Of a DNA stretch of 64,000 bases, positions 1 through 64,000 are shown piece by piece. Under the pieces are notes generated by a model, which was not told where the DNA came from, did no database searches, and saw only the letters and a program-made list of their open reading frames with translations. Both the position numbers and the translations under genes were made by a program. The stretch covers positions 549,455 to 613,454 of the forward strand of contig JBKAGE010000034.1 in assembly GCA_046290225.1 (NCBI GenBank), written 5' to 3'. The stretch is from Bradymonadia bacterium (GTDB lineage Bacteria; Myxococcota_A; Bradymonadia; UBA7976; UBA1532). Numbering within the stretch: the stretch's first letter is position 1; every line of letters starts with the position of its first letter.

Positions 1-710
1 TCCTGCAGCGATGCCCAGGAACGCTGCGACGCCTCGAAGCGCTGGCGCATGGCATCGTAGCCATCGGGGTTGTCGAAGCCGTTCAGGGCGCGGGCCACGC
101 TGTGCACGGGATCGTTCCCTACGGCGATGTCGGTGCGGAACACCTTGCTGTAGGCCACCATACCGTTGGAGCACACCTGCCGGAGCATCGAGAGGTGGAT
201 GCGGGGCTGGGTCCAGCCGTCGATGGGCAGATCGACGAGGAAGCGGTTCTCGAAGGCGTCACCACCGATGTCGAAGGCCATGTCGCCACTGCGGGGCACC
301 AGCGTGCTGGTCACCACCCCGTTGCCGTACTGCACGTCGGCGCCGTGGCTGTTGCGCACCAGGCGCATGGCGTCTTCGTAGTGCAGGCTGGCCTTCGTGG
401 GGTTCGTCACCGCCAGGAGGGTGCCCTTCCCTGCCTCACCGCGCTCGATGCAGAAGTTCACCGCGGCGTTCCCGGTCTCCTGAGCGATGCGGTTAAAGAC
501 CTCGTCGTGGGTGAAGTAGCGGAAGATGCGCTCCGACACCCCGAAGCGGTGGAAGAAGCTGGTCCAGAAACGGTTGCTGGCCTTGAGCGACTCGCCGTTG
601 AGGGCGATGCCCGTGGCCTGATGCTTCTGGTTCTCCTTGCGAGCCTCCACCTGAAGGTCGCGGACGCGGGCCTGGCCGTACTCGAAGCTGGTGTTGTTGA
701 TGGCGTTCAT
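1..710 (-). CDS. DUF932-like protein (phage/plasmid-associated family), 3' end beyond window
   Basis: Not in ORF track because it runs off the left edge. My translation from ATG at 710 (SD AGGAGA upstream): MNAINNTSFEYGQARVRDLQVE...RFWTSFFHRFGVSERIFRYF...LSMLRQVCSNGMV...; the RxxCxNG motif is characteristic of DUF932. No in-frame stop to the edge. Confidence 0.65.
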   Translation of the reverse strand, partial: MNAINNTSFEYGQARVRDLQVEARKENQKHQATGIALNGESLKASNRFWTSFFHRFGVSERIFRYFTHDEVFNRIAQETGNAAVNFCIERGEAGKGTLLAVTNPTKASLHYEDAMRLVRNSHGADVQYGNGVVTSTLVPRSGDMAFDIGGDAFENRFLVDLPIDGWTQPRIHLSMLRQVCSNGMVAYSKVFRTDIAVGNDPVHSVARALNGFDNPDGYDAMRQRFEASQRSWASLQ

Positions 711-806
711 TTCATCTCTCCTTGCGCAGATTTTGGGCGCATTTTGGGTATCCGGTCTCGTGAGACCGTTCGATTTCAGTTCACAGAGTCTTTTTGTTTC
801 AGTGAC

Positions 807-1994
807 TTAAGAAGCCGTAGCCTCTCGTGTCGTGGCGTCTTCGTCTTCTTCTGGGTCTTCCGCCTCGATGAGGACCGCCGCTTGCGCCGCCGTCCGAGAC
901 TTGATGAAGGCGGGCATCTCGGCGTTCACCGAAGCCATCATGGTCAGCGTGCGGCGGCTCAGCGCCTCGATGTGCGGGTTCACTTTCAAGCTACGCCAGC
1001 CCTCGTCGGACCACAGATATTGCTCCTTCGCCGCTGCGGTCTTGGTGATGGGGTGCTTGGTGTCCACGCACTGCACGATTTGCTTGATGGGGAAGTCGGC
1101 GTGCTTCCGCAGCACCCGGCCGCACATCTGGATCGTGGGGCCCTTGCTCGAGGGCCGGCAGAAGACCGTCTCCAGCGACGGGCAGTCAAAGCCCTCGGTG
1201 AGGATGGCCATGCTCAAGATGACGTCGAGCTCCCCCGCCTCGAAGCGCGCCAGCTGATCTTCCCGGTTCGACTGCGCCGAGACCACCTCCGCCCGGAGCC
1301 CCGCCGCTTGCAGAATGCTGCAGCACGCCCGGCACTCTTCCAGACGGTAGAAGAAGATGAGCGTGCGGCCCCAGCGATCGAGCTCGGCGAGGAACCGCTC
1401 CGCCACAGAGGCCGGCGTGTACGACGGCAGGGTGAAGTGCCGGTACTCGCTGAGGTAGCCGTCGCGAATGAGCGATTGGATGTTGGCGTCCTTCACCACC
1501 TGATCGAAGCAGAGCTTCAACCGGTCGGCGCGGAAGGGCGTGGCGCTCAGACCGATGATCTTCTTGGGCTTCAGGGCGCCGTGCAGGCTGGCCATGCTCG
1601 CCGCGGCGTCGTGCTGAGCCTCGTCCACCACGAGCAGATCCACAGGCGGAGGGTTCTTGTCGAACATGGAGATGGTCACCATGTCCACCCCGAAGCCCCG
1701 GGCGATGTTCTCTTCGGCGGCCTGGGCGAGCAGGTTCCGCCGCATGGCGCACCAGCCGACGCGGTAGCCGAACTTCTCCTGAAGCTGCTTGGCGCACCAC
1801 AAACCCATGACGGTCTTGCCACTGCCAGTGGGGCTCTCGATGAGCACAGCGTCCACGTTGCGATGCTTGCCGTCAGGGCGGGTGAGGCCCTCGCTGAGCA
1901 GGCGAACGGTCTTGGAGATGATGCGCTGTTGGTAGGGCCTCACCTCCAGGGCGGGGCCTTGTGTGCTTTGGTTTTGAGTGGTTGGGGCGTTCAT
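807..1994 (-). CDS. SF2 DExH helicase, RadD/YejH/type III Res-like
   Basis: RPYQ (Q motif), SPTGSGKT, VVDEAQH, GLSATP, LTEGFDCP, IQMCGRVLR. Start chosen at ATG 1994 behind SD GAAAGGAGG. Confidence 0.9.
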   Translation of the reverse strand: MNAPTTQNQSTQGPALEVRPYQQRIISKTVRLLSEGLTRPDGKHRNVDAVLIESPTGSGKTVMGLWCAKQLQEKFGYRVGWCAMRRNLLAQAAEENIARGFGVDMVTISMFDKNPPPVDLLVVDEAQHDAAASMASLHGALKPKKIIGLSATPFRADRLKLCFDQVVKDANIQSLIRDGYLSEYRHFTLPSYTPASVAERFLAELDRWGRTLIFFYRLEECRACCSILQAAGLRAEVVSAQSNREDQLARFEAGELDVILSMAILTEGFDCPSLETVFCRPSSKGPTIQMCGRVLRKHADFPIKQIVQCVDTKHPITKTAAAKEQYLWSDEGWRSLKVNPHIEALSRRTLTMMASVNAEMPAFIKSRTAAQAAVLIEAEDPEEDEDATTREATAS

Positions 1995-2327
1995 GGTGTC
2001 GCCTCCTTTCGCCTTCAAGAGGTGAACCCCCCCGATGACACCTCCGGTCAACGGGCCTGAAAAAAGATCGAAAAAAGTCTTCGCAGGGTCCGTACCAACG
2101 CTCACGAGAGACGAAACAACGCTTTAAAATCGAGCAGTTGCTCAACCGAGGTGCTCACACATTTTTTTGTTCGGGGTGGTCAGATGGATAAGACCCGCGC
2201 TCACAGGCGCCCCGTTGACCTTCGAAGACAGGAGGGATCGGTCCAGGGGCGGTCTTATTGTGTGGCAAGAGAGGGGGCGCTCATCGCAGACACGAGGTGT
2301 GCACAGTTTCTCCGATGGGACGGGCCC

Positions 2328-2744
2328 TCAGCCTTCTACGACGCCGTTGCGGTGCACGAAGGCGGGGATCTCCCACAGAGGCACGCCCGTGGGACACACC
2401 GCCTCGCACTTGCGGCAGCCCTCGGGACACGCCGCGGGAATGGTGGCCGCGGCGTGGCGCGCCTCGGCGAGGGCCCGGCTGTAGGCCGCCCAGCGATCAG
2501 GCGTCGAAGGGCATACAGCCTCGCAGAGCCCGCAGTAGATGCACTGGCTGAGGGCGTGTACCAGGGCGGCCTGCTCGCCGCTCAGTGGTGCCATGCCCTC
2601 TTCGCTGTAGTTCTCGATGAAGCGTTTGGCGCCGCCATTGTCACGACGCCCCTTCACCAGACGACGCCCCTGGCGCTTCCAGAACGCGATGGCCAGATAG
2701 ATGAAGCTCTTGACCCGTTTGAGATCCCACGGCCCGGCGAACAT
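2328..2744 (-). CDS. Small 2x[4Fe-4S] dicluster ferredoxin-type protein
   Basis: CIYCGLCEAVCP and CPEGCRKCEAVCP; ATG overlaps the glpB-like stop (TGATG). Confidence 0.8.
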   Translation of the reverse strand: MFAGPWDLKRVKSFIYLAIAFWKRQGRRLVKGRRDNGGAKRFIENYSEEGMAPLSGEQAALVHALSQCIYCGLCEAVCPSTPDRWAAYSRALAEARHAAATIPAACPEGCRKCEAVCPTGVPLWEIPAFVHRNGVVEG

Positions 2745-3925
2745 CAACTCACCTCCAGGGCTGTGGCCTTGAGGGCTTTCTGAGCCGCAAACCACCCAGA
2801 GGCCAGACACAGGCCGCTGGCCCAGCCCGAGACCACAGCGTCCCCTGCGGCGAGCAGATCACCTGCGGCGAAAAGGCAGGGGTGCAGGGGCTCACCGTTG
2901 GGGTGAATCAGTCTCAAATCCGCGTCAGTGGGCACGCCTACTCGAAACAACGGGCCGCCCCAGGGGCCCTCGGGTGCTGCGGCCTCCAGCGGGTTGACTG
3001 GGAGCTTGGGGGTGAGGTGCACCTCGGTGAGAGGCTCGCACATGCCCTCCTCCAGCTCTCGCAGGCCGCCGGGGATCACCCCTCCAGTGGCGACGATGAC
3101 CGCGTCTGGGCTGAGTGTTTGATCGGGCAAATGCACCGTGAGGGGTGAGGCATCCACGCGGCTGACCTCCCCTTGAATCCGCTGCACGGGCAACGAGGCG
3201 ATCCACCGGTCGAGGGCCATGTGTAGCCTCAGCCCTGGCGTCGACGGCGTGCCGCCGACAGCCTCCGCGAGGGGGAGCCCGACCTGCGCCTGGAGCCGCT
3301 TCAAAGTCTCCGCGGGCTGTCGCAGGCCGGCGATGGGCGGCAACAGCAGCCCCGAGATCGAGCCAGGGGCTTTGGAAATCGCCGCTGTCAGCGCCTGCAC
3401 GAGGGCATCGAAGGCGCCCTCGTCTGCGTCGACGCGCCCTGCAGCCCAGGCGAAAGAGCGGCCAAAGCAACCCTCTGCAGGCCAGTCCACCGTCAACACG
3501 GGGCAACCCGACTCGAAGTTGACCAGGGTGGCGAAGGGCTGCCCCAAGGGCGCCAAATCGACGACAGCGTATCCCTCGGGCAGCTGCGCCTGCGCGCGGT
3601 GGGTCGCTGGCGCCCATTCACCGCGCCACGACACCCCCTCAACATCGACGTATGGCCCTGCGGCGGCCTCCAACGCCAACTCCGGGAGGGCTGCCTGTAT
3701 CGCCTCGAGGGCGTCGGGCATCACCTCGGCGAGGGCGGGGCGGATCTGCCCGAGAGCCTCACGGCCCAGGGCCCAAGGCCCTGCGTGCATGATGGTGGAT
3801 CCTGGACGGGCACTCACCAACGTCACTTCGGCGCCTGTCCCTGCGAGATGCCCTGCGGCGATGGCGCCGGTGATGCCGGCGCCAATGACAACGATGTGGG
3901 GGGTCCTGGCCGATGGCATGTTCAT
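2744..3925 (-). CDS. glpB: Anaerobic glycerol-3-phosphate dehydrogenase subunit B-like flavoprotein
   Basis: VVIGAGITG, PSTPGLRL, ATGG..GG, LFAAGDLL motifs; coupled downstream of glpA-like gene. Confidence 0.7.
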   Translation of the reverse strand: MNMPSARTPHIVVIGAGITGAIAAGHLAGTGAEVTLVSARPGSTIMHAGPWALGREALGQIRPALAEVMPDALEAIQAALPELALEAAAGPYVDVEGVSWRGEWAPATHRAQAQLPEGYAVVDLAPLGQPFATLVNFESGCPVLTVDWPAEGCFGRSFAWAAGRVDADEGAFDALVQALTAAISKAPGSISGLLLPPIAGLRQPAETLKRLQAQVGLPLAEAVGGTPSTPGLRLHMALDRWIASLPVQRIQGEVSRVDASPLTVHLPDQTLSPDAVIVATGGVIPGGLRELEEGMCEPLTEVHLTPKLPVNPLEAAAPEGPWGGPLFRVGVPTDADLRLIHPNGEPLHPCLFAAGDLLAAGDAVVSGWASGLCLASGWFAAQKALKATALEVS

Positions 3926-5553
3926 CGACCCTCCTCAGCGCCGGGCTTCAGGTTCCAGCGCGCCATTTCGAGCTGCTGGCGGTTGCCGAAGCCAGCCACA
4001 GGGGCCTGCTCTCGCCACCGTGCCTTGACGAAGTCGTCGAGCAACCGACGGGCCTCGCCCGGGCCCTGCCCCTTCATCTCTGCGAGCAAGCAGGCAGCCT
4101 GGCGGGCGCAGCGGGCCCCCTGGCATGCGCCACCACCGCAGTGGGTCCGGCGGCGTAGATCTTCCAAGCTGGACACCCACTCCGTCTCGATGACGAAGCG
4201 CGCTTCTGCTTCGGTGACCGGCTCACACAGACACAAGAGGCGGCGCTCCCGAGGCTGTCGCGTGATGCGCTCCACGATGGGGGCGCAGCGAGCGCCGTGT
4301 CGGTGCACCATGCGCGCGGCGGCGTAGAGATCGATGTTCGCCGCCCTGGCGATCTCTTTGGGCTCGGGGGTGGACTCTCCACCGGGCAGAGGCCGTGTGT
4401 GGGTGGTGCACTGGGCCTGTACGCCGAGCCGGCTGCAGATCTCGTCCGTGGCATGGGCCGCCATCTGGCGGTAGGCAGCGAGCTTGCCGCCCCCCATGCT
4501 CATGAGGCCTGGCGCCCCTTCTTTTCCGTGATCGAAGACCTCGTGGCGACGGCTCAGATCACTCTCGTAGGGGCCGTACTTGTGCAGCGTGGGCCGCACA
4601 CCGGCGAAGGCTCGAGTCAGGCGGTGCTTGCGGATGTCGGGGTACACCGTCTCCACGGCCTCGAGCAGGTAGCGCACCTCGTCGAAGTTCGCCTGCACCT
4701 CTGCCGGATCTCCGTAGTAGTCGTCGTCGGTGGTGCCGATCCAGGTCTCCTGGCCATAGGGCTCGATGAAGACCTGCCGGTTGTCCACGGCGTAGGCGAT
4801 GAGGGCGTAGTTCACGATGCGCCGGTCGAAGACGAGGTGAATCCCCTTCCCCGGGCGCATCTTCACCTCGGCCCCGGCGAGCTTCGCCAGCCGATTGGCC
4901 CAAGGCCCTGAGGCGTTGAAGGTGATGCGGGCGGTGACCGACTTCAGGTGGCCGCTGGTGAGATCGCGGACCTGCACCCCGAGCACTTTGCCGGTGTCGT
5001 CTCGTACGAAGCCCTCCACCCGATGGCGCAGATGAATCTGTGCACCGTTCTGCTGGGCATCGAGAGCGTTGAGCACACACAACCGGAACACGTTGATGGC
5101 CCACTCGTCGGTGGTCACCCCACCGATGGTCCCGGGGGGTACACCGGGCTCGAGGCGGAACACCTCGTCGCGATCGAGCTTCGCCGCCCGCTTCCCCCGC
5201 TTGAGGGGCTGGAACTCGTCGTATGCCTGAAAATAGACATACGCCAGCTCGTGCAGGCGTCGGGCCGCTGGGGTCCACTCCTGAATCGGCAGGATGAACG
5301 GGATGCGGAACAGCAGGTGTGGTGCGATGGCCTGGATGTAGCCAGAGTCGAGGCACGAGAGCCGGGTGACGTCTCGATCTTTCTCCAGGTAGCGGATGCC
5401 GCCGTGGATCATGCCGCTGGAGGCGCCGCTCGTGCCTGCGCCGAGATCGTTCTGCTCGAAGAGGGCCACCTTGAGCCCCCGCAGGGCGGCGTCGCGGGCG
5501 ATGCCCACGCCGTTCACGCCGCCGCCGATCACGATCACGTCATAGTCACTCAT
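3922..5553 (-). CDS. glpA: FAD-dependent glycerol-3-phosphate dehydrogenase subunit A with C-terminal BFD-like [2Fe-2S] domain
   Basis: IGGGVNG, GTSGASSGMIHGGIRYL, KGIHL, IGTTD, AGVRP, GGKL, then CLCE...CGGGACQGARC. Confidence 0.9.
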   Translation of the reverse strand: MSDYDVIVIGGGVNGVGIARDAALRGLKVALFEQNDLGAGTSGASSGMIHGGIRYLEKDRDVTRLSCLDSGYIQAIAPHLLFRIPFILPIQEWTPAARRLHELAYVYFQAYDEFQPLKRGKRAAKLDRDEVFRLEPGVPPGTIGGVTTDEWAINVFRLCVLNALDAQQNGAQIHLRHRVEGFVRDDTGKVLGVQVRDLTSGHLKSVTARITFNASGPWANRLAKLAGAEVKMRPGKGIHLVFDRRIVNYALIAYAVDNRQVFIEPYGQETWIGTTDDDYYGDPAEVQANFDEVRYLLEAVETVYPDIRKHRLTRAFAGVRPTLHKYGPYESDLSRRHEVFDHGKEGAPGLMSMGGGKLAAYRQMAAHATDEICSRLGVQAQCTTHTRPLPGGESTPEPKEIARAANIDLYAAARMVHRHGARCAPIVERITRQPRERRLLCLCEPVTEAEARFVIETEWVSSLEDLRRRTHCGGGACQGARCARQAACLLAEMKGQGPGEARRLLDDFVKARWREQAPVAGFGNRQQLEMARWNLKPGAEEGR

Positions 5554-5652
5554 GAGATCCTCTTCGACCTGTGCTGAGGGCAATGAACATTTACCCACGG
5601 CCTGAGGATGCAGTACGGAGGGTCGCCGTCGCCAGCTTGAGGCCTGTGGTGA

Positions 5653-7449
5653 TCAGCCCTCGCCGTCGTCCTCGCCGCCCTTGGCGATGTCGATGTGCAG
5701 CTCGGCGAGCTGCGCGGCGTCGACCTCGCTGGGGGCGTCGGTCATCAGGCTGGTGGCCCGAGCGGTCTTGGGGAAGGCGATGACATCGCGGATGCTGTCG
5801 TAGCCCATGAGCAGCATGATAAGGCGATCCATGCCCAGGGCGATGCCGCCGTGAGGGGGCGTGCCGTAGGTCAGGGCGTCGAGCAGGAACCCGAACTTGG
5901 CCCGGCTCTCCTCTTCGGAGAGTCCGAGCAGCCCGAAGACCTTCTGCTGCACCTCTTGCTGGTGAATCCGGATGCTGCCACCACCGAGTTCGAAGCCGTT
6001 GAGCACCACATCGTAGGCCCGGGCCTTCACCGCCCCGGGATCACCATCGAGCAGGCCCACGTCTTCTGGGCGAGGCGAGGTGAAGGGGTGGTGCATGGAG
6101 TACCAGCGGCCCTCGTCCTCGTCGTACTCGAAGTTGGGGAAGTCGGTGACCCACACGAACTTGTCGACGCCCTCGGGGATGAGGTTCTGCTGCTTGGCGA
6201 GATGCAAACGCAGAGCACCCAGAGCGGCGTGCACGGTGCTGGTGCGATCGGCGACGAAGAAGGCCTGATCGCCGGCCTCGAGGCCCAAGCGCTCATTCAG
6301 GGCGGCGATGACGTCGGCGTCGAGGAACTTGGCGATGGGGCTCTGCCACGTGCCGTCCTCTTTGCAGGTACCCCAGGCGAGGCCCTTGGCGCCGTGCACC
6401 TTCACGGTCTTGGTGAGCTTGTCGATCTGACCACGGCTCAGGCCGCCCTTGGGCAGCCGGATGGCCTTCACGCTGCCGCCGGCCTCGAGGGCCCCGGTGA
6501 ACACGCCGAAGCCGCAGCCCTTCACCACGTCGCCCACATCGCACAGCTCGAGCCCAAAGCGCATGTCAGGGGCATCTTTGCCGAAGCGGTTCATGGCCTC
6601 GTCATAGGTGATGCGGGGGAACGGCAGAGGCACCTCGACGCCCTTCACCTTCTTCCAGATGCGGGCGAGCATGCCCTCCACGAGGCCGTAGACGTCTTCG
6701 GGCTCGATGAACGACATCTCGATGTCGATCTGGGTGAACTCGGGCTGGCGATCGGCCCGCAGATCCTCGTCGCGGAAGCAGCGGCAGATCTGGAAGTACC
6801 GATCGAAGCCACTCACCATGAAGAGCTGCTTGAAGATCTGAGGGCTCTGGGGCAGCGCGTAGAACTTCCCGGGGTGCACGCGGCTGGGCACCAAGTAGTC
6901 ACGGGCGCCCTCGGGGGTGGCCTTGGTGAGGATCGGGGTCTCCAGCTCGAGGAAGCCGTTGTCCACGAGGTAGTTGCGCACCTCGTTGTTCACCTTGGAC
7001 CGGGTGATCAGGGCCTGCTGCAGCGGCGTACGACGCAGGTCGAGGTACCGGTACTTGAGGCGCAGATCCTCGTGGGTGGGGATCTCGTCCCGGATGGGGA
7101 ACGGCGGGGTCTCCGCGGCGTTGAGGATCTCCGCCTGGGTGACCTCTACCTCGATCTCGCCGGTGGCGATCTTGGGGTTGGCGCTCGGGCGCTTCACCAC
7201 CCGACCTGCAGCAGCGACGACATATTCGCGGCTGAGCTTGCCAGCGAGAGCAAAGACCTCTTCGCTCACGGCCTTGTCGAAGCGCAGCTGGGTGACCCCT
7301 TCGCGATCGCGCAGATCGACGAAGGCGCTGCCCCCCTGCTCTCGGATGGTGTTCACCCAGCCCATGACGACGACGTCACGGCCTTCGTCGCTGGCCCGGA
7401 GGCTGCCACAGCGATGCGTACGCTTCAGCTCACTGAGAAAGGCGCTCAT
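5653..7449 (-). CDS. aspS: Aspartate--tRNA ligase
   Basis: RTHRCG, DLRDREG, YRYLDLRR, ALPQSPQIFKQ, FRDEDLRADRQPEFTQ, HHPFT, GGGSIRIH, PPHGGIALG. Confidence 0.98.
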   Translation of the reverse strand: MSAFLSELKRTHRCGSLRASDEGRDVVVMGWVNTIREQGGSAFVDLRDREGVTQLRFDKAVSEEVFALAGKLSREYVVAAAGRVVKRPSANPKIATGEIEVEVTQAEILNAAETPPFPIRDEIPTHEDLRLKYRYLDLRRTPLQQALITRSKVNNEVRNYLVDNGFLELETPILTKATPEGARDYLVPSRVHPGKFYALPQSPQIFKQLFMVSGFDRYFQICRCFRDEDLRADRQPEFTQIDIEMSFIEPEDVYGLVEGMLARIWKKVKGVEVPLPFPRITYDEAMNRFGKDAPDMRFGLELCDVGDVVKGCGFGVFTGALEAGGSVKAIRLPKGGLSRGQIDKLTKTVKVHGAKGLAWGTCKEDGTWQSPIAKFLDADVIAALNERLGLEAGDQAFFVADRTSTVHAALGALRLHLAKQQNLIPEGVDKFVWVTDFPNFEYDEDEGRWYSMHHPFTSPRPEDVGLLDGDPGAVKARAYDVVLNGFELGGGSIRIHQQEVQQKVFGLLGLSEEESRAKFGFLLDALTYGTPPHGGIALGMDRLIMLLMGYDSIRDVIAFPKTARATSLMTDAPSEVDAAQLAELHIDIAKGGEDDGEG

Positions 7450-7458
7450 CTGTCCCCC

Positions 7459-8046
7459 CTACTTGCCGGAGACCCGGTCTTTGAAGGTGCCGGTGGTGGT
7501 GTCGATGCGCACCACGTCGCCGGCGTTGATGTACAGCGGGACCAGCACGCGGATGCCGGTGGTGGTGAAGGCGGCGGTGGTGACCGAGCCGCTGGCGGTG
7601 TCGCCCTTGCTGCCGGGCTCCACGGTGTCGAGGGTCATCTCCACGAACTGGGGCAGCTCGATGCCCACCACCTTGTCGTTGTAGATCACCGCCTTGACCT
7701 CGAGGTTCTCCACGAGCCAGCTGGCGTCGTCGCCGAGCTGCTCGCCGGTGAACTCGAACTGGTCGTAGGTCTCGTTGTCCATGAAGACGTAGACGGCCTC
7801 ACCGGCGCCGGGCTGCTCATAGAGGTACTGCGCGCTCCGGAACAGCAGGTCGGGCTCCTGGAACTTCTCGCCGGCCTTGAAGGTCTTGTCGGAGACCTGG
7901 CCCGTGAGGGCGTTCTTGAGACGCACCTTCACCAGAGTGGCAGCACCACGGGCGCTGGGGCTCTGGGTGGTCATGCTGACGATGGTCCACGGCGCGCCTT
8001 CGTAATCGATGCGCACGCCCTTCTTGAAATCGCTGGTGGTGATCAT
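7459..8046 (-). CDS. efp: Elongation factor P family protein (EfpL/YeiP-type loop)
   Basis: FKKG, FMDNETYDQ, EPGSKGDTA, VPLYINAGD..RIDT; tip loop SPSARGAATL. Confidence 0.93.
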   Translation of the reverse strand: MITTSDFKKGVRIDYEGAPWTIVSMTTQSPSARGAATLVKVRLKNALTGQVSDKTFKAGEKFQEPDLLFRSAQYLYEQPGAGEAVYVFMDNETYDQFEFTGEQLGDDASWLVENLEVKAVIYNDKVVGIELPQFVEMTLDTVEPGSKGDTASGSVTTAAFTTTGIRVLVPLYINAGDVVRIDTTTGTFKDRVSGK

Positions 8047-8211
8047 GCTGACTCGACCCTGAACAGGTACTTGTTATCGAGGCTGGTTGTGTCGGTTCGA
8101 TGGGTGCTCCCACCGCGCCGGAGACCCTAGAGGAGGCCAGCGTCCAGGGCAAGTGGAGAAACGCTGTAGACTCGCCACCGCGCGGGTCACCGCTCATGGA
8201 TGGAGGGGTGC

Positions 8212-9486
8212 ATGTCGCTGAGTTGGATCGTCGTGTGGACCGGCCCTGGCGCCGACGTGGTGATGGCCCGCCTCGCCGCGGCGTCGGAGCATGGGGGGCA
8301 ATTGTTCGACGCCCCCTATGGAGATCGCACGCTCACGGCGTGTCAGCTGACGCTCTTCCGGCCAGGGGGTGCCGTGGGCATCACCCTGGTGGCGGCGCCC
8401 CCCACCCTCCCCCCAGCGACGCTCCGAGCCGCCCTCGCCCGGGCCCGGGCGGTGGTGGTGGTGCCCGAAGATGATGTCGAAGGGGCCCTGGACTCTACCC
8501 ACCTGACCCTCGAGCACCTCGGGAACGCCAGCCATCACCCCCTCGTGGCCCTGCTGGGCCACCCACACCCGAGGGTGCAGTTGTCCCACCCGGATCCGAT
8601 GGTGTTGTTGGGTCAGATCGCCGACCAGCTGCAGGCCGCGCAATCAAATACCCAAAGTACAACGGATGCCGTTCGGGCCGAGGCACCTCCACCGCCAGCG
8701 CCTCGCCAGGCACCCCCACTGCCGGCACCGGCAGCCCCATCGGCGCCCAGGCCGGCGCCACTGGCCGCTCCAGCAATGAGGAAACGCAGTGGCCTTCGGG
8801 CACCCGGGGGACCCACCTCGGTCATGGCCCTCGCCGACGACCCCCCACATGATGGGGTCACAGCCGATCCGCTCGCCCGGCGCTCCACGGTGCGCTACTT
8901 CGCCCGGATGAATCCGCAGAAGCTCTATCCGGTGATGGTGGCCTTCACTCGGGAGCAGCTCGCGAAGGCCGCTGGTGTAGCGCAAGTCGAAGGTGCCCAG
9001 CTCGAGCTCGATGCCCGAGATCCGGTGATCACGGTGGTGCCGGTGTTTCCTGGCTGTCTCTGTACCCCACAGCAGCTTCAGGTGGATCTCACCCCAGAGA
9101 CCGTAGAGGTCAGATTCTGGCTCACGCCGCTGGTCCGGGGCCGCCTCGGAGATGCCCGCGTCGAGATCCATCAGCACGGTCGCTGCCTCGATCGTATCCC
9201 CACACCGGCGAAAGTGGCTGATCAGGCCCTCACCCGCATGGTGGCCGTGGGCTCGGCGCTGGCGCCTCTGGGCAGCAAGCTGTTGGAGAAGTCGGGCCTC
9301 GATCCGCTCACCCTCCTCACCGAGCGACTCCCCGTAGTGGGCGAATGGCTCACCCACGCTGATCCTGCGGTGTTCCGTTGGGGACTCGCCGGTGGTCTCG
9401 CCCTTATCGCTTTGGGCTTGTACGCCGCTCGCCGCGCCAAGATGGCCCCACCGGTGGATCACCGATTTGTTCTCGCAGGGGCCTGA
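8212..9486 (+). CDS. Hypothetical membrane protein: degenerate MglA-like N-domain, Pro/Ala linker, beta-rich domain, C-terminal TM helix
   Basis: Long ORF with SD GGAGGGG before ATG 8212; hydrophobic C-terminus WGLAGGLALIALGLYAARR; N-domain aligns by eye to MglA. Confidence 0.6.
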   Translation: MSLSWIVVWTGPGADVVMARLAAASEHGGQLFDAPYGDRTLTACQLTLFRPGGAVGITLVAAPPTLPPATLRAALARARAVVVVPEDDVEGALDSTHLTLEHLGNASHHPLVALLGHPHPRVQLSHPDPMVLLGQIADQLQAAQSNTQSTTDAVRAEAPPPPAPRQAPPLPAPAAPSAPRPAPLAAPAMRKRSGLRAPGGPTSVMALADDPPHDGVTADPLARRSTVRYFARMNPQKLYPVMVAFTREQLAKAAGVAQVEGAQLELDARDPVITVVPVFPGCLCTPQQLQVDLTPETVEVRFWLTPLVRGRLGDARVEIHQHGRCLDRIPTPAKVADQALTRMVAVGSALAPLGSKLLEKSGLDPLTLLTERLPVVGEWLTHADPAVFRWGLAGGLALIALGLYAARRAKMAPPVDHRFVLAGA

Positions 9487-9593
9487 CCCCCTTTGATACG
9501 GTTCGCCACTCGACGCCGGGCCCCAGGTGTAGAGGAGTAGGCTCTCACCTCCATTCGGCCCAGGCGTGAATCGACATTTCGAGGAGGACACAG

Positions 9594-12575
9594 ATGCGTC
9601 GATGGCGGATCTCTGCAGCGGCCCTCGCCGCCCTCGCCCTTGCGGCGTGTGATTCTGAAGATGCCACCGAAGGCGGCGAAGGCGGCAGCGGCGGTCGGGT
9701 GATGCTCGACGGTGGCGCTGGTGCCGGAGGCGCTGGTGGCATGGCCGGCGCCGGTGGCGGTGTTGCTGGTGCCGGCGGCGGCGTCGCTGGCGCAGGTGGC
9801 GCTGGCGGTGTCGCAGGTGCCGGTGGCATGGGCGGCGAGCCTGGCGGCGCTGGTGGTATGGGGGGTGAGCCCGGCGGTGCTGGTGGCATGGGTGGTGATC
9901 CTGGCGGTGCCGGCGGTATGGGTGGCGATCCAGGTGGTGCCGGCGGCATGGGTGGCGACCCCGGTGGCGCAGGTGGCATGGGTGGTGATCCTGGCGGTGC
10001 CGGTGGCATGGGCGGCGAAGGCGGCATGATGATGCCCCCGGACTGCATGCAGGCCTGCGCAGGTGCAGTGGAGTGCCTCACCGGTGGTGAAGAGCCTCTC
10101 TGCCCCCAGCTGAGCGCGGACGTGCCAGAAGATCCGCCGATCATCGAGGCGGCCTGTCAGGCAGCCTGCGAGGCGCAGCCCGATCTCTTCGCCGATGCCG
10201 CTGAGCAGACCTGTGTCGACTTGCTCGTAGACATCCTCACCGGCGAGCCCGAGTTCGGCGCCGCCTGTGCCCCCGGCCTCTTCGAGGCCTGCCCCGAAGA
10301 GGTGGCCGACTTCCAAGGTGAGCCCCTCGAAGGGGGTGGCTTCCGCCTCACCGGCGACAGCACCGAGCTGCCTGCGGGCCAGCAGGGCTCCTGCGGCGGC
10401 GCGGGCTCGGAGGCGGTCTACCGCTTCACCGCCCCCGAGGCGGGCCTGTGGCAGTTCTCCACAGTGGATGCCGAGACGCTCTTCGACACCGTGCTGCACG
10501 CACGCGCTCAGTGTGAGGCCCTCATCTCCGAGGTGGCCTGCAACGACGACTCAGGTGGCCTGCAGAGCACCATCCGCCTGCGCCTCGCTGCCGATGAGTC
10601 CATCTTCTTGTTCGTCGACGCCTTTGCAGAAGAGTCCGGCGGCGCATTTGCCCTCACCGCGGTGCCCATCCCCGAGCCCGGCATCGGCGAGCCGTGTGAT
10701 CCTGACGGGATCGCGAACATCTGCGCCGAAGGCACCTTCTGTCTACAGGCTGACCCTGAAGCGGATGCCGGTGTCTGCGCCATGGCTGAGGCCCCTGTCC
10801 TCGCCTCTGGCGTGGTCAGCATCGTCGAGAGCACCTTGCGCTTCCGCCTCGACGGTACGGACGCCAACGGCGACGTGAACACCGTGGGCATTCAGCTCCT
10901 CGACGCCGAGGGTGCTCCCCTGAACCTGCTCCCCGAAGAAGAAGAGCCACTGTTCGAGGGCTTCCTCGACTCGGGCATCTTCGGCGAGGTGGACTTCTCT
11001 CTTCGCCTGGCGGTGGAGTTGGAGCCTGCGGTGCTCGAGGCTGCGGCGAGCGCACGCTTCCGCGTGCTCGATCAGCAGGGCCTCAGCAGCGAGCCTCTCG
11101 ATCTCGAATTCAGCCCCCGCCCTGAGGCGGGCCTCGGCGAAGACTGTGACGCCACCGAGGTGGACAACATCTGCGCCGAAGGCACCTTCTGCTTCACCCC
11201 CATCGGTGAAGACGGTGAGGTCCCCACGGATGGTCAGTGCACCGAGGCCACGCCGCCCACGCTGAACACCCTGGAGGCCTTCTCCAACGACGACACCCTG
11301 GTGCTCATCGCCGAAGGGACCGATGCCAGCCGTGACGTGATCGGCGTGCGCATCACTCTGATCGACGGTGAAGGGGCCGTCATTCAGTTCCCTGATCCCG
11401 ATACGGGCGAGTTGACGGACGCCACCTTTGAGTTCGGGCCCGAGGAGCCGGTATACGGCGAAGAGAACGTGCGCATCGTGCTCTCCGTGGGCGGCCTCTC
11501 CAACTTCCCCGACACGGCCTCGATCCGTGGTGCCCTCCTCGACAGCGCGGGCCTCGCGAGCGATCCGGTCGACGCCGTCCTGATGGCTCTGCCCGTGGTG
11601 GCGGATGGCGAGCCCTGTGATCCCGAAGGGATCCTGAACACCTGCGACTTCCAGCGTCAGTGCGAGGTGCCCGAGGGCGCCGAGCAGGCGATCTGTGTGG
11701 CTCCGGTGCTGCCCGAGCTGGTGATGGGCGAGGCCTTCTTCAACCCCGACACGGGGGCTCTGGGCCTTCGCATGACGGCGACGGCCGAGACCACGCTCTT
11801 CGGCTTCGAGTACAACCTGCTCGATGGCGCCGGCGAGGTGATCCCGGTGAACGGCAACGCCGAGCCTCTGTTCGCCTTCGGCTTCGACAGCCTGGATCAG
11901 CCGATGGAGAACGGGCCCTACCTGGCATCGTCGATCCGCCTCCTCCCTGCAGGCCTTCAGGGTGTAGCGGCGGTGCGCATTTCGCTCATCGACGACGACA
12001 ACCTTCAGAGCGTGCCTGCTGATCTCCCCACGGCTCTGCCCCCCGAGCTGATGAGTGGCGCGGTCTGTGATCCGCTCGGCGCCTTCGATCGCTGCCCTGG
12101 CGAGGAGCTGTGCGTCGACGGCGAGCCTGCGCCCACGTGTCAGGTGGCCCAGTCGGTCTGCCCCGCGGAGTGGGAGGTGGTCGATCTCAACGGCCTGCGC
12201 AACAACGACGTCTGGATTGCCAACGGCGACACCGCTGGTGGTATGTCACTGACGCAGGGCACCTGTGGCGGCGGCTCTGCCCAGGGCATCTACGCCTTCA
12301 CCGCACCTGAGGCGGGCCTCTACCGCTTCGAGACGGACAGCGTCGAGGCCAACGCAGACACAGTGATTTACGTACGCTCGCTCTGCGGCATCGAGTCCCC
12401 CGAAGCAGAGCTGGCCTGCAACGACGACGACGAGGGCCGCAATCTGCTCAGCGCCGTGGAGATCAACCTCGAGGCGAACCAGGAGGTCTTCGTCTTCGTG
12501 GATGGTTACTTCGATGCCCTCTTCGGTGATGGCTGGCAAGGCGCGTACATCCTCACGGTCTCCCGCCCCGAGTAA
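9594..12575 (+). CDS. Large Cys-rich acidic lipoprotein with Gly-rich tether and PPC-like beta modules
   Basis: SD GAGGAGG; signal peptide with lipobox LAAC; GGAGGMGGDP repeats; two DTV..R..C...E.ACNDD modules; four GxxCD..C Cys knots. Confidence 0.85.
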   Translation: MRRWRISAAALAALALAACDSEDATEGGEGGSGGRVMLDGGAGAGGAGGMAGAGGGVAGAGGGVAGAGGAGGVAGAGGMGGEPGGAGGMGGEPGGAGGMGGDPGGAGGMGGDPGGAGGMGGDPGGAGGMGGDPGGAGGMGGEGGMMMPPDCMQACAGAVECLTGGEEPLCPQLSADVPEDPPIIEAACQAACEAQPDLFADAAEQTCVDLLVDILTGEPEFGAACAPGLFEACPEEVADFQGEPLEGGGFRLTGDSTELPAGQQGSCGGAGSEAVYRFTAPEAGLWQFSTVDAETLFDTVLHARAQCEALISEVACNDDSGGLQSTIRLRLAADESIFLFVDAFAEESGGAFALTAVPIPEPGIGEPCDPDGIANICAEGTFCLQADPEADAGVCAMAEAPVLASGVVSIVESTLRFRLDGTDANGDVNTVGIQLLDAEGAPLNLLPEEEEPLFEGFLDSGIFGEVDFSLRLAVELEPAVLEAAASARFRVLDQQGLSSEPLDLEFSPRPEAGLGEDCDATEVDNICAEGTFCFTPIGEDGEVPTDGQCTEATPPTLNTLEAFSNDDTLVLIAEGTDASRDVIGVRITLIDGEGAVIQFPDPDTGELTDATFEFGPEEPVYGEENVRIVLSVGGLSNFPDTASIRGALLDSAGLASDPVDAVLMALPVVADGEPCDPEGILNTCDFQRQCEVPEGAEQAICVAPVLPELVMGEAFFNPDTGALGLRMTATAETTLFGFEYNLLDGAGEVIPVNGNAEPLFAFGFDSLDQPMENGPYLASSIRLLPAGLQGVAAVRISLIDDDNLQSVPADLPTALPPELMSGAVCDPLGAFDRCPGEELCVDGEPAPTCQVAQSVCPAEWEVVDLNGLRNNDVWIANGDTAGGMSLTQGTCGGGSAQGIYAFTAPEAGLYRFETDSVEANADTVIYVRSLCGIESPEAELACNDDDEGRNLLSAVEINLEANQEVFVFVDGYFDALFGDGWQGAYILTVSRPE
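9816..10025 (+). repeat. 30-bp coding tandem repeat (~7 units, GGAGGMGG[D/E]P)
   Basis: Directly visible, with synonymous variation between units. Confidence 0.9.
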
Positions 12576-12603
12576 GGCGAACGGCCGTGAGCGAATGGCC
12601 ATG

Positions 12604-12729
12604 AGCGGACGGCCGTGCTTGCGCACCGCCTGTAGCGGACGGTCATCGCCTGACGGCGACAGCCTGTAGCGGACGCCTGCTTCGCAGAGCTGTAGCGGAC
12701 GGCGCTGACGCGCCTGTAGCTAAAGAGAG
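12604..12729 (+). repeat. Modular GTAG-type REP-like element, copy A
   Basis: CTGTAGCGGACG at 12630, 12664, 12690, partial at 12604, terminal CTGTAGCT at 12714; spacers are hairpins. Confidence 0.9.
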
Positions 12730-12815
12730 GCTTCAGGACTCTCCCCACCCCACCTCTCTCCCTCATCCCAAAGAGCCTACAAAGCCATAACCCACCTATG
12801 CCCGTGCCCCGCGTA

Positions 12816-13050
12816 GGCGCGGAGGTGGCAGCAGTCGTCGTGAGGTCGGTGAGGTCTCGTTCAGATGCGGGCTTTCACCCGCAGGGGTAGCAGCGCTACC
12901 CCGAGGACGGAAAGGTCGCAGCTGGGCGGGAGATCGCCGACCTCACGACGGCTGACGCCACCGCAGCGCCGGAGCAAAAGGAAAGGTCGCAGCTGAGCGG
13001 GAGATCGCCGGAGCAGAGAGCGGCTGACGCCGCCGGAGCGCCGGAGCAAG
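12816..13050. repeat. Second intergenic repeat family: ~65-70 bp unit, one inverted and two tandem copies
   Basis: GGAAAGGTCGCAGCTG.GCGGGAGATCGCCG...CGGCTGACGCC.CCG.AGCGCCGGAGCAA at ~12909 and ~12980; degenerate reverse complement at ~12816-12876. Confidence 0.8.
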
Positions 13051-13052
13051 GC

Positions 13053-16000
13053 TTAGTCCCCCTCAGGCTGGCCATCATCGGGGCCTGGCTCGAAGACATC
13101 AGCACAGAACTCGGGGTTCGGGTAGGGCGGGTTGATGTCGCGGAAGGCCGGCACCAGGCACTCGTTGTAGCTCCAGATCGCCGTACAGCGGGTCGAGCGT
13201 GCTTGGAACAGTTCCAAAGCCCCCACCACGTCGTCGCGCTCGTTGAGCAGGCGTAAGCCGCTCTCTCGGAGCACCTTCACCTGAAGCGTCACCGGGTTGT
13301 TGGGACCACAGATGAACTCCAGACGCATCTCCGAGAGGCCCGTACGGAACCGCACCGCCTCAGCGAGACAGGCTTGCCAGTTGCGTACATAGACCCCTTC
13401 AGTGTTCGCGCCATAGAGGCTCGAAGAGAGGTCCATCAGATCGAGGACCAGCTCCAGAGCGTCGCGATCACCGATGCACAGCTCGTCTTCACACTCCACC
13501 CCCACCGGCACGGCGAGGCGTGTCTGGATGTCTCTCAGAGTCACCAGGGCATCGATCACGCTCTCCCGGCCCGGGCCGGTGAGATCGAGCTCTGCATAGG
13601 CCTGAAGCTCGAGGCCGAGGCCTGCGATGGCCTGGTTCAAATCATCATTCACCGGCTGAGTGGCCAGGGAGCGATCCACCAGGTCCTCGATGTCGGGGAT
13701 GGCGAAGTTGTTGTACGACCGCTGACGGCACGCATCAGCAGCATCGTGCATGTAGAACCAGGCTTCGTTGAGCGACTGCCACAAATCGTTGGCGGCAAAG
13801 GCCTGAATCCCACCGGAGACCCAGCCCTCGAAGTCGGGATCTTCGAACATCGCCCGGCCCGCATCCAGGAAGTCCCGAGCGCGCCCCACCGACGGGTGCT
13901 CGAGATCTACCACCGGATCACCCACTGGGGGCTCCACCATGATCAGCCACTGCTCGTCCAGAGCCCGCATGTGCTGGCGCATGAGGATCCACAAGGTGTC
14001 GTCCAGGCGGGCGCCGAGGCCTTGCGCGCTCACCATCAAGTTGATCATGACGCGCGTCGCCACCAGCGTATTGCCTCGGCGGAGGTTCGATTCGCCCCAG
14101 AGGCCCAGCTCGATCCAGGGCTCGAGGTTGCCGAGCACCGAGGCCACCAGGGGGCCGTCGTCGAGGGCCCCAGCCCGCTCACCCACGAGCTGCAGCGTCT
14201 CGCTCATGCTGATGGGCCGCACCAGAATATCCTGGGTCTGCACCACCACCGAGTCGGTGTCACCCACCGTCACGGTGACGGTGTACACACCCGTGTCACG
14301 CCAGCTGTGCTGAACCTCGTTCAAGTCTTCACCCGAAATGGGATCCGAGCCGTCGCCGAAGTCCCAGGTGATGCTCTGGAGCGGATCCCCTTCCTCCCCG
14401 GCTTCTGCCTCGATGGAGAAGGTCCACATGGCGGCCTCGTAGATGTCCTCCGGCACCTCGATGTCCGAGATGATCGGGATGGCGTCGCGGATCTCCACCG
14501 GCACCAGCTGTGTCGTGGCCCCATCCTCGTCTCGAACCGTGAGCACCACCGTGTAGACACCATTCTGGGCGTAGGTGTGAACGGGCTGAGTCAGGTTGGC
14601 ACCACTCACCTCGGGGGAGCCGTCGCCAAAGTCCCAGATATACTCGGTGATGAGATCCGCCTGAGATCCTGGGCGGGTGGCCCGAGCGTCGAACTCGATG
14701 GGACGCCCCTGCAGGCCCGAGTACGGACCCCCAGGGCTCACGATGGGCGCCACCTCGCGCACTGAGACGTTCACGGGACCTGTGGCGCTCGTACCGAAGC
14801 TGTCAGTGACGCGGAGGCTGCCCGTGTACTCACCAGAGTCGAGGGGCACGAAGGCCACCTCTTCACCCACCAGCTCGTACACCCCGTCCAGGTTCATGTC
14901 CCACTCGAAGAAGACCACCTGATCTTCCAGCTCTGGCGGCTCGGAGCCCGAGCCGATGAGCGTGATCGGGCGACCCTCGGCGCCGACATAGGGACCACCG
15001 GCCACCACGATGGGCGGGTTGTTCACGCGGAAGTTACGCTGTTGGGTGTATCGGTCACCGTGGCAATTGAACAGGCTCAGCTCGAACCGGTACTGCCCGG
15101 GCAGAGCCAACGCCGAGCCTTGAGCGTAGACGAGGTTGAGGGCACCCACCTGCACGCTGGCCGACTGACCAGCGACACAAGCTGCCGGAGCCTCGACATC
15201 CCAGCTGAACGACGCCTCAGGGACCACATCACCGTTCTCAGGGCCTTCCAAACTGAAGGGCACCTCTTCCGCCATGAGCCAGTTGCGGGTCAGGCTGCTC
15301 TCGTTGCCGCAAGCATCCACCGCGGTGATCTGGAGCGTGCGCAGACAGGCATCTTCGCTGATCTCCTGGGTGATACGCGGCGCAGGATCGACGACGTCGA
15401 CGGCAAGCACCGAGGCCTCGGGCACTCGGCCGGGCTCGAAACATGCCCCTTCAACCAACAATGGGTTGACGCCGATCACCGGCGCCGTACGGTCGAAGGC
15501 CACCAGACCACCTGGGGTGATGTCTGCGCTCTCACCCTCATCGTTCGTCGCCGTAATCACCACCGTGCGGCTGCCCTCGACAGCCTGAGCAGCGTTGATG
15601 GGGATCTCGACCTCGAGGGCACTGCCGTCTTCGGGCAACACCACGTTGGCGGCGCCGACGATCAGGCCATCCACCTTGGCGAGCACACCCACGGCCCCAC
15701 CACCCTGCTGGCGCAGAGAGACCCGGAAAGGTCCGGGCGCCACGCCCACACAATCTCCACCGCGAGGCCAGAGCAGCTCGCCAGCGGGGGGCAGCTTGAG
15801 GCGTACGCGTACCTCGGCCTCAGCAGAGGCCGACCACTCGCCAAAGACGTCACGCCCTCTCACCCGCACCACCTGGGTGGTCCCGGTACGCCAGTCGGGC
15901 GATCGATAGTTGCGAATGATCTCACCGACGTAGTCGCTGCCATTGAGCTCCCCGGCGCCGTTGATGTCATCGGCGCCATAGAGGCCATCGTTGTCGGTGT

Positions 16001-19000
16001 CCCATGCGTAGGCGATGATGTTGTCGCACGGGGCATTAGGATCGAACGATGCCCGAGCGTCGAGATCGACGCTGGCGAAGACTCCACGCACTCGGGCGGT
16101 GACATAGGGGCCACCGGCATCCGCCACGGGCCGCACATTGGCGATGTCCACCCCCACGGTCACCTGGTCAGTGCTCGAACGACCCTGGGCGTCCACCACC
16201 CTCAGGGTGGCCGTCACCTGACTCTGAGCGATGATCGGGTGGGAGATCTCGGCGCCGCTCCGCTCAAAGGTGCCGTCGCCGTCCATATCCCAGAGGTACT
16301 CGACGATTTCGAAGTCATCGTCGCCTGCAGGGGCGTCGACGATGCTGTTGGTCCCGCTGAAGCGCACCTGCTCGTTGCAGCCTGCCGAGGCCTGAGAGGC
16401 TTGAGCCACTGCCACGGGGGGACCAGAGATCCAGAGACGGGTGGTGTCCGTGGCCACCCGGCCGAAGCGATCCTCCACCGCCAGGGTGATGTTGTACTGA
16501 CCCGGCGCGTCGAGACCCGCCTGAGAGAGCATCGCCGGCGAGATCAGGGGGTAGGCGCCATTCACATCGAAGGTGCCGTCACCGTCCAGATCCCAGCGAT
16601 AGCCCACGATGGTGTCGTCGCAATCAGCATCGGGATCCCGGCTGCGACGGCCATCGACCCGCACGCTGTCGCCGAGGGCGATGGTGTAGGGCCCCGAAGC
16701 ATCGGCCTGAGGCGAGCGGTTACCCTCGGTCACGTCAACGGTGAAGGGCATCGTCGCGCTGTGGCCTTGAGAGTCCTCTACGCGCAGGCCCAGGGCGAGG
16801 GGGCCGTCGAAGGTGTAGGCCCCAAAGCGGGAGGTCACCCGCTCACCCACGGCATCATCGTATTCGCCGTCTCCGTCGAGATCCCAGGTCCAGGACACCA
16901 CATCGACTTCGGGGTGAGGCTGAGTGGAGCCACTGGCGTCGAAGGAGACCAGCCCCTCGCATTCGGCAGGGTTCGGGCCCACGACAGCCACCGCCACAGG
17001 ATCAGGCAGGTGCAATGTGGCCTCGGTCTCCGCGGTGTTCGTGCGACCCGTGAGATCTTCCACCTCGAGGGTGACACGATAGGTGCCCGGCTCGATCCAG
17101 CCTGCGTCGGCCATGGCCTCCACCGAGACATCGACCACAGCCTCCTCACCATCGCCGTCATCGTCCTCCACCACGATGTCCCATACACCGTCATCGTTGA
17201 GGTCCCAACGGTAGAACCGGATGAAGTCGGCGGGATCAGGATCGAAGGAGGCCGAGGCGTCGAGCTCTGTCGCTTCCCCGACGAAGAGGTGGTAGCCACC
17301 ACCGCTGCCGTTGATCGGGCCGCCGACGTTGGGACCCCCCACGCGCTCGTCGGGGTGCGCCACCGCAGTAGGCGGCGTGAGATCGGGCAGGCCGATGAGC
17401 ACCTGCTCGCGAATGCTGTTGCTGCGACCTTCGGCGTCTCGAACTCTGAGCCGCACAAAGACCAGAGGGGGCTGATCCGGCAGTGGGGCGAAGACGCGGA
17501 CCAGCTCGGTCGTGGGGCTGTCCTGAGTCTCGAAGACCCCGTCATCGTTGAGGTCCCAGTCGAACTCGACGATCTCCAGGCCCGGCACCGGCGAATAGCT
17601 CGCCCGGGCGTCCAGGGTGATCCGGCTCTCGTTGTTGAGCGGGTTGATCGTGCCCGGATCAGGCGACTGGAACATCAGCGGCACTGGCCGGGTCTGATAA
17701 ATGCGGATGCCGGCCTGGGTGACATGGCTCGCCCCCTGGCTGTCGGTCACCCGCAGAGCGATCAAGTTGGTGGGATCACCCGTCTCGCGATCAGCGGGCC
17801 AGCTCATCTCGCTCAGCACCGCCCAGGGCAAGGTGATGCGCTGCCCGCGCAGATCGCCGGCGTCGTCGAAGCTGCCGTTGTTGTCGATGTCCCACGCGTA
17901 CTCCACGATGCTGTCACCACATCGGAAGTCAGGATCAGACGAGGGCGAGCCGTCCACGAGGAGCGACGAGCCGTCAGTCACCGTGTAGATCGCCTGAGTG
18001 GTGGCCGCCGTGGGCGAACGGTTGCCCTCCGTCACCGCCACATTGAAGTTGGTGGTGTGCGTGCGGCCGCGATCGTCGGTCACCGTGAGGCTGGCGGGGA
18101 ACGTCGAGAACCGATTGTAGGTGTAGCTGAAGTCGGAGTTGCCACCCACGCCCTCGAAGCCCGGATCAGGGTGCACATCCCAGGCGTATCGCACGATGCG
18201 GCGCTCGGGGTTGGGGTGGCTGCTGTCGTCCCCGTTGAAACGTACGGGCTGCAGGCAGGCAGCAGGCTGAGGGTTCACCCGAGGCACCGCGATGGGATCA
18301 CGGGGGTAGATGGTGAGGGTGCCCTGAGCCACCGCCACTCGATCCGTGCCGTCCACCACCCGCAAGCGAATGGTGTGCTCTACGCCCAGAGGCAGAGTAC
18401 TCAGGCGATCCCAGGGCACCTGCGGGTTCAGGCCATTGGCGTCGTCGTACTGGCCGTCGTTGTCGAGATCCCAGGTGGCGGTAAGCGTGTCGCCACAGTT
18501 CAGGTTGGCATCCTCGGCGCTGCCCTGAAGCGAGAGAGAGGCGGTGGCCTCCATGGTGTATGGCCCGCCGGCGAGGGCAGAGGGCGCCGCCGCCGGGGAT
18601 CGGAGCACGTTCACCGTGGTGGTGGTCTGCTCAGAAGACACCCCGTCGGGATCATCATCCAAAACCCTCAACGTCACCGTGTAGATGCCCGCCCGATCGT
18701 AGGTGTGGTTGATGAGCGTGGAGCCGTTGTTCGTTTGATGATCGACTGGGGCGCCAGTCTCCCACCAGAGGCCATCGCTGGCGTCCACATCCCATTGGAA
18801 CGTGGCGATCTGCCGGTCACGGTTGGGATGGAACGACTGTCGATGATCCAGAGCCACCTGACCGGCCCCGCCGCCGCGACACCCCTCAACGACTTCATTG
18901 GGCTGCACCGCCGCCAGAGGTACGGGCTTGGGCTTGAACAGGGTCGGGGTGATCGTGAGCCCGGCCCAGCCCGTCGTGAGGGTGGGTTGAGCATAATCGA

Positions 19001-20819
19001 TGGTCACCGACCGGTTGGTGGACCAGGTGTCCCTGATGATGCCGAAGTTCTCGTAATCGTTCAGGTGACGGGACTGAGCACGGTTGTAGTAGGTGTTGAA
19101 CTCGGTGACCCAGTCGTGGCCCCCCATGTCGAGGAGCTCGGGGCTCCCCGTCCGGTAGCCCTTTTGATGAGAATACATCGCGTAGGTGTAGCCACAGGTG
19201 GGGGCGTTGTAGACCCCCACAGGCGTACCGCACAGATAGTCGCCCAGCTGAAAAAGCCCTGCCGTCCAGTGAATGCCTTGCAGGTTCGGCGTGGACCAGT
19301 GGCGGCTCGTGTACGACACATAACGGTTGTACATGTCGACCAGCTGGGTCTGGGTCAGGGTCGAATAGGGCGCGAAGGGCTGGGTGTTGTTGCGCTCCAT
19401 GTTGTGGATGCCCAGCCAGCGTGCACCGACGAAGGCCCCACCGGTCAGGTGGAAGTCGTGCCGACTGCTGTTCTTGTGGCTCGTGCGATAGCTCGAAGCA
19501 CCATGAATGCTCTGGTTCTCGTAGAGGTTGGTGGCGATGCGGTACTTGTGGCGGTTGTTGACGATGACCCCATAGGGTCCGCCAGCCACCTCGGCACTCT
19601 CGAGGCCGATGTAGGCCCACTGCGCCGTCGACGCATCCATACGATCGCATGTGGTGGGCGTCTGGTTGTTGCCGTAGAGCCAACCACCATAGGAGCAGCC
19701 CCCGTCGTGCTGGATGTAGCCGAGGTAGTCCACGATCTCCTGGACGTACTTCTCATAGGGCTGAGTGCGGATGGTGTTGTTGGCGTTGCCCACCTGCACA
19801 GGGGTCCCTGCGAGGCTGGGCAGCACGGTGGCGATGGACCCGAGGCCCAAGCCCACCATATAGGTGCCGCTGTTGTTTCCGATCCAGGCGCCGCCATTGT
19901 TGTTGGTGTTGGTGATGCGGTTGCAGCGACGCTCGCTGCCATCGGGGTTCCAGCCACAGGTGTTGTCTTCGTCACCTGAGCCGGCGATGGAGCCGCTGGT
20001 CCAGAGATAGGCCCCATCACCCACCTGGATCGAGAAGTTCAACCCTCGGGCGATGGTCTCTGCGTACGGATCGTCGTGCCAGCGCGTGTCATTGGCTTCG
20101 TGCCACCCTTCAGGTAAAGCCCGCCCAAAGGTGTTGATGCCCCCTGGTGGATAAGCAGGCTGGCGGCCGTTGGCGGTCATGGCCCAGACCATGGCCATGT
20201 TCGCCGCCGCCTGATACGTACCACCCCTGCTGTGGGGCAGCGCCGCGGTGATTGCGCCTCCGCTGCCGGCGTATTGCCCCATGTGCCGATGCAACCACCA
20301 GAGCGTCTCGTGCACGGTCAGGGTGGTCATGATGTCGAGCTGATCACGGGTCCACTTCGTCGGATCAGACGAAGGGGTCCAGTCATAGACGAACATGCGG
20401 AAGGTGCCGAAGGTCTCCTCAGCAGGATTGCAACGGCTCACCGCCCGCACATCGATGGTGATCGTCTTGCCGTTGTCGACCGTGGGCACCTCGTAGGTGC
20501 GACCGAGATCATAGATCGTGTTCGTGCCGGCCACAGGCACGACGTGGCGGCTGGTCTCGTCTCCGAAATTACGGTTTCGGTTGGTGTCCCAGGCCACATC
20601 GTACCCCGCGCCACAGGTGGCGTTGCGCATGATGGCCTTCAGAGTGATCCGGGCATACTCGTGCACCGGCCAGGGCAGCTCGAGATTGTTGGGCGCATAT
20701 GGGACAGGCAGGATCTCGGGCGCTTGCGCCTGGGCATCTTCCGCGGTCCACATCACCCCCACCATGGCGAGTAAGACCAGTAATCGGGACGGGCCAGTCC
20801 GCGAACACACCTTCTCCAT
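13053..20819 (-). CDS. Giant secreted PKD-repeat protein (paralog 1, ~2588 aa) with N-terminal prenyltransferase/cyclase-like helical domain
   Basis: ATG 20819 after SD GGAGGG; signal peptide ending AQA; many WDLDxDG/WDFGDG PKD units with AGGPY linkers; helical Cys-containing C-terminus. Confidence 0.88.
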   Translation of the reverse strand: MEKVCSRTGPSRLLVLLAMVGVMWTAEDAQAQAPEILPVPYAPNNLELPWPVHEYARITLKAIMRNATCGAGYDVAWDTNRNRNFGDETSRHVVPVAGTNTIYDLGRTYEVPTVDNGKTITIDVRAVSRCNPAEETFGTFRMFVYDWTPSSDPTKWTRDQLDIMTTLTVHETLWWLHRHMGQYAGSGGAITAALPHSRGGTYQAAANMAMVWAMTANGRQPAYPPGGINTFGRALPEGWHEANDTRWHDDPYAETIARGLNFSIQVGDGAYLWTSGSIAGSGDEDNTCGWNPDGSERRCNRITNTNNNGGAWIGNNSGTYMVGLGLGSIATVLPSLAGTPVQVGNANNTIRTQPYEKYVQEIVDYLGYIQHDGGCSYGGWLYGNNQTPTTCDRMDASTAQWAYIGLESAEVAGGPYGVIVNNRHKYRIATNLYENQSIHGASSYRTSHKNSSRHDFHLTGGAFVGARWLGIHNMERNNTQPFAPYSTLTQTQLVDMYNRYVSYTSRHWSTPNLQGIHWTAGLFQLGDYLCGTPVGVYNAPTCGYTYAMYSHQKGYRTGSPELLDMGGHDWVTEFNTYYNRAQSRHLNDYENFGIIRDTWSTNRSVTIDYAQPTLTTGWAGLTITPTLFKPKPVPLAAVQPNEVVEGCRGGGAGQVALDHRQSFHPNRDRQIATFQWDVDASDGLWWETGAPVDHQTNNGSTLINHTYDRAGIYTVTLRVLDDDPDGVSSEQTTTTVNVLRSPAAAPSALAGGPYTMEATASLSLQGSAEDANLNCGDTLTATWDLDNDGQYDDANGLNPQVPWDRLSTLPLGVEHTIRLRVVDGTDRVAVAQGTLTIYPRDPIAVPRVNPQPAACLQPVRFNGDDSSHPNPERRIVRYAWDVHPDPGFEGVGGNSDFSYTYNRFSTFPASLTVTDDRGRTHTTNFNVAVTEGNRSPTAATTQAIYTVTDGSSLLVDGSPSSDPDFRCGDSIVEYAWDIDNNGSFDDAGDLRGQRITLPWAVLSEMSWPADRETGDPTNLIALRVTDSQGASHVTQAGIRIYQTRPVPLMFQSPDPGTINPLNNESRITLDARASYSPVPGLEIVEFDWDLNDDGVFETQDSPTTELVRVFAPLPDQPPLVFVRLRVRDAEGRSNSIREQVLIGLPDLTPPTAVAHPDERVGGPNVGGPINGSGGGYHLFVGEATELDASASFDPDPADFIRFYRWDLNDDGVWDIVVEDDDGDGEEAVVDVSVEAMADAGWIEPGTYRVTLEVEDLTGRTNTAETEATLHLPDPVAVAVVGPNPAECEGLVSFDASGSTQPHPEVDVVSWTWDLDGDGEYDDAVGERVTSRFGAYTFDGPLALGLRVEDSQGHSATMPFTVDVTEGNRSPQADASGPYTIALGDSVRVDGRRSRDPDADCDDTIVGYRWDLDGDGTFDVNGAYPLISPAMLSQAGLDAPGQYNITLAVEDRFGRVATDTTRLWISGPPVAVAQASQASAGCNEQVRFSGTNSIVDAPAGDDDFEIVEYLWDMDGDGTFERSGAEISHPIIAQSQVTATLRVVDAQGRSSTDQVTVGVDIANVRPVADAGGPYVTARVRGVFASVDLDARASFDPNAPCDNIIAYAWDTDNDGLYGADDINGAGELNGSDYVGEIIRNYRSPDWRTGTTQVVRVRGRDVFGEWSASAEAEVRVRLKLPPAGELLWPRGGDCVGVAPGPFRVSLRQQGGGAVGVLAKVDGLIVGAANVVLPEDGSALEVEIPINAAQAVEGSRTVVITATNDEGESADITPGGLVAFDRTAPVIGVNPLLVEGACFEPGRVPEASVLAVDVVDPAPRITQEISEDACLRTLQITAVDACGNESSLTRNWLMAEEVPFSLEGPENGDVVPEASFSWDVEAPAACVAGQSASVQVGALNLVYAQGSALALPGQYRFELSLFNCHGDRYTQQRNFRVNNPPIVVAGGPYVGAEGRPITLIGSGSEPPELEDQVVFFEWDMNLDGVYELVGEEVAFVPLDSGEYTGSLRVTDSFGTSATGPVNVSVREVAPIVSPGGPYSGLQGRPIEFDARATRPGSQADLITEYIWDFGDGSPEVSGANLTQPVHTYAQNGVYTVVLTVRDEDGATTQLVPVEIRDAIPIISDIEVPEDIYEAAMWTFSIEAEAGEEGDPLQSITWDFGDGSDPISGEDLNEVQHSWRDTGVYTVTVTVGDTDSVVVQTQDILVRPISMSETLQLVGERAGALDDGPLVASVLGNLEPWIELGLWGESNLRRGNTLVATRVMINLMVSAQGLGARLDDTLWILMRQHMRALDEQWLIMVEPPVGDPVVDLEHPSVGRARDFLDAGRAMFEDPDFEGWVSGGIQAFAANDLWQSLNEAWFYMHDAADACRQRSYNNFAIPDIEDLVDRSLATQPVNDDLNQAIAGLGLELQAYAELDLTGPGRESVIDALVTLRDIQTRLAVPVGVECEDELCIGDRDALELVLDLMDLSSSLYGANTEGVYVRNWQACLAEAVRFRTGLSEMRLEFICGPNNPVTLQVKVLRESGLRLLNERDDVVGALELFQARSTRCTAIWSYNECLVPAFRDINPPYPNPEFCADVFEPGPDDGQPEGD

Positions 20820-21065
20820 GATCACCCTCCATCTCGGACAGCGAGACAGTCTGTGAAAATGGGCGCTGCGCACATGTCTGACGACATACACAACACACCC
20901 AGGATGATGATGGTCCCCCTCAGGGCCCAGGTGTGTCAACCATGGTGAAATGACGGCGAATGTAAGACTTTGAGATCAAAGGTAAGTCTAAGGAGGAGGG
21001 ACCCGCCTTCTCCGGCGGGTTTCAGGTCGGACAAAAAACCACAAACACATACCCATGTATGCGGG

Positions 21066-24000
21066 TCAGTCCCCTGGTGCTTGTCCGTCACCACCGGCCT
21101 GAGCGGCGGTGCCGTCGTCCTCACAGTACTCCGGGTTGGGGTAGCTGGCGTTGAGGTTCGGGAAGGCCGGTACCAGACAGCTGTTGTAAGCCCAGACTGC
21201 CAGGCAACGGGTCGAACGCGCCTGGAAGTAGTCCAGGGCAGCGACGACGTCGGACTCCTCGTCCACCAGGCGCAGGCCATTGGCCCGGGTCACACGAGCC
21301 CGGAGCGTCACGGGGCTGAAGGGTCCACAGACATACTCCAGGCGCATCTCCGACAAAGCGGTCCGGAACTTCACGCCTTCTACGAGGCAGGCCTGCCAGT
21401 TGCGCACATAGGCCCCTTCGTTCGCCGCAGCGGTCAACTCCGTCGACAAGTTCATCAGCTGCACCAGCAGTTCCAGAGCGTCGCGATCGCTGATGCAGTT
21501 GTTGTCCTCACACTCCAGGCCCACAGGAGTGGCCAACTGGGCTTGGATGGCCCGCAGATCCTGCAGCGCGTTGAGCACCTCTGCACGGCCAGGGGCGTCG
21601 AGGCCGAGCTCGGCGTATTGCTGCAGCTCCAAGGCCAGCAGCGCCACGGCCTCGTTGAGGTCCTCGTTGATGGCCTGCGCTGCGCTGGCCCGCTCGATGA
21701 GATCCCGAACGAAGGGGATCTCGAAGTTGTTGTACTTGGTGGCCTTGCAGGGGTGTGCGGCGTCTGCGAGGTAGAACCACGCCTCGTTGAGCGACAAGGA
21801 GATGTCGTTGGCCATGAAGGCCTGCAGCGGGTTCGACAATGTGGCCTCGATGTTGTCTCCCTTCATCATGTCCTCGGTGAGGCCCAGGTAGACATCGGCC
21901 TGCGCCACGCTGGGGTGGTCCGCAGGGAACTGGTCTGCATCGTCGCCCACGAGTCGGGCCCGCTCTGCCAGGACCTTGCGCTCCGCCTGACGCATGATCA
22001 GGTAGAGCGTGTCGTCGAGTTCGGCGCCGAGTGCCATGGCGTTCACCAGGATCGAGACAATCTGCTTCACGGCGAGCATCGTGTTGCCGCCCTTGCCGTT
22101 GGCCTCGCCCCACATGGCCATATCCATCCAGGGCTCGATGGCCTCGAGGGCCTGGGCCACCAGCGGACCGTCGTCGTTGGCCTCCAGGCGAGCGTCTACC
22201 TCGGTGAGCAGCTCGGCCATGGTGGCCTCTCTCACCTGAACCTCAACGCTCTGAATGCCCACAGAGTCACCATCGCTCACAGTGACGGTGACCGTGTAGG
22301 TGCCTGCATCACGCCAGGCATGCTGCACCGAGGAGAGCTCTGCGCCGGTGACGGGCTCGGAGCCATCGCCGAAGTCCCAGGTGTAACTCTCAATCGGGTC
22401 GTCCACGCCGCCAGCGTTGGCCGTGATGCTGAAGGTCAGCGCGGTGATCTCGTAGGGATCCTCCGGGGCCTCGATGTCGGAGAGCTGAGGCAACGCGTCG
22501 AGCACGATGACCGGCACGATGACGCTGGTGCTGGTGTCTTCGTCGTGCACGGTGAGCCGTACGTTGTAGACGCCGTTCTGAGCGTAGGTGTGCCGGGGCT
22601 GGGTCAAGGTGTTGCCCGAGAGGGTGGTCCCATCGCCAAAGTCCCAATCGAAGCGCGTCAACAAGTCGGTGGGCGAGCCGGGTCGTGAGCCACGGGCATC
22701 GAACTCTACCACGTGGCCCTGAGGCACCTTGTAAGGACCACCAGCGTCGACGATGGGATCCACCTCGATGACGTCCACCACCACGGCGGCGGTGTCGCTG
22801 GCCCCGAAGCTGTCGGTGACCCGCAGACGGCCCGTGATCCGGCCGGCGTCGGAGGCCACGAAGTTGATGGTCTCACCGGCGAACTCATACTCACCGTCGC
22901 GATCCATGTCCCACTCGTAGAGGGCGATGAAGTCCTCCGCCTCCGGGGACTGGGACTGACCACCATTGAGCACGATGACCCGGCCCTCACTGCCCTGATA
23001 GCTGCCACCGGTCATGGCCACGGGGGGTGCGTTGATGCGGAAGGTCCGTTGACGGCCATAGGGCACCCCACGGCAGTCGCTCAACAACAGGTCGAACCGG
23101 TAGAGGCCGGCAGCCTGCACCCTGGCACCTTCGACATAGGGGAAGGCTGTCGCGCCATCGAGGTTCATGGTGGCCGACTCGCTGGCCACGCACTGGGCGG
23201 GCACGTCGAGCGACCATGTGTAGGTGGCGCTGGACACCACGTCACCGTTCGCAGGGCCGACGATCTCCGGCTCCGCCTGCTCGGCCATGAGCCAGCTCCG
23301 CTGAAGCGTGGAGCGGTTGCCACAGGCGTCAGTTGCAGCGATGTCGAGGGTCCGGATACAGGCCTCTGCGCTCACCCCCTGCTCCACTGCGGGGGCGGGG
23401 TCGAGGGCGTCGCTCACCTGAAGCTCGAGACCCGGAACCTGTCCCTCTGCGTAGCAGGCACCCTCGGTGAGGGCTGCGTTGATCGCGATGACGGGGCCGG
23501 TGCGGTCGAAGGCCACCTGACCACCGGAGTTGACCACGGACTCCTGGCCCTCGTCGTCGAGGAGGACCACGGTGACCGCCGCCATGCCCTCGGGGGCCAG
23601 AGTAGTGTCCACATCGATGTCGGCGCTCACGGCGCTGCCGTCCGCTGGGAGGTTCACGACCGTGCTGCCCACCTCGACGCCGCCGACCTTGGCGGTGAGG
23701 GTGACCTCACCCCCATCAGGCTGACGGACCGAGACCTGGAACGGATCAGCATCCTCGGGCACACAGTCGCCACCTCGGGGCCAGAGGATCTCGCCCAGTG
23801 GGGGCAGCTTGGACCGGACCCGGATCTCCGCCTCCGCTGGCTCGGACCAGAGGCCGAACACATCGAGGGCCTTGAGGCGTACCACCTGAGTGGTCCCCGT
23901 TCGCCAACCCGGGTTGATGTATCCCTGGACCTGAGCACCAACATAGTCGCTGCCTACGAGGGCGCCGGCGCCATCCACGTCGTCCGCGCCGTAGAGACCG

Positions 24001-27000
24001 TCGTTGTCAGTGTCCCACGCGTAGGTCTGGATGTGATCACAGGGGGCGTTGGGCTCCAGACTGCCACGGGCGTCGAGATCGACACCGGCGAAGGTGCCGT
24101 CCACCTGCGCGGTGATGTACGGCCCACCGGCATCAGCCACGGGGCGCACATTGGCCACGTTGACGGCCACAGTGACGGTGTCGGTGTCGGTCCTGCCGAG
24201 GGCGTCGATGACCATCAGCGTCGCGGTCACCGAGTCTTCGGCCACGACGGCGTCGAGCACGGTCTCGCCGCTGCGCTCGAAGATGCCGTCGCCGTCCATG
24301 TCCCATCGATACTCTTCAATGGCGAAGCGCCCATCACCTTCGGGCCCATCGTGCGTGCTGTTGGCGCCAGTGAAGGACACCTGCTCGTTGCACGACGCGC
24401 TGGCCTTGGAGGCCTGTGCCTGTGCAGTGGGGGTGCCCACCAGCCAGATCCGAGCCCGATCAGTGGCGGTGCGACCAAAGCGGTCCACCACCTCGAGGGT
24501 TACCTCGTACTCGCCCGGTGCCCCCATGCCAAAGCCAGCCAGCTGGGCCGCGCTCACGTTGAACTGAGCGCCCTGAACGTCAGAGCTGCCATCTCCATCG
24601 AGATCCCACTGATAGCGCAGGATGCTGTCGCCACAGCTGGCATCGGGATCCGCTGAGGCGGACCCGTCGAGGGCCACGCTGCCACCATAGGGCACGACAT
24701 ACTGACCCGCCTCGGGCACCGGAGCGCGGTTCCCCTCGCTCACCACCACGGTGGTCGTCGCCCGAGCGCGATGGCCGGCAGAGTCTTCCACCTCGACGCC
24801 CACCGTCAGGGGACCGCCGAAAGTGAACTGCCCAAAGCGGGTGGTAAGCACCTCGCCGACGCCATCGTCGTACACGCCGTCGCCATCGAGGTCCCAGCGC
24901 CAGCTCACCACGTCCACGTCGGGGTGGGCATGCTCGGCTTCACTGGCATCGAGGACCACCTGACCATTGCAGGCAGCAGGGCTGGGGTTCGCCGTCACCG
25001 ACACAGTGGGATCACGGGGATACACAGTGAGGGTGGTGGTGGACTGCGCCGTCTGCCCGGACTCGCTCTCCACCTCGAGGGTGAACTCGTAGTCGCCGGG
25101 CTTGTCGAGGCCGAGCTGCTCGGCGAGCGCCGCAGGGATCTTGAGCACCGCCTCGGCGCCGTCACCATCAGCATCTTCGGCGACAATGTCCCACTCGCCG
25201 TCACCATTGAGATCCCACCGGTAGTAGCGGATGCGATCCTCGGCATCAGGGTCGAAGGACTCCGAAGCGTCGAGCTCGATCTCCTCGATGCCCTCTTCGT
25301 GGTGCACGATGGTGCGCTGCGTCCGGGCGCCAGAGGCCGTCTCGACCTCCACGATGATCGAATGGCTCCCCTTCCGGTCCAGGCCGTAGAGGGCCTTGAT
25401 GTCGGGGGTCAGGGTCAGCTCACCCTCGGCGCCGTCGCCGTTCTCGTCAGCGCGCTCGATGTCCCACACACCATCCGCGTCGAGATCCCACCGGTAGAAG
25501 GCCGGGGGATCTTCAGCATCAGGGGGCACGATGTCACCGGTGTCCAGCTCCACTGACTCCCCTTCCGACTCCACGTGGTACAGCACAGTGCCGGTGCCGG
25601 TGGATCCGTTGGGGTAGACGATCTGAAGGCCGACTTCGTGACTGCCTGGCTTGTCGAGGCCGAACTCCACCACCTGCTCGGGGGTGAGCACGAGGGTGGC
25701 CTCAGCACCATCTCCGTTGTCGTCCCGCTGCTCCACGTCGTAGTCGCCGTCGCCGTCGAGATCCCACCGGTAGCGGGTCGAGGGGGCGGGGTTGTGGTCG
25801 ATGACGTCCCGAGAGTCGATCTGCATGCCGTCGTCGCCATCATCGACGTGCTGGGTGAAGCTGGAGTTGGTCTGCTGACCATCTGCATTCTCCACCTGCA
25901 CAGTGATGGTGTGGCTGCCCTCGGTGTCGAGGCCGTAGCGCTCAGCCTGCTCCGGCGTCAGGGCCAGGATCGCCTCGGCGCCGTCGCCGTCCTCGTCTAC
26001 CCGAACGATGTCCCACTCGCCGTCACCGTCGAGATCCCATCGGTAGATGGTGAGGGGGCCTGCGTCTTCGGGATCCACCACTGAGGGGGTGTCAATGACC
26101 ACGCCATTCTCTGGCGCGTCGACAGAGACCACCACCTTGCCCGTCGTCCTGTTGCCGGAAGCCGTCACCACCTCGATGGTGATCTCCTGCTCCCCGGTGT
26201 GGTCGAGGCCATACTCTCGGGCCATCTCATCGGTGATCTCCAACTCGGGATCGGCCTGCTCGACATCAAAGGTGCCGTCACCATCCAGGTCCCACCGGTA
26301 CAGCACCGGCGGATCTGCAGGGTTGCGATCCACCACGTCGTCGGCGTCGAGGTTCATCCCCTCTTCAGGATCCCCCACCCACTGCACATAGGTCACCGTC
26401 CGCTGCTGACCATCCGCGGTCTCGGTCTGCACGCTGATCTGATGGGCGCCGTTCTGATCGAGGCCGTACTGAGCTTGCTGATCCAAGGTGAGCACCAGGG
26501 TGGCCTCGGCGCCGTCGCCATCTTCGTCCACCTGCTCGACGTCGAACTCACCATCCCCATCGAGATCCCACCGATACACCGTGGGGGGATTCTCGGGATC
26601 GATCTCCACGACGGTCTCGGCATCGAGAGACAGGCTGGAGTCGGGGGCATCGACGACATGGGTGTACGTGGTGGTCTCGGTCTGACCGCGACCATTTTCC
26701 CGCTCCACAGTGATTTCGTGGGCACCGGGCTGGTCGAGGCCGTACTCTGCGGTCTGCTCCGGCGTGAGCTTGAGCTCCGACTCCACACCATCGCCGTTCT
26801 CGTCCACCTGCTCCACGTCGAACTCGCCGTCGCCGTCCAGATCCCAGCGATACACGGTGGCAGGGGCATCATTGTCAGGGGTGGCCACCTCGGTGACGTC
26901 CACAGAAACCCCACCGTCCTCTTCGGGGGCGCTGTGCACCACAGTGGCGCGGGTGGTCTCACCAGAGACCGTCTCCACCTCCACGATGATCTCGTGGGTG

Positions 27001-30000
27001 CCGTCCTGGTCGAGGCCATACTGAGCGGCCTGCTCCGGGGTCAGGTTCAGGACAGACTCGGCGCCGTCGCCGTTCTCGTCAGCCTGCTCGATGTCAAAGA
27101 CGCCGTCGCCGTCGAGATCCCAGCGATACACCGCCGGGGGATCTTCAGCGTCGCGCTCGATGATCTGGTCGATGTCCACCTGCACGCCGTCCTCGGCGTC
27201 GTCGATGATGTGGTGGTAGGTCGTCTCGGTAATGTGACCACGATCGGTCTCCACCTGAACGGTGATCTCATGGGCGCCAGGCTGGTCGAGACCATACTGA
27301 GCCCGCTGCTCGGGCGTCAGACTCAGCTCCGCCTCTGCGCCATCACCATCCTCGTCGATCTGCTCGATGTCCCATTCACCATCACCATCGAGGTCCCACC
27401 GATACACTCGAGGCTTGCCCGCTTCGTCTAGGGGGGCGTCGGCGTCGAGGGTCACCGTAGGATCACCACCACCGACGGCGTGGTAGCCGCTGGGATCATC
27501 CTCGCCGTTGTCTCGACCACCAACGTTGTCGCCTCCGACGGCCTCGTCGGGGTTGGCCACGGCGGTGGGGGGCGTCTCACCGGGGAGCGCCACCAGGAGC
27601 ATCTGCCGCGTGATGTTGGTCCGACCAGCGGCGTCGGTGACCCGCAGGCGGATATAGGGCTGAGGCGCCACGTCGGGCAAAGGCCAGAAGACCAGCTGAG
27701 CCTCGTGCACGGGCTGGTTCTGGATCTCGAAGGTGCCGTCGTCGTTGAGATCCCAGTCATAGCGCACAATGTCCACGCCGGGGATCGGCGAGTGGCTCGC
27801 CCGACCATCGAGGGTGAAGTTGCTCACGCCGTTGTCCGCGGCCATGGCCGCCACCGTCGGTGACTGGAAGACCACGGCCACAGGGCGGGTTTGATAGATG
27901 CTCACGCCACTGTGGGTGGTGTGGGTGAGGCCGAGACTGTCGGTGACCCGCAGGCTGATGGGGTTCACCGGCAGACCCGTGTTGCGATCCGCAGGCCAGT
28001 TCATCGTGGACAGCACAGCCCAGGGGATGACCGTCGTGGCCCCTCGGGCATCTACGGGATCGTTGAAGTTGCCGTTGCCGTTCACATCCCAGGCGTACTC
28101 CACGATGCTGTCACCGCAGTTGCCGTTGGGGTCGAACGACGCCCGACCATCGAGGGCCAGATCGTCACCGTCGGTGACGTGGTAGACCGGCTGAGAAGTG
28201 ATGGCCGTGGGGCGCTGGTTGCCCTCGCTCACCACCACCTCGAAGGACCTGATTCGGCTCCCGCCCACGTTGTCGGTGATCTTGAGCCGCCCCGGGTAGG
28301 TCCCGAAGGCCGTGTAGCTGTAGGCGCTCTCAGGCTGCTCGGTGACGATCTCGAAGGCGTCGTCTCCGGCCATGTCCCACGCATAGCTGACCACCCTACG
28401 GTTGGGGTTCTGGTGGTAGGAATCGCTGGCATCGAGACGAATGGTCTCCCGACACGCCGCGGGGTTGGGGTTGATCACCGCCCGGGCGATGGGGTGCTTG
28501 CGGTATTTGGTCATGGAAGAGATTGCGATGGTGCTGCGGCCCGTGCTGTCGGTCACCTTCAATCGGATGGTGACGCTCTCCTCCCAATCCATCACCTCCT
28601 CGTAGAGCGCGTGCGAGACGAGCGGGTTGAGCACGTCGGCGTCGTCGAACTCACCGTCGTCATCGAGATCCCAGGCATAGGTGAGGGTGTCCCCACAGCT
28701 CAGATTGGCGTCTGTGGCCGAGGCGCCGCTCAGCGTCACCTCGCCGTTGTTCTCTACCCAGTAGGGCCCGCCGGCGAGGGCACCTGGGGCCGACGGCGGC
28801 GCCGAATTCACCTGCACCGAGACCGTGGTGCTCTCGGTGAGAGGCTCACTGATGTCGTTGTCCACCACCCGCAGCGTTGCCTTGAAGATTCCAGGGCGCA
28901 TGTACCGATGGGTGAACACCACGCTCTTGTTGTTGCTCTCGAAATCCACGGGGGCCCCGGTCTCCCACCAGAGGCCATCGCTGTCGTCAACGTCCCACTG
29001 GAAGCGGGCGATCTCTGCCTGGCTGTTCGGGTGGAACGAAGCGCCATGATCAAACTGCACGAGGCCGTTGTTGCCTCCGGCGCAACCCTCGATCACCTCG
29101 TTGGGGCGCACCTCGGCGAGGGGCACAGGCTTGGGCTTGAAGATGCTCGGGGTCAACGTGAGGATCGCCCAGCCCGAGTTGAGGTTAGGCCCCACGCGGG
29201 CGCCCACGGAGTGACCGTACATGTGGCGATCCACGAAGCGGCCGAAGTCGGTGTAGTTGTTCAGGTGCATGCTCTGGGCACGCACGAAGTAAGTGCTGAA
29301 CTCCCTCACCCAGTCGTGGCCACCCACATCGAGCAGCTCGGGGGTGCCTGTACGGTAGCCCTTCTGGTGGGAATACATCGCATAGGTGTGGCCACAGTTC
29401 GGGGCGTTGTAGACCCCCTGCGGCGTGCCACACAGATGCTCACCGGTCTGCCAGAGGCCAGCGGCCCAGTGTACGCCCCGCATATTGGGCGTGTTCCAGT
29501 AGGTGGCGGTGTACTGCACAATCTGGTTGTACATATCCACCATCTCGCGCTGGGTGCGGTTGGTGTAGGGCGCAAAGGGTCGCTCGTCGTTGGGCTCCAT
29601 GTTGTGGAGCCCCGCCCAGCGCGCCGCCACGAAGGCCCCACCGGTCAGGTGAAAGTCGTGGCGGCTCGTCCAGCCGCGGTAGCTGGAGCGGTACATCGAC
29701 GCCCCGAAGGGGTTCTTGTTCTGAAACAAGTTCTCGATGATGCGGTACTTGTGACGGTTGTTGACGATGACCCCATAGGGTTTCCCAGCGACGTCGGCGC
29801 TCTCCAGGCCGATGTACGCCCACTGCGCCGTCGACGCGTCCATATGGCTACAGGGCCCATCGGCGTTGTTCCCCCGATCGCCGTACAGCCAGCCACCCAT
29901 GGCACAACCACGGTCGATCTGCATGTAGCCCAACCAGTCGACAGCCTCTTGGATGAATGCCTCCCAGAGACGACCTTTCATGGTGATGTCGGCGTTATAG

Positions 30001-31031
30001 TGCCCTTCCTGTAAGGGCGTCCCTGCAAGAGTGGGCAGCAACGTGGCCAGGGCACCGAGGCCGAGGCCGTTGTCGTAGGTGCCCCAGGTGTAGGTCACCA
30101 GGGCCCCCATGCCGTTGTCGGTGCCGGGGATCGGTTCACAGAGCTTCTCGGTGCCGTCCTCGTTCCAACCACAGGTGTTGGCCTCGTCGACGTTGCGGAT
30201 GTCTGCCCGATCCGAGCGGCCGTGTATGCCGTTGTTCACGCCGGTGACGAAGTTCACCCAGCGGATCATGGTCTCGGCGTAGGGATCGCTGAGCCAGCGC
30301 TCATCGTTGGCGGCATACCAGTCGGGGCTGATGGTGTGGCCATGCTCTTCGAGGGTGCCCGGCGGATAGGCGGGCTGACGACCGTTGGCGCTCATGGCCC
30401 ACATGGCCGCAAAGGCCCCTGCCGCCTGGTAGCGCCAACCGCCGTAGGTCCGGTTGTTCCGGCCCCAGATGATCGAGCCGGTGCCACCGAAGACGGTGTT
30501 GTCTCGGTGCAGCCACCACAAACCCTCGTGGATCGCGATGGTGCTCATCACCTCGAGCTGATCTTTGGTCCACTTGTTGGGATCAGACGACGGCGCCCAG
30601 TTGTAGACGTAGATGCGGTAAGTGCCATAGACCTCGTCACTGGCGTTGCACTTACTGCGGGCCCTCACGTTGAGGGTCATCGTCGTCGACCGGGAGACGG
30701 CGGGCACCTCGAAGGTCCGGCCGATGTCGTACACCGTGGCCGTGCCTGCGGTGGGCAGGACCTGTCGGCTCGTGTCGTTGTCGAAGTTGCCGTCTCGATC
30801 TGCGTCCCAGACCACGTCATAGCCGGAGCTACAGGTGGCACCGCGCAAGATCGCCTTCAGCGAAATGCGGGCGTACTCGTGTACCGGATAGGGCAGATCC
30901 AGGTTGCCGGGGGCAAAGGGCACCGGCACCACTTCGAGCTCAGCCTGATTGAAGGCCGCCGCTGGCCCAGAAAACAACGCGCCCAGCATCGTGAGCAGCG
31001 CTACATATCTCCACGCGCATCTCAAACCCAT
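21066..31031 (-). CDS. Giant secreted PKD-repeat protein (paralog 2, 3321 aa)
   Basis: SD GAGGTG; signal peptide; collinear with paralog 1 plus an internal ~92-aa repeat expansion. Confidence 0.9.
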   Translation of the reverse strand: MGLRCAWRYVALLTMLGALFSGPAAAFNQAELEVVPVPFAPGNLDLPYPVHEYARISLKAILRGATCSSGYDVVWDADRDGNFDNDTSRQVLPTAGTATVYDIGRTFEVPAVSRSTTMTLNVRARSKCNASDEVYGTYRIYVYNWAPSSDPNKWTKDQLEVMSTIAIHEGLWWLHRDNTVFGGTGSIIWGRNNRTYGGWRYQAAGAFAAMWAMSANGRQPAYPPGTLEEHGHTISPDWYAANDERWLSDPYAETMIRWVNFVTGVNNGIHGRSDRADIRNVDEANTCGWNEDGTEKLCEPIPGTDNGMGALVTYTWGTYDNGLGLGALATLLPTLAGTPLQEGHYNADITMKGRLWEAFIQEAVDWLGYMQIDRGCAMGGWLYGDRGNNADGPCSHMDASTAQWAYIGLESADVAGKPYGVIVNNRHKYRIIENLFQNKNPFGASMYRSSYRGWTSRHDFHLTGGAFVAARWAGLHNMEPNDERPFAPYTNRTQREMVDMYNQIVQYTATYWNTPNMRGVHWAAGLWQTGEHLCGTPQGVYNAPNCGHTYAMYSHQKGYRTGTPELLDVGGHDWVREFSTYFVRAQSMHLNNYTDFGRFVDRHMYGHSVGARVGPNLNSGWAILTLTPSIFKPKPVPLAEVRPNEVIEGCAGGNNGLVQFDHGASFHPNSQAEIARFQWDVDDSDGLWWETGAPVDFESNNKSVVFTHRYMRPGIFKATLRVVDNDISEPLTESTTVSVQVNSAPPSAPGALAGGPYWVENNGEVTLSGASATDANLSCGDTLTYAWDLDDDGEFDDADVLNPLVSHALYEEVMDWEESVTIRLKVTDSTGRSTIAISSMTKYRKHPIARAVINPNPAACRETIRLDASDSYHQNPNRRVVSYAWDMAGDDAFEIVTEQPESAYSYTAFGTYPGRLKITDNVGGSRIRSFEVVVSEGNQRPTAITSQPVYHVTDGDDLALDGRASFDPNGNCGDSIVEYAWDVNGNGNFNDPVDARGATTVIPWAVLSTMNWPADRNTGLPVNPISLRVTDSLGLTHTTHSGVSIYQTRPVAVVFQSPTVAAMAADNGVSNFTLDGRASHSPIPGVDIVRYDWDLNDDGTFEIQNQPVHEAQLVFWPLPDVAPQPYIRLRVTDAAGRTNITRQMLLVALPGETPPTAVANPDEAVGGDNVGGRDNGEDDPSGYHAVGGGDPTVTLDADAPLDEAGKPRVYRWDLDGDGEWDIEQIDEDGDGAEAELSLTPEQRAQYGLDQPGAHEITVQVETDRGHITETTYHHIIDDAEDGVQVDIDQIIERDAEDPPAVYRWDLDGDGVFDIEQADENGDGAESVLNLTPEQAAQYGLDQDGTHEIIVEVETVSGETTRATVVHSAPEEDGGVSVDVTEVATPDNDAPATVYRWDLDGDGEFDVEQVDENGDGVESELKLTPEQTAEYGLDQPGAHEITVERENGRGQTETTTYTHVVDAPDSSLSLDAETVVEIDPENPPTVYRWDLDGDGEFDVEQVDEDGDGAEATLVLTLDQQAQYGLDQNGAHQISVQTETADGQQRTVTYVQWVGDPEEGMNLDADDVVDRNPADPPVLYRWDLDGDGTFDVEQADPELEITDEMAREYGLDHTGEQEITIEVVTASGNRTTGKVVVSVDAPENGVVIDTPSVVDPEDAGPLTIYRWDLDGDGEWDIVRVDEDGDGAEAILALTPEQAERYGLDTEGSHTITVQVENADGQQTNSSFTQHVDDGDDGMQIDSRDVIDHNPAPSTRYRWDLDGDGDYDVEQRDDNGDGAEATLVLTPEQVVEFGLDKPGSHEVGLQIVYPNGSTGTGTVLYHVESEGESVELDTGDIVPPDAEDPPAFYRWDLDADGVWDIERADENGDGAEGELTLTPDIKALYGLDRKGSHSIIVEVETASGARTQRTIVHHEEGIEEIELDASESFDPDAEDRIRYYRWDLNGDGEWDIVAEDADGDGAEAVLKIPAALAEQLGLDKPGDYEFTLEVESESGQTAQSTTTLTVYPRDPTVSVTANPSPAACNGQVVLDASEAEHAHPDVDVVSWRWDLDGDGVYDDGVGEVLTTRFGQFTFGGPLTVGVEVEDSAGHRARATTTVVVSEGNRAPVPEAGQYVVPYGGSVALDGSASADPDASCGDSILRYQWDLDGDGSSDVQGAQFNVSAAQLAGFGMGAPGEYEVTLEVVDRFGRTATDRARIWLVGTPTAQAQASKASASCNEQVSFTGANSTHDGPEGDGRFAIEEYRWDMDGDGIFERSGETVLDAVVAEDSVTATLMVIDALGRTDTDTVTVAVNVANVRPVADAGGPYITAQVDGTFAGVDLDARGSLEPNAPCDHIQTYAWDTDNDGLYGADDVDGAGALVGSDYVGAQVQGYINPGWRTGTTQVVRLKALDVFGLWSEPAEAEIRVRSKLPPLGEILWPRGGDCVPEDADPFQVSVRQPDGGEVTLTAKVGGVEVGSTVVNLPADGSAVSADIDVDTTLAPEGMAAVTVVLLDDEGQESVVNSGGQVAFDRTGPVIAINAALTEGACYAEGQVPGLELQVSDALDPAPAVEQGVSAEACIRTLDIAATDACGNRSTLQRSWLMAEQAEPEIVGPANGDVVSSATYTWSLDVPAQCVASESATMNLDGATAFPYVEGARVQAAGLYRFDLLLSDCRGVPYGRQRTFRINAPPVAMTGGSYQGSEGRVIVLNGGQSQSPEAEDFIALYEWDMDRDGEYEFAGETINFVASDAGRITGRLRVTDSFGASDTAAVVVDVIEVDPIVDAGGPYKVPQGHVVEFDARGSRPGSPTDLLTRFDWDFGDGTTLSGNTLTQPRHTYAQNGVYNVRLTVHDEDTSTSVIVPVIVLDALPQLSDIEAPEDPYEITALTFSITANAGGVDDPIESYTWDFGDGSEPVTGAELSSVQHAWRDAGTYTVTVTVSDGDSVGIQSVEVQVREATMAELLTEVDARLEANDDGPLVAQALEAIEPWMDMAMWGEANGKGGNTMLAVKQIVSILVNAMALGAELDDTLYLIMRQAERKVLAERARLVGDDADQFPADHPSVAQADVYLGLTEDMMKGDNIEATLSNPLQAFMANDISLSLNEAWFYLADAAHPCKATKYNNFEIPFVRDLIERASAAQAINEDLNEAVALLALELQQYAELGLDAPGRAEVLNALQDLRAIQAQLATPVGLECEDNNCISDRDALELLVQLMNLSTELTAAANEGAYVRNWQACLVEGVKFRTALSEMRLEYVCGPFSPVTLRARVTRANGLRLVDEESDVVAALDYFQARSTRCLAVWAYNSCLVPAFPNLNASYPNPEYCEDDGTAAQAGGDGQAPGD
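25030..27470 (-). repeat. Nine ~92-aa (~275 bp) acidic PKD-variant repeats within paralog 2
   Basis: YRWDLDGDGx(W/F)DxEQxDExGDGAExxLxLTPEQxxxYGLDxxGxHEIxV counted 9 times in the translation; boundaries approximate. Confidence 0.88.
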
Positions 31032-31035
31032 CGTT

Positions 31036-31092
31036 CACCTCATGTCACACACGCCTACGCAACGTTCCGAAGAACGGCGTGTGACATAGGTG
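31036..31092 (-). promoter_or_regulatory. Leader hairpin overlapping the Shine-Dalgarno of paralog 2
   Basis: CACCT-C-ATGTCAC..ACGCC pairs with GGCGT-GTGACAT-AGGTG; on the minus-strand mRNA the AGGTG of the SD is base-paired. Confidence 0.55.
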
Positions 31093-31329
31093 GTTGAACC
31101 GTGGGTCTCGAAAGATGACTCAGATGACCCATCCCCGGTCAGGTCAGGGTGGAAAACGACCCACTGGGGCCATTGAGCGTCATGAAAGCGCAACCCACGG
31201 GGCCCTCGGGCATCCAACACGGGTCACGGATGCAGCGGACATCTTCTGGGTGGACCCGCTGCAGATCGCAGTGTAGAACACCAGCGCCTGAACGGATTCA
31301 GGCCATCAATCACGTGGAGAGCACTCATC

Positions 31330-31923
31330 ATGAGCATCCAGGTTCAGCAGCAAGCCCCCGACTTCACCGCCACTGCCGTCGTCGACGGCGAGTTCGCCGA
31401 CGTCACCCTCAGCAAGTATGCCGAGCAGGGCAAGTGGGTGGTCTTGTTCTTCTACCCCCTGGACTTCACCTTCGTGTGCCCCACTGAGATCCTGGCCTTC
31501 AGTGGCGCCGCCGAGAAGTTCAAGGCCGCCAACGCCGAGGTCCTCGGTGTGTCGGTGGACAGCCAGTTCACTCACCTCGCCTGGATCAACACCCCCCGCA
31601 GCGAGGGTGGCCTCGGTGAGCTGAACATCCCCCTCGTCTCCGACCTCAACAAGACCATCGCCCGTGACTACGGCGTGCTCCTCGAGGGCGGCGTGGCGCT
31701 CCGCGGTCTGTTCCTCATCGATCCCAAGGGCCAGCTCCGCTACCAGGTGGTGCACGATCTCGGCGTGGGCCGCTCCGTGGACGAGACCCTCCGCGTGCTC
31801 AAGGCCTTCCAGCACGTCGACGAGACCGGCAACGTCTGCCCCGCCAACTGGGACGAGGGCGCCGACGACATGAAGCCCGATCCCAACGGCTCGAAAGAGT
31901 ACTTCGAGAAGACCCACGGCTGA
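31330..31923 (+). CDS. ahpC: 2-Cys peroxiredoxin (AhpC/Prx1)
   Basis: [13 protein letters not shown] and VCPANW. Confidence 0.96.
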
Positions 31924-31999
31924 TCGAAGGCACACCTCGCGCCCAGCCTCTGCCGCCGGGCGTTCCCCTTCCCCCTCCTTCGCTGGATCGCCCCCTCTC

Positions 32000-32368
32000 A
32001 TGGCTGCCCAAGACACTCTCCTGATCGAAGGCATCGAGTTCATCGGCCACCACGGGTACTACCCCCGTGAGCGGCGTGACGGGTGCCGTTTTCGCGTCGA
32101 TCTGCAGGTCCACTTCGATGCTCGACCTGCAGCGCGCTCCGATGTGCTCGAAGACACCGTGAGCTACGACGATCTCGCATCGCTCATCGTCAGCATCGGT
32201 GAAGGTGAGACGGTGATCCTGGTGGAGCGCCTCGCAGAAGACATGTGCGCGGCGCTCCTTGAGCGGTTTCCTGTCTCCGAGGTGGATCTCACCTTGCGCA
32301 AGCTGAGCCCGCGGGTGCCCGGCAATCCCACCGCTGTGGGGCTGCGCATCCGAAGGTCGAAGGCATGA
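32000..32368 (+). CDS. folB: Dihydroneopterin aldolase
   Basis: GHHG...ER...FRVDL, SDVLEDTVSY, LVERLAE, LRK; 122 aa. Confidence 0.9.
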   Translation: MAAQDTLLIEGIEFIGHHGYYPRERRDGCRFRVDLQVHFDARPAARSDVLEDTVSYDDLASLIVSIGEGETVILVERLAEDMCAALLERFPVSEVDLTLRKLSPRVPGNPTAVGLRIRRSKA

Positions 32369-32721
32369 GCGAGGCCGAGCCGCTCTGGCACGCCGTGGGG
32401 CCCGTGGAGCAGTTCACCCCCGAGGGCATCACTGCGGTGCAGCTCGACGGTGAGCCGGTGGCCGTCTACCGCACAGGCGGTCGCTTTTACGCCTCGCCCG
32501 ACAACTGCCCCCACCGCAACGCCCCCCTCACTCGACTCGGCCGCATCGAAGAGGGCCAGGTGGTGTGTACGTGGCACGGTTGGCGATTCAACCTCTCTGA
32601 CGGCAACCACCCGTTGATCCCCGGGGCCTGCATCAAAATGCTGCCCACTCAGGTGATCGAAGGCGAGCTCCAGATCGATCTCAGGCCCCTGAGACCCCAA
32701 CACGATCCCTGGGGTTTCTGA
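32365..32721 (+). CDS. Rieske [2Fe-2S] ferredoxin
   Basis: CPH...CTWHGWRFNL; start overlaps folB stop. Confidence 0.9.
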   Translation: MSEAEPLWHAVGPVEQFTPEGITAVQLDGEPVAVYRTGGRFYASPDNCPHRNAPLTRLGRIEEGQVVCTWHGWRFNLSDGNHPLIPGACIKMLPTQVIEGELQIDLRPLRPQHDPWGF

Positions 32722-32829
32722 GGGCGCCCCTCAGCTCGACCCAGAGCAGAATTGAACCGCCCCACCGGAGCGGGGTATACCGAGCCTTCGGACTCTATTT
32801 TCGGCAATCAAGCGAGGGACAGGCCGCTG

Positions 32830-35800
32830 ATGATGCGTGCACGCTGGCTGATGATGGCGGCTCTTCTGGGCACCTGGGGCTGTGACGACGACTCGGGTGG
32901 GCGCACACCACCGGACGCAGAGGTGCCTGACGCCTCAGCGCCTGACATGGCGGTCGTCACCCCTGACGCGGAGATCCCCGACGCAGATCTGCCTGATGTG
33001 GAGATCCCCGACGCAGATCTGCCCGATGTGGAGATCCCCGACGCCGAGATCCCCGACATGATGCCCGACGCGGAGATCATCCTTGCCGTCTGCGAAAATG
33101 GTGAGGACGACGACGGCGATGGGTTGACCGACTACCCCCTCGATCCAGGCTGTGAAGGTCCGGATGACGAGGACGAGGTCGACCCGGAAGCCCCTGCCTG
33201 CGGTGACGGCGCCGACAATGACGACGACGAGCTGATCGATCTCGACGATCCCGGCTGCGCCTCCCCTGCTGATCCGAGCGAGAACGATCAGTGTGGGCCA
33301 GACCAGAACTTCGTCGACGTCAGTGCCCTCAGGCAGGTTCAGGGCACCACCTCGGGTGGCAACGCGGTGTTCCAGGCCTCGTGCCGGCTCAACAACGCCC
33401 CCGAGTCGGTGTTCCTGTTCACGGTGCGCGAGCCCATCGAGGCCCTGCGCCTCGACACCGTGGGCAGCGCCTTCGACACGATCCTGTCGGTCCGCAGCCG
33501 CTGCGCGGATCAAGACTCTGAGGTGGCCTGCAACGACGATCGCGCCGAGTTCGAGCGCACGAGCGCACTGGTCCTCGAGCAACCTGCACTGGGCGACTAC
33601 TACATTTTCGTGGACGGCTTCCGCTCCACCTCGGGGCCCTTCACCCTCAACATCCGCGCCGAGCTCGGCGAAGAGTCGCCGTGCGACCCTGAGGACACAG
33701 GGCCTTATCAGTGTGCTCTGGGCTCGGTGTGTGACGCAGGGACCTGCCGGCCCGCTCAGTGCGACAACCTCGTCGACGACGACATGGACGGCCTCAACGA
33801 CTTCCCAGAAGATCCCGGCTGCGACACCCCCGACGACGACGACGAGACTGATCCGCCGCTGCCCCCTGAGTGCAGCGATGGCCAGGACAACAACTTCAAC
33901 GGCCTCGTGGACTACCCCGAGGATCCCACGTGCGAGTCCGCGGCCGACAATCAGGAGCGCAACCCGCCCCAGTGCCGTGACGGCCGTGACAACGACAATG
34001 ACGGCCTCGTCGATCTCGATGACCCCGGCTGCCTCGGGGATCCTGATCGCAACGGCGAGTTCAACACTCCGGCCTGCCGCGACGGCCGCGACAACGACGA
34101 AGATGGCCTCATCGACTACCCCTCGGAGCCAGGTTGCACCGACAGGGCTGATCCGGACGAGCGCGATCCCGAGGTGCCTCCTCAGTGTTCCAATGGCATC
34201 GACGAAGATGGCGATGGCGCCACGGACTTCCCCGAAGACGTCGACAGCTGCACTTCTGCCGCCGACGATCTCGAAGACGCCCCGTGTGATCGCCTGGAGA
34301 TCCCCAACATCGCCGGCATGCGAGAGTACCGCGGCAACACCGAGGGGGATCCGAACGACTTCCGGGCCTCGTGCAACCCTCAGACAGGGGCCGACAACAT
34401 CGTCCGCTGGGTGGTGGCCCCCGATCGGCCCCTCGCTGGCCTGCGCCTCATCACCCTGGGCAGCCGCTTCAACACCGTGCTCAGCGTCCGAGACAGCTGC
34501 GAGGCTGATCCCGACGCCGACCTTGCCTGTGACGACAACAGCGGCGCCTCCCTCACCTCGGTGGTGGAGTTGGGGCCTCAAGCAGCAGGCACCGAGCTCT
34601 TCATCGTCATCGACGGCGGCAGCAGTGACGCCGCCGGGGTGTACCGCCTGCGCTCTACGGCCCTGCTCGCCGAGGGCGCCAACTGCGAAGCTCGCCTCGA
34701 CGATGCCTGGCAGTGCGCTGATGGCTTCGCCTGCACCGAGCAGGACGACGGCAGCCGCATCTGCGCCCGGGCCCCGTGCAGCGACGGACTCGACAACGAC
34801 GAGGACGGCCTCACCGACTTCCCGAACGATCCAGGCTGCATGAGCGGTTCGGACGACGACGAGGCCGATCCCCCCTTCCCGCCTCAGTGCGCCAACGGCC
34901 TCGACGACGATCTCGACGGCCTCACCGACTTCGGCGAGGACCCCCGCTGTGAGTCTGCTGCCGATGACTTCGAAGGCCCTGACTGCTCCGACGGCCTCGA
35001 CAACGACGGCGATGGCACCCCTGACTACGATCGGGATGGTGACGGCTTCAGAGACATCAATGCTGATCCACAGTGTGCCTGCGCCGAAGGCGAGCTCGAG
35101 ATCGACACGCCGCAATGCAATGACGGCTGCGACAACGATCGTGATGGCCTGATCGACCTGGAAGATCCGGGCTGTGACGACGCCGAGGACGATGTGGAGT
35201 TCAATGTGGCCGAGTGTCGCGATCTCGCCGACAACGACCAGGACGGCTTCATCGACTTCCCCGATGATCCTGGCTGCACCGACGCCAACGATCAGTTCGA
35301 AGCCAGCCCGGATCCGCTCCCTGAGTGTGCCGACGGCGTGGACAACGACGAAGACGGACGCATCGACTTCGATCGCGACAATACCGGCCTCGGCGATGAT
35401 GGCTGCAACGCTGCATCTGACGACACCGAGCTGGGCGTGTGTGACGGGGAGATCCCCGAGATCCCGGCAGAGGGCGTGCTCCGCGACACCACCGTAGGCG
35501 CCGGCGACGACTCGGACGGCACCTGCCGCCCGGGCACCGCCCCCGACGTCGTCCTCCTGGTGCCAGCGCCCTACCCTGGCACCTTCAGCGCCAACACCTT
35601 CGGCAGCAGCTTCGACACTGCCCTGTATGCCCGCACCACCTGCAGCGCCACGACGCTCTGTCCCATCGACGAGCCTGAGCCTGAGGCTGACGCCGGCTTG
35701 CCTGATGCCGACGTGCCTGATGCCGATGTCCCTGACTTCGACGTCCCCGACGCAGACATTGACGACGCTGGTGTGCCCGATGCCGAGATCCCTGATGTGG

Positions 35801-36108
35801 AGATCCCTGATGCGGAGCTCCCCGATGCCGACATGCCCTGCGTGCCCGAGTCCACCGAGATCGCCTGCAACGATGACGATGGGGTGCTTCAGAGCCGCGT
35901 CACCTTCGACTGGCCTGGCGGTGACATCTATGTCTTCGTCGACGGTTTCGGCGCCAACCAGGGGGCCTTCACCCTCAACGTGAGCATCACCTACCCGCTC
36001 GGTGGCCAGTGTGGTCCTGACGGCCCGGAGTATGGTGCTTGTACTGACGGTACCGAGTGTCGCCAGAACGAAGGCGAAGCGTTCCCCACCTGCCAGCCAG
36101 CCCCCTGA
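32830..36108 (+). CDS. Large Cys/Asp-rich lipoprotein with CxDGxDNDxDGxxDxPxDPGC repeats and three PPC-like modules
   Basis: Lipobox-like TWGC; >10 acidic Cys repeats; F(D/N)TxL..R..C...AC(N/D)D modules; PDAEI pentapeptide tracts. Confidence 0.85.
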   Translation: MMRARWLMMAALLGTWGCDDDSGGRTPPDAEVPDASAPDMAVVTPDAEIPDADLPDVEIPDADLPDVEIPDAEIPDMMPDAEIILAVCENGEDDDGDGLTDYPLDPGCEGPDDEDEVDPEAPACGDGADNDDDELIDLDDPGCASPADPSENDQCGPDQNFVDVSALRQVQGTTSGGNAVFQASCRLNNAPESVFLFTVREPIEALRLDTVGSAFDTILSVRSRCADQDSEVACNDDRAEFERTSALVLEQPALGDYYIFVDGFRSTSGPFTLNIRAELGEESPCDPEDTGPYQCALGSVCDAGTCRPAQCDNLVDDDMDGLNDFPEDPGCDTPDDDDETDPPLPPECSDGQDNNFNGLVDYPEDPTCESAADNQERNPPQCRDGRDNDNDGLVDLDDPGCLGDPDRNGEFNTPACRDGRDNDEDGLIDYPSEPGCTDRADPDERDPEVPPQCSNGIDEDGDGATDFPEDVDSCTSAADDLEDAPCDRLEIPNIAGMREYRGNTEGDPNDFRASCNPQTGADNIVRWVVAPDRPLAGLRLITLGSRFNTVLSVRDSCEADPDADLACDDNSGASLTSVVELGPQAAGTELFIVIDGGSSDAAGVYRLRSTALLAEGANCEARLDDAWQCADGFACTEQDDGSRICARAPCSDGLDNDEDGLTDFPNDPGCMSGSDDDEADPPFPPQCANGLDDDLDGLTDFGEDPRCESAADDFEGPDCSDGLDNDGDGTPDYDRDGDGFRDINADPQCACAEGELEIDTPQCNDGCDNDRDGLIDLEDPGCDDAEDDVEFNVAECRDLADNDQDGFIDFPDDPGCTDANDQFEASPDPLPECADGVDNDEDGRIDFDRDNTGLGDDGCNAASDDTELGVCDGEIPEIPAEGVLRDTTVGAGDDSDGTCRPGTAPDVVLLVPAPYPGTFSANTFGSSFDTALYARTTCSATTLCPIDEPEPEADAGLPDADVPDADVPDFDVPDADIDDAGVPDAEIPDVEIPDAELPDADMPCVPESTEIACNDDDGVLQSRVTFDWPGGDIYVFVDGFGANQGAFTLNVSITYPLGGQCGPDGPEYGACTDGTECRQNEGEAFPTCQPAP

Positions 36109-36740
36109 TGACCCGCACAGAAGAATACACAGACAAGTACATCGCCATCGCCGGCAACATCGGCGCGGGCAAGACCACCCTCGTGGAGTTCTTGAAGTAC
36201 AGGTTCGGGCTCACCCCGTTCTACGAGCCCAACGCCGACAACCCCTTCCTGACCCCATTCTACGGGGACATGAAGCGGTGGGCGTTCCACAGCCAGATGT
36301 ACTTCCTCACCCACAAGTTCAGGCTGCACCAGACCCTCGCTGGCGAGCCCGGGGTGGTGGTACAGGACCGCACCATCTACGAAGATGCCGAGATCTTCGC
36401 AGAAAACCTCTACCGCACCGGCAAGATGACTGCGGACGAGTACAGCACGTATCGCACGCTGTACGAGGGCATCATCGAGACGCTCCGGCCCCCGGATCTG
36501 ATGATCTACCTGCAGGCCAGCGTCCGCACCGTGCGCCATCGGATCCGCAAGCGCGGACGCCCCGAGGAGCAGGATCTCCCTCTGAGCTACATCCGGCGCC
36601 TGCACAATCTCTATGAAGAGTGGTTCACCCACTACGACCGCTCGCCTACCCTCGTAATTCAGGTCGACCGCCTCGACTATATCCAGGACATGGTCGACCG
36701 CATCGAGATCATCAACATCATCGAGAGCCACTTGGATTGA
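36108..36740 (+). CDS. Deoxynucleoside kinase
   Basis: GNIGAGKTT, FYEP, DRTIYED, PDLMIYL, RIRKRGR; TGATG coupling to the upstream gene. Confidence 0.93.
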   Translation: MTRTEEYTDKYIAIAGNIGAGKTTLVEFLKYRFGLTPFYEPNADNPFLTPFYGDMKRWAFHSQMYFLTHKFRLHQTLAGEPGVVVQDRTIYEDAEIFAENLYRTGKMTADEYSTYRTLYEGIIETLRPPDLMIYLQASVRTVRHRIRKRGRPEEQDLPLSYIRRLHNLYEEWFTHYDRSPTLVIQVDRLDYIQDMVDRIEIINIIESHLD

Positions 36741-36895
36741 GCGGACGGCCGTGCCTTTGGCACCGCCTGTAGCGGACGACCCAGCAAAAGCTTTCGCTTC
36801 GCTGCGTCTGTAGCGGACGCCTCGCCCTCGGCGAAAGCTGTAGCGGACGCCGAGTCTGCCTTCGGCAGCCTGAGCTGTAGCTTTTTTAGAGAGTT
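36740..36895 (+). repeat. Modular GTAG-type REP-like element, copy B
   Basis: CTGTAGCGGACG at 36767, 36808, 36838; terminal CTGTAGCTTTTTTAGAGAGTT. Confidence 0.9.
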
Positions 36896-37001
36896 ATGGT
36901 GTTGCTGGTGGGTCTCTCAACCCAGGTAGGGGCTTACGCCGGAACTGGTCCGTCAGGGGCCAACAGCGTCTGCGGTAGATGAATCCACACACGCCCCCCT
37001 C

Positions 37002-37146
37002 AACTCTCTTAAAAAGCTACAGCTCAGGCTGCCGAAGGCAGACTCAGCGTCCGCTACAGCTCTGCGAAGCAGGCGTCCGCTACAGGCTGTCGCCGTGAGG
37101 CGATGACCGTCCGCTACAGGCGGTGCCAAAGGCACGGCCGTCCGCT
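37002..37146 (-). repeat. Modular GTAG-type REP-like element, copy C (inverted relative to B)
   Basis: CGTCCGCTACAG at 37048, 37074, 37108; begins AACTCTCTTAAAAAGCTACAG. Confidence 0.9.
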
Positions 37147-37184
37147 TCAGGCACAAGCACGACCGTCCGCCCCCAACCCGAACA

Positions 37185-37305
37185 TTTACGTAAAGGTCAA
37201 CTTTAAGGTTGACGTTAACGTCAAGGTCAGGCTGAATACACGACATCTGTGACGGGTGTTTACCTGAGTGCGCCCCAAACCTTGACCTTTACGTAAGGGT
37301 TAATC
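37185..37305. promoter_or_regulatory. Probable MerR-family (LiuR-like) operator cluster
   Basis: Perfect palindrome TTGACGTTAACGTCAA (37209-37224); related TTTACGTAAAGGTCAA (37185-37200) and TTGACCTTTACGTAAG (37282-37297), directly upstream of a MerR gene. Confidence 0.7.
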
Positions 37306-37815
37306 ATGTCCACAGAAGAGCGGATGACCATCGGTGAGCTCGCCCGCCGTGTGGGCAAGACACCTCGAGCGCTGCGGCTGTACGAGCAGATGGGCCTGAT
37401 CAAGCCTTCGAGCCGCAGCGACGGCGGCTTCCGGTACTACGGTGACGAGGCCCTGCTCCGGCTGCGGTGGATCATCCGCCTCGTGGGCCTCGGCATGCCC
37501 CTCCATGAGGTCAAGCAACTGCTCGACGACGTACAGACCGCAGATGATGGCGGCGGCGCCATGCTCACCGTCTCCGAGGTCTACACCCGCAAGCTCTCAG
37601 AGGTCGAAGCCCAGATCGCTCGGCTCACCTCGCTGCGGGCCGCCCTCGTCGAGGCCCTCGAGTTTGCCCGGGTGTGTCATGGGTGCATGCGCACCGGCCT
37701 GCCCACGGCCTGCCTCGAGTGCACCCGTCACGTAGAAGCCCCCATGCCCGATCTCGTCCAAGGCATCTTCGCCCAGGACCCCGAAACCAGTCACGACGAC
37801 AGGCAGAAACCATGA
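37306..37815 (+). CDS. MerR-family transcriptional regulator with C-terminal CxxC-x8-CxxC
   Basis: MTIGELARRVGKTPRALRLYEQMGLI..R..GGFRYY; coiled coil; CHGC...CLEC. Alternative start 37324. Confidence 0.93.
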   Translation: MSTEERMTIGELARRVGKTPRALRLYEQMGLIKPSSRSDGGFRYYGDEALLRLRWIIRLVGLGMPLHEVKQLLDDVQTADDGGGAMLTVSEVYTRKLSEVEAQIARLTSLRAALVEALEFARVCHGCMRTGLPTACLECTRHVEAPMPDLVQGIFAQDPETSHDDRQKP

Positions 37816-38402
37816 AGACCAAGAAGAGCACCCCCCTCACTGTCGAGGAAGAGCAGGCGTTGGTGGCCCAGGCCCTCGAGGGCGATCGTCGGGCAATGGA
37901 AGTTCTGCTGAGCCGCCACTACAGCCAGATGTATCACCTGGCCCTCAAAATGACCCGCGATCCCGTTCGGGCCGAGGATGTCACCCAGGAGAGCTGCCTT
38001 CAGGTCATCAGACGCCTCGGGCAGTTTCGCGCCGAGGCGCGGTTCTCTTCGTGGCTCTCTCGGATTGTGGTGAACACTGCACTGCTGCGCCACAGGCGGG
38101 AGAAGCGCCTGGTGCCCACGGCGGAGATCTATTCGCCGAAGGACGCCAGCCCCCAGCCTGCCCCAGAGCAGCTTGCCAGCGACCGGGAGATGCTCCAGAT
38201 CACCGATCGCTTCTTGTCCTCGCTCCGCGAGGGCGATCGAGAGCTGTTCATGCGTCGGTTCGTCGATGGTCTGTCGTTGCAGAGCCTCTCGGAAGAGACC
38301 GGGCTGTCTCTGCCGGCGCTCAAGAGCCGATTCCACCGCGCCCGCTTGCGGTTGAAGGCCGCCAGCGAAGCCGAGGCCTGGGGCATGGAGGTCGCCGCCT
38401 GA
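37812..38402 (+). CDS. ECF sigma-70 factor
   Basis: AEDVTQE, FSSWLSRIVVN, region 4 GLSL...ALKSRFHRAR; ATGA overlap with MerR. Confidence 0.9.
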   Translation: MKTKKSTPLTVEEEQALVAQALEGDRRAMEVLLSRHYSQMYHLALKMTRDPVRAEDVTQESCLQVIRRLGQFRAEARFSSWLSRIVVNTALLRHRREKRLVPTAEIYSPKDASPQPAPEQLASDREMLQITDRFLSSLREGDRELFMRRFVDGLSLQSLSEETGLSLPALKSRFHRARLRLKAASEAEAWGMEVAA

Positions 38403-39377
38403 TCAGGCGACGCCCAAGGTCTTGAGCACCAGCCAGGTCAGGTACCCCAAGTAAGAGAAGACGAGCAGTCCGCCCTCAAGGCGACTCAACTTCATCTTCG
38501 TCCACATCAGGCCCACCATGGCGAGGGTGAGCCCCCCCATCATCATCAGATCAGGCACGGCGGCATCGAAGCTCACGGGCACTGGCCGGATGATGGCCAT
38601 CCCACCCAGTACGAAACTCACGTTGAAGATGCAGCTGCCGATGACGTTGCCCAGAGCCAGCTCAGGGTGCTTCTTGAGCGCCGCGGCCATGGAAGCCGCC
38701 ATCTCAGGCAACGAGGTGCCGATGGCCACCACCGTGAGGCCCACGATGCGATCGGGGATCCCCAACATGGCGGAGATCTCCGTCGCCCCCTCCACCATGA
38801 AGTGCGCTCCACCGAAGAGCCCTGCGCCACCGATCAACAGCCGCACGATGGCCCCGGTCCAGCTCATCAGCGGCGGCTCGTGGGGATCGCCAGCGGCTTC
38901 CATCTCCTCGATGTGCTCTGCAGCAGGGCCCTTGCTCGTCTTGAGGGCCAAGACGGTGTAGACCACCGCGATGAGGGCCAGGACGATGCCCTCCCACCGA
39001 GCCACCTGCCCATCGGCCATGAAGGCCACCGCCGTACCCGCCGAGAGCAGCACTGTGGGGAAGTCCCGCCAGATGACTTTCTTGTCGGTGAGCATGATCG
39101 CCTGGATTGCCGCTGCTGATCCCAGCACCAGCCCGATGTTGGCGATGTTGCTGCCGACGATGTTGCCGATGGCGAAGTCGGCGACCCCATTGAACGAGGC
39201 GAGAATAGAGACGATGAACTCCGGCAGACTGGTGCCGTACGCCACCACCGTGAGGCCCACCACCAGCGTGGAGATGCCCAGCCGGCGGGAAATGCCCACA
39301 GCACCGTCGACGAGCTTGTCGGCGGCGAGGACGAGGACCACGAGCCCCCCGATCAGGGAGACGAGAGGGATGAGCAT
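38403..39377 (-). CDS. Ca2+/Na+ antiporter (YrbG/CaCA family)
   Basis: Two alpha repeats GTSLPE...GNIVGSNIAN and GTSLPE...GNVIGS; ~10 TM helices. Confidence 0.95.
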   Translation of the reverse strand: MLIPLVSLIGGLVVLVLAADKLVDGAVGISRRLGISTLVVGLTVVAYGTSLPEFIVSILASFNGVADFAIGNIVGSNIANIGLVLGSAAAIQAIMLTDKKVIWRDFPTVLLSAGTAVAFMADGQVARWEGIVLALIAVVYTVLALKTSKGPAAEHIEEMEAAGDPHEPPLMSWTGAIVRLLIGGAGLFGGAHFMVEGATEISAMLGIPDRIVGLTVVAIGTSLPEMAASMAAALKKHPELALGNVIGSCIFNVSFVLGGMAIIRPVPVSFDAAVPDLMMMGGLTLAMVGLMWTKMKLSRLEGGLLVFSYLGYLTWLVLKTLGVA

Positions 39378-39382
39378 GGGAC

Positions 39383-40132
39383 TCACTCCAGAATGCACAC
39401 GGAGAGCGGGGTGTACGTGTCGGTGCTGAGGGTGATGGCGGTGCGCTTCTCTTCACATGCCCCCGCAGCGTCTACAGCAGGCAGGCACAATGCCACCGAC
39501 TCGACCCCTTCGGGACGAAGATCAGCAGGTACGGGGGTGCACCAGAGCCCCTCTTCACAGGCCCCGACGAGACCACAGGGCTGGTCCACCTGCACCGCAG
39601 GCGTCTGCGGCGCCACACACGTCGCCGGAGACACCTCGGGGATGAAGTCACATCGTGAGGCAGCAGGACAGATCTCGAAGGGCAGCTGCGCGGTCTCGCT
39701 GAGGGGCTGACACGGCAGCACACAGGCGCCGATGTCCGGCCGATCAGGCAGCACCGCCTGACAGCTGCCACCGCCTCTGCACACCTCGAGATCACCCACG
39801 CCCTCGCACACAGTGCACTGAGAGTCGTCGGCGTCCCCTGGGGTGCAGAACGGCAAGCACCGGCTCACGCCATAGAGCTCGATGCACCCCTGACCCTCAC
39901 GGCATGTAGAAGAGTCGGTGCAAGCCGTCCCGGCAGGATCACCGCGATCACCATCGACACCGGCGTCGGGCAAATCCGCACAGTACGGCACGCCGTCGCC
40001 GTCGACGGTGCAAAACTGCTCGGCCTCGCACTCGTCGGTGCGGCGGGGATCACACGTCCGTGCGGTGGCCCCCTGATCACAGGCTGGCAGCAGAGGCCAG
40101 AGGGCCGCTGCGAGGATCCACTTCGCGTCCAT
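39383..40132 (-). CDS. Cys-rich lipoprotein
   Basis: MDAKWILAAALWPLLPAC lipobox; repeated C-x5-C-x2-G-x2-C knots. Confidence 0.7.
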   Translation of the reverse strand: MDAKWILAAALWPLLPACDQGATARTCDPRRTDECEAEQFCTVDGDGVPYCADLPDAGVDGDRGDPAGTACTDSSTCREGQGCIELYGVSRCLPFCTPGDADDSQCTVCEGVGDLEVCRGGGSCQAVLPDRPDIGACVLPCQPLSETAQLPFEICPAASRCDFIPEVSPATCVAPQTPAVQVDQPCGLVGACEEGLWCTPVPADLRPEGVESVALCLPAVDAAGACEEKRTAITLSTDTYTPLSVCILE

Positions 40133-40157
40133 GACTGCCTTACGTATCATCCCCGAG

Positions 40158-41336
40158 ATGTCTGGCCCAACCTTAGATGCCCTCGACGTGAGCGCCTTCA
40201 CCGAAAAAGCCCGCACCCTGGGCTTCGAGGTGGTGGGCGCAGCGCCTGTAGACCCCCTCGGCGGCGGCTGGTATGCCCCACACGCCGAGCGCTTCGAAGC
40301 GTGGATCGACGCTGGCCACCATGGCGAGATGCACTACATGGCCGAGCGTGCCGGCGAGCGTGTGGTCCCTGACCGCCTGCTGCCCGGCGTGAAGAGCGCC
40401 CTGGTGCTCTGGCTGCCTCACCGGCACCGACCCCCTGCGACGCCACCACCAGAGATCACCGCCCGGGTGGCGGTGTATGCCTGGGGCCGCGATTACCACA
40501 ACATCGCCCGGAAGGCGCTGCGCAAGCTGCGGCGCTGGCTCGGAGAGCATGCACCTGGGGTGGGTGCCTACCTCACCTGCGACACCGGACCAGTCCTCGA
40601 GCGGGCCTTCGGTGCGCGCTCCGCCGTGGGCTGGATCGGCAAGAGCAGCATGTTGATCCACCAGAAGCTGGGCACCTTCGGCTCCCTCGCTGTGGTGTTC
40701 CTCGACGCCGAGGTTCCCTCTGCGCCTCAAGCCCACCCGGATCGATGTGGTCGATGCACCGCGTGCATCGATGACTGCCCTACACAGGCGATCCTGGCAC
40801 CGGGGGTGGTGGACTCCACCCTGTGCATCGCCTACTGGACCATCGAGCACCGGGGGGTGATTCCTCTGGCGATCAGGCCTCTGCTCGGTGACTGGATCTT
40901 CGGCTGCGACATTTGCCAGGACGTCTGCCCCTGGAACAACAAGGCGCCCTACGCCGACGAGGCCCTGTGGCGCCCCCGGAGCGAGCTGGCAAGGCCCGAT
41001 GTGCTCGCGTGGCTTCAGATGCCCGACGACGATCTCAAGGCCCTCCTGGTGGGCAGCCCCCTCACCCGACCCAAGGCCGTGGGGCTCAAACGCAACATCT
41101 TGATCGCCCTGGCCAATCAAGACTGCACTGAGGCGCTGCCAGTGGTCGAGTCGGTCCTCGAGACACATCTCGATCCGGTGGTTCGAGCCACGGCCGCCTG
41201 GGCTGCGCACCGCCTCGGCAGCGCCACCGCTCTGGCCCGTGCAGCACGAGATGCCGATCCCATTGTGCGAGCGGAGGCCCTTGAGGTACCCATGGGTGCC
41301 TCGAACACCCACCCAGGAGACTCCAATGAAGCTTGA
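40158..41336 (+). CDS. queG: tRNA epoxyqueuosine(34) reductase
   Basis: GHHGEMHYM, YAWGRDYH, DTGPVLER, CGRCTACIDDCPT, GCDICQDVCPWN; start uncertain. Confidence 0.95.
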   Translation: MSGPTLDALDVSAFTEKARTLGFEVVGAAPVDPLGGGWYAPHAERFEAWIDAGHHGEMHYMAERAGERVVPDRLLPGVKSALVLWLPHRHRPPATPPPEITARVAVYAWGRDYHNIARKALRKLRRWLGEHAPGVGAYLTCDTGPVLERAFGARSAVGWIGKSSMLIHQKLGTFGSLAVVFLDAEVPSAPQAHPDRCGRCTACIDDCPTQAILAPGVVDSTLCIAYWTIEHRGVIPLAIRPLLGDWIFGCDICQDVCPWNNKAPYADEALWRPRSELARPDVLAWLQMPDDDLKALLVGSPLTRPKAVGLKRNILIALANQDCTEALPVVESVLETHLDPVVRATAAWAAHRLGSATALARAARDADPIVRAEALEVPMGASNTHPGDSNEA

Positions 41337-42165
41337 TCTGTCGGTTGTCGGCGAGAAGTACACCGCCGAGCCTTACCCCTACACGTGGAAGGACTGCATC
41401 TTGTATGCGGTGGGCGTGGGTGCCGGCGCCGATGATCTGCAGTACACCATGGAGACCCACGAGCAGTTCTGCGCCCTGCCGAGCTACGCCGTGTGCCCCA
41501 CCACCGCCATCGTCTTCGACGTGCTGGGCAAGGTGCAGGCCGACTTCGCCACCCTGGTGCACGGGGAGCAGGTCATCAAGTTCCACAAGCCCCTGTCCAC
41601 CGACGGCACGTTGAGCAGCGTCGCCTGGATCCCCACCGCGTACGACAAGGGGAAGGCGGCCCTGGTGCCGGTGCAGACCGAGACCCGCGACGAGTCGGGC
41701 GATCTGGTCTACGAGACCACCTGGAACATCTTCTGCCGAGGTCAGGGTGGCTGGGGTGGCGAGCGCGGCGAGAAGGTCGCGCCGCTCATGCCCAAGGCAG
41801 GCGCAGAGCCCGCCTTCGAGGTGGAGCTCGCTACGAGCCCCTCTCAGGCAGCCCTCTACCGACTCAGCGGTGACTTCAACCCTCTGCACATCAACCCCAT
41901 GGTGGCGAAGATGGCCGGCTTCGAGCGGCCCATCCTCCACGGGCTGTGCACCTTCGGCTTCGCCGTGCGGGCCCTCGTCGATCAGCTCTGCGGGGGTGAT
42001 CCCAGCAAGGTGGCCGAGCTGCGCGTGCGCTTCAGCCGTGAGGTCTACCCCGGCGACGTTGTCCGAGTGCGGGCCATCGAGTCCGCTGAGGAGAACACCT
42101 GGCTCTTCGATGCCCAGGTGGGCGATCGCACTGTCCTCTCCAACGGGGTCTTCACCCTGCGCTGA
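41326..42165 (+). CDS. MaoC/MFE-2-type (R)-enoyl-CoA hydratase
   Basis: LYAVGVG, LVHGEQ, YRLSGDFNPLH, ILHGLCTFG. Confidence 0.92.
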   Translation: MKLDLSVVGEKYTAEPYPYTWKDCILYAVGVGAGADDLQYTMETHEQFCALPSYAVCPTTAIVFDVLGKVQADFATLVHGEQVIKFHKPLSTDGTLSSVAWIPTAYDKGKAALVPVQTETRDESGDLVYETTWNIFCRGQGGWGGERGEKVAPLMPKAGAEPAFEVELATSPSQAALYRLSGDFNPLHINPMVAKMAGFERPILHGLCTFGFAVRALVDQLCGGDPSKVAELRVRFSREVYPGDVVRVRAIESAEENTWLFDAQVGDRTVLSNGVFTLR

Positions 42166-42170
42166 GGTCC

Positions 42171-43229
42171 ATGACACGCCACCCCACATCACCGCGTCGA
42201 CGTCTCGCCCGTGGGGCGCTCGCCCTCTGGGTGATCTGCGCCCTCTACGGGTGCGACGACGCCGAGGACCCCAGCGGCCCTGAGGTGCCTGCCCTCACAC
42301 AGGTCGGCGAGGGCCCCCTGGATCCACTCGTCCTCGGTGTCTGGGGTGAGCCCTCGGGGGCCATCTGGATGGTGGGCGGCAACGGCTCTGAGACAGGCAG
42401 CTGGATCGGTCGGGTCAATGGCGATGTCCTCGACACAGTCGAACACCCACCTGGACAGACGCTGTGGTGGGTGTGGGGCGACGGCCAGGGCGCCCTCCGC
42501 ATCAGCGGCGCTGGAGGTCGCGTCATCGCCCGCGATGGAGAGGGCGACTGGCGGGTGGAGGACACCGGCCTGGACGAGCGCGCCATCCTCTGGGGCATCT
42601 GGGGGTCGAGCGTCGACGATCTCTGGGCCGTGGGCGGCAGCCCCAGCGCCCAGGGCCCACAGGGTGTGGTGCTGCGATCTCGCGATGGTGGGCCCTGGCA
42701 ACAGATCGACGATCCCGCCCTACCCACAGAACTCGATCTCTTCAAGGTGTGGGGCACAGGGCCTGACGATGTGCACATCATCGGTGAAGGCGGTGTCGCC
42801 TTGCACTGGGACGGCACCCGCTTCATCCGCGTCGACGTCCCCGATTTGGAGTTGATGTTCACAGTGCATGGCGCCCCTGGCCAGCTGACCCTCGCCGTGG
42901 GCGGCCGCCGGAACGGAAAGGCCTGGCGCTGGTCCGGTGAAGCGTGGATAGAAGAGACGATCCAAGGCCTCGAGGGTCATGGCCTCAACGGCGTGCACGT
43001 GGCCTCTGATGGCAGCGCGGTGGCCGTCGGCGCCGGCGGCACGGTGGTCATGCGCAGTGCTGATGGGGTCTGGGGCACACCGGCGACCGATCTGCTCGGC
43101 GCTGGCGATCTGTACACTCTGCACGCGGTGTGGCGCGGCGCGGCTCTGTGGACCGTAGGGGGCGCACTGGCCCGCGGCCGCAGCGGAGTGGTACTCACAG
43201 ATCATCGAGGTACGCTGTCGGTACGATGA
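42171..43229 (+). CDS. Beta-propeller-like lipoprotein (WG repeats)
   Basis: Lipobox LYGC; repeated L.GVWG....WxVG units. Confidence 0.75.
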   Translation: MTRHPTSPRRRLARGALALWVICALYGCDDAEDPSGPEVPALTQVGEGPLDPLVLGVWGEPSGAIWMVGGNGSETGSWIGRVNGDVLDTVEHPPGQTLWWVWGDGQGALRISGAGGRVIARDGEGDWRVEDTGLDERAILWGIWGSSVDDLWAVGGSPSAQGPQGVVLRSRDGGPWQQIDDPALPTELDLFKVWGTGPDDVHIIGEGGVALHWDGTRFIRVDVPDLELMFTVHGAPGQLTLAVGGRRNGKAWRWSGEAWIEETIQGLEGHGLNGVHVASDGSAVAVGAGGTVVMRSADGVWGTPATDLLGAGDLYTLHAVWRGAALWTVGGALARGRSGVVLTDHRGTLSVR

Positions 43230-46114
43230 ACGATCTGCACGACGAACAGCGCCCGGAGAAAGACTCAGAGAACGACCCTGAGACACGCCCTGAGGAAGAC
43301 ACAGGTGCGCCTGATGTCGAAGGCCCCAGCCCCTCTGTCCCTCCAAGCCTGAGCTCCGGGCAGTTCCCCGGCCAGGCGCTGCAGACCACCGAGATGCTGC
43401 CCAGCGCCATGATCCCCCAGCCAGGGGCGCTGCTCCGCTGGTTGGGCCGGCGCCTCTTCACCCACGTGAACTTCTCCGAGGAGACCACGCGGCAAGTGCA
43501 GCAGGCCGCCGCGGATGGGCAGCTCGTCTACGTGGCCCGCACACACAGCACGCTGGACTACCTCTGTTACAACCACATCTGGGTGCGTAAGGGGCTCCCT
43601 CTGGCGCGCTTTGCCAATGGGATGGATCTCCGCTGGCTCAGAGGTGTGGGTCTGTGGCTGTCCGACGTCTGGGGCAGGCTCATGGGGAAGGTGCCCCCTG
43701 ATCCGCCTGAGGGGCAGCAACTCTTGAGGGTGGTCCAGGGCGACCACGCGGCGTTGATCTTCCTGCGTCGCCGGCGGCGCGGTGGCCGGGTGGTTCAATC
43801 CGATCCGGGCTTCTTCGAGGGCCTGGTACGCCAGCAACGCCAACAAGAACGACCGATTCTGCTGGTGCCCCAGCACCTTGTCTGGCCCCGGACGCCGCCT
43901 TCGAAGCGTCGGACCTGGGTGGACATCCTCTTCGGCGATCGGGAGACCCCGGGCCGGTTGCGCAAGCTCGCCCACTTCTTCGTCTACCGGCGTCAAGCTC
44001 AGGTGAGTGTGGGTACGCCCATCAACCTGAAGGACATGCTGGTGGAGCACGCTCAGCTCGACGACCGTCGGCTGGCCCAGCTCCTGCGCCGCGTGCTCTA
44101 TGTGCACCTCGCACAAGAGGCCATGGTGATCCACGGCCCCCACGTGAAGCCCTGGATGCAGCTTCAGGAGGAGATCCTCTCTTCTCCTGTCTTCCAGAAG
44201 GGCCTGCTCGAGAAGGCCCAGACCGCCGGCATCCCTGACGACGAGGCCGAGCAGCAGGCGTACAAAGATCTGCGACACATCGGCGCCCGAACCAGCTTCA
44301 CCAGCCTGGTCGTCATGGCCCGTGTGCTCGACTTTCTGTTCAACCGTATCTACGACGGCGTAGAAGTGGACACTGAGGGACTGGAGAAGGTGAAGCAGGC
44401 CATGCGCACCTGCCGCTCCGCGCCGTTGATCCTGGTGCCCAGCCACAAGAGCCACATCGACTACCTGGTCATCTCGTGGGTGCTTCTGCGCCACGGCTTC
44501 GTGCCACCACACATCGCTGCCGGTGCCAACCTGTCCTTCTTCCCTTTGGGCCCCTTCTTCAGGATGAACGCCGCCTTCTTCCTGAAGCGCTCCTTCAAGG
44601 GGCTGCCCCTCTACCGCCACACCTTCAGGGCCTACTTGTGGAAGCTGGCCCGAGAGGGCTACCCGGTGGAGTTCTTCATCGAGGGCGGCCGCAGCCGCAC
44701 AGGCAAGCTGCTGCCCCCGAAGCTGGGCATGCTGAGCATGCTGCTCGAGGGCATCGAAGAAGAGGCCTTCAAGGACCTGCAGCTCGTGCCCATCAACCTG
44801 AGCTACGAGCGGGTGGTGGAATCTGCTTCGTACACGCGGGAGCTCACCGGCGGAGAGAAGTCCCCCGAGACCATGAAGGGGGTGATGCGCGCGGGCCGGG
44901 TGCTGCGTCATCGTTACGGCCGCGTCTATGTGAGCTTCGAAGCGCCAGTGCGGGTCTCAGAGTGGCTCGAGGCCCGCGGGGTCAGCCCGGGCGACGATCT
45001 CAAGCCTCAAGTGCAGTCCCTGGGCTTCCACATGATGCGGCGTATCCAGGAAGCCACGGTGATCACCCCCTCGGCGCTGGTGGCCACCATCTGTTTGAGC
45101 CATCACCGCAGGGGCATCTCGGAAGATCGAGTCCGCGGTCAGGTGGGCTTCCTCGTGGGCTTCCTGCTCCGCAGGGGCGCTCGACTCTCGCGCTCGATCA
45201 CCACCACCCTCTCGGGTGCTGGCCTGCTCGACGCCGCCGAGGGGCCAGATCTGCCCCGTCGCCGAGGGGCGGCGCTGACCCAGGTGGTGGAAGAGGCGGT
45301 GGATCTGCTCGCCAAGGCCCGCATGCTCCACCTCGACGCAGAGCGCAATCCCCGCGCCATCTCCGTGCCCCACAAGGCCCGCATCGAGCTCGATTATTAT
45401 CGCAACGCCCTCTTGGGCCTCATCGCCCCCGAGACCATCGTCGCCACGGCCCTCAACACCGCCGGCGGTCGCCTGCCCTGGCCTCGGCTCGCCAAGGTGG
45501 TCCGCGATCTGTCGTGGTGGCTCAAACGCGAGTTCATCTACCAGACCGGCATCACCTTCGACGAGAGCCTGGAGCAGACGGTCCGTGGCCTCGCCGCCGA
45601 AGGCCTGGTCACGGTGGAGCCCGGCTCGCCCCGGCACGTGCAGATCGCCTCACCTCAGGTGATGGAGTTCTTGCAGGGCGCCTTGCTCCACCTGCTCGAA
45701 GGCTACTGGATCGCCGCCGACACCCTGCGGGTGCTCGTGCACGGCGCCACCGACGGCAAGGCATGGCTGGCCCACGCTCGAGAGCAAGCGGAGCGAGAGT
45801 TCGTCGAAGGCGATTTGCGGCGGGCAGAGGCGGCATCCACAGCGATCTTGAAGAACGCTCTGGCCATGTTCGTGGAAGAGGGGCTTGTGACCCGGCATTT
45901 CACTGAGGGGCGCCGTGGGCAAACCCAATACACCCTCGCCCAGGGCAATACGCTCGAAGACGTTGCTTACCGCAGGGATGACCTGGGGCAATATCTCGTC
46001 ACTCAGGTGATCACGGTCCCTGCTTCTCCGCCAGAGCCACCTGCAGAGGTACAAGATTCAGAATCAGATGCAGTCTCTGACTCTGAGAACGACACCTCGA
46101 ATCAGGGGAACTGA
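43226..46114 (+). CDS. plsB: Glycerol-3-phosphate acyltransferase
   Basis: [44 protein letters not shown]. Confidence 0.9.
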
Positions 46115-48396
46115 GCGCACACTTGCCGGTTGGGATTGAACAGCTCCGGCAGGCACGTCTCCGGCGCCATACAATCATTGTTGTCGTCACACACCCGGGC
46201 ACACACCGCACCCAGCGCACAGACGCTCCCAGGCTGACACTGCTGATCTGACTGACATCCTCCGCCCGGAGGTACGTCACCCATGCCTGTAGGCATGCAG
46301 TCTCCGTTGCCACGATCGCAATAGGCGTTCTGACCACAGTCGTCGTTGGTGGCGCAGGCTGGGGGGCCGCACTCACCAAAGCGCGGATCGCACACCTCGT
46401 TCCCTTCGCAACGCACGCCGGCGCAGCGGTCCACGCAGGTGCCGAGATCAGGCGCACAGTATCGCACGTCCTGGTTATCCCTCAGGTTGAGGCAGCTGTA
46501 GTCCCTGGGGCAGTCGGCATCTCGGGCACAGGGCCTGCTGCAGAATCGCTCTCCGGTATCGGCGTACTCGAGACAGCGATCAGTGCCATCTGCAGTGCAC
46601 TGCAGATCGATCTCGCACGTCTCACACAACCCCACCCCAGTGGCATAGCATCGGCGATCGGCGGGGTTGCAGATCGAACCCGCTCCACACGCCACCCCCT
46701 CGCAGGGGTCGATGCACACGCCTGTGCGGAGATTGCAATCGCTGAACGGACACTCGACACCGAAGCAGGCCCCCTCGGCGCAACCAATGCACACTGGGCA
46801 GAAACCCAGAATGCACACCGCGCTCGCCACGGGCACGACCTCGAAAGGCTCCACCTCGCACTCTGGCAGAGTCACGCGGGCCACCTGCCACAAGTCGGCA
46901 GCATCACCTTCCAGGAGCACCGGGTTTTGCAAAAGCTGGGGCCCGAGCTGCTGTGACCGGCCCCCACACTCCACCGTCACCGTGACATCTGCCGTGGCCC
47001 CTCGATCGGGATCTCGACGGCTGTAGGTCACCCCCACCATGTACTGACCTGGGGGCAGCTGCTCCACGACGATACGTTCCGGCGTGGCACTGCGATCGCT
47101 CTCGTCGAGGCCAGGGCGGCCCCAGTCGGGGGCGGGGTTCTGAGCGAAGAGATCCCATGTGGCGTCGAACCAGCGACCTCGCGGGTGTACGAGGTGCAGA
47201 CTCACATCTGCGTTGTCTCCTGCCCATCGTGCCGAGACGGACAGATCCGAGGGCACACCTGGGGGATCACACGCGTCACCCGGGCCATCACCATCGGAGT
47301 CGAGCTGATTGGCGTTGGGCACCTCGGGGCAGTTGTCTTCGTCGTCGGGCACCCCATCACCGTCAGCGTCATCGGCCATGGGTGGTGCCTCGCATGCGTC
47401 GCCTCGGCCGTCTCGATCCGCATCTGACTGGTCAGCATTGGCGTCGTTGGGGCAGTTGTCACAGGCATCGCCCACCCCATCGAGATCAGTATCCCTCTGG
47501 TTGTTGTTGGGCAGATTGGGGCAGTTGTCTTCGTCGTCTCTCGCCCCGTCGTCATCTCGATCGTTGTCGTCACAGGGATCGCCCACGCCATCCCCATCGC
47601 TGTCACGCTGGCTGAAGTTGGGAGCGTTCGGGCAGTTGTCGCAGACATCACCTACGCCGTCGTCATCGCCATCTCGCTGATCGACATTCGTATCGCTCGG
47701 GCAGTTGTCTTCAGCATCTTCGATCCCATCACTGTCGTCGTCCCCAGGACGCTCACAGGCATCGCCGATGCCATCGCCATCGCCATCTCGCTGGCTGAAG
47801 TTGGGCTCTCCGGGGCAATTGTCACAGACGTCGCCGATGCCGTCGTCATCACCATCGGCCTGATTTGCGTTGGCATCGTTCGGGCAGTTGTCCATGCGAT
47901 CTGCGAGGCCGTCACCATCGCTGTCGTCGAGATCACAGACATCACCCACACCATCTGCATCTTCGTCGGACTGATTGGCGTTCGCTGCCTCGGGGCAGTT
48001 GTCACACACGTCACCGACGCCATCATCATCGACGTCTCGTTGGCTGTTGTTGGCCCTGTCCGGGCAATTGTCGACCTCGTCGCCCACCCCGTCGTCGTCG
48101 CGATCCCCCGGCGGACCCACCATGGCATCGGGCTCGCCCCCTCCGGCGCCACCCTCAGGCATACCACCAGCGACTCCGCCGGCACCTCCGACTGCTGCAT
48201 CAGCGCCGCCGACTCCCCCCTCACCTCCGCCACCACCAGGGGTGCCCACCTGACCTCCAGCGCCACCACCGCCGAGGGCCGCGTCTGTCGCGATGGCGTC
48301 GCTGGCGCCACCATCAGCGCTGGCGCCCCCACCTCCGTCGTCACACCCGGCGAGGGTGCAGGCCAGCAACATCAGCGCGAGAGCAGATCTCTTCAT
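46102..48396 (-). CDS. Thrombospondin type-3 repeat lipoprotein with Cys-rich C-terminus
   Basis: Lipobox LAGC; many DNCPxxxNxxQxDxDxDGxGDxCD repeats. Confidence 0.92.
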
Positions 48397-48463
48397 GGCA
48401 AGCTCTTCGAGAATGAACGGAATGGGGCATTGAAGCGTGGTGAACCCGTGCCCACAAGCCTCA

Positions 48464-48910
48464 TCAAGAGGCCAGCGAAAGCGACATCAACAACGCATCT
48501 TCGCGGGGGCCTTCAGGGGTGGGGTAATAGCCGCGGCGGCGGCCCTGGAGCTGATAGCCCAGACCACTGTAGAGCCCCTGAGCAGCGACGTTGCTCTCTC
48601 GCACCTCGAGGTGGATCACCACAGCCTCGGCCCGTCGAGCCTGCTCGGCGAGGGCCTCGAGCAAGCGGCGTCCGTGACCCTGCCGGCGATGCTCGGGATG
48701 CGCGGCGATGTGGATGATCTCCACCGCATCCACCACCCACCACGTGTGCACGTACGCCACCACACTGGCCGCTTCTTCGAGCACGTGGAATCGGCTCTGG
48801 GGGGCATGCATCTCCGCCAACAGACGCTCGAGGGGTCGACGCGTACCACCATCAGCCTCGATGTGAGCGATCACCTCAGCGTCTTCCGCGGTGGCGAGCC
48901 GTATAGACAC
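48464..48910 (-). CDS. rimI: GNAT acetyltransferase, RimI-like
   Basis: [25 protein letters not shown]...EDALLM. Confidence 0.85.
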
Positions 48911-48914
48911 GGGC

Positions 48915-49547
48915 TCAGCTCTCTTCAGCAGGCGGGCTCGGCGATGGCGGCGGGGTCACGTGGCGCATCATCGCACGCCACAGAGGTTCTAGACCCTCGC
49001 CTGTGAGGGCGGACCATCCGATGATCTGCTTCGGGGTCAAACCGAGGCCTCGGGCGACGCGGTTGAGAGCCGGCTTGCGCTTGCTCGCTGACAGCTTGTC
49101 GAGCTTTGTGGCCACAGGCACCACAGCTCGTCCATAGAGGCTCGCCGCTTGGGTGAGCTGGACCTCCATCTCACCTGGATCCCGACGTACATCGACGAGC
49201 AGCAACAGCGCCCTCAGGCTCTCTCTCTGCTCGAGGTAGCCCTCCACCATGGGCCCCCAGGCCATCTTCACCGCCTCAGGTACCCGGGCGAAGCCATAGC
49301 CAGGCAAGTCACACAGGGTGAACGCGTCGTTCACCAGGAAGAAGTTGAGCAGCTGCGTGCGTCCGGGGGTGTTGCTCACCCGGGCGAGGCGTCGACGATT
49401 CACCACACCGTTGATCAGGCTGGACTTCCCCACATTGGAGCGTCCGGCGATGGCGATCTCCGGCAGATGCTCGGTCTCAGGAAAATCGCGTGGTTTGACG
49501 GCGCTCTTGATGAAGCTCACCGACTTGACGTGGGGATTCTCGGCCAT
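48915..49547 (-). CDS. engB: Ribosome biogenesis GTPase YihA/YsxC
   Basis: GRSNVGKSS, SNTPGRTQ, DLPGYG, TKLDK. Confidence 0.96.
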   Translation of the reverse strand: MAENPHVKSVSFIKSAVKPRDFPETEHLPEIAIAGRSNVGKSSLINGVVNRRRLARVSNTPGRTQLLNFFLVNDAFTLCDLPGYGFARVPEAVKMAWGPMVEGYLEQRESLRALLLLVDVRRDPGEMEVQLTQAASLYGRAVVPVATKLDKLSASKRKPALNRVARGLGLTPKQIIGWSALTGEGLEPLWRAMMRHVTPPPSPSPPAEES

Positions 49548-49561
49548 GCTCGGCCCTCCTA

Positions 49562-50437
49562 CTACAACGAGATCGCCAGAGCGCCGAGACACAGCGCAGC
49601 ACCGGCGAGGGTGGCGCGGCGCAGGGCGCCGTGGGCGTCGTCATCGAGGGCTACGACCACGGCGAGCAGCCCAGCCCCCCAGATCGTGCCTTCGAGGGGG
49701 CGCCACGGGATCCCCTGAGTCTGCACCATGAGCCACACCGGCGCCGCGGCGGCGAGCATCGCCCCCACCCGCACCAGGATCGCTCCGGGCAAAGGCAAAC
49801 GCGGCGTGAGGGCGATCAACACCCCAGCAACGCCAATCGCGCCCAACGTGGTCACACCGGGGGCGACGAAGGCCCACCCCGGCTCGGGCACGGTGAAGCT
49901 CACAGGCTGCCCATGATGGCCGCTGGCCAGAGCCGCCTCGAGGATGGCCTTCACCCCTTCGGTGTCAGCAGCGCCAGGGCCCGTGGCCTTGCTGATGAAG
50001 GCAAAGGCCGTCAGGGCCGCCAGCGAGGGGACGAGGGACACGCCCAGGGCGGGTGCGGGGGACAGGAAGCGACCCCTCGACCCCCACAGGGCCACGGCCA
50101 CAGCCACGCTCGCCACGACACCGGCCATCAGCAGCTCTCGAGCGCTGTCCACCGTCTGCGCCAGAGCGATCCAGCGGAACGCCCGCGGCGCGCCTACAGG
50201 GGTGAGCTCCACCACGGAGCCCACAGGCGGGCCTCCGGCAGAGGCGATGACCTGCACCTGATCTCCAGCCCAGCCACTAGGCGGCAACAGCCACCACGCG
50301 CCGGCGATGGCGGCGCCAGTGGCCAGCGCGATGCTGCCGGGCCATGGGGTCCATGAGCCCTTGGGTGATGGTATGCGCACGCCACCCATACACACGAGGA
50401 CAGCGCCGACGAGGGTCAACCAGGCGGGCCACATCAT
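49562..50437 (-). CDS. Polytopic membrane protein, possibly degenerate CcsA/ResC-like
   Basis: ~7-8 hydrophobic segments; VWLMVQTQGIPWRPLE at the position of the CcsA WWD motif; operon context. Confidence 0.55.
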   Translation of the reverse strand: MMWPAWLTLVGAVLVCMGGVRIPSPKGSWTPWPGSIALATGAAIAGAWWLLPPSGWAGDQVQVIASAGGPPVGSVVELTPVGAPRAFRWIALAQTVDSARELLMAGVVASVAVAVALWGSRGRFLSPAPALGVSLVPSLAALTAFAFISKATGPGAADTEGVKAILEAALASGHHGQPVSFTVPEPGWAFVAPGVTTLGAIGVAGVLIALTPRLPLPGAILVRVGAMLAAAAPVWLMVQTQGIPWRPLEGTIWGAGLLAVVVALDDDAHGALRRATLAGAALCLGALAISL

Positions 50438-51399
50438 GCCAGCGCCTCCTCACGCTTGAAGGCGAGCCCCACAGCGCACAGGAGCAATACCCAGCCTGCA
50501 GCGGCGAGGGTGTAGCCGGCGCCGGTGCGCTGCACGCCGAGGATCATCTTCGGTGTGCTCTGCAGTCGTTTCAGGGTGAGGGCCCAGGGGGTGACGCCCA
50601 CGCGACCGTCGAGATCCGGGTGCTCAAGGAACAACCACGTGACCTCACTGCGCTCCGTCTCTCCCTCGGACCAGTCCATCCGCACGCGGGCGGCAGCGCC
50701 CAGGCGATTCCCGTAGTCGGGGCTCACGCGTTCCACGGTGATCGTGACGCCCTCGGCGATGGTCTTGGTCCCCGGCGCTTGGAGCGTGATCTCAACGGGT
50801 TTGGCCTCTTCGGCCCCTCGCGGCTGCGCCAGCAGGGTGACCTGATCGACCTCGGTGCCGGGGGCCATCTCGTGCACCCAAAGACTCCACGGACCCACGG
50901 CGGTCAGCCCTCGACTGCCCACAGGGACAGAAGCAGAGCCGAGCACCTGAGATCCGAGGCCGAGGCGCAGCTCGATGTGGTCATCCCGGGTGGTGTACGC
51001 CAGTGGGCTCCCGAGGTGTACCGGCGCCTCCTGACCGTTCAGAGTGCGGGTGTACGCCTCAGTGGGGCGGCTGCCACCGACTTCGAGTACGCCGGCGCGG
51101 CCGCCGGCGGCATCGGCGCCGAGCAGAATCAGTGTGCTCCCGAGGGCCAGGGCCACCTGCGACCAGCGGCGAGCGCCTGTCTCCCGGGTGGCGCGGGCGA
51201 GGCCACACGACATCCAGAGGACCAGCGCGAACTGAGCCATCGGCCCCGTCGCCGGGTGCTGGCCGACGTCACAGCCCACGCCGATGAGGGCGGTGAGCAA
51301 AACGGCGATGCCGGAGATCCAGGGCGTCCAGGGGCTCGCCAACATGGCGAACATGGCTCTGGAGAAGTCCTCAAATGCGGCGCCGAGGCCGTCGTTCAT
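50434..51399 (-). CDS. Membrane protein with periplasmic domain, ResB/CcsB-like architecture
   Basis: Three N-terminal TM segments, large beta-rich soluble region, single C-terminal TM preceded by LGVQRTGAG. Confidence 0.55.
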   Translation of the reverse strand: MNDGLGAAFEDFSRAMFAMLASPWTPWISGIAVLLTALIGVGCDVGQHPATGPMAQFALVLWMSCGLARATRETGARRWSQVALALGSTLILLGADAAGGRAGVLEVGGSRPTEAYTRTLNGQEAPVHLGSPLAYTTRDDHIELRLGLGSQVLGSASVPVGSRGLTAVGPWSLWVHEMAPGTEVDQVTLLAQPRGAEEAKPVEITLQAPGTKTIAEGVTITVERVSPDYGNRLGAAARVRMDWSEGETERSEVTWLFLEHPDLDGRVGVTPWALTLKRLQSTPKMILGVQRTGAGYTLAAAGWVLLLCAVGLAFKREEALA

Positions 51400-51893
51400 G
51401 GCCTTTGCTTTCCTTGAGCAGGTGGATGGATGACGGCCTTGAGCGCCGTCTTGAAATCGAAAGCCCTCAGGCTGGGGCTTTCTGCGGTGTGGCACCGACC
51501 ACAAATCTCAGGGCTGTTGCCTGCCCGCAAGCCCACGGCGCGAGCCAGCTCCGTATCTCGCATGACGTGCTCGGGCCAGTAGTGAGCCCCAGGGCCATGA
51601 CACGACTCACACTGCACGCCCACGTGACCGCCCTGAGCATCCGTGGCATGGCAGCCAGTACACGCAGGATCTCGACGCTGTGTGCCGGTGAGGCGGGCAA
51701 AAGCTCTGGCGTGAGGTGTGCGGCGCCAGTGGGCATATTGATTGGGATGGCACGTCTTGCAGTTGCCCGAGCCCACGTACTCGTCGGCGATGGCCGCAGA
51801 GCCCCACAGCATGCTCGCAGCACACAGGATCATCCCCCACCTCATCGGGCTGCGGAGATCGTGCCTGACCAGTCCTGGCAATTCAGCGCGCAT
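51396..51893 (-). CDS. Tetraheme c-type cytochrome (cytochrome c554-like)
   Basis: Signal peptide; YVGSGNCKTCH, CTGCH, CESCHGPG, CGRCH. Start may be 51845. Confidence 0.88.
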   Translation of the reverse strand: MRAELPGLVRHDLRSPMRWGMILCAASMLWGSAAIADEYVGSGNCKTCHPNQYAHWRRTPHARAFARLTGTQRRDPACTGCHATDAQGGHVGVQCESCHGPGAHYWPEHVMRDTELARAVGLRAGNSPEICGRCHTAESPSLRAFDFKTALKAVIHPPAQGKQRP

Positions 51894-51966
51894 CGACCGG
51901 GGGATATAGCATGATGGCGCCGAAGAGGATATTCCCAGCTGCCCTCCCCCGGTGTATCGTCCCTCC

Positions 51967-52572
51967 ATGGTCATAGGTCTCACGGGTGGCATCGCCTGCG
52001 GCAAGAGCACGGTCTCTCGGCTGCTGGCCGAGAAAGGCGCGCGCATCGTCGACGCCGACGCAGTGGCGCGCCTCGTCGTGGCGCCGGGCAGCGAGGGTCT
52101 GAGCGCGGTGGTCGATACCTTCGGTGAGGGTGTACTCGAAATCGACGGCACGCTGAACCGAGCGGCCCTCGGCGCCATCGTCTTCGACGATGACACAGCC
52201 CGTGGTCGACTCGATGGCATCCTGCACCCGCTCATCGCCGCCGAGAGCATGCGCCAGCTCGCCGAAGCCATGGCCGCAGAGCCCCCTCTTGTGGTGTACG
52301 ACGCGCCTCTGCTCGTAGAGGTTGGCCGGGCTGACCAATTTCGACCGCTGGTGGTGGTCACCGCCCGCCCGGAGACCCAGCTGGCACGCATCATGGCCCG
52401 AGACGGCCTCGACGCCGACGCCGCCAGGGCCCGGATCGCCGCTCAGATGCCCATCGCCGAGAAGGCCGCCCTCGCCGATCACGTCATCGACAATGACGGG
52501 GCGCCGGCGCTCACCGCCGCTCAGGTCGACGCCCTGTGGCGCAGCCTCACCCAGACAACGGAACCTCAATGA
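51967..52572 (+). CDS. coaE: Dephospho-CoA kinase
   Basis: IGLTGGIACGKSTV, DAD, HPLI, DAPLLVE, RI.AQM. Confidence 0.96.
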   Translation: MVIGLTGGIACGKSTVSRLLAEKGARIVDADAVARLVVAPGSEGLSAVVDTFGEGVLEIDGTLNRAALGAIVFDDDTARGRLDGILHPLIAAESMRQLAEAMAAEPPLVVYDAPLLVEVGRADQFRPLVVVTARPETQLARIMARDGLDADAARARIAAQMPIAEKAALADHVIDNDGAPALTAAQVDALWRSLTQTTEPQ

Positions 52573-53633
52573 GCGACAGAACGACCGCCCACCCACTGGT
52601 GATCGGCTTCCCCGGCGTGCTCGCCCAATCTCTGATCACCCATCGTCTGCGTCACAGTACTGATGCCGTCACAGCGCTGGTGCCCTCCGACGCCGAGGCG
52701 GAGTGGACGGCGTTCATCGACGAGCTGACCGCAGCCCAGCGTGCGCGGGTGAGAGCGCTCACCGGGCGCCTCGAGGCAGAGGACCTCGGCCTCACCGGGC
52801 CTCAAATCAGCAATGTGCTCGCCGAATGCACTCACGTGGTGCACGCCGATCTGACCACCGAGGGCAACCGCGACACCTTGTGGCGGCTGCACGTCAAGCC
52901 TTTGAGGGGCCTGATGCGCATCGCTCGGGACATGAAACAACTTGAGCGGCTGACCATCATCTCCACTGCCTTCGTGAGCGGAGATCGCACCGGGGTGATC
53001 TACGAGGAAGATCTCGACCGGGGTCAGGGCTTCCGCTCGCCCTTCGAGTGGTCGATGTGCCAGGCGGAGCGCATGGCTCGGGAGATGATGCCCTGGATCC
53101 CGATCACCGTGCTGCGCCCTTCGGCCATCCTCAACACCGAGGTGCAGGGTGCCGCCCGTGATCTCGACCTCGGCCCGCGTTACCTGCTCGACTTGATGGT
53201 CCGGTTGCCCCAGGAGATCCCCGTGGTGCTTCCCGGAGGTGCGAGGCTGCCGCTCAACCTCGTGCCCCTCGCCTACGTGGTCCAGTCGATTTGGGCCCTC
53301 ACCATGGCCCCAGAGGCCCGAGGACGCACCTTCCACATCACTGATCCCAACCCCATGAGCGCACAGCAGGTCTTCGAGATCCTGAGCGATGTCACCCACC
53401 GACCCAGGCCGGTGACCACGCCCGGGCTGCCGGGGGTCATGCAGAAGTTCATGTCGCTGCCCGGGTTGCCCGCGGCGGCACGGAACCCCAGAGCTCTGCT
53501 GTCCTCCCTGGGCCGGGAGGTGGTCTACAACTGCGCAGGCGCTCTCGATTTACTCACGCTCGAAGGCATCCCCTGCCCGCCCTTCGAGAGCTATGTGGAC
53601 GATCTCTGCGCGTGGGCTGCCGATGCCCGGTGA
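52569..53633 (+). CDS. Extended SDR / thioester-reductase-like protein, catalytically degenerate
   Basis: GFPG, DLGL, ISTAFVSGDRTG..YEEDL, LRPS, NLVP..YV, TFHITDP. Confidence 0.8.
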   Translation: MSDRTTAHPLVIGFPGVLAQSLITHRLRHSTDAVTALVPSDAEAEWTAFIDELTAAQRARVRALTGRLEAEDLGLTGPQISNVLAECTHVVHADLTTEGNRDTLWRLHVKPLRGLMRIARDMKQLERLTIISTAFVSGDRTGVIYEEDLDRGQGFRSPFEWSMCQAERMAREMMPWIPITVLRPSAILNTEVQGAARDLDLGPRYLLDLMVRLPQEIPVVLPGGARLPLNLVPLAYVVQSIWALTMAPEARGRTFHITDPNPMSAQQVFEILSDVTHRPRPVTTPGLPGVMQKFMSLPGLPAAARNPRALLSSLGREVVYNCAGALDLLTLEGIPCPPFESYVDDLCAWAADAR

Positions 53634-54405
53634 GTCTTCGAGTGCAGGATCTCGAGGGTCGATGCAATTCACCATCCCCCGAGATCTGCCCATTCGGTAT
53701 GCCGGGGCCGCCCGGGACTTCAACCCGATTCACTTGTTCCCCGAAGACGCACAGGCTGCCGGTTTCGACCGACCCGTCCTGCACGGTATGTGCGTACTCG
53801 GCTGGGTGGCCGGCGCCCTCGAAGAGGCGGCAGGCCGGCCCCTGACCGCCCTGCATGCCCGCTTCGCCGCTCCAGCACAGGTGGGTGACACTGTGCACGT
53901 ACAGCCGGAGCCTCAAGCAGAACACTGGACCGCTACGGTCACTGACACCTCGGGGCGCACCTTGCTCAAGCAAATCAGGGGTGACTTCGATGCTCAGCCC
54001 CTGCCCACCGAGTTCCCAGATGCTGGGCAACCTCGGCGGCAGCACCAGGCCATCATCAGCGCCAGCAAAATCAGAGAGCTGAGAGATGCGTTGGGTCTTG
54101 AGGGCTCAGAGGGCCTCGCCCCGACGACCTTCGCCGCTGTGGCCTGTCAGCGCACAGTCTTCGCCCTGCTCGACAGCCCCGAGGTGGGTTTGGGGATCCA
54201 CGGCTCTATTCACACTGCGCAGAAACTCTACCTTGCCGCCCCCATCACCGCGGGGCAGGCGATCACGGTGACCGCTGCCATTCAGGACGACGTCACCCGC
54301 CGGGGGCTGAGGCGGGCCACAGTGCGCAGCCGCATCGAGGCCGGCCACGGCGTGGGAGGGGCGCTGATGTGTGTCGCCGACTGGGTGCTGACCCGACGCG
54401 TGTGA
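53623..54405 (+). CDS. MaoC-like double hot-dog dehydratase
   Basis: YAGAARDFNPIH...HGM, RFAAP..GD; second hot-dog half; start uncertain. Confidence 0.75.
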   Translation: MPGESSSAGSRGSMQFTIPRDLPIRYAGAARDFNPIHLFPEDAQAAGFDRPVLHGMCVLGWVAGALEEAAGRPLTALHARFAAPAQVGDTVHVQPEPQAEHWTATVTDTSGRTLLKQIRGDFDAQPLPTEFPDAGQPRRQHQAIISASKIRELRDALGLEGSEGLAPTTFAAVACQRTVFALLDSPEVGLGIHGSIHTAQKLYLAAPITAGQAITVTAAIQDDVTRRGLRRATVRSRIEAGHGVGGALMCVADWVLTRRV

Positions 54406-54426
54406 GTTTGAGCACCCTGCCAGACT

Positions 54427-55617
54427 TCAGTTACGCAGCTTGAGGCGCAGCGCGTTGAGGCGGATGAAGCCCTCAGCGTCCTTCTGATCGTAGTTCTGCT
54501 TCATGTCTTCGAAGCTGGCGATGTCGGGGCGGTAGAGGCTGTTCTCCGACTTTCGGCCGACGATCTGCACCGAGCCCTTGTAGAGCTTGAGCCGGGCGAC
54601 ACCACTCACGGGCTTCTGAAGCTCGTCCATGGCAGCCTGCAACACCTCGCGATCAGGAGAGAACCAGAAGCCGTTGTAGACCAGGGCGGCGTACTTGGGC
54701 ACCTGAGCGTCACGCCAGTGCAGGACCTCGCGATCGAGGGTGAGCTGCTCCACGGCCTTGTGGGCGTGGAACAGCAGCGTGCCACCAGGGGTCTCGTACA
54801 CCCCACGGGACTTCATGCCCACGAAGCGGTTCTCCACGATGTCAACCCGACCCACACCATTGCGACCGGCGATGGCGTTGGCCTCAGTGAGCAGATCGAC
54901 AGGGCTCATGCGCACACCGTTGATGGCCACGGCGTCACCAGCCTCATACTCCACCTCGACGTACTCGGGCTGATCCGGGGCATCCTGAGGATCGACGGAG
55001 AGCAGGAACATGTCCTTCTCGGCCTCGAACCACGGATCCTCCAGCACACCGCCCTCGTAGCTGCAGTGCAGCAGGTTGCGATCCATGCTGTAGGGCTTCT
55101 CTGCAGTGGCGGTCACGGGGATGTTGTGGGCTTTGCAGTAGTCGATGAGGGCAATTCGGCCGTCGAACTCCCAATCGCGCCAGGGAGCCAGGATCGTGAT
55201 GCCGGGCATGAGAGCGTGGTAGGTCAGCTCGAAGCGCACCTGATCATTGCCCTTGCCAGTGGCACCATGAGAGACCGCATCAGCCCCCTCTTCACGGGCG
55301 ATGTCGATCTGGTGCTTGGCGATGAGCGGCCGAGCCAGGGAGGTGCCCAGCAGGTAGTAGCCCTCGTAGATCGCAGCGGCCCGCAGCGCCGGCCAGACAT
55401 AGTCCTGGGCGAACTCCGCCTTGAGATCTTTGATGAAGATCTTGCTGGCCCCTGTGGCAATGGCCTTCTCGTTGAGGGGATCGAGCTCCTCACCCTGGCC
55501 GAGATCTGCAGCGTAGGCCACCACCTCGCAGCCATACTCTTCGATAAGCCACCGAACGATGACGCTGGTGTCGAGGCCACCGGAGTACGCCAGCACCACC
55601 TTCTTTACATCAGACAT
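54427..55617 (-). CDS. argG: Argininosuccinate synthase
   Basis: [36 protein letters not shown]. Confidence 0.98.
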
Positions 55618-55686
55618 TTCACCACGCTCCTCTCACGTAGGGGACGCCCTCTCATGGAGCGTCCGGTACCACCGTGGGGGCGGGTT

Positions 55687-57666
55687 CTACCCGATGACGT
55701 TGAGATCTACCAGCTGAACGAGCAGTCGGGTGGCTTCGAGCTCCGACATGCCGGAGATGGCGATGATGTCCTCGTAGGGCGTGAGGCCATCTGCCTGGCT
55801 GAAGAGGAAGCCCGCGCGGTGATCCATGGACTGCCAGATGATCTGGTCCGGGCCCATCAAGACCTTGGGGCAATGATCGAGGGGACCCAGGCGCACCTTG
55901 AACACCGCCTGAAGTTGATCAGCATGCTCGGTGAGGTACCGCTCCGCTCGTGGATGCCCGGGGCACTGCATCAACAATCGGTCAGCCAGCTCAAGGGCCC
56001 CGGAGAAGTCGCCCGCAGCGTGCAAGGCATCCATTTGCTGGGCCATGACGTTGAGCGCCTCGGCGGAGCCGGGCTCGGGTGAGGCGGCGCCACCATTGAC
56101 ACCGTTGACACCATTCAGGTGCACCCCAGGAGGGCTCTGTTCCAAAGGCAGCTCGAGGGGCAGCTCGCTGGCGGAGCCAGTGACACCGGAGGGCAGCTCA
56201 TCGACATCGACAACCGCCAGGGGCTCTGGTGCAGGGGGCGGCTCCACAAGAGCTCGGGAGCGGTCCTGGGCGCCGGCAGAGATGTCGGCGATGACGTCAG
56301 TGGGCCCGCTGTCTTCTCCGCTGAGACCTTGAGTGTTGGCCTTGATCCCAAAGGGGCCATCGAGGGTCTGATGCACCTCGCTGGAGCCCGGGGAAGGCGT
56401 CCTGGGCAAAATATTGGCCCACGCTGTGTCCACGAAGGGATCGTCGACGCTGCCCTCCCCTGGCCCCTCCACAGCGGCGGGTGCAAAGAGCGCAGAGAGT
56501 TCGTCGGTGGTGTCCACGATGGGCTCGGGCTCCTCGGGCATCTGGCCCATGGGGGTCGGACCTGCCCCTTCCCATTCCACCTCTCCCCAGGCCACCTCTT
56601 CACCGCGGGCACCGGGTTGACCATTGCCCTGAAGATCACCAAGGGCAGCTGCGGTCACGGCATCGGCGGGTGCAGGGGTGCTGGCCATGGAGCCACCTGC
56701 CTGGCCATACTCGATCTCCACCTGACCCCAAACGGAGTCTTCGGGGACCTCGTCGGCACTCGACGGCGCGGCAGCTTGTGCTGGGGCGCCCTGTGGTGGG
56801 GCAACCTGTGCTGGGGCGACCTGCGCTGGGGCCAGCGCCTCCGGAGCAGCAGGTGGAGGTGGCGGCACAACCTCAACATCTTCTGCCGCCATGGGCGTGG
56901 CAAACTCAGCAGCCGGCCGGCTCATCGGATCCGAGATCGTCTCGGGGATCTGAATGTCGAGGGACTCCTCGTCACTCTGGTCGAGCATGGCCGACCAGTC
57001 GAGAGACTCGAACTCTGCCTCGGTCTCGATGATGCCCAGAGCAGGCTCGGCCAGGGGTTCTGACGCTGAGGCTTCATCAACCTCTACAGCGATCTCCTCA
57101 GAGGGCGACTGCTGATCATCTGAAGCGTGCTCGAGCGCATCTTCCGCGCTCTGCTCTTCGCCAGAATCCTGGTCAGGCTCGACGTCTGCAACCTCCACCA
57201 CGGAGGGTTCTTTCTCGACAGAGCCGCCTTCAGCAGAGGCACTTGCTTCTGCAGCGCCCTCCACAGCCTCGACACCAGCGGCCTCCACGATCTCTGGGGG
57301 CGCTTCTGATGCCGCTTCAGGCAGTGCCGCTTCTGGCAGTGCCTCTTCTGGCAGTGCTGCGCCCTCAGAGTGCTGGGTCGTGAGAGAAGGCGTCGGTTGG
57401 GCGCCGATCTCTTCGACCTCCTGAGCAGAGACTTCAGCAGGTTGCTCGCCACCTTGCTGGCTCGCAGCATAGCGTTCCAACAAGGTATCGACGCTCACCT
57501 TGAAGTGGCTCTCGATGAACTTGAGGTATTCGATGGCCGCGGCGTTCGTCGGATCGAGCGCCAGCGCCTCCTTCCAGCGAAGGAGCGCCCGCTCAAGCTC
57601 GCCTTGGCTGTACAGGGCGGCGCCCTCTTTGACGAGGGCCTCAGCCTTGACATCGGTTGAAGTCAT
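55687..57666 (-). CDS. Hypothetical: N-terminal TPR, long acidic Pro/Ala linker, C-terminal TPR plus winged-helix-like domain
   Basis: ALLRWKEALALDPTNAAA; low-complexity acidic middle; DHRAGFLFSQADG...ISGMSELEATRLL. Confidence 0.75.
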   Translation of the reverse strand: MTSTDVKAEALVKEGAALYSQGELERALLRWKEALALDPTNAAAIEYLKFIESHFKVSVDTLLERYAASQQGGEQPAEVSAQEVEEIGAQPTPSLTTQHSEGAALPEEALPEAALPEAASEAPPEIVEAAGVEAVEGAAEASASAEGGSVEKEPSVVEVADVEPDQDSGEEQSAEDALEHASDDQQSPSEEIAVEVDEASASEPLAEPALGIIETEAEFESLDWSAMLDQSDEESLDIQIPETISDPMSRPAAEFATPMAAEDVEVVPPPPPAAPEALAPAQVAPAQVAPPQGAPAQAAAPSSADEVPEDSVWGQVEIEYGQAGGSMASTPAPADAVTAAALGDLQGNGQPGARGEEVAWGEVEWEGAGPTPMGQMPEEPEPIVDTTDELSALFAPAAVEGPGEGSVDDPFVDTAWANILPRTPSPGSSEVHQTLDGPFGIKANTQGLSGEDSGPTDVIADISAGAQDRSRALVEPPPAPEPLAVVDVDELPSGVTGSASELPLELPLEQSPPGVHLNGVNGVNGGAASPEPGSAEALNVMAQQMDALHAAGDFSGALELADRLLMQCPGHPRAERYLTEHADQLQAVFKVRLGPLDHCPKVLMGPDQIIWQSMDHRAGFLFSQADGLTPYEDIIAISGMSELEATRLLVQLVDLNVIG

Positions 57667-57695
57667 GGAAGCAACATCCTCGGGCACAACCACCC

Positions 57696-59513
57696 TCAGC
57701 CGACCCTCTGGACGACCCCTTTGAGCATATTGAGTGTCTTGGACAACGCATCACCGGCGGATCCCAGTGCCTCAGCGTCACCGTGAGCGAGGGCGTGGCG
57801 CGCTTGCCGAAGCACGCCTTCAGCCTTTCGGATCGCCTCCTCGCCGTAGTCGACCCCTGCGAGGATCTCACAGGCCCGAGGGAACACTTTGTCTACCTCG
57901 CCGAGGCTGCGCTGTACCTGATTGCGCAGCTTCTCCTGCTCCTCGGTGGCCCGGGCCTGAACCAGGTACTCCTGGTTCTCGGCCGCCATACGCTTGATCT
58001 CTTCTTCGGTGAGGCCTGAAGTGGCTGCCACGGTGATGGCCTGCTGCTGACCCGTCTCCAGATCTTTGGCGCTCACCGAGACGATGCCATCGGCGTTGAT
58101 CTCGAAGGTGATCTCGATCTCAACCTCACCCTTCGGTGCTGGCCGGAGACCCGTGAGGATGAACTCGCCGAGAAGCTCGTTCTCCTCTGCACGCTCGCTC
58201 TCACCCTGAAGCACCAGGATCTTCACCGAGGTCTGGTAGTCCCTCACCGTGGTGAAGATGTGACTCTTGGACGTCGGCACCGTGGTGTTCTGAGGAATGA
58301 GCACGCTGAAGAAGCCGCCCACGACCATGATGCCCAGGGAGTGAGGCGTCACGTCGAGCAGCAGCACGTCCCGCTTGTCATCTTGCAGCGCCGCCCCCTG
58401 AATGGCGGCACCGAGGGCCACCACTTCGTCAGGGTGCACCCCCTTCATCGGATCCATGCCAAAGAGCTCTTTGACCTTCTGTTGGATCAAAGGCATCCGA
58501 GTCATGCCCCCAACGAGAAGCACACCATCGATGTCTTCACCGGCATCGTTGGCGGCCTTCTCGCAGATGCGCACAGTACGCTCCACGAGATCGAGGGTCA
58601 GCTCTTCGAGACGGCTGCGGGTGAGGGTCTTTTGCAAGTGAAGCGCATCACGCCCCCCCGTGGAGATGATGAACGGCAGGTTGATGCCCGCCTCAGTGGC
58701 CGTCGACAGCTCGCACTTGGCCTTCTCGGCGGCGTCACGCAGACGCTGCAAAGCCATCTTGTCCTGGCGCAGATCGATGTTGTGCTCACGCTGAAAGTCA
58801 GCGACCAGCCAGTCCATGATGATGCGGTTGTCGAAATCCTGGCCGCCGAGGAAGGTGTCCCCTGCGGTGGCGAGGACCTCGAAGACGCCGTCGTGGATTT
58901 GCAGAATGGAGATGTCGAAGGTGCCACCACCGAGATCGTAGACGGCGAGCACCCCCTCTACTTCGCGGCCATACCCGTAAGCCAGGGCAGCGGCGGTGGG
59001 CTCGTTGATGATGCGCACCACGTCGAGGCCAGAGATGCGGCCAGCATCCTTGGTGGCTTGTCGCTGACTGTCGTTGAAGTAGGCAGGCACCGTGATGACT
59101 GCCTTCTCGATGACGTCACCGGTGTATTGCTCGGCGATGAGCTTCATCTCTTGCAGGATGATGCTGGAGATCTCGGGTACGGAATACACCCGGTCCCGCA
59201 ACTGAATGCGCGGATCTCCATGAGGCCCTTCGACGACGTCGTAGGTCACCGACTCGGTGATGCGGCTCACCTGGGGGCTTTCGAACTTGCGCCCCATGAG
59301 GCGCTTGGCGCCGTGAACCGTGTGTACGGCGTTGGTCACCGCCTGGCGCTTGGCGATATGGCCCACCAAACGGCGGCCATTCTCGGCGACGGCCACCACC
59401 GAAGGGGTAATGCGATATCCGCCCTTGTTGGGCAAAACCACAGGTGTGCCATCTTCCACCAAGGCAACGCAGGAGTTGGTCGTACCCAGGTCGATGCCGA
59501 TGATTCTTTCCAT
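57696..59513 (-). CDS. dnaK: Hsp70/DnaK paralog
   Basis: [55 protein letters not shown]; short C-terminus; no grpE/hrcA adjacent. Confidence 0.95.
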
Positions 59514-59630
59514 GGGCCCGGTCATCCCCTCAGCTTGATTGGTGCTGTCTTGAATGGTGTTGTCATCAAACGTAATGCTGAACATTTCGGATGAGGTGCT
59601 TGTCGAAACCACCTCACATCAAGTGTTGTA

Positions 59631-61160
59631 CTACGACTTCCGCCTCAAGCCACGAAGATATCTCTTCGCCTCTTTGTGATTGGGCTGATGCTCAAGAAGA
59701 GACTCCAAAGTCAGCGTGGCTTTTTTATAGAGCCCTGCACGCTCGTACGCACGGGCCTGCGCCATGTGAGCGTCCGGATCGTGCGGGCAGGCGGACACCC
59801 ACAGTGTGGTGACCTCGATGATCTCCCGAATGTCTTCTACCTCGTTCATGGCGAACTCGGTCACGTGGGACATCCGAGCAGGCTCGGGGCTCAACCGAAT
59901 CGCCTCTCGGTAGGCCAGCCACGCCTGCTCTACCTGTCCACCCTTCTCATACTGCTTGCCCTCTGACCAGTATTTGGCAGCAGCGACGCTTCGGGCCCGG
60001 CCATCCACCTCGTCCAGAGCGCGCTGAAAGGCTACGTTCTTCGGATCGAGGCTCAGCGCCATGCGCAACAGGCTGGCGCCCTGAACCGGCCGCTCGGCGA
60101 GGATGTGCTTCATGGCTTCCTGGTAGTACTCCTCGGCCTGGGACAAGCGCGCTTTGAGCTGAGCGGGCAGACCAGATTGACGCACACGTCGGGTCTGTTT
60201 CCGGGCCTTGAGACGCGCTTCGAGATCAGACTTTCGATGTGCTTTCTGCTCCGGGGTCCTGGGACCGGCACGCTCACCTTCCTCACGTTGCATACGACGT
60301 CGAGCGGCGATCTCCTTGAGCCGAGCCTTGCGATCTACGCTGTCACTCGGGCCTCGGGGTGCTCGTGCTGGTGCTGGGCGGGTGGTGTCGGCTGCTGGTC
60401 GGACGGTGTTCGTCGAGGGGGCCTGGCGTACGGCCTCGTCGGCCACTGGTGCGGCGGGCGACTCGGGCGCGACGTCGCTGCCATTGCGGGCGTTGCGGCT
60501 GGCGACGGTCCGGGCATACGCCCCTCTCAAGGTCTCGTGCTTGAGCAGCGTGTCGTGCACGGCACTGCCGTACTCGAAGAGCTGCTGCAGCAGATCCTTG
60601 AAGCTGCCGAGGTCCTTCCCATAGTGCCGATCAGGGTGAAAGCGCTTGCTGAAGCTGAAGAACCCTCGCTTGATGAGACGCCGCTCATCCGTGGGCTCGA
60701 TGCCGAAGAGTTCGAAGTGATCGATCGAAGCGAGATTGCCCAGCAGGAACAAGACCTCTGTCTGAAGCGTCTCGGGGAGATCGCACGACGGGTCCAACTC
60801 GGTGGACATGGGCTGCCACCCAGCACGGATGTCGTGCCCTGCCGAGATGGCCGGCTCTGGCGGCACCCGGCCGATCCATCCCGCTTGATGCAAGATATAG
60901 GCGTCGCTCTTGGGGTTGCCTGACTGCGCTGACGTGTTTTGTCTGACCTGAATGACGCCGGCACGGAGCAGAGTGGTCAACCGGCGGACGAGATCTTCCG
61001 CCGAGAGGCCGCTGTGCTCGCACAGCTGGGCCAGTGAGCGTTGCCCGTCGATCAGCGAGAGTAGATCCTGGTGCTCCACGATGCCGGGACGGCGTCGATC
61101 GAGACCAGGACGAACCATCGGGACGTCCTGCCAAGCACCAAGAGCCCCGGGTTTTTCCAT
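59631..61160 (-). CDS. J-domain protein with N-terminal wHTH-like and C-terminal TPR domains
   Basis: DHFELFGI...SKRFHPDR (HPD motif); TPR-like helices; SD GAAGGGG before ATG 61160. Confidence 0.85.
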   Translation of the reverse strand: MEKPGALGAWQDVPMVRPGLDRRRPGIVEHQDLLSLIDGQRSLAQLCEHSGLSAEDLVRRLTTLLRAGVIQVRQNTSAQSGNPKSDAYILHQAGWIGRVPPEPAISAGHDIRAGWQPMSTELDPSCDLPETLQTEVLFLLGNLASIDHFELFGIEPTDERRLIKRGFFSFSKRFHPDRHYGKDLGSFKDLLQQLFEYGSAVHDTLLKHETLRGAYARTVASRNARNGSDVAPESPAAPVADEAVRQAPSTNTVRPAADTTRPAPARAPRGPSDSVDRKARLKEIAARRRMQREEGERAGPRTPEQKAHRKSDLEARLKARKQTRRVRQSGLPAQLKARLSQAEEYYQEAMKHILAERPVQGASLLRMALSLDPKNVAFQRALDEVDGRARSVAAAKYWSEGKQYEKGGQVEQAWLAYREAIRLSPEPARMSHVTEFAMNEVEDIREIIEVTTLWVSACPHDPDAHMAQARAYERAGLYKKATLTLESLLEHQPNHKEAKRYLRGLRRKS

Positions 61161-61434
61161 CGTCCCCTTCTCGCCTAGCACCCTGTGCGCACCTGCAACT
61201 CGTCGTGGTCTACGTGAACCGGAGCATGGATGGAGCGTCACAAGAACCCTCTGATGCTACCCAAGGCCCAATACAGGGCGCAACCTCTCGAAGTTACGGA
61301 CCACCTCGGCCCGACTCACACTTTTCTACATCGACTCAGAACGGGTCACTTTGGAGACAGGGGTCGCAATTTTCCCGGGGCTGAACCATTCCAGGTCAGT
61401 CCAAGACCCACGCGACCATGAGCTGCCCATTTTC

Positions 61435-61508
61435 CTACATGCGTACATCATGTAGACTTCATCCGGAAATATACCTACATGAAGGCGCATCTCAGAGATG
61501 TCGCCTTC
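61435..61508. promoter_or_regulatory. Inverted repeat CTACATG-N7-CATGTAG, extra CCTACATG, and leader hairpin upstream of paralog 3
   Basis: IR at 61435-61455; CCTACATG at 61474; GAAGGCG-CATCTC-A-GAGATG-T-CGCCTTC at 61481-61508. Confidence 0.5.
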
Positions 61509-61549
61509 TCAATTGCCCCGGTTGATTGGAGAGAGGGAGGTCTCGCCAC

Positions 61550-64000
61550 ATGAACCAGACACCGCAATCGTCGGTTCGACGCTGGCTGCTCGCCGGCGCC
61601 GTCGCTGCGACGACTGTGCTGAGCGCTTCGGCTGCTTCAGCACTCACCGTCGTGCCCGTACCGCAGAACCCTCAGGATCTCACGGTCCCCCACGCCGCCT
61701 TCAACGGCGCCTCGACCCGTTTCAAGGCCATCGTGCGCGATGGCTCGGCACCCTACTCGGTGTCGATCGACTACACCGGAGATGGTGTCTATGACACCAC
61801 CTTCAACACCAGCGACGCGTACGAGCTCGAGGCCACGTACACCTACCCCAACGTTGCTGTGGACACACTCCACATTGCTTCGATTCGGGTGGTGGACAAC
61901 GGCGGCAACACCGCTTTTGGCTCGTACCCGGTCTACATTCGGGCTGACTGCCCTACGATGGCCAACGTCAACAGCGCCACGGACGACCAGCTCGCCCACA
62001 TGCGCAACCGGGCCATCGATGAGGGCATGTGGTACATCCACAAGAATATGGCTGGCCGCGGTGGCAGCAACAACCAGATCACCGGGTACATTGATCAGAG
62101 CAGCTACGACACCTCGGTCTCTGCTGCATACATCTGGGGCCTGACCCTGAACGGGCACATCGCAGCCTACCCCCCTGGCACCTATGCAGGGGCCTGGAGC
62201 GCCGATCAGGAGTTCCAGAACAACCAGATGTGGAACAACACGCCCTACGCCGAAGATGCCATCCGCATCATCAACTACCTCATGAGCGGCATGGCGTATC
62301 AGAACAATGTGCCGGCCTACGACGAGGCTGATGACGGCAACCCCACCATCGCCGGCACCAACGACAACCGCGCCCTCTACCACCAGAACTACATCTACGC
62401 CATGGGCCACATTGTCGGTGGGCTCATCGTGGCCACCGCCCCCCTGGGCAACACCGAGGTTCAGATCGGCACCGCTGCGGGTCAGAGCTGGCCCTATGTC
62501 GGGCAGCAGCTCGTGGACTGGCTGGTCTACGCTCAGGCTGACGCCGATGGCAACAACAACAATGGTCTTGGTGGCTGGTACTACAATGCCCGCAGCACCA
62601 TCGGCAGCAGCTCCGACATGTCCACGGTTCAGTGGGCGCTCATCGGCATCGAGAGTGGCTACCGGGCCATGGCCGACTACGGTGTCTACGTCAACAACCT
62701 GACTCGCGCCCGGATCGCCAACCAGATGCGATACGGCACTGACAGCAACGGCGGTGCACGTTATCGCAACAGCCGTAGCTCGCCGGCGGCCTCAAGCAAC
62801 TGGACAGACAACGCTTATGGTGGTCTCAAGATCACTGGCGGTAACCTCGTAGGTGCCGGCCTGTTGGGCTGGAACGACACGACTCAGTTCAACTGTGATG
62901 GTGCCAATGGCGTCAACGTCAACGAGCAGCCCTACGCGCCGACGACGACTCTGACCCGCTGTCAGGCACACAACCTGTACTTGTCTTCGTACAACTTCCT
63001 CAGCAACGGGTTCCAGTATCACTTCCGGAACTCCAACTACAACAGCGCCTCCACGAACAACGCCAACACCAACATTCACATGTACGCCATCTACTCCACG
63101 CAGAAGGGTGCGCGCTCCCTTGTGCCCGAGTTGGATGCTTTTGGTGCAAATGACTGGTTCCATCAGTTCTCCGTGGCACTGCTCCGGGATCAGGGTTCTG
63201 ACGGCAGCTGGTGGGGCAAGGGCCCCTACCGGTACACCAGCGATTACGTGGGACGTCAGCTCGGTACTGCGTATGGTGTTCTGGTCCTGACCCAAACTCT
63301 GTTCAACCCCAAGCCTGAAGCGGTCGGCAACGTCGCCCCCGCCTCCGTGGTGGAAGGCTGCTCCGGTGGTGCCGCTGGTCAGGTCACCTTCAGTCATGCT
63401 GCATCGTTCCACCCTGATCCCGACGCCAACATCGTGGCCTTCCAGTGGGACTTCGACAGCAGCGACGGCCTGTGGTGGGAGACCGGAGCGGCAGCCGACT
63501 TCGAGACTGCCGACGTCAACCAGGCGTTCACGCACACCTACAACACCCGCGGCAGCTACACCGCCACGCTGCGCGTCGTGGACAACACTCAGCCTGATCC
63601 TCAGACCGATTTGCAGATCCACACTGTCACGGTTCAGGCAGTGGAGAACCTCGCGCCTTCGGCAAACGCGAACGGTGCATACATCATCAATGATGGTGAT
63701 GACCTGACGCTGGCAGGTACAGGCTCCGACGCCAACGCGAACTGTGGCGACAGCATCAGCGCCGCCTGGGACCTGGACGACGACGGCCAGTACGACGACG
63801 CAGTGGGCCTCACACCCACCATTGGCGCCAACAGTCTGAGCGGCCTGGCCCGCAGTGTTGCGCTGCCGATTTCGCTTCGAGTGACTGACAGCAACGGTGC
63901 TTCGACTGACTCGGACACGACGCTGACGATTTTCAACAACCGTCCTGTGGCGTGCTTCAACATCAACCCGAACCGCGGCTCCTGCGGTCAGGCGATTACT
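61550..64000 (+). CDS. Giant secreted PKD-repeat protein (paralog 3), 3' end beyond window
   Basis: Not in ORF track. ATG 61550 after GGGAGG: MNQTPQSSVRRWLLAGAVAATTVLSASAASA-LTVVPVP...NRAIDEGMWYIH...GGWYY...DMSTVQWALIGIES...QGSDGSW...FNPKP..VVEGC..FHP...FQWD..DGLWWETGA, collinear with paralogs 1 and 2. Confidence 0.88.
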   Translation, partial: MNQTPQSSVRRWLLAGAVAATTVLSASAASALTVVPVPQNPQDLTVPHAAFNGASTRFKAIVRDGSAPYSVSIDYTGDGVYDTTFNTSDAYELEATYTYPNVAVDTLHIASIRVVDNGGNTAFGSYPVYIRADCPTMANVNSATDDQLAHMRNRAIDEGMWYIHKNMAGRGGSNNQITGYIDQSSYDTSVSAAYIWGLTLNGHIAAYPPGTYAGAWSADQEFQNNQMWNNTPYAEDAIRIINYLMSGMAYQNNVPAYDEADDGNPTIAGTNDNRALYHQNYIYAMGHIVGGLIVATAPLGNTEVQIGTAAGQSWPYVGQQLVDWLVYAQADADGNNNNGLGGWYYNARSTIGSSSDMSTVQWALIGIESGYRAMADYGVYVNNLTRARIANQMRYGTDSNGGARYRNSRSSPAASSNWTDNAYGGLKITGGNLVGAGLLGWNDTTQFNCDGANGVNVNEQPYAPTTTLTRCQAHNLYLSSYNFLSNGFQYHFRNSNYNSASTNNANTNIHMYAIYSTQKGARSLVPELDAFGANDWFHQFSVALLRDQGSDGSWWGKGPYRYTSDYVGRQLGTAYGVLVLTQTLFNPKPEAVGNVAPASVVEGCSGGAAGQVTFSHAASFHPDPDANIVAFQWDFDSSDGLWWETGAAADFETADVNQAFTHTYNTRGSYTATLRVVDNTQPDPQTDLQIHTVTVQAVENLAPSANANGAYIINDGDDLTLAGTGSDANANCGDSISAAWDLDDDGQYDDAVGLTPTIGANSLSGLARSVALPISLRVTDSNGASTDSDTTLTIFNNRPVACFNINPNRGSCGQAIT

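Follow-up and report, generated by a model that had tools for sequence, protein, structure and literature searches.

Fold-back elements with shuffled mini-hairpin cassettes in a Bradymonadia genome and their association with TIGR02436 genes

A fixed 12-mer recurs in a 64,000-nt window (the whole stretch of DNA that was analysed) from a Bradymonadia bacterium, and short self-complementary cassettes are set between its copies. The locus raises the question of what kind of element is built in this way, and how its parts come to be exchanged. The original prediction proposed an undescribed combinatorial family akin to REP or BIME, or a multi-hairpin non-coding RNA, with cassettes exchanged by recombination at the 12-mer. 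The window contained ten matches to the 12-mer (nine exact), against 0.34 expected, and ten were reached in none of 100 shuffles. The expectation that further copies and cassettes would exist elsewhere was borne out: the source genome (G000; 8.58 Mb in 83 contigs, 64.4% GC, completeness 99.4%) held 197 exact 12-mers, grouped into 76 arms at 45 loci, and 82 distinct cassette sequences. This fold-back family, built on the 12-mer as a fixed linker and on mini-hairpin cassettes, is termed F1.

Anatomy and insertion sites of F1

The F1 unit was arm-core-arm, about 400–410 bp in length, with the two arms facing inward. There were 31 inward pairs in G000, which took in 62 of the 76 arms. In 27 standard pairs, the innermost 12-mers were separated by 191–199 bp; one pair was separated by 357 bp because of a nested insertion, and three were collapsed, with 12–19 bp between the innermost 12-mers. 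The 14 unpaired arms comprised five collapsed singles, one hybrid and eight solo arms. Outer ends were sharp. Four cassettes per arm, originally taken to be invariable, were found in 45 of 62 complete arms; six arms had three, and 11 had five, the fifth being mostly decayed.

Within the window, all 12 cassette strings, their coordinates and the decayed 14-bp units had been read correctly at the outset. The division into three separate copies was not upheld. Copies B and C form an inward-facing arm pair around a core of about 125 bp and are therefore one element (36740–37146, with a further, decayed outer unit reaching ~37170), whereas copy A is a solo arm (Table 1). The original prediction overlooked that arms pair around a core, as well as the connection with four-helix-bundle gene cassettes described below. 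The first A of copy B is also the final base of the TGA stop codon of a deoxynucleoside kinase gene (36057–36740). Arm A had neither a partner arm nor a core downstream, and its innermost cassette was rare (3 of 62 arms). Some 40 bp behind it starts a repeat of about 200 bp from another family (~12767–12975), which has internal inverted and direct repeats, occurs at 52 loci in G000, and may have displaced the partner of arm A. Elsewhere in the window, two tandem giant PKD-repeat proteins of 2628 and 3321 aa were encoded on the minus strand at 13053–31031, and a palindromic, single-copy stretch ahead of a MerR gene (37180–37305) is probably the operator or promoter of that gene.

Table 1. Parts of F1 within the window
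Feature	Position	Strand	Remark
Two decayed 14-bp outer units before arm A	12576–12603	+	Directly after TAA of 993-aa ORF 9594–12575
Arm A, solo, four cassettes on three exact 12-mers	12604–12729	+	
Left arm (copy B)	36740–36887	+	
Core, ~125 bp	36888–37010	.	Common to 27 standard elements, homologous to F2 core
Right arm (copy C)	37011–37146	-	
Decayed fifth outer unit of arm C	37147–37170	-	End approximate

F1 was found at the 3' ends of genes. An ORF of at least 120 aa ended within 40 nt of the outer arm end for 57 of 76 arms, compared to 6.7% for random positions, and 19 of the 76 arm ends overlapped the stop codon. Long ORFs ended at both ends of 17 pairs, at one end of 13 and at neither end of one. 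There was no target duplication: the longest flanking direct repeat was 1–4 bp, with a mean of 2.45 against 2.73 for mismatched pairs (n = 31), nor was any inverted duplication of the flanks observed. One contig (depth 2.5) of a close relative carried a collapsed form of about 60 bp at the B plus C site, and this was the only allele from a relative obtained for F1. In 60 relatives, all from outside the genus, the 12-mer was at background level, and BLAST searches of 30 other genomes of the order returned no real match (one match of 28 bp, E = 0.008). Matches across GTDB (10), metagenomes (10) and viral contigs (24) were each inspected and none was F1, in scans from which the closest records to G000 may be missing.

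The core (about 125 bp) showed pairwise identities of 59–95% between copies, and it was mosaic, since 373 of 496 informative site pairs displayed all four gametes; this share was 58% within 20 nt and 74–90% beyond, and recurrent mutation can add to it. Several identities for the core were rejected. As a decayed four-helix-bundle gene it scored 4.5 bits at best, compared with 6.1 for reversed and 5.2 for shuffled sequence; as a structured RNA it gained no support from covariation, which was unconvincing (alifold z = -1.6, -2.9, -1.3 and +1.0); and no sigma-70 promoter site was found. A separate element of 162–176 bp with 14-bp inverted ends was observed in one F1 core and one F2 core (C78:372744–372905 and C34:360961–361136), apparently inserted at TA; its middle contains a 30-bp repeat that also occurs in about 25 further places in G000.

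Cassette exchange and hairpin loops

No two of the 62 complete arms had the same layout of cassettes. In the 24 elements whose arms could both be parsed, the sharing of cassettes bore no relation to how similar the cores were (Mantel r = 0.005, p = 0.46). As all layouts differed and layout was unrelated to core kinship, the cassettes are shuffled, and the combinatorial exchange originally proposed was thereby supported. Some pairs of slots were still associated, which implies that exchange was frequent but not free. Slot specificity held in part. Slot 3 had its own class, and slot 4, the innermost, was specific to the side of the element (34 arms of left type, 23 of right type and five others), but the two outer slots, 1 and 2, drew on a common pool.

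At each of the inner slots, identical cassettes faced each other in 2 of 26 pairs, fewer than the 12.0 and 7.3 expected, and this rarity may reflect descent. No such avoidance was seen at the outer slots, where the corresponding figures were 2 of 26 (4.1 expected) and 6 of 20 (3.6 expected). Copy C had been described as taking slots 1 and 4 from B, and slots 2 and 3 from A; this was correct overall, with slots 2 and 4 each one base off the sequences of A and B, respectively. Copy C carries a left-type innermost cassette, and B plus C is one of only 2 of 26 pairs whose arms agree in innermost class. Since B and C also share slot 1, copying between the arms of one element is suggested. Likewise, in a second family (F2), both the arms and their outer tails were more alike within one element than between elements.

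The hairpins themselves were consistent with folding of DNA. Among outer-class cassettes, the first and last bases covaried in all 93 counted (59 G-C and 34 A-T), with a C-C mismatch inside this end pair in 87 of 93. Each hairpin therefore begins at the linker edge, which gives four-way-junction geometry once the two arms pair through their linkers. On the CTAC strand, the complement of the one originally read, the 242 loops comprised 153 GNA, 29 GNRA, 9 GNYA, 34 AAA, 2 TNC and 15 others. Hence 191 of 242 loops, belonging to 61 of 82 distinct cassettes, were of the G(N)A or G(NN)A type, compared to 657 of 11706 background hairpins (5.6%), and all four bases occurred at the middle position of the GNA loops. 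The CTAC strand folded better in 72 of 82 distinct cassettes with DNA parameters, and in 57 of 82 with RNA parameters. Mini-hairpins of the sequences GCGNAGC and GCGNNAGC are described as extra-stable in DNA and far weaker as RNA, as being poorly bound by SSB, and as occurring in single-strand origins (PMC13037366). In minimum-energy folds of a whole element the linkers paired and clean junctions appeared at some slots only; a second element gave a mostly irregular duplex, and solo arm A folded no better than shuffled sequence (z = -0.7 and -0.4). Cassette stems covaried, but stem covariation cannot separate RNA from DNA. F1 likely folds as single-stranded DNA. What is new in F1 is the genome-wide shuffling of cassettes together with this DNA-loop polarity.

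Four-helix-bundle genes within fold-back arms

A scan of G000 for long inverted repeats detected three large families: F0 (52), F2 (42) and F1 (29 detected). The genome had two PF05635 genes, and both lay inside fold-back arms, one of F0 and one of F2. F2 had hairpin-mosaic arms of 185 bp with ragged outer tails, at C77:107004–107859 and about 40 other loci, and its usual core of 135 bp was homologous to the F1 core, a core common to no other family. Furthermore, one hybrid element consisted of an F1 arm, the core and an F2 arm. The F2 copy that held a TIGR02436 gene was without the core, and the gene was frameshifted. No gene was found inside the arms of any F1 copy in the 83 contigs of G000. 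PF05635 is reported to be homologous to Avd, the accessory protein of diversity-generating retroelements (DGR; PMC10053308), and the TIGR02436 family matched NF033474 weakly. Two convergent retron-type reverse transcriptases were also noted in G000 (C79:177700–181450; L082, L083); ahead of the first lies a long inverted repeat of the kind usual for msr-msd. A link to these was rejected, as only a collapsed F2 remnant lay between them, as it does between many convergent genes.

Similar arms surrounded these genes in other genomes. Inverted arms were present at 31 of 39 PF05635 loci, a sample that includes the two of G000 and some loci that are related or at contig ends, compared to 14 of 200 random flank pairs. 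In most cases these arms consisted of 6–8-mer repeats. F1 agrees with these loci in build: its inverted arms face inward, consist of short repeated units and are inserted where genes end. Analogous linker-plus-hairpin families were found in two other genomes of the class, G166 and G059. In G166, the arms at a PF05635 locus combined a constant 10-mer with variable hairpins, and the family comprised 61 matches. At the 25 loci inspected, inward pairs enclosed a core of about 95 bp, which did not match that of F1; inner cassettes were side-specific and outer ones shuffled. The loops had the F1 polarity in 54 of 86 cases (G(N)A or G(NN)A), with eight reversed. The gene-bearing copy begins on the clpP stop codon, and in five of five congeners the orthologous site was empty, the next gene following directly; one junction of this insertion was seen, the far end being unassembled. 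In G059, ten TIGR02436 genes were present and, by eye, five had linker-plus-hairpin arms on both sides, three had such arms on one side or in part, and two had simple repeats. Each of the five had a different linker. The linkers of the G166 and G059 families had no GTAG and were unrelated to the F1 linker. Across 16 of 18 loci, two G019 loci being excluded, loops read inward were of TNC type in 56 cases and GNA type in nine. A pattern for cassette pairs, a narrow probe that failed to match G000 itself, matched 5 of 113 genomes, and the G019 and G026 matches had a different architecture on inspection.

The same design rules (a fixed linker, stems starting at the linker edge, GNA loops in the 3' arm, and a side-specific inner cassette) recurred in three genomes on sequences unrelated to each other; this points to selection acting on DNA shape rather than on sequence.

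Two further observations were made at these loci. By eye, a conserved CAACG or GAACG followed after 16–17 nt by CGATAA or CGTA was seen ahead of TIGR02436 genes (L175, L178, L180, L182 and L184–L187 of G059, and L035), a motif that resembles an ECF-sigma promoter. At L134 and L163 (G166 and G059), inward-facing linker-hairpin arms enclosed ordinary host genes, named by eye as phosphopantetheinyl-transferase-like and dCTP-deaminase-like; these are possibly instances of capture, or of two solo arms.

Explanations for F1

F1 works like a MITE or a BIME but fails the tests that define either. Like bacterial MITEs, including the modular BOX (PMC3184786, PMC10969869), it is multicopy and about 400 bp long, with terminal inverted arms flanking a non-coding core in dozens of copies; unlike them, it has no target-site duplication, no matching IS, and arms that are not identical at the cassettes. 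With REP, BIME and REPIN sequences, as these are described with RAYT (PMC3733652, PMC6006769), it has in common many extragenic copies, inverted pairs, GTAG in the linker, mosaicism and the lack of a target duplication; unlike them, it has a fixed core and no RAYT. The ORF-bearing intervening sequences of 23S rRNA (S23p/PF05635/TIGR02436; Coxiella, PMC4990558) provide a long fold-back around a four-helix-bundle gene, as in F2, G166 and G059. F1 differs in its position at the 3' ends of protein genes rather than in rRNA (there was no rRNA match in the window, and F1 copies follow protein genes), in being mostly gene-less, and in its arms, which are shuffled ladders of linker and mini-hairpin with DNA-type loops. 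The GNA loop class is shared with single-strand priming signals and N4 promoters (G4 ori, ssiA; PMC13037366), but those are single origins or promoters, and F1 occupies dozens of sites in the chromosome with as many as ten hairpins in each element. No Rfam family matched F1, even at E = 1, in agreement with the original view that the element was uncatalogued; resemblances to tRNA, group II introns and IS200 ends were without Rfam support. No transposase gene was found between F1 arms, within 3–3.5 kb and among the IS families searched by profile, which were not all; the search of G000 for IS91 gave no match, with a control that was likewise silent everywhere. In the literature covered, outside which most subscription journals lie, no paper was found on such arms or on their tie to TIGR02436.

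The reading preferred here, with a probability of roughly 0.55, is that F1 is a non-coding fold-back of about 400 bp with shuffled cassettes, likely the gene-less form of TIGR02436 cassettes and likely folding as single-stranded DNA, in which exchange would proceed via the linker and spread would be aided in trans by the four-helix-bundle protein. The connection between F1 and TIGR02436 runs through F2, and the F1 copies are not independent events. Under this reading, one strand would be exposed, on the lagging-strand template or in a cruciform, and the 12-mers of both arms would pair as short helices. Facing cassettes would then bud out as hairpin pairs, so that a series of four-way junctions, and not a single long and perfect palindrome, would result. 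The mini-hairpins with GNA loops, which on either strand are always those of the 3' arm, would nucleate and protect this fold. Host cleavage and repair of hairpins, or template switching, could swap cassettes with the invariant linker as homology. Such swaps would run both between copies and between the two arms of one element, and the same process could collapse elements to 20–200 bp. New copies would enter the 3' ends of genes via a single-stranded intermediate, which the four-helix-bundle protein would probably handle in trans; its action on F1 arms is putative. Cutting and joining would fall to host enzymes, since none of the copies is accompanied by a nuclease or a transposase.

More tentatively, F1 might exemplify a wide class of transposase-free mobile DNA, in which a branched single-stranded ladder of exchangeable GNA mini-hairpins would be the substrate and an Avd-like protein the dedicated mobiliser, each protein having its own linker family and the gene-less copies being the equivalents of MITEs. 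If so, the orphan TIGR02436 family would gain a function as mobiliser, and arms of heptamer repeats and arms resembling hairpin combs would be two forms of one signal. Through F1, an abundant and unexplained repeat is connected with a family of orphan proteins that are homologues of DGR Avd, and the 62 natural arm variants, together with the protein-linker pairs of G059 and G166, make binding and mobility assays straightforward.

A second explanation, that F1 consists of self-propagating palindromes maintained by host repair alone, is on balance unlikely. Lagging-strand hairpins would be cut by an SbcCD-like enzyme and repaired from other copies, causing both spread and shuffling, and the four-helix-bundle gene would be a passenger that gains from the packaging and has no role in movement. 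In E. coli, the hairpins that interrupted palindromes form on the lagging strand are described as being cut and then mended by recombination, and perfect palindromes as lethal (PMC4245961). The collapsed F1 forms (three pairs and five singles) and the collapsed allele of the relative fit hairpin deletion, no mobilising enzyme was found in G000, and the resemblance between arms of the same F2 element is also expected. However, host repair accounts for conversion among existing copies and not for arrival at new, non-homologous sites. The excess of inverted arms around TIGR02436/PF05635 genes over random flanks and the separate linker family of each G059 gene suggest specific pairing, and also speak against host repair alone. 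If only host repair were at work, F1 would still represent long inverted repeats that are kept and reshuffled in a chromosome.

A role for F1 as RNA is improbable, and possible as a side effect. In its favour are the long ORFs that end at both ends or one end of nearly all F1 pairs; each arm also ends in a hairpin and a T-run, with two terminator-like sites against 0.4 expected, although their stems have only 5 bp. Precedents include the Coxiella intervening sequence with an S23p ORF, described as excised by RNase III (PMC4990558), and the related Gut-1 motif, proposed as RNA (PMC2864571); Gut-1 (RF01706) differs from F1 in sequence and phylum. Triloops with a free middle base fit the GNA loops of DNA, and not UUCG or GNRA, and the arm met first when reading the sense strand of the neighbouring gene folds less well than its partner. 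With the core also lacking convincing covariation, the multi-hairpin RNA of the original prediction is not favoured.

The other original proposal, an orphan REP/BIME family with its RAYT lost or unassembled, is mostly refuted and very improbable, despite the invariant GTAG and CT of the linker, the intergenic, head-to-head positions after stop codons, and four collapsed forms in which GTAG and a 6-bp hairpin with a 2-nt loop look much like a GTAG REP: neither Y1_Tnp (PF01797) nor REP_Tyr_transpos (NF047646) matched anything in G000, with positive controls and in a MAG, which can drop repeat-flanked genes; GTAG lies 6 nt from the hairpin in full arms, off its foot, and not 0–2 nt 5' of a hairpin of 7–20 bp, as the rule for GTAG/GTGG in REP is given (PMC6006769); it would be base-paired in the fold-back, the well-folding strand being the CTAC strand; and the analogous families are without GTAG, the single RAYT-like gene of G166 being flanked by repeats unlike the 10-mer family. 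A genuine-looking GTAG REP cluster was observed in a Lamprocystis MAG (L045:2400–2650), with a similar start and unrelated to F1 beyond the 12-mer.
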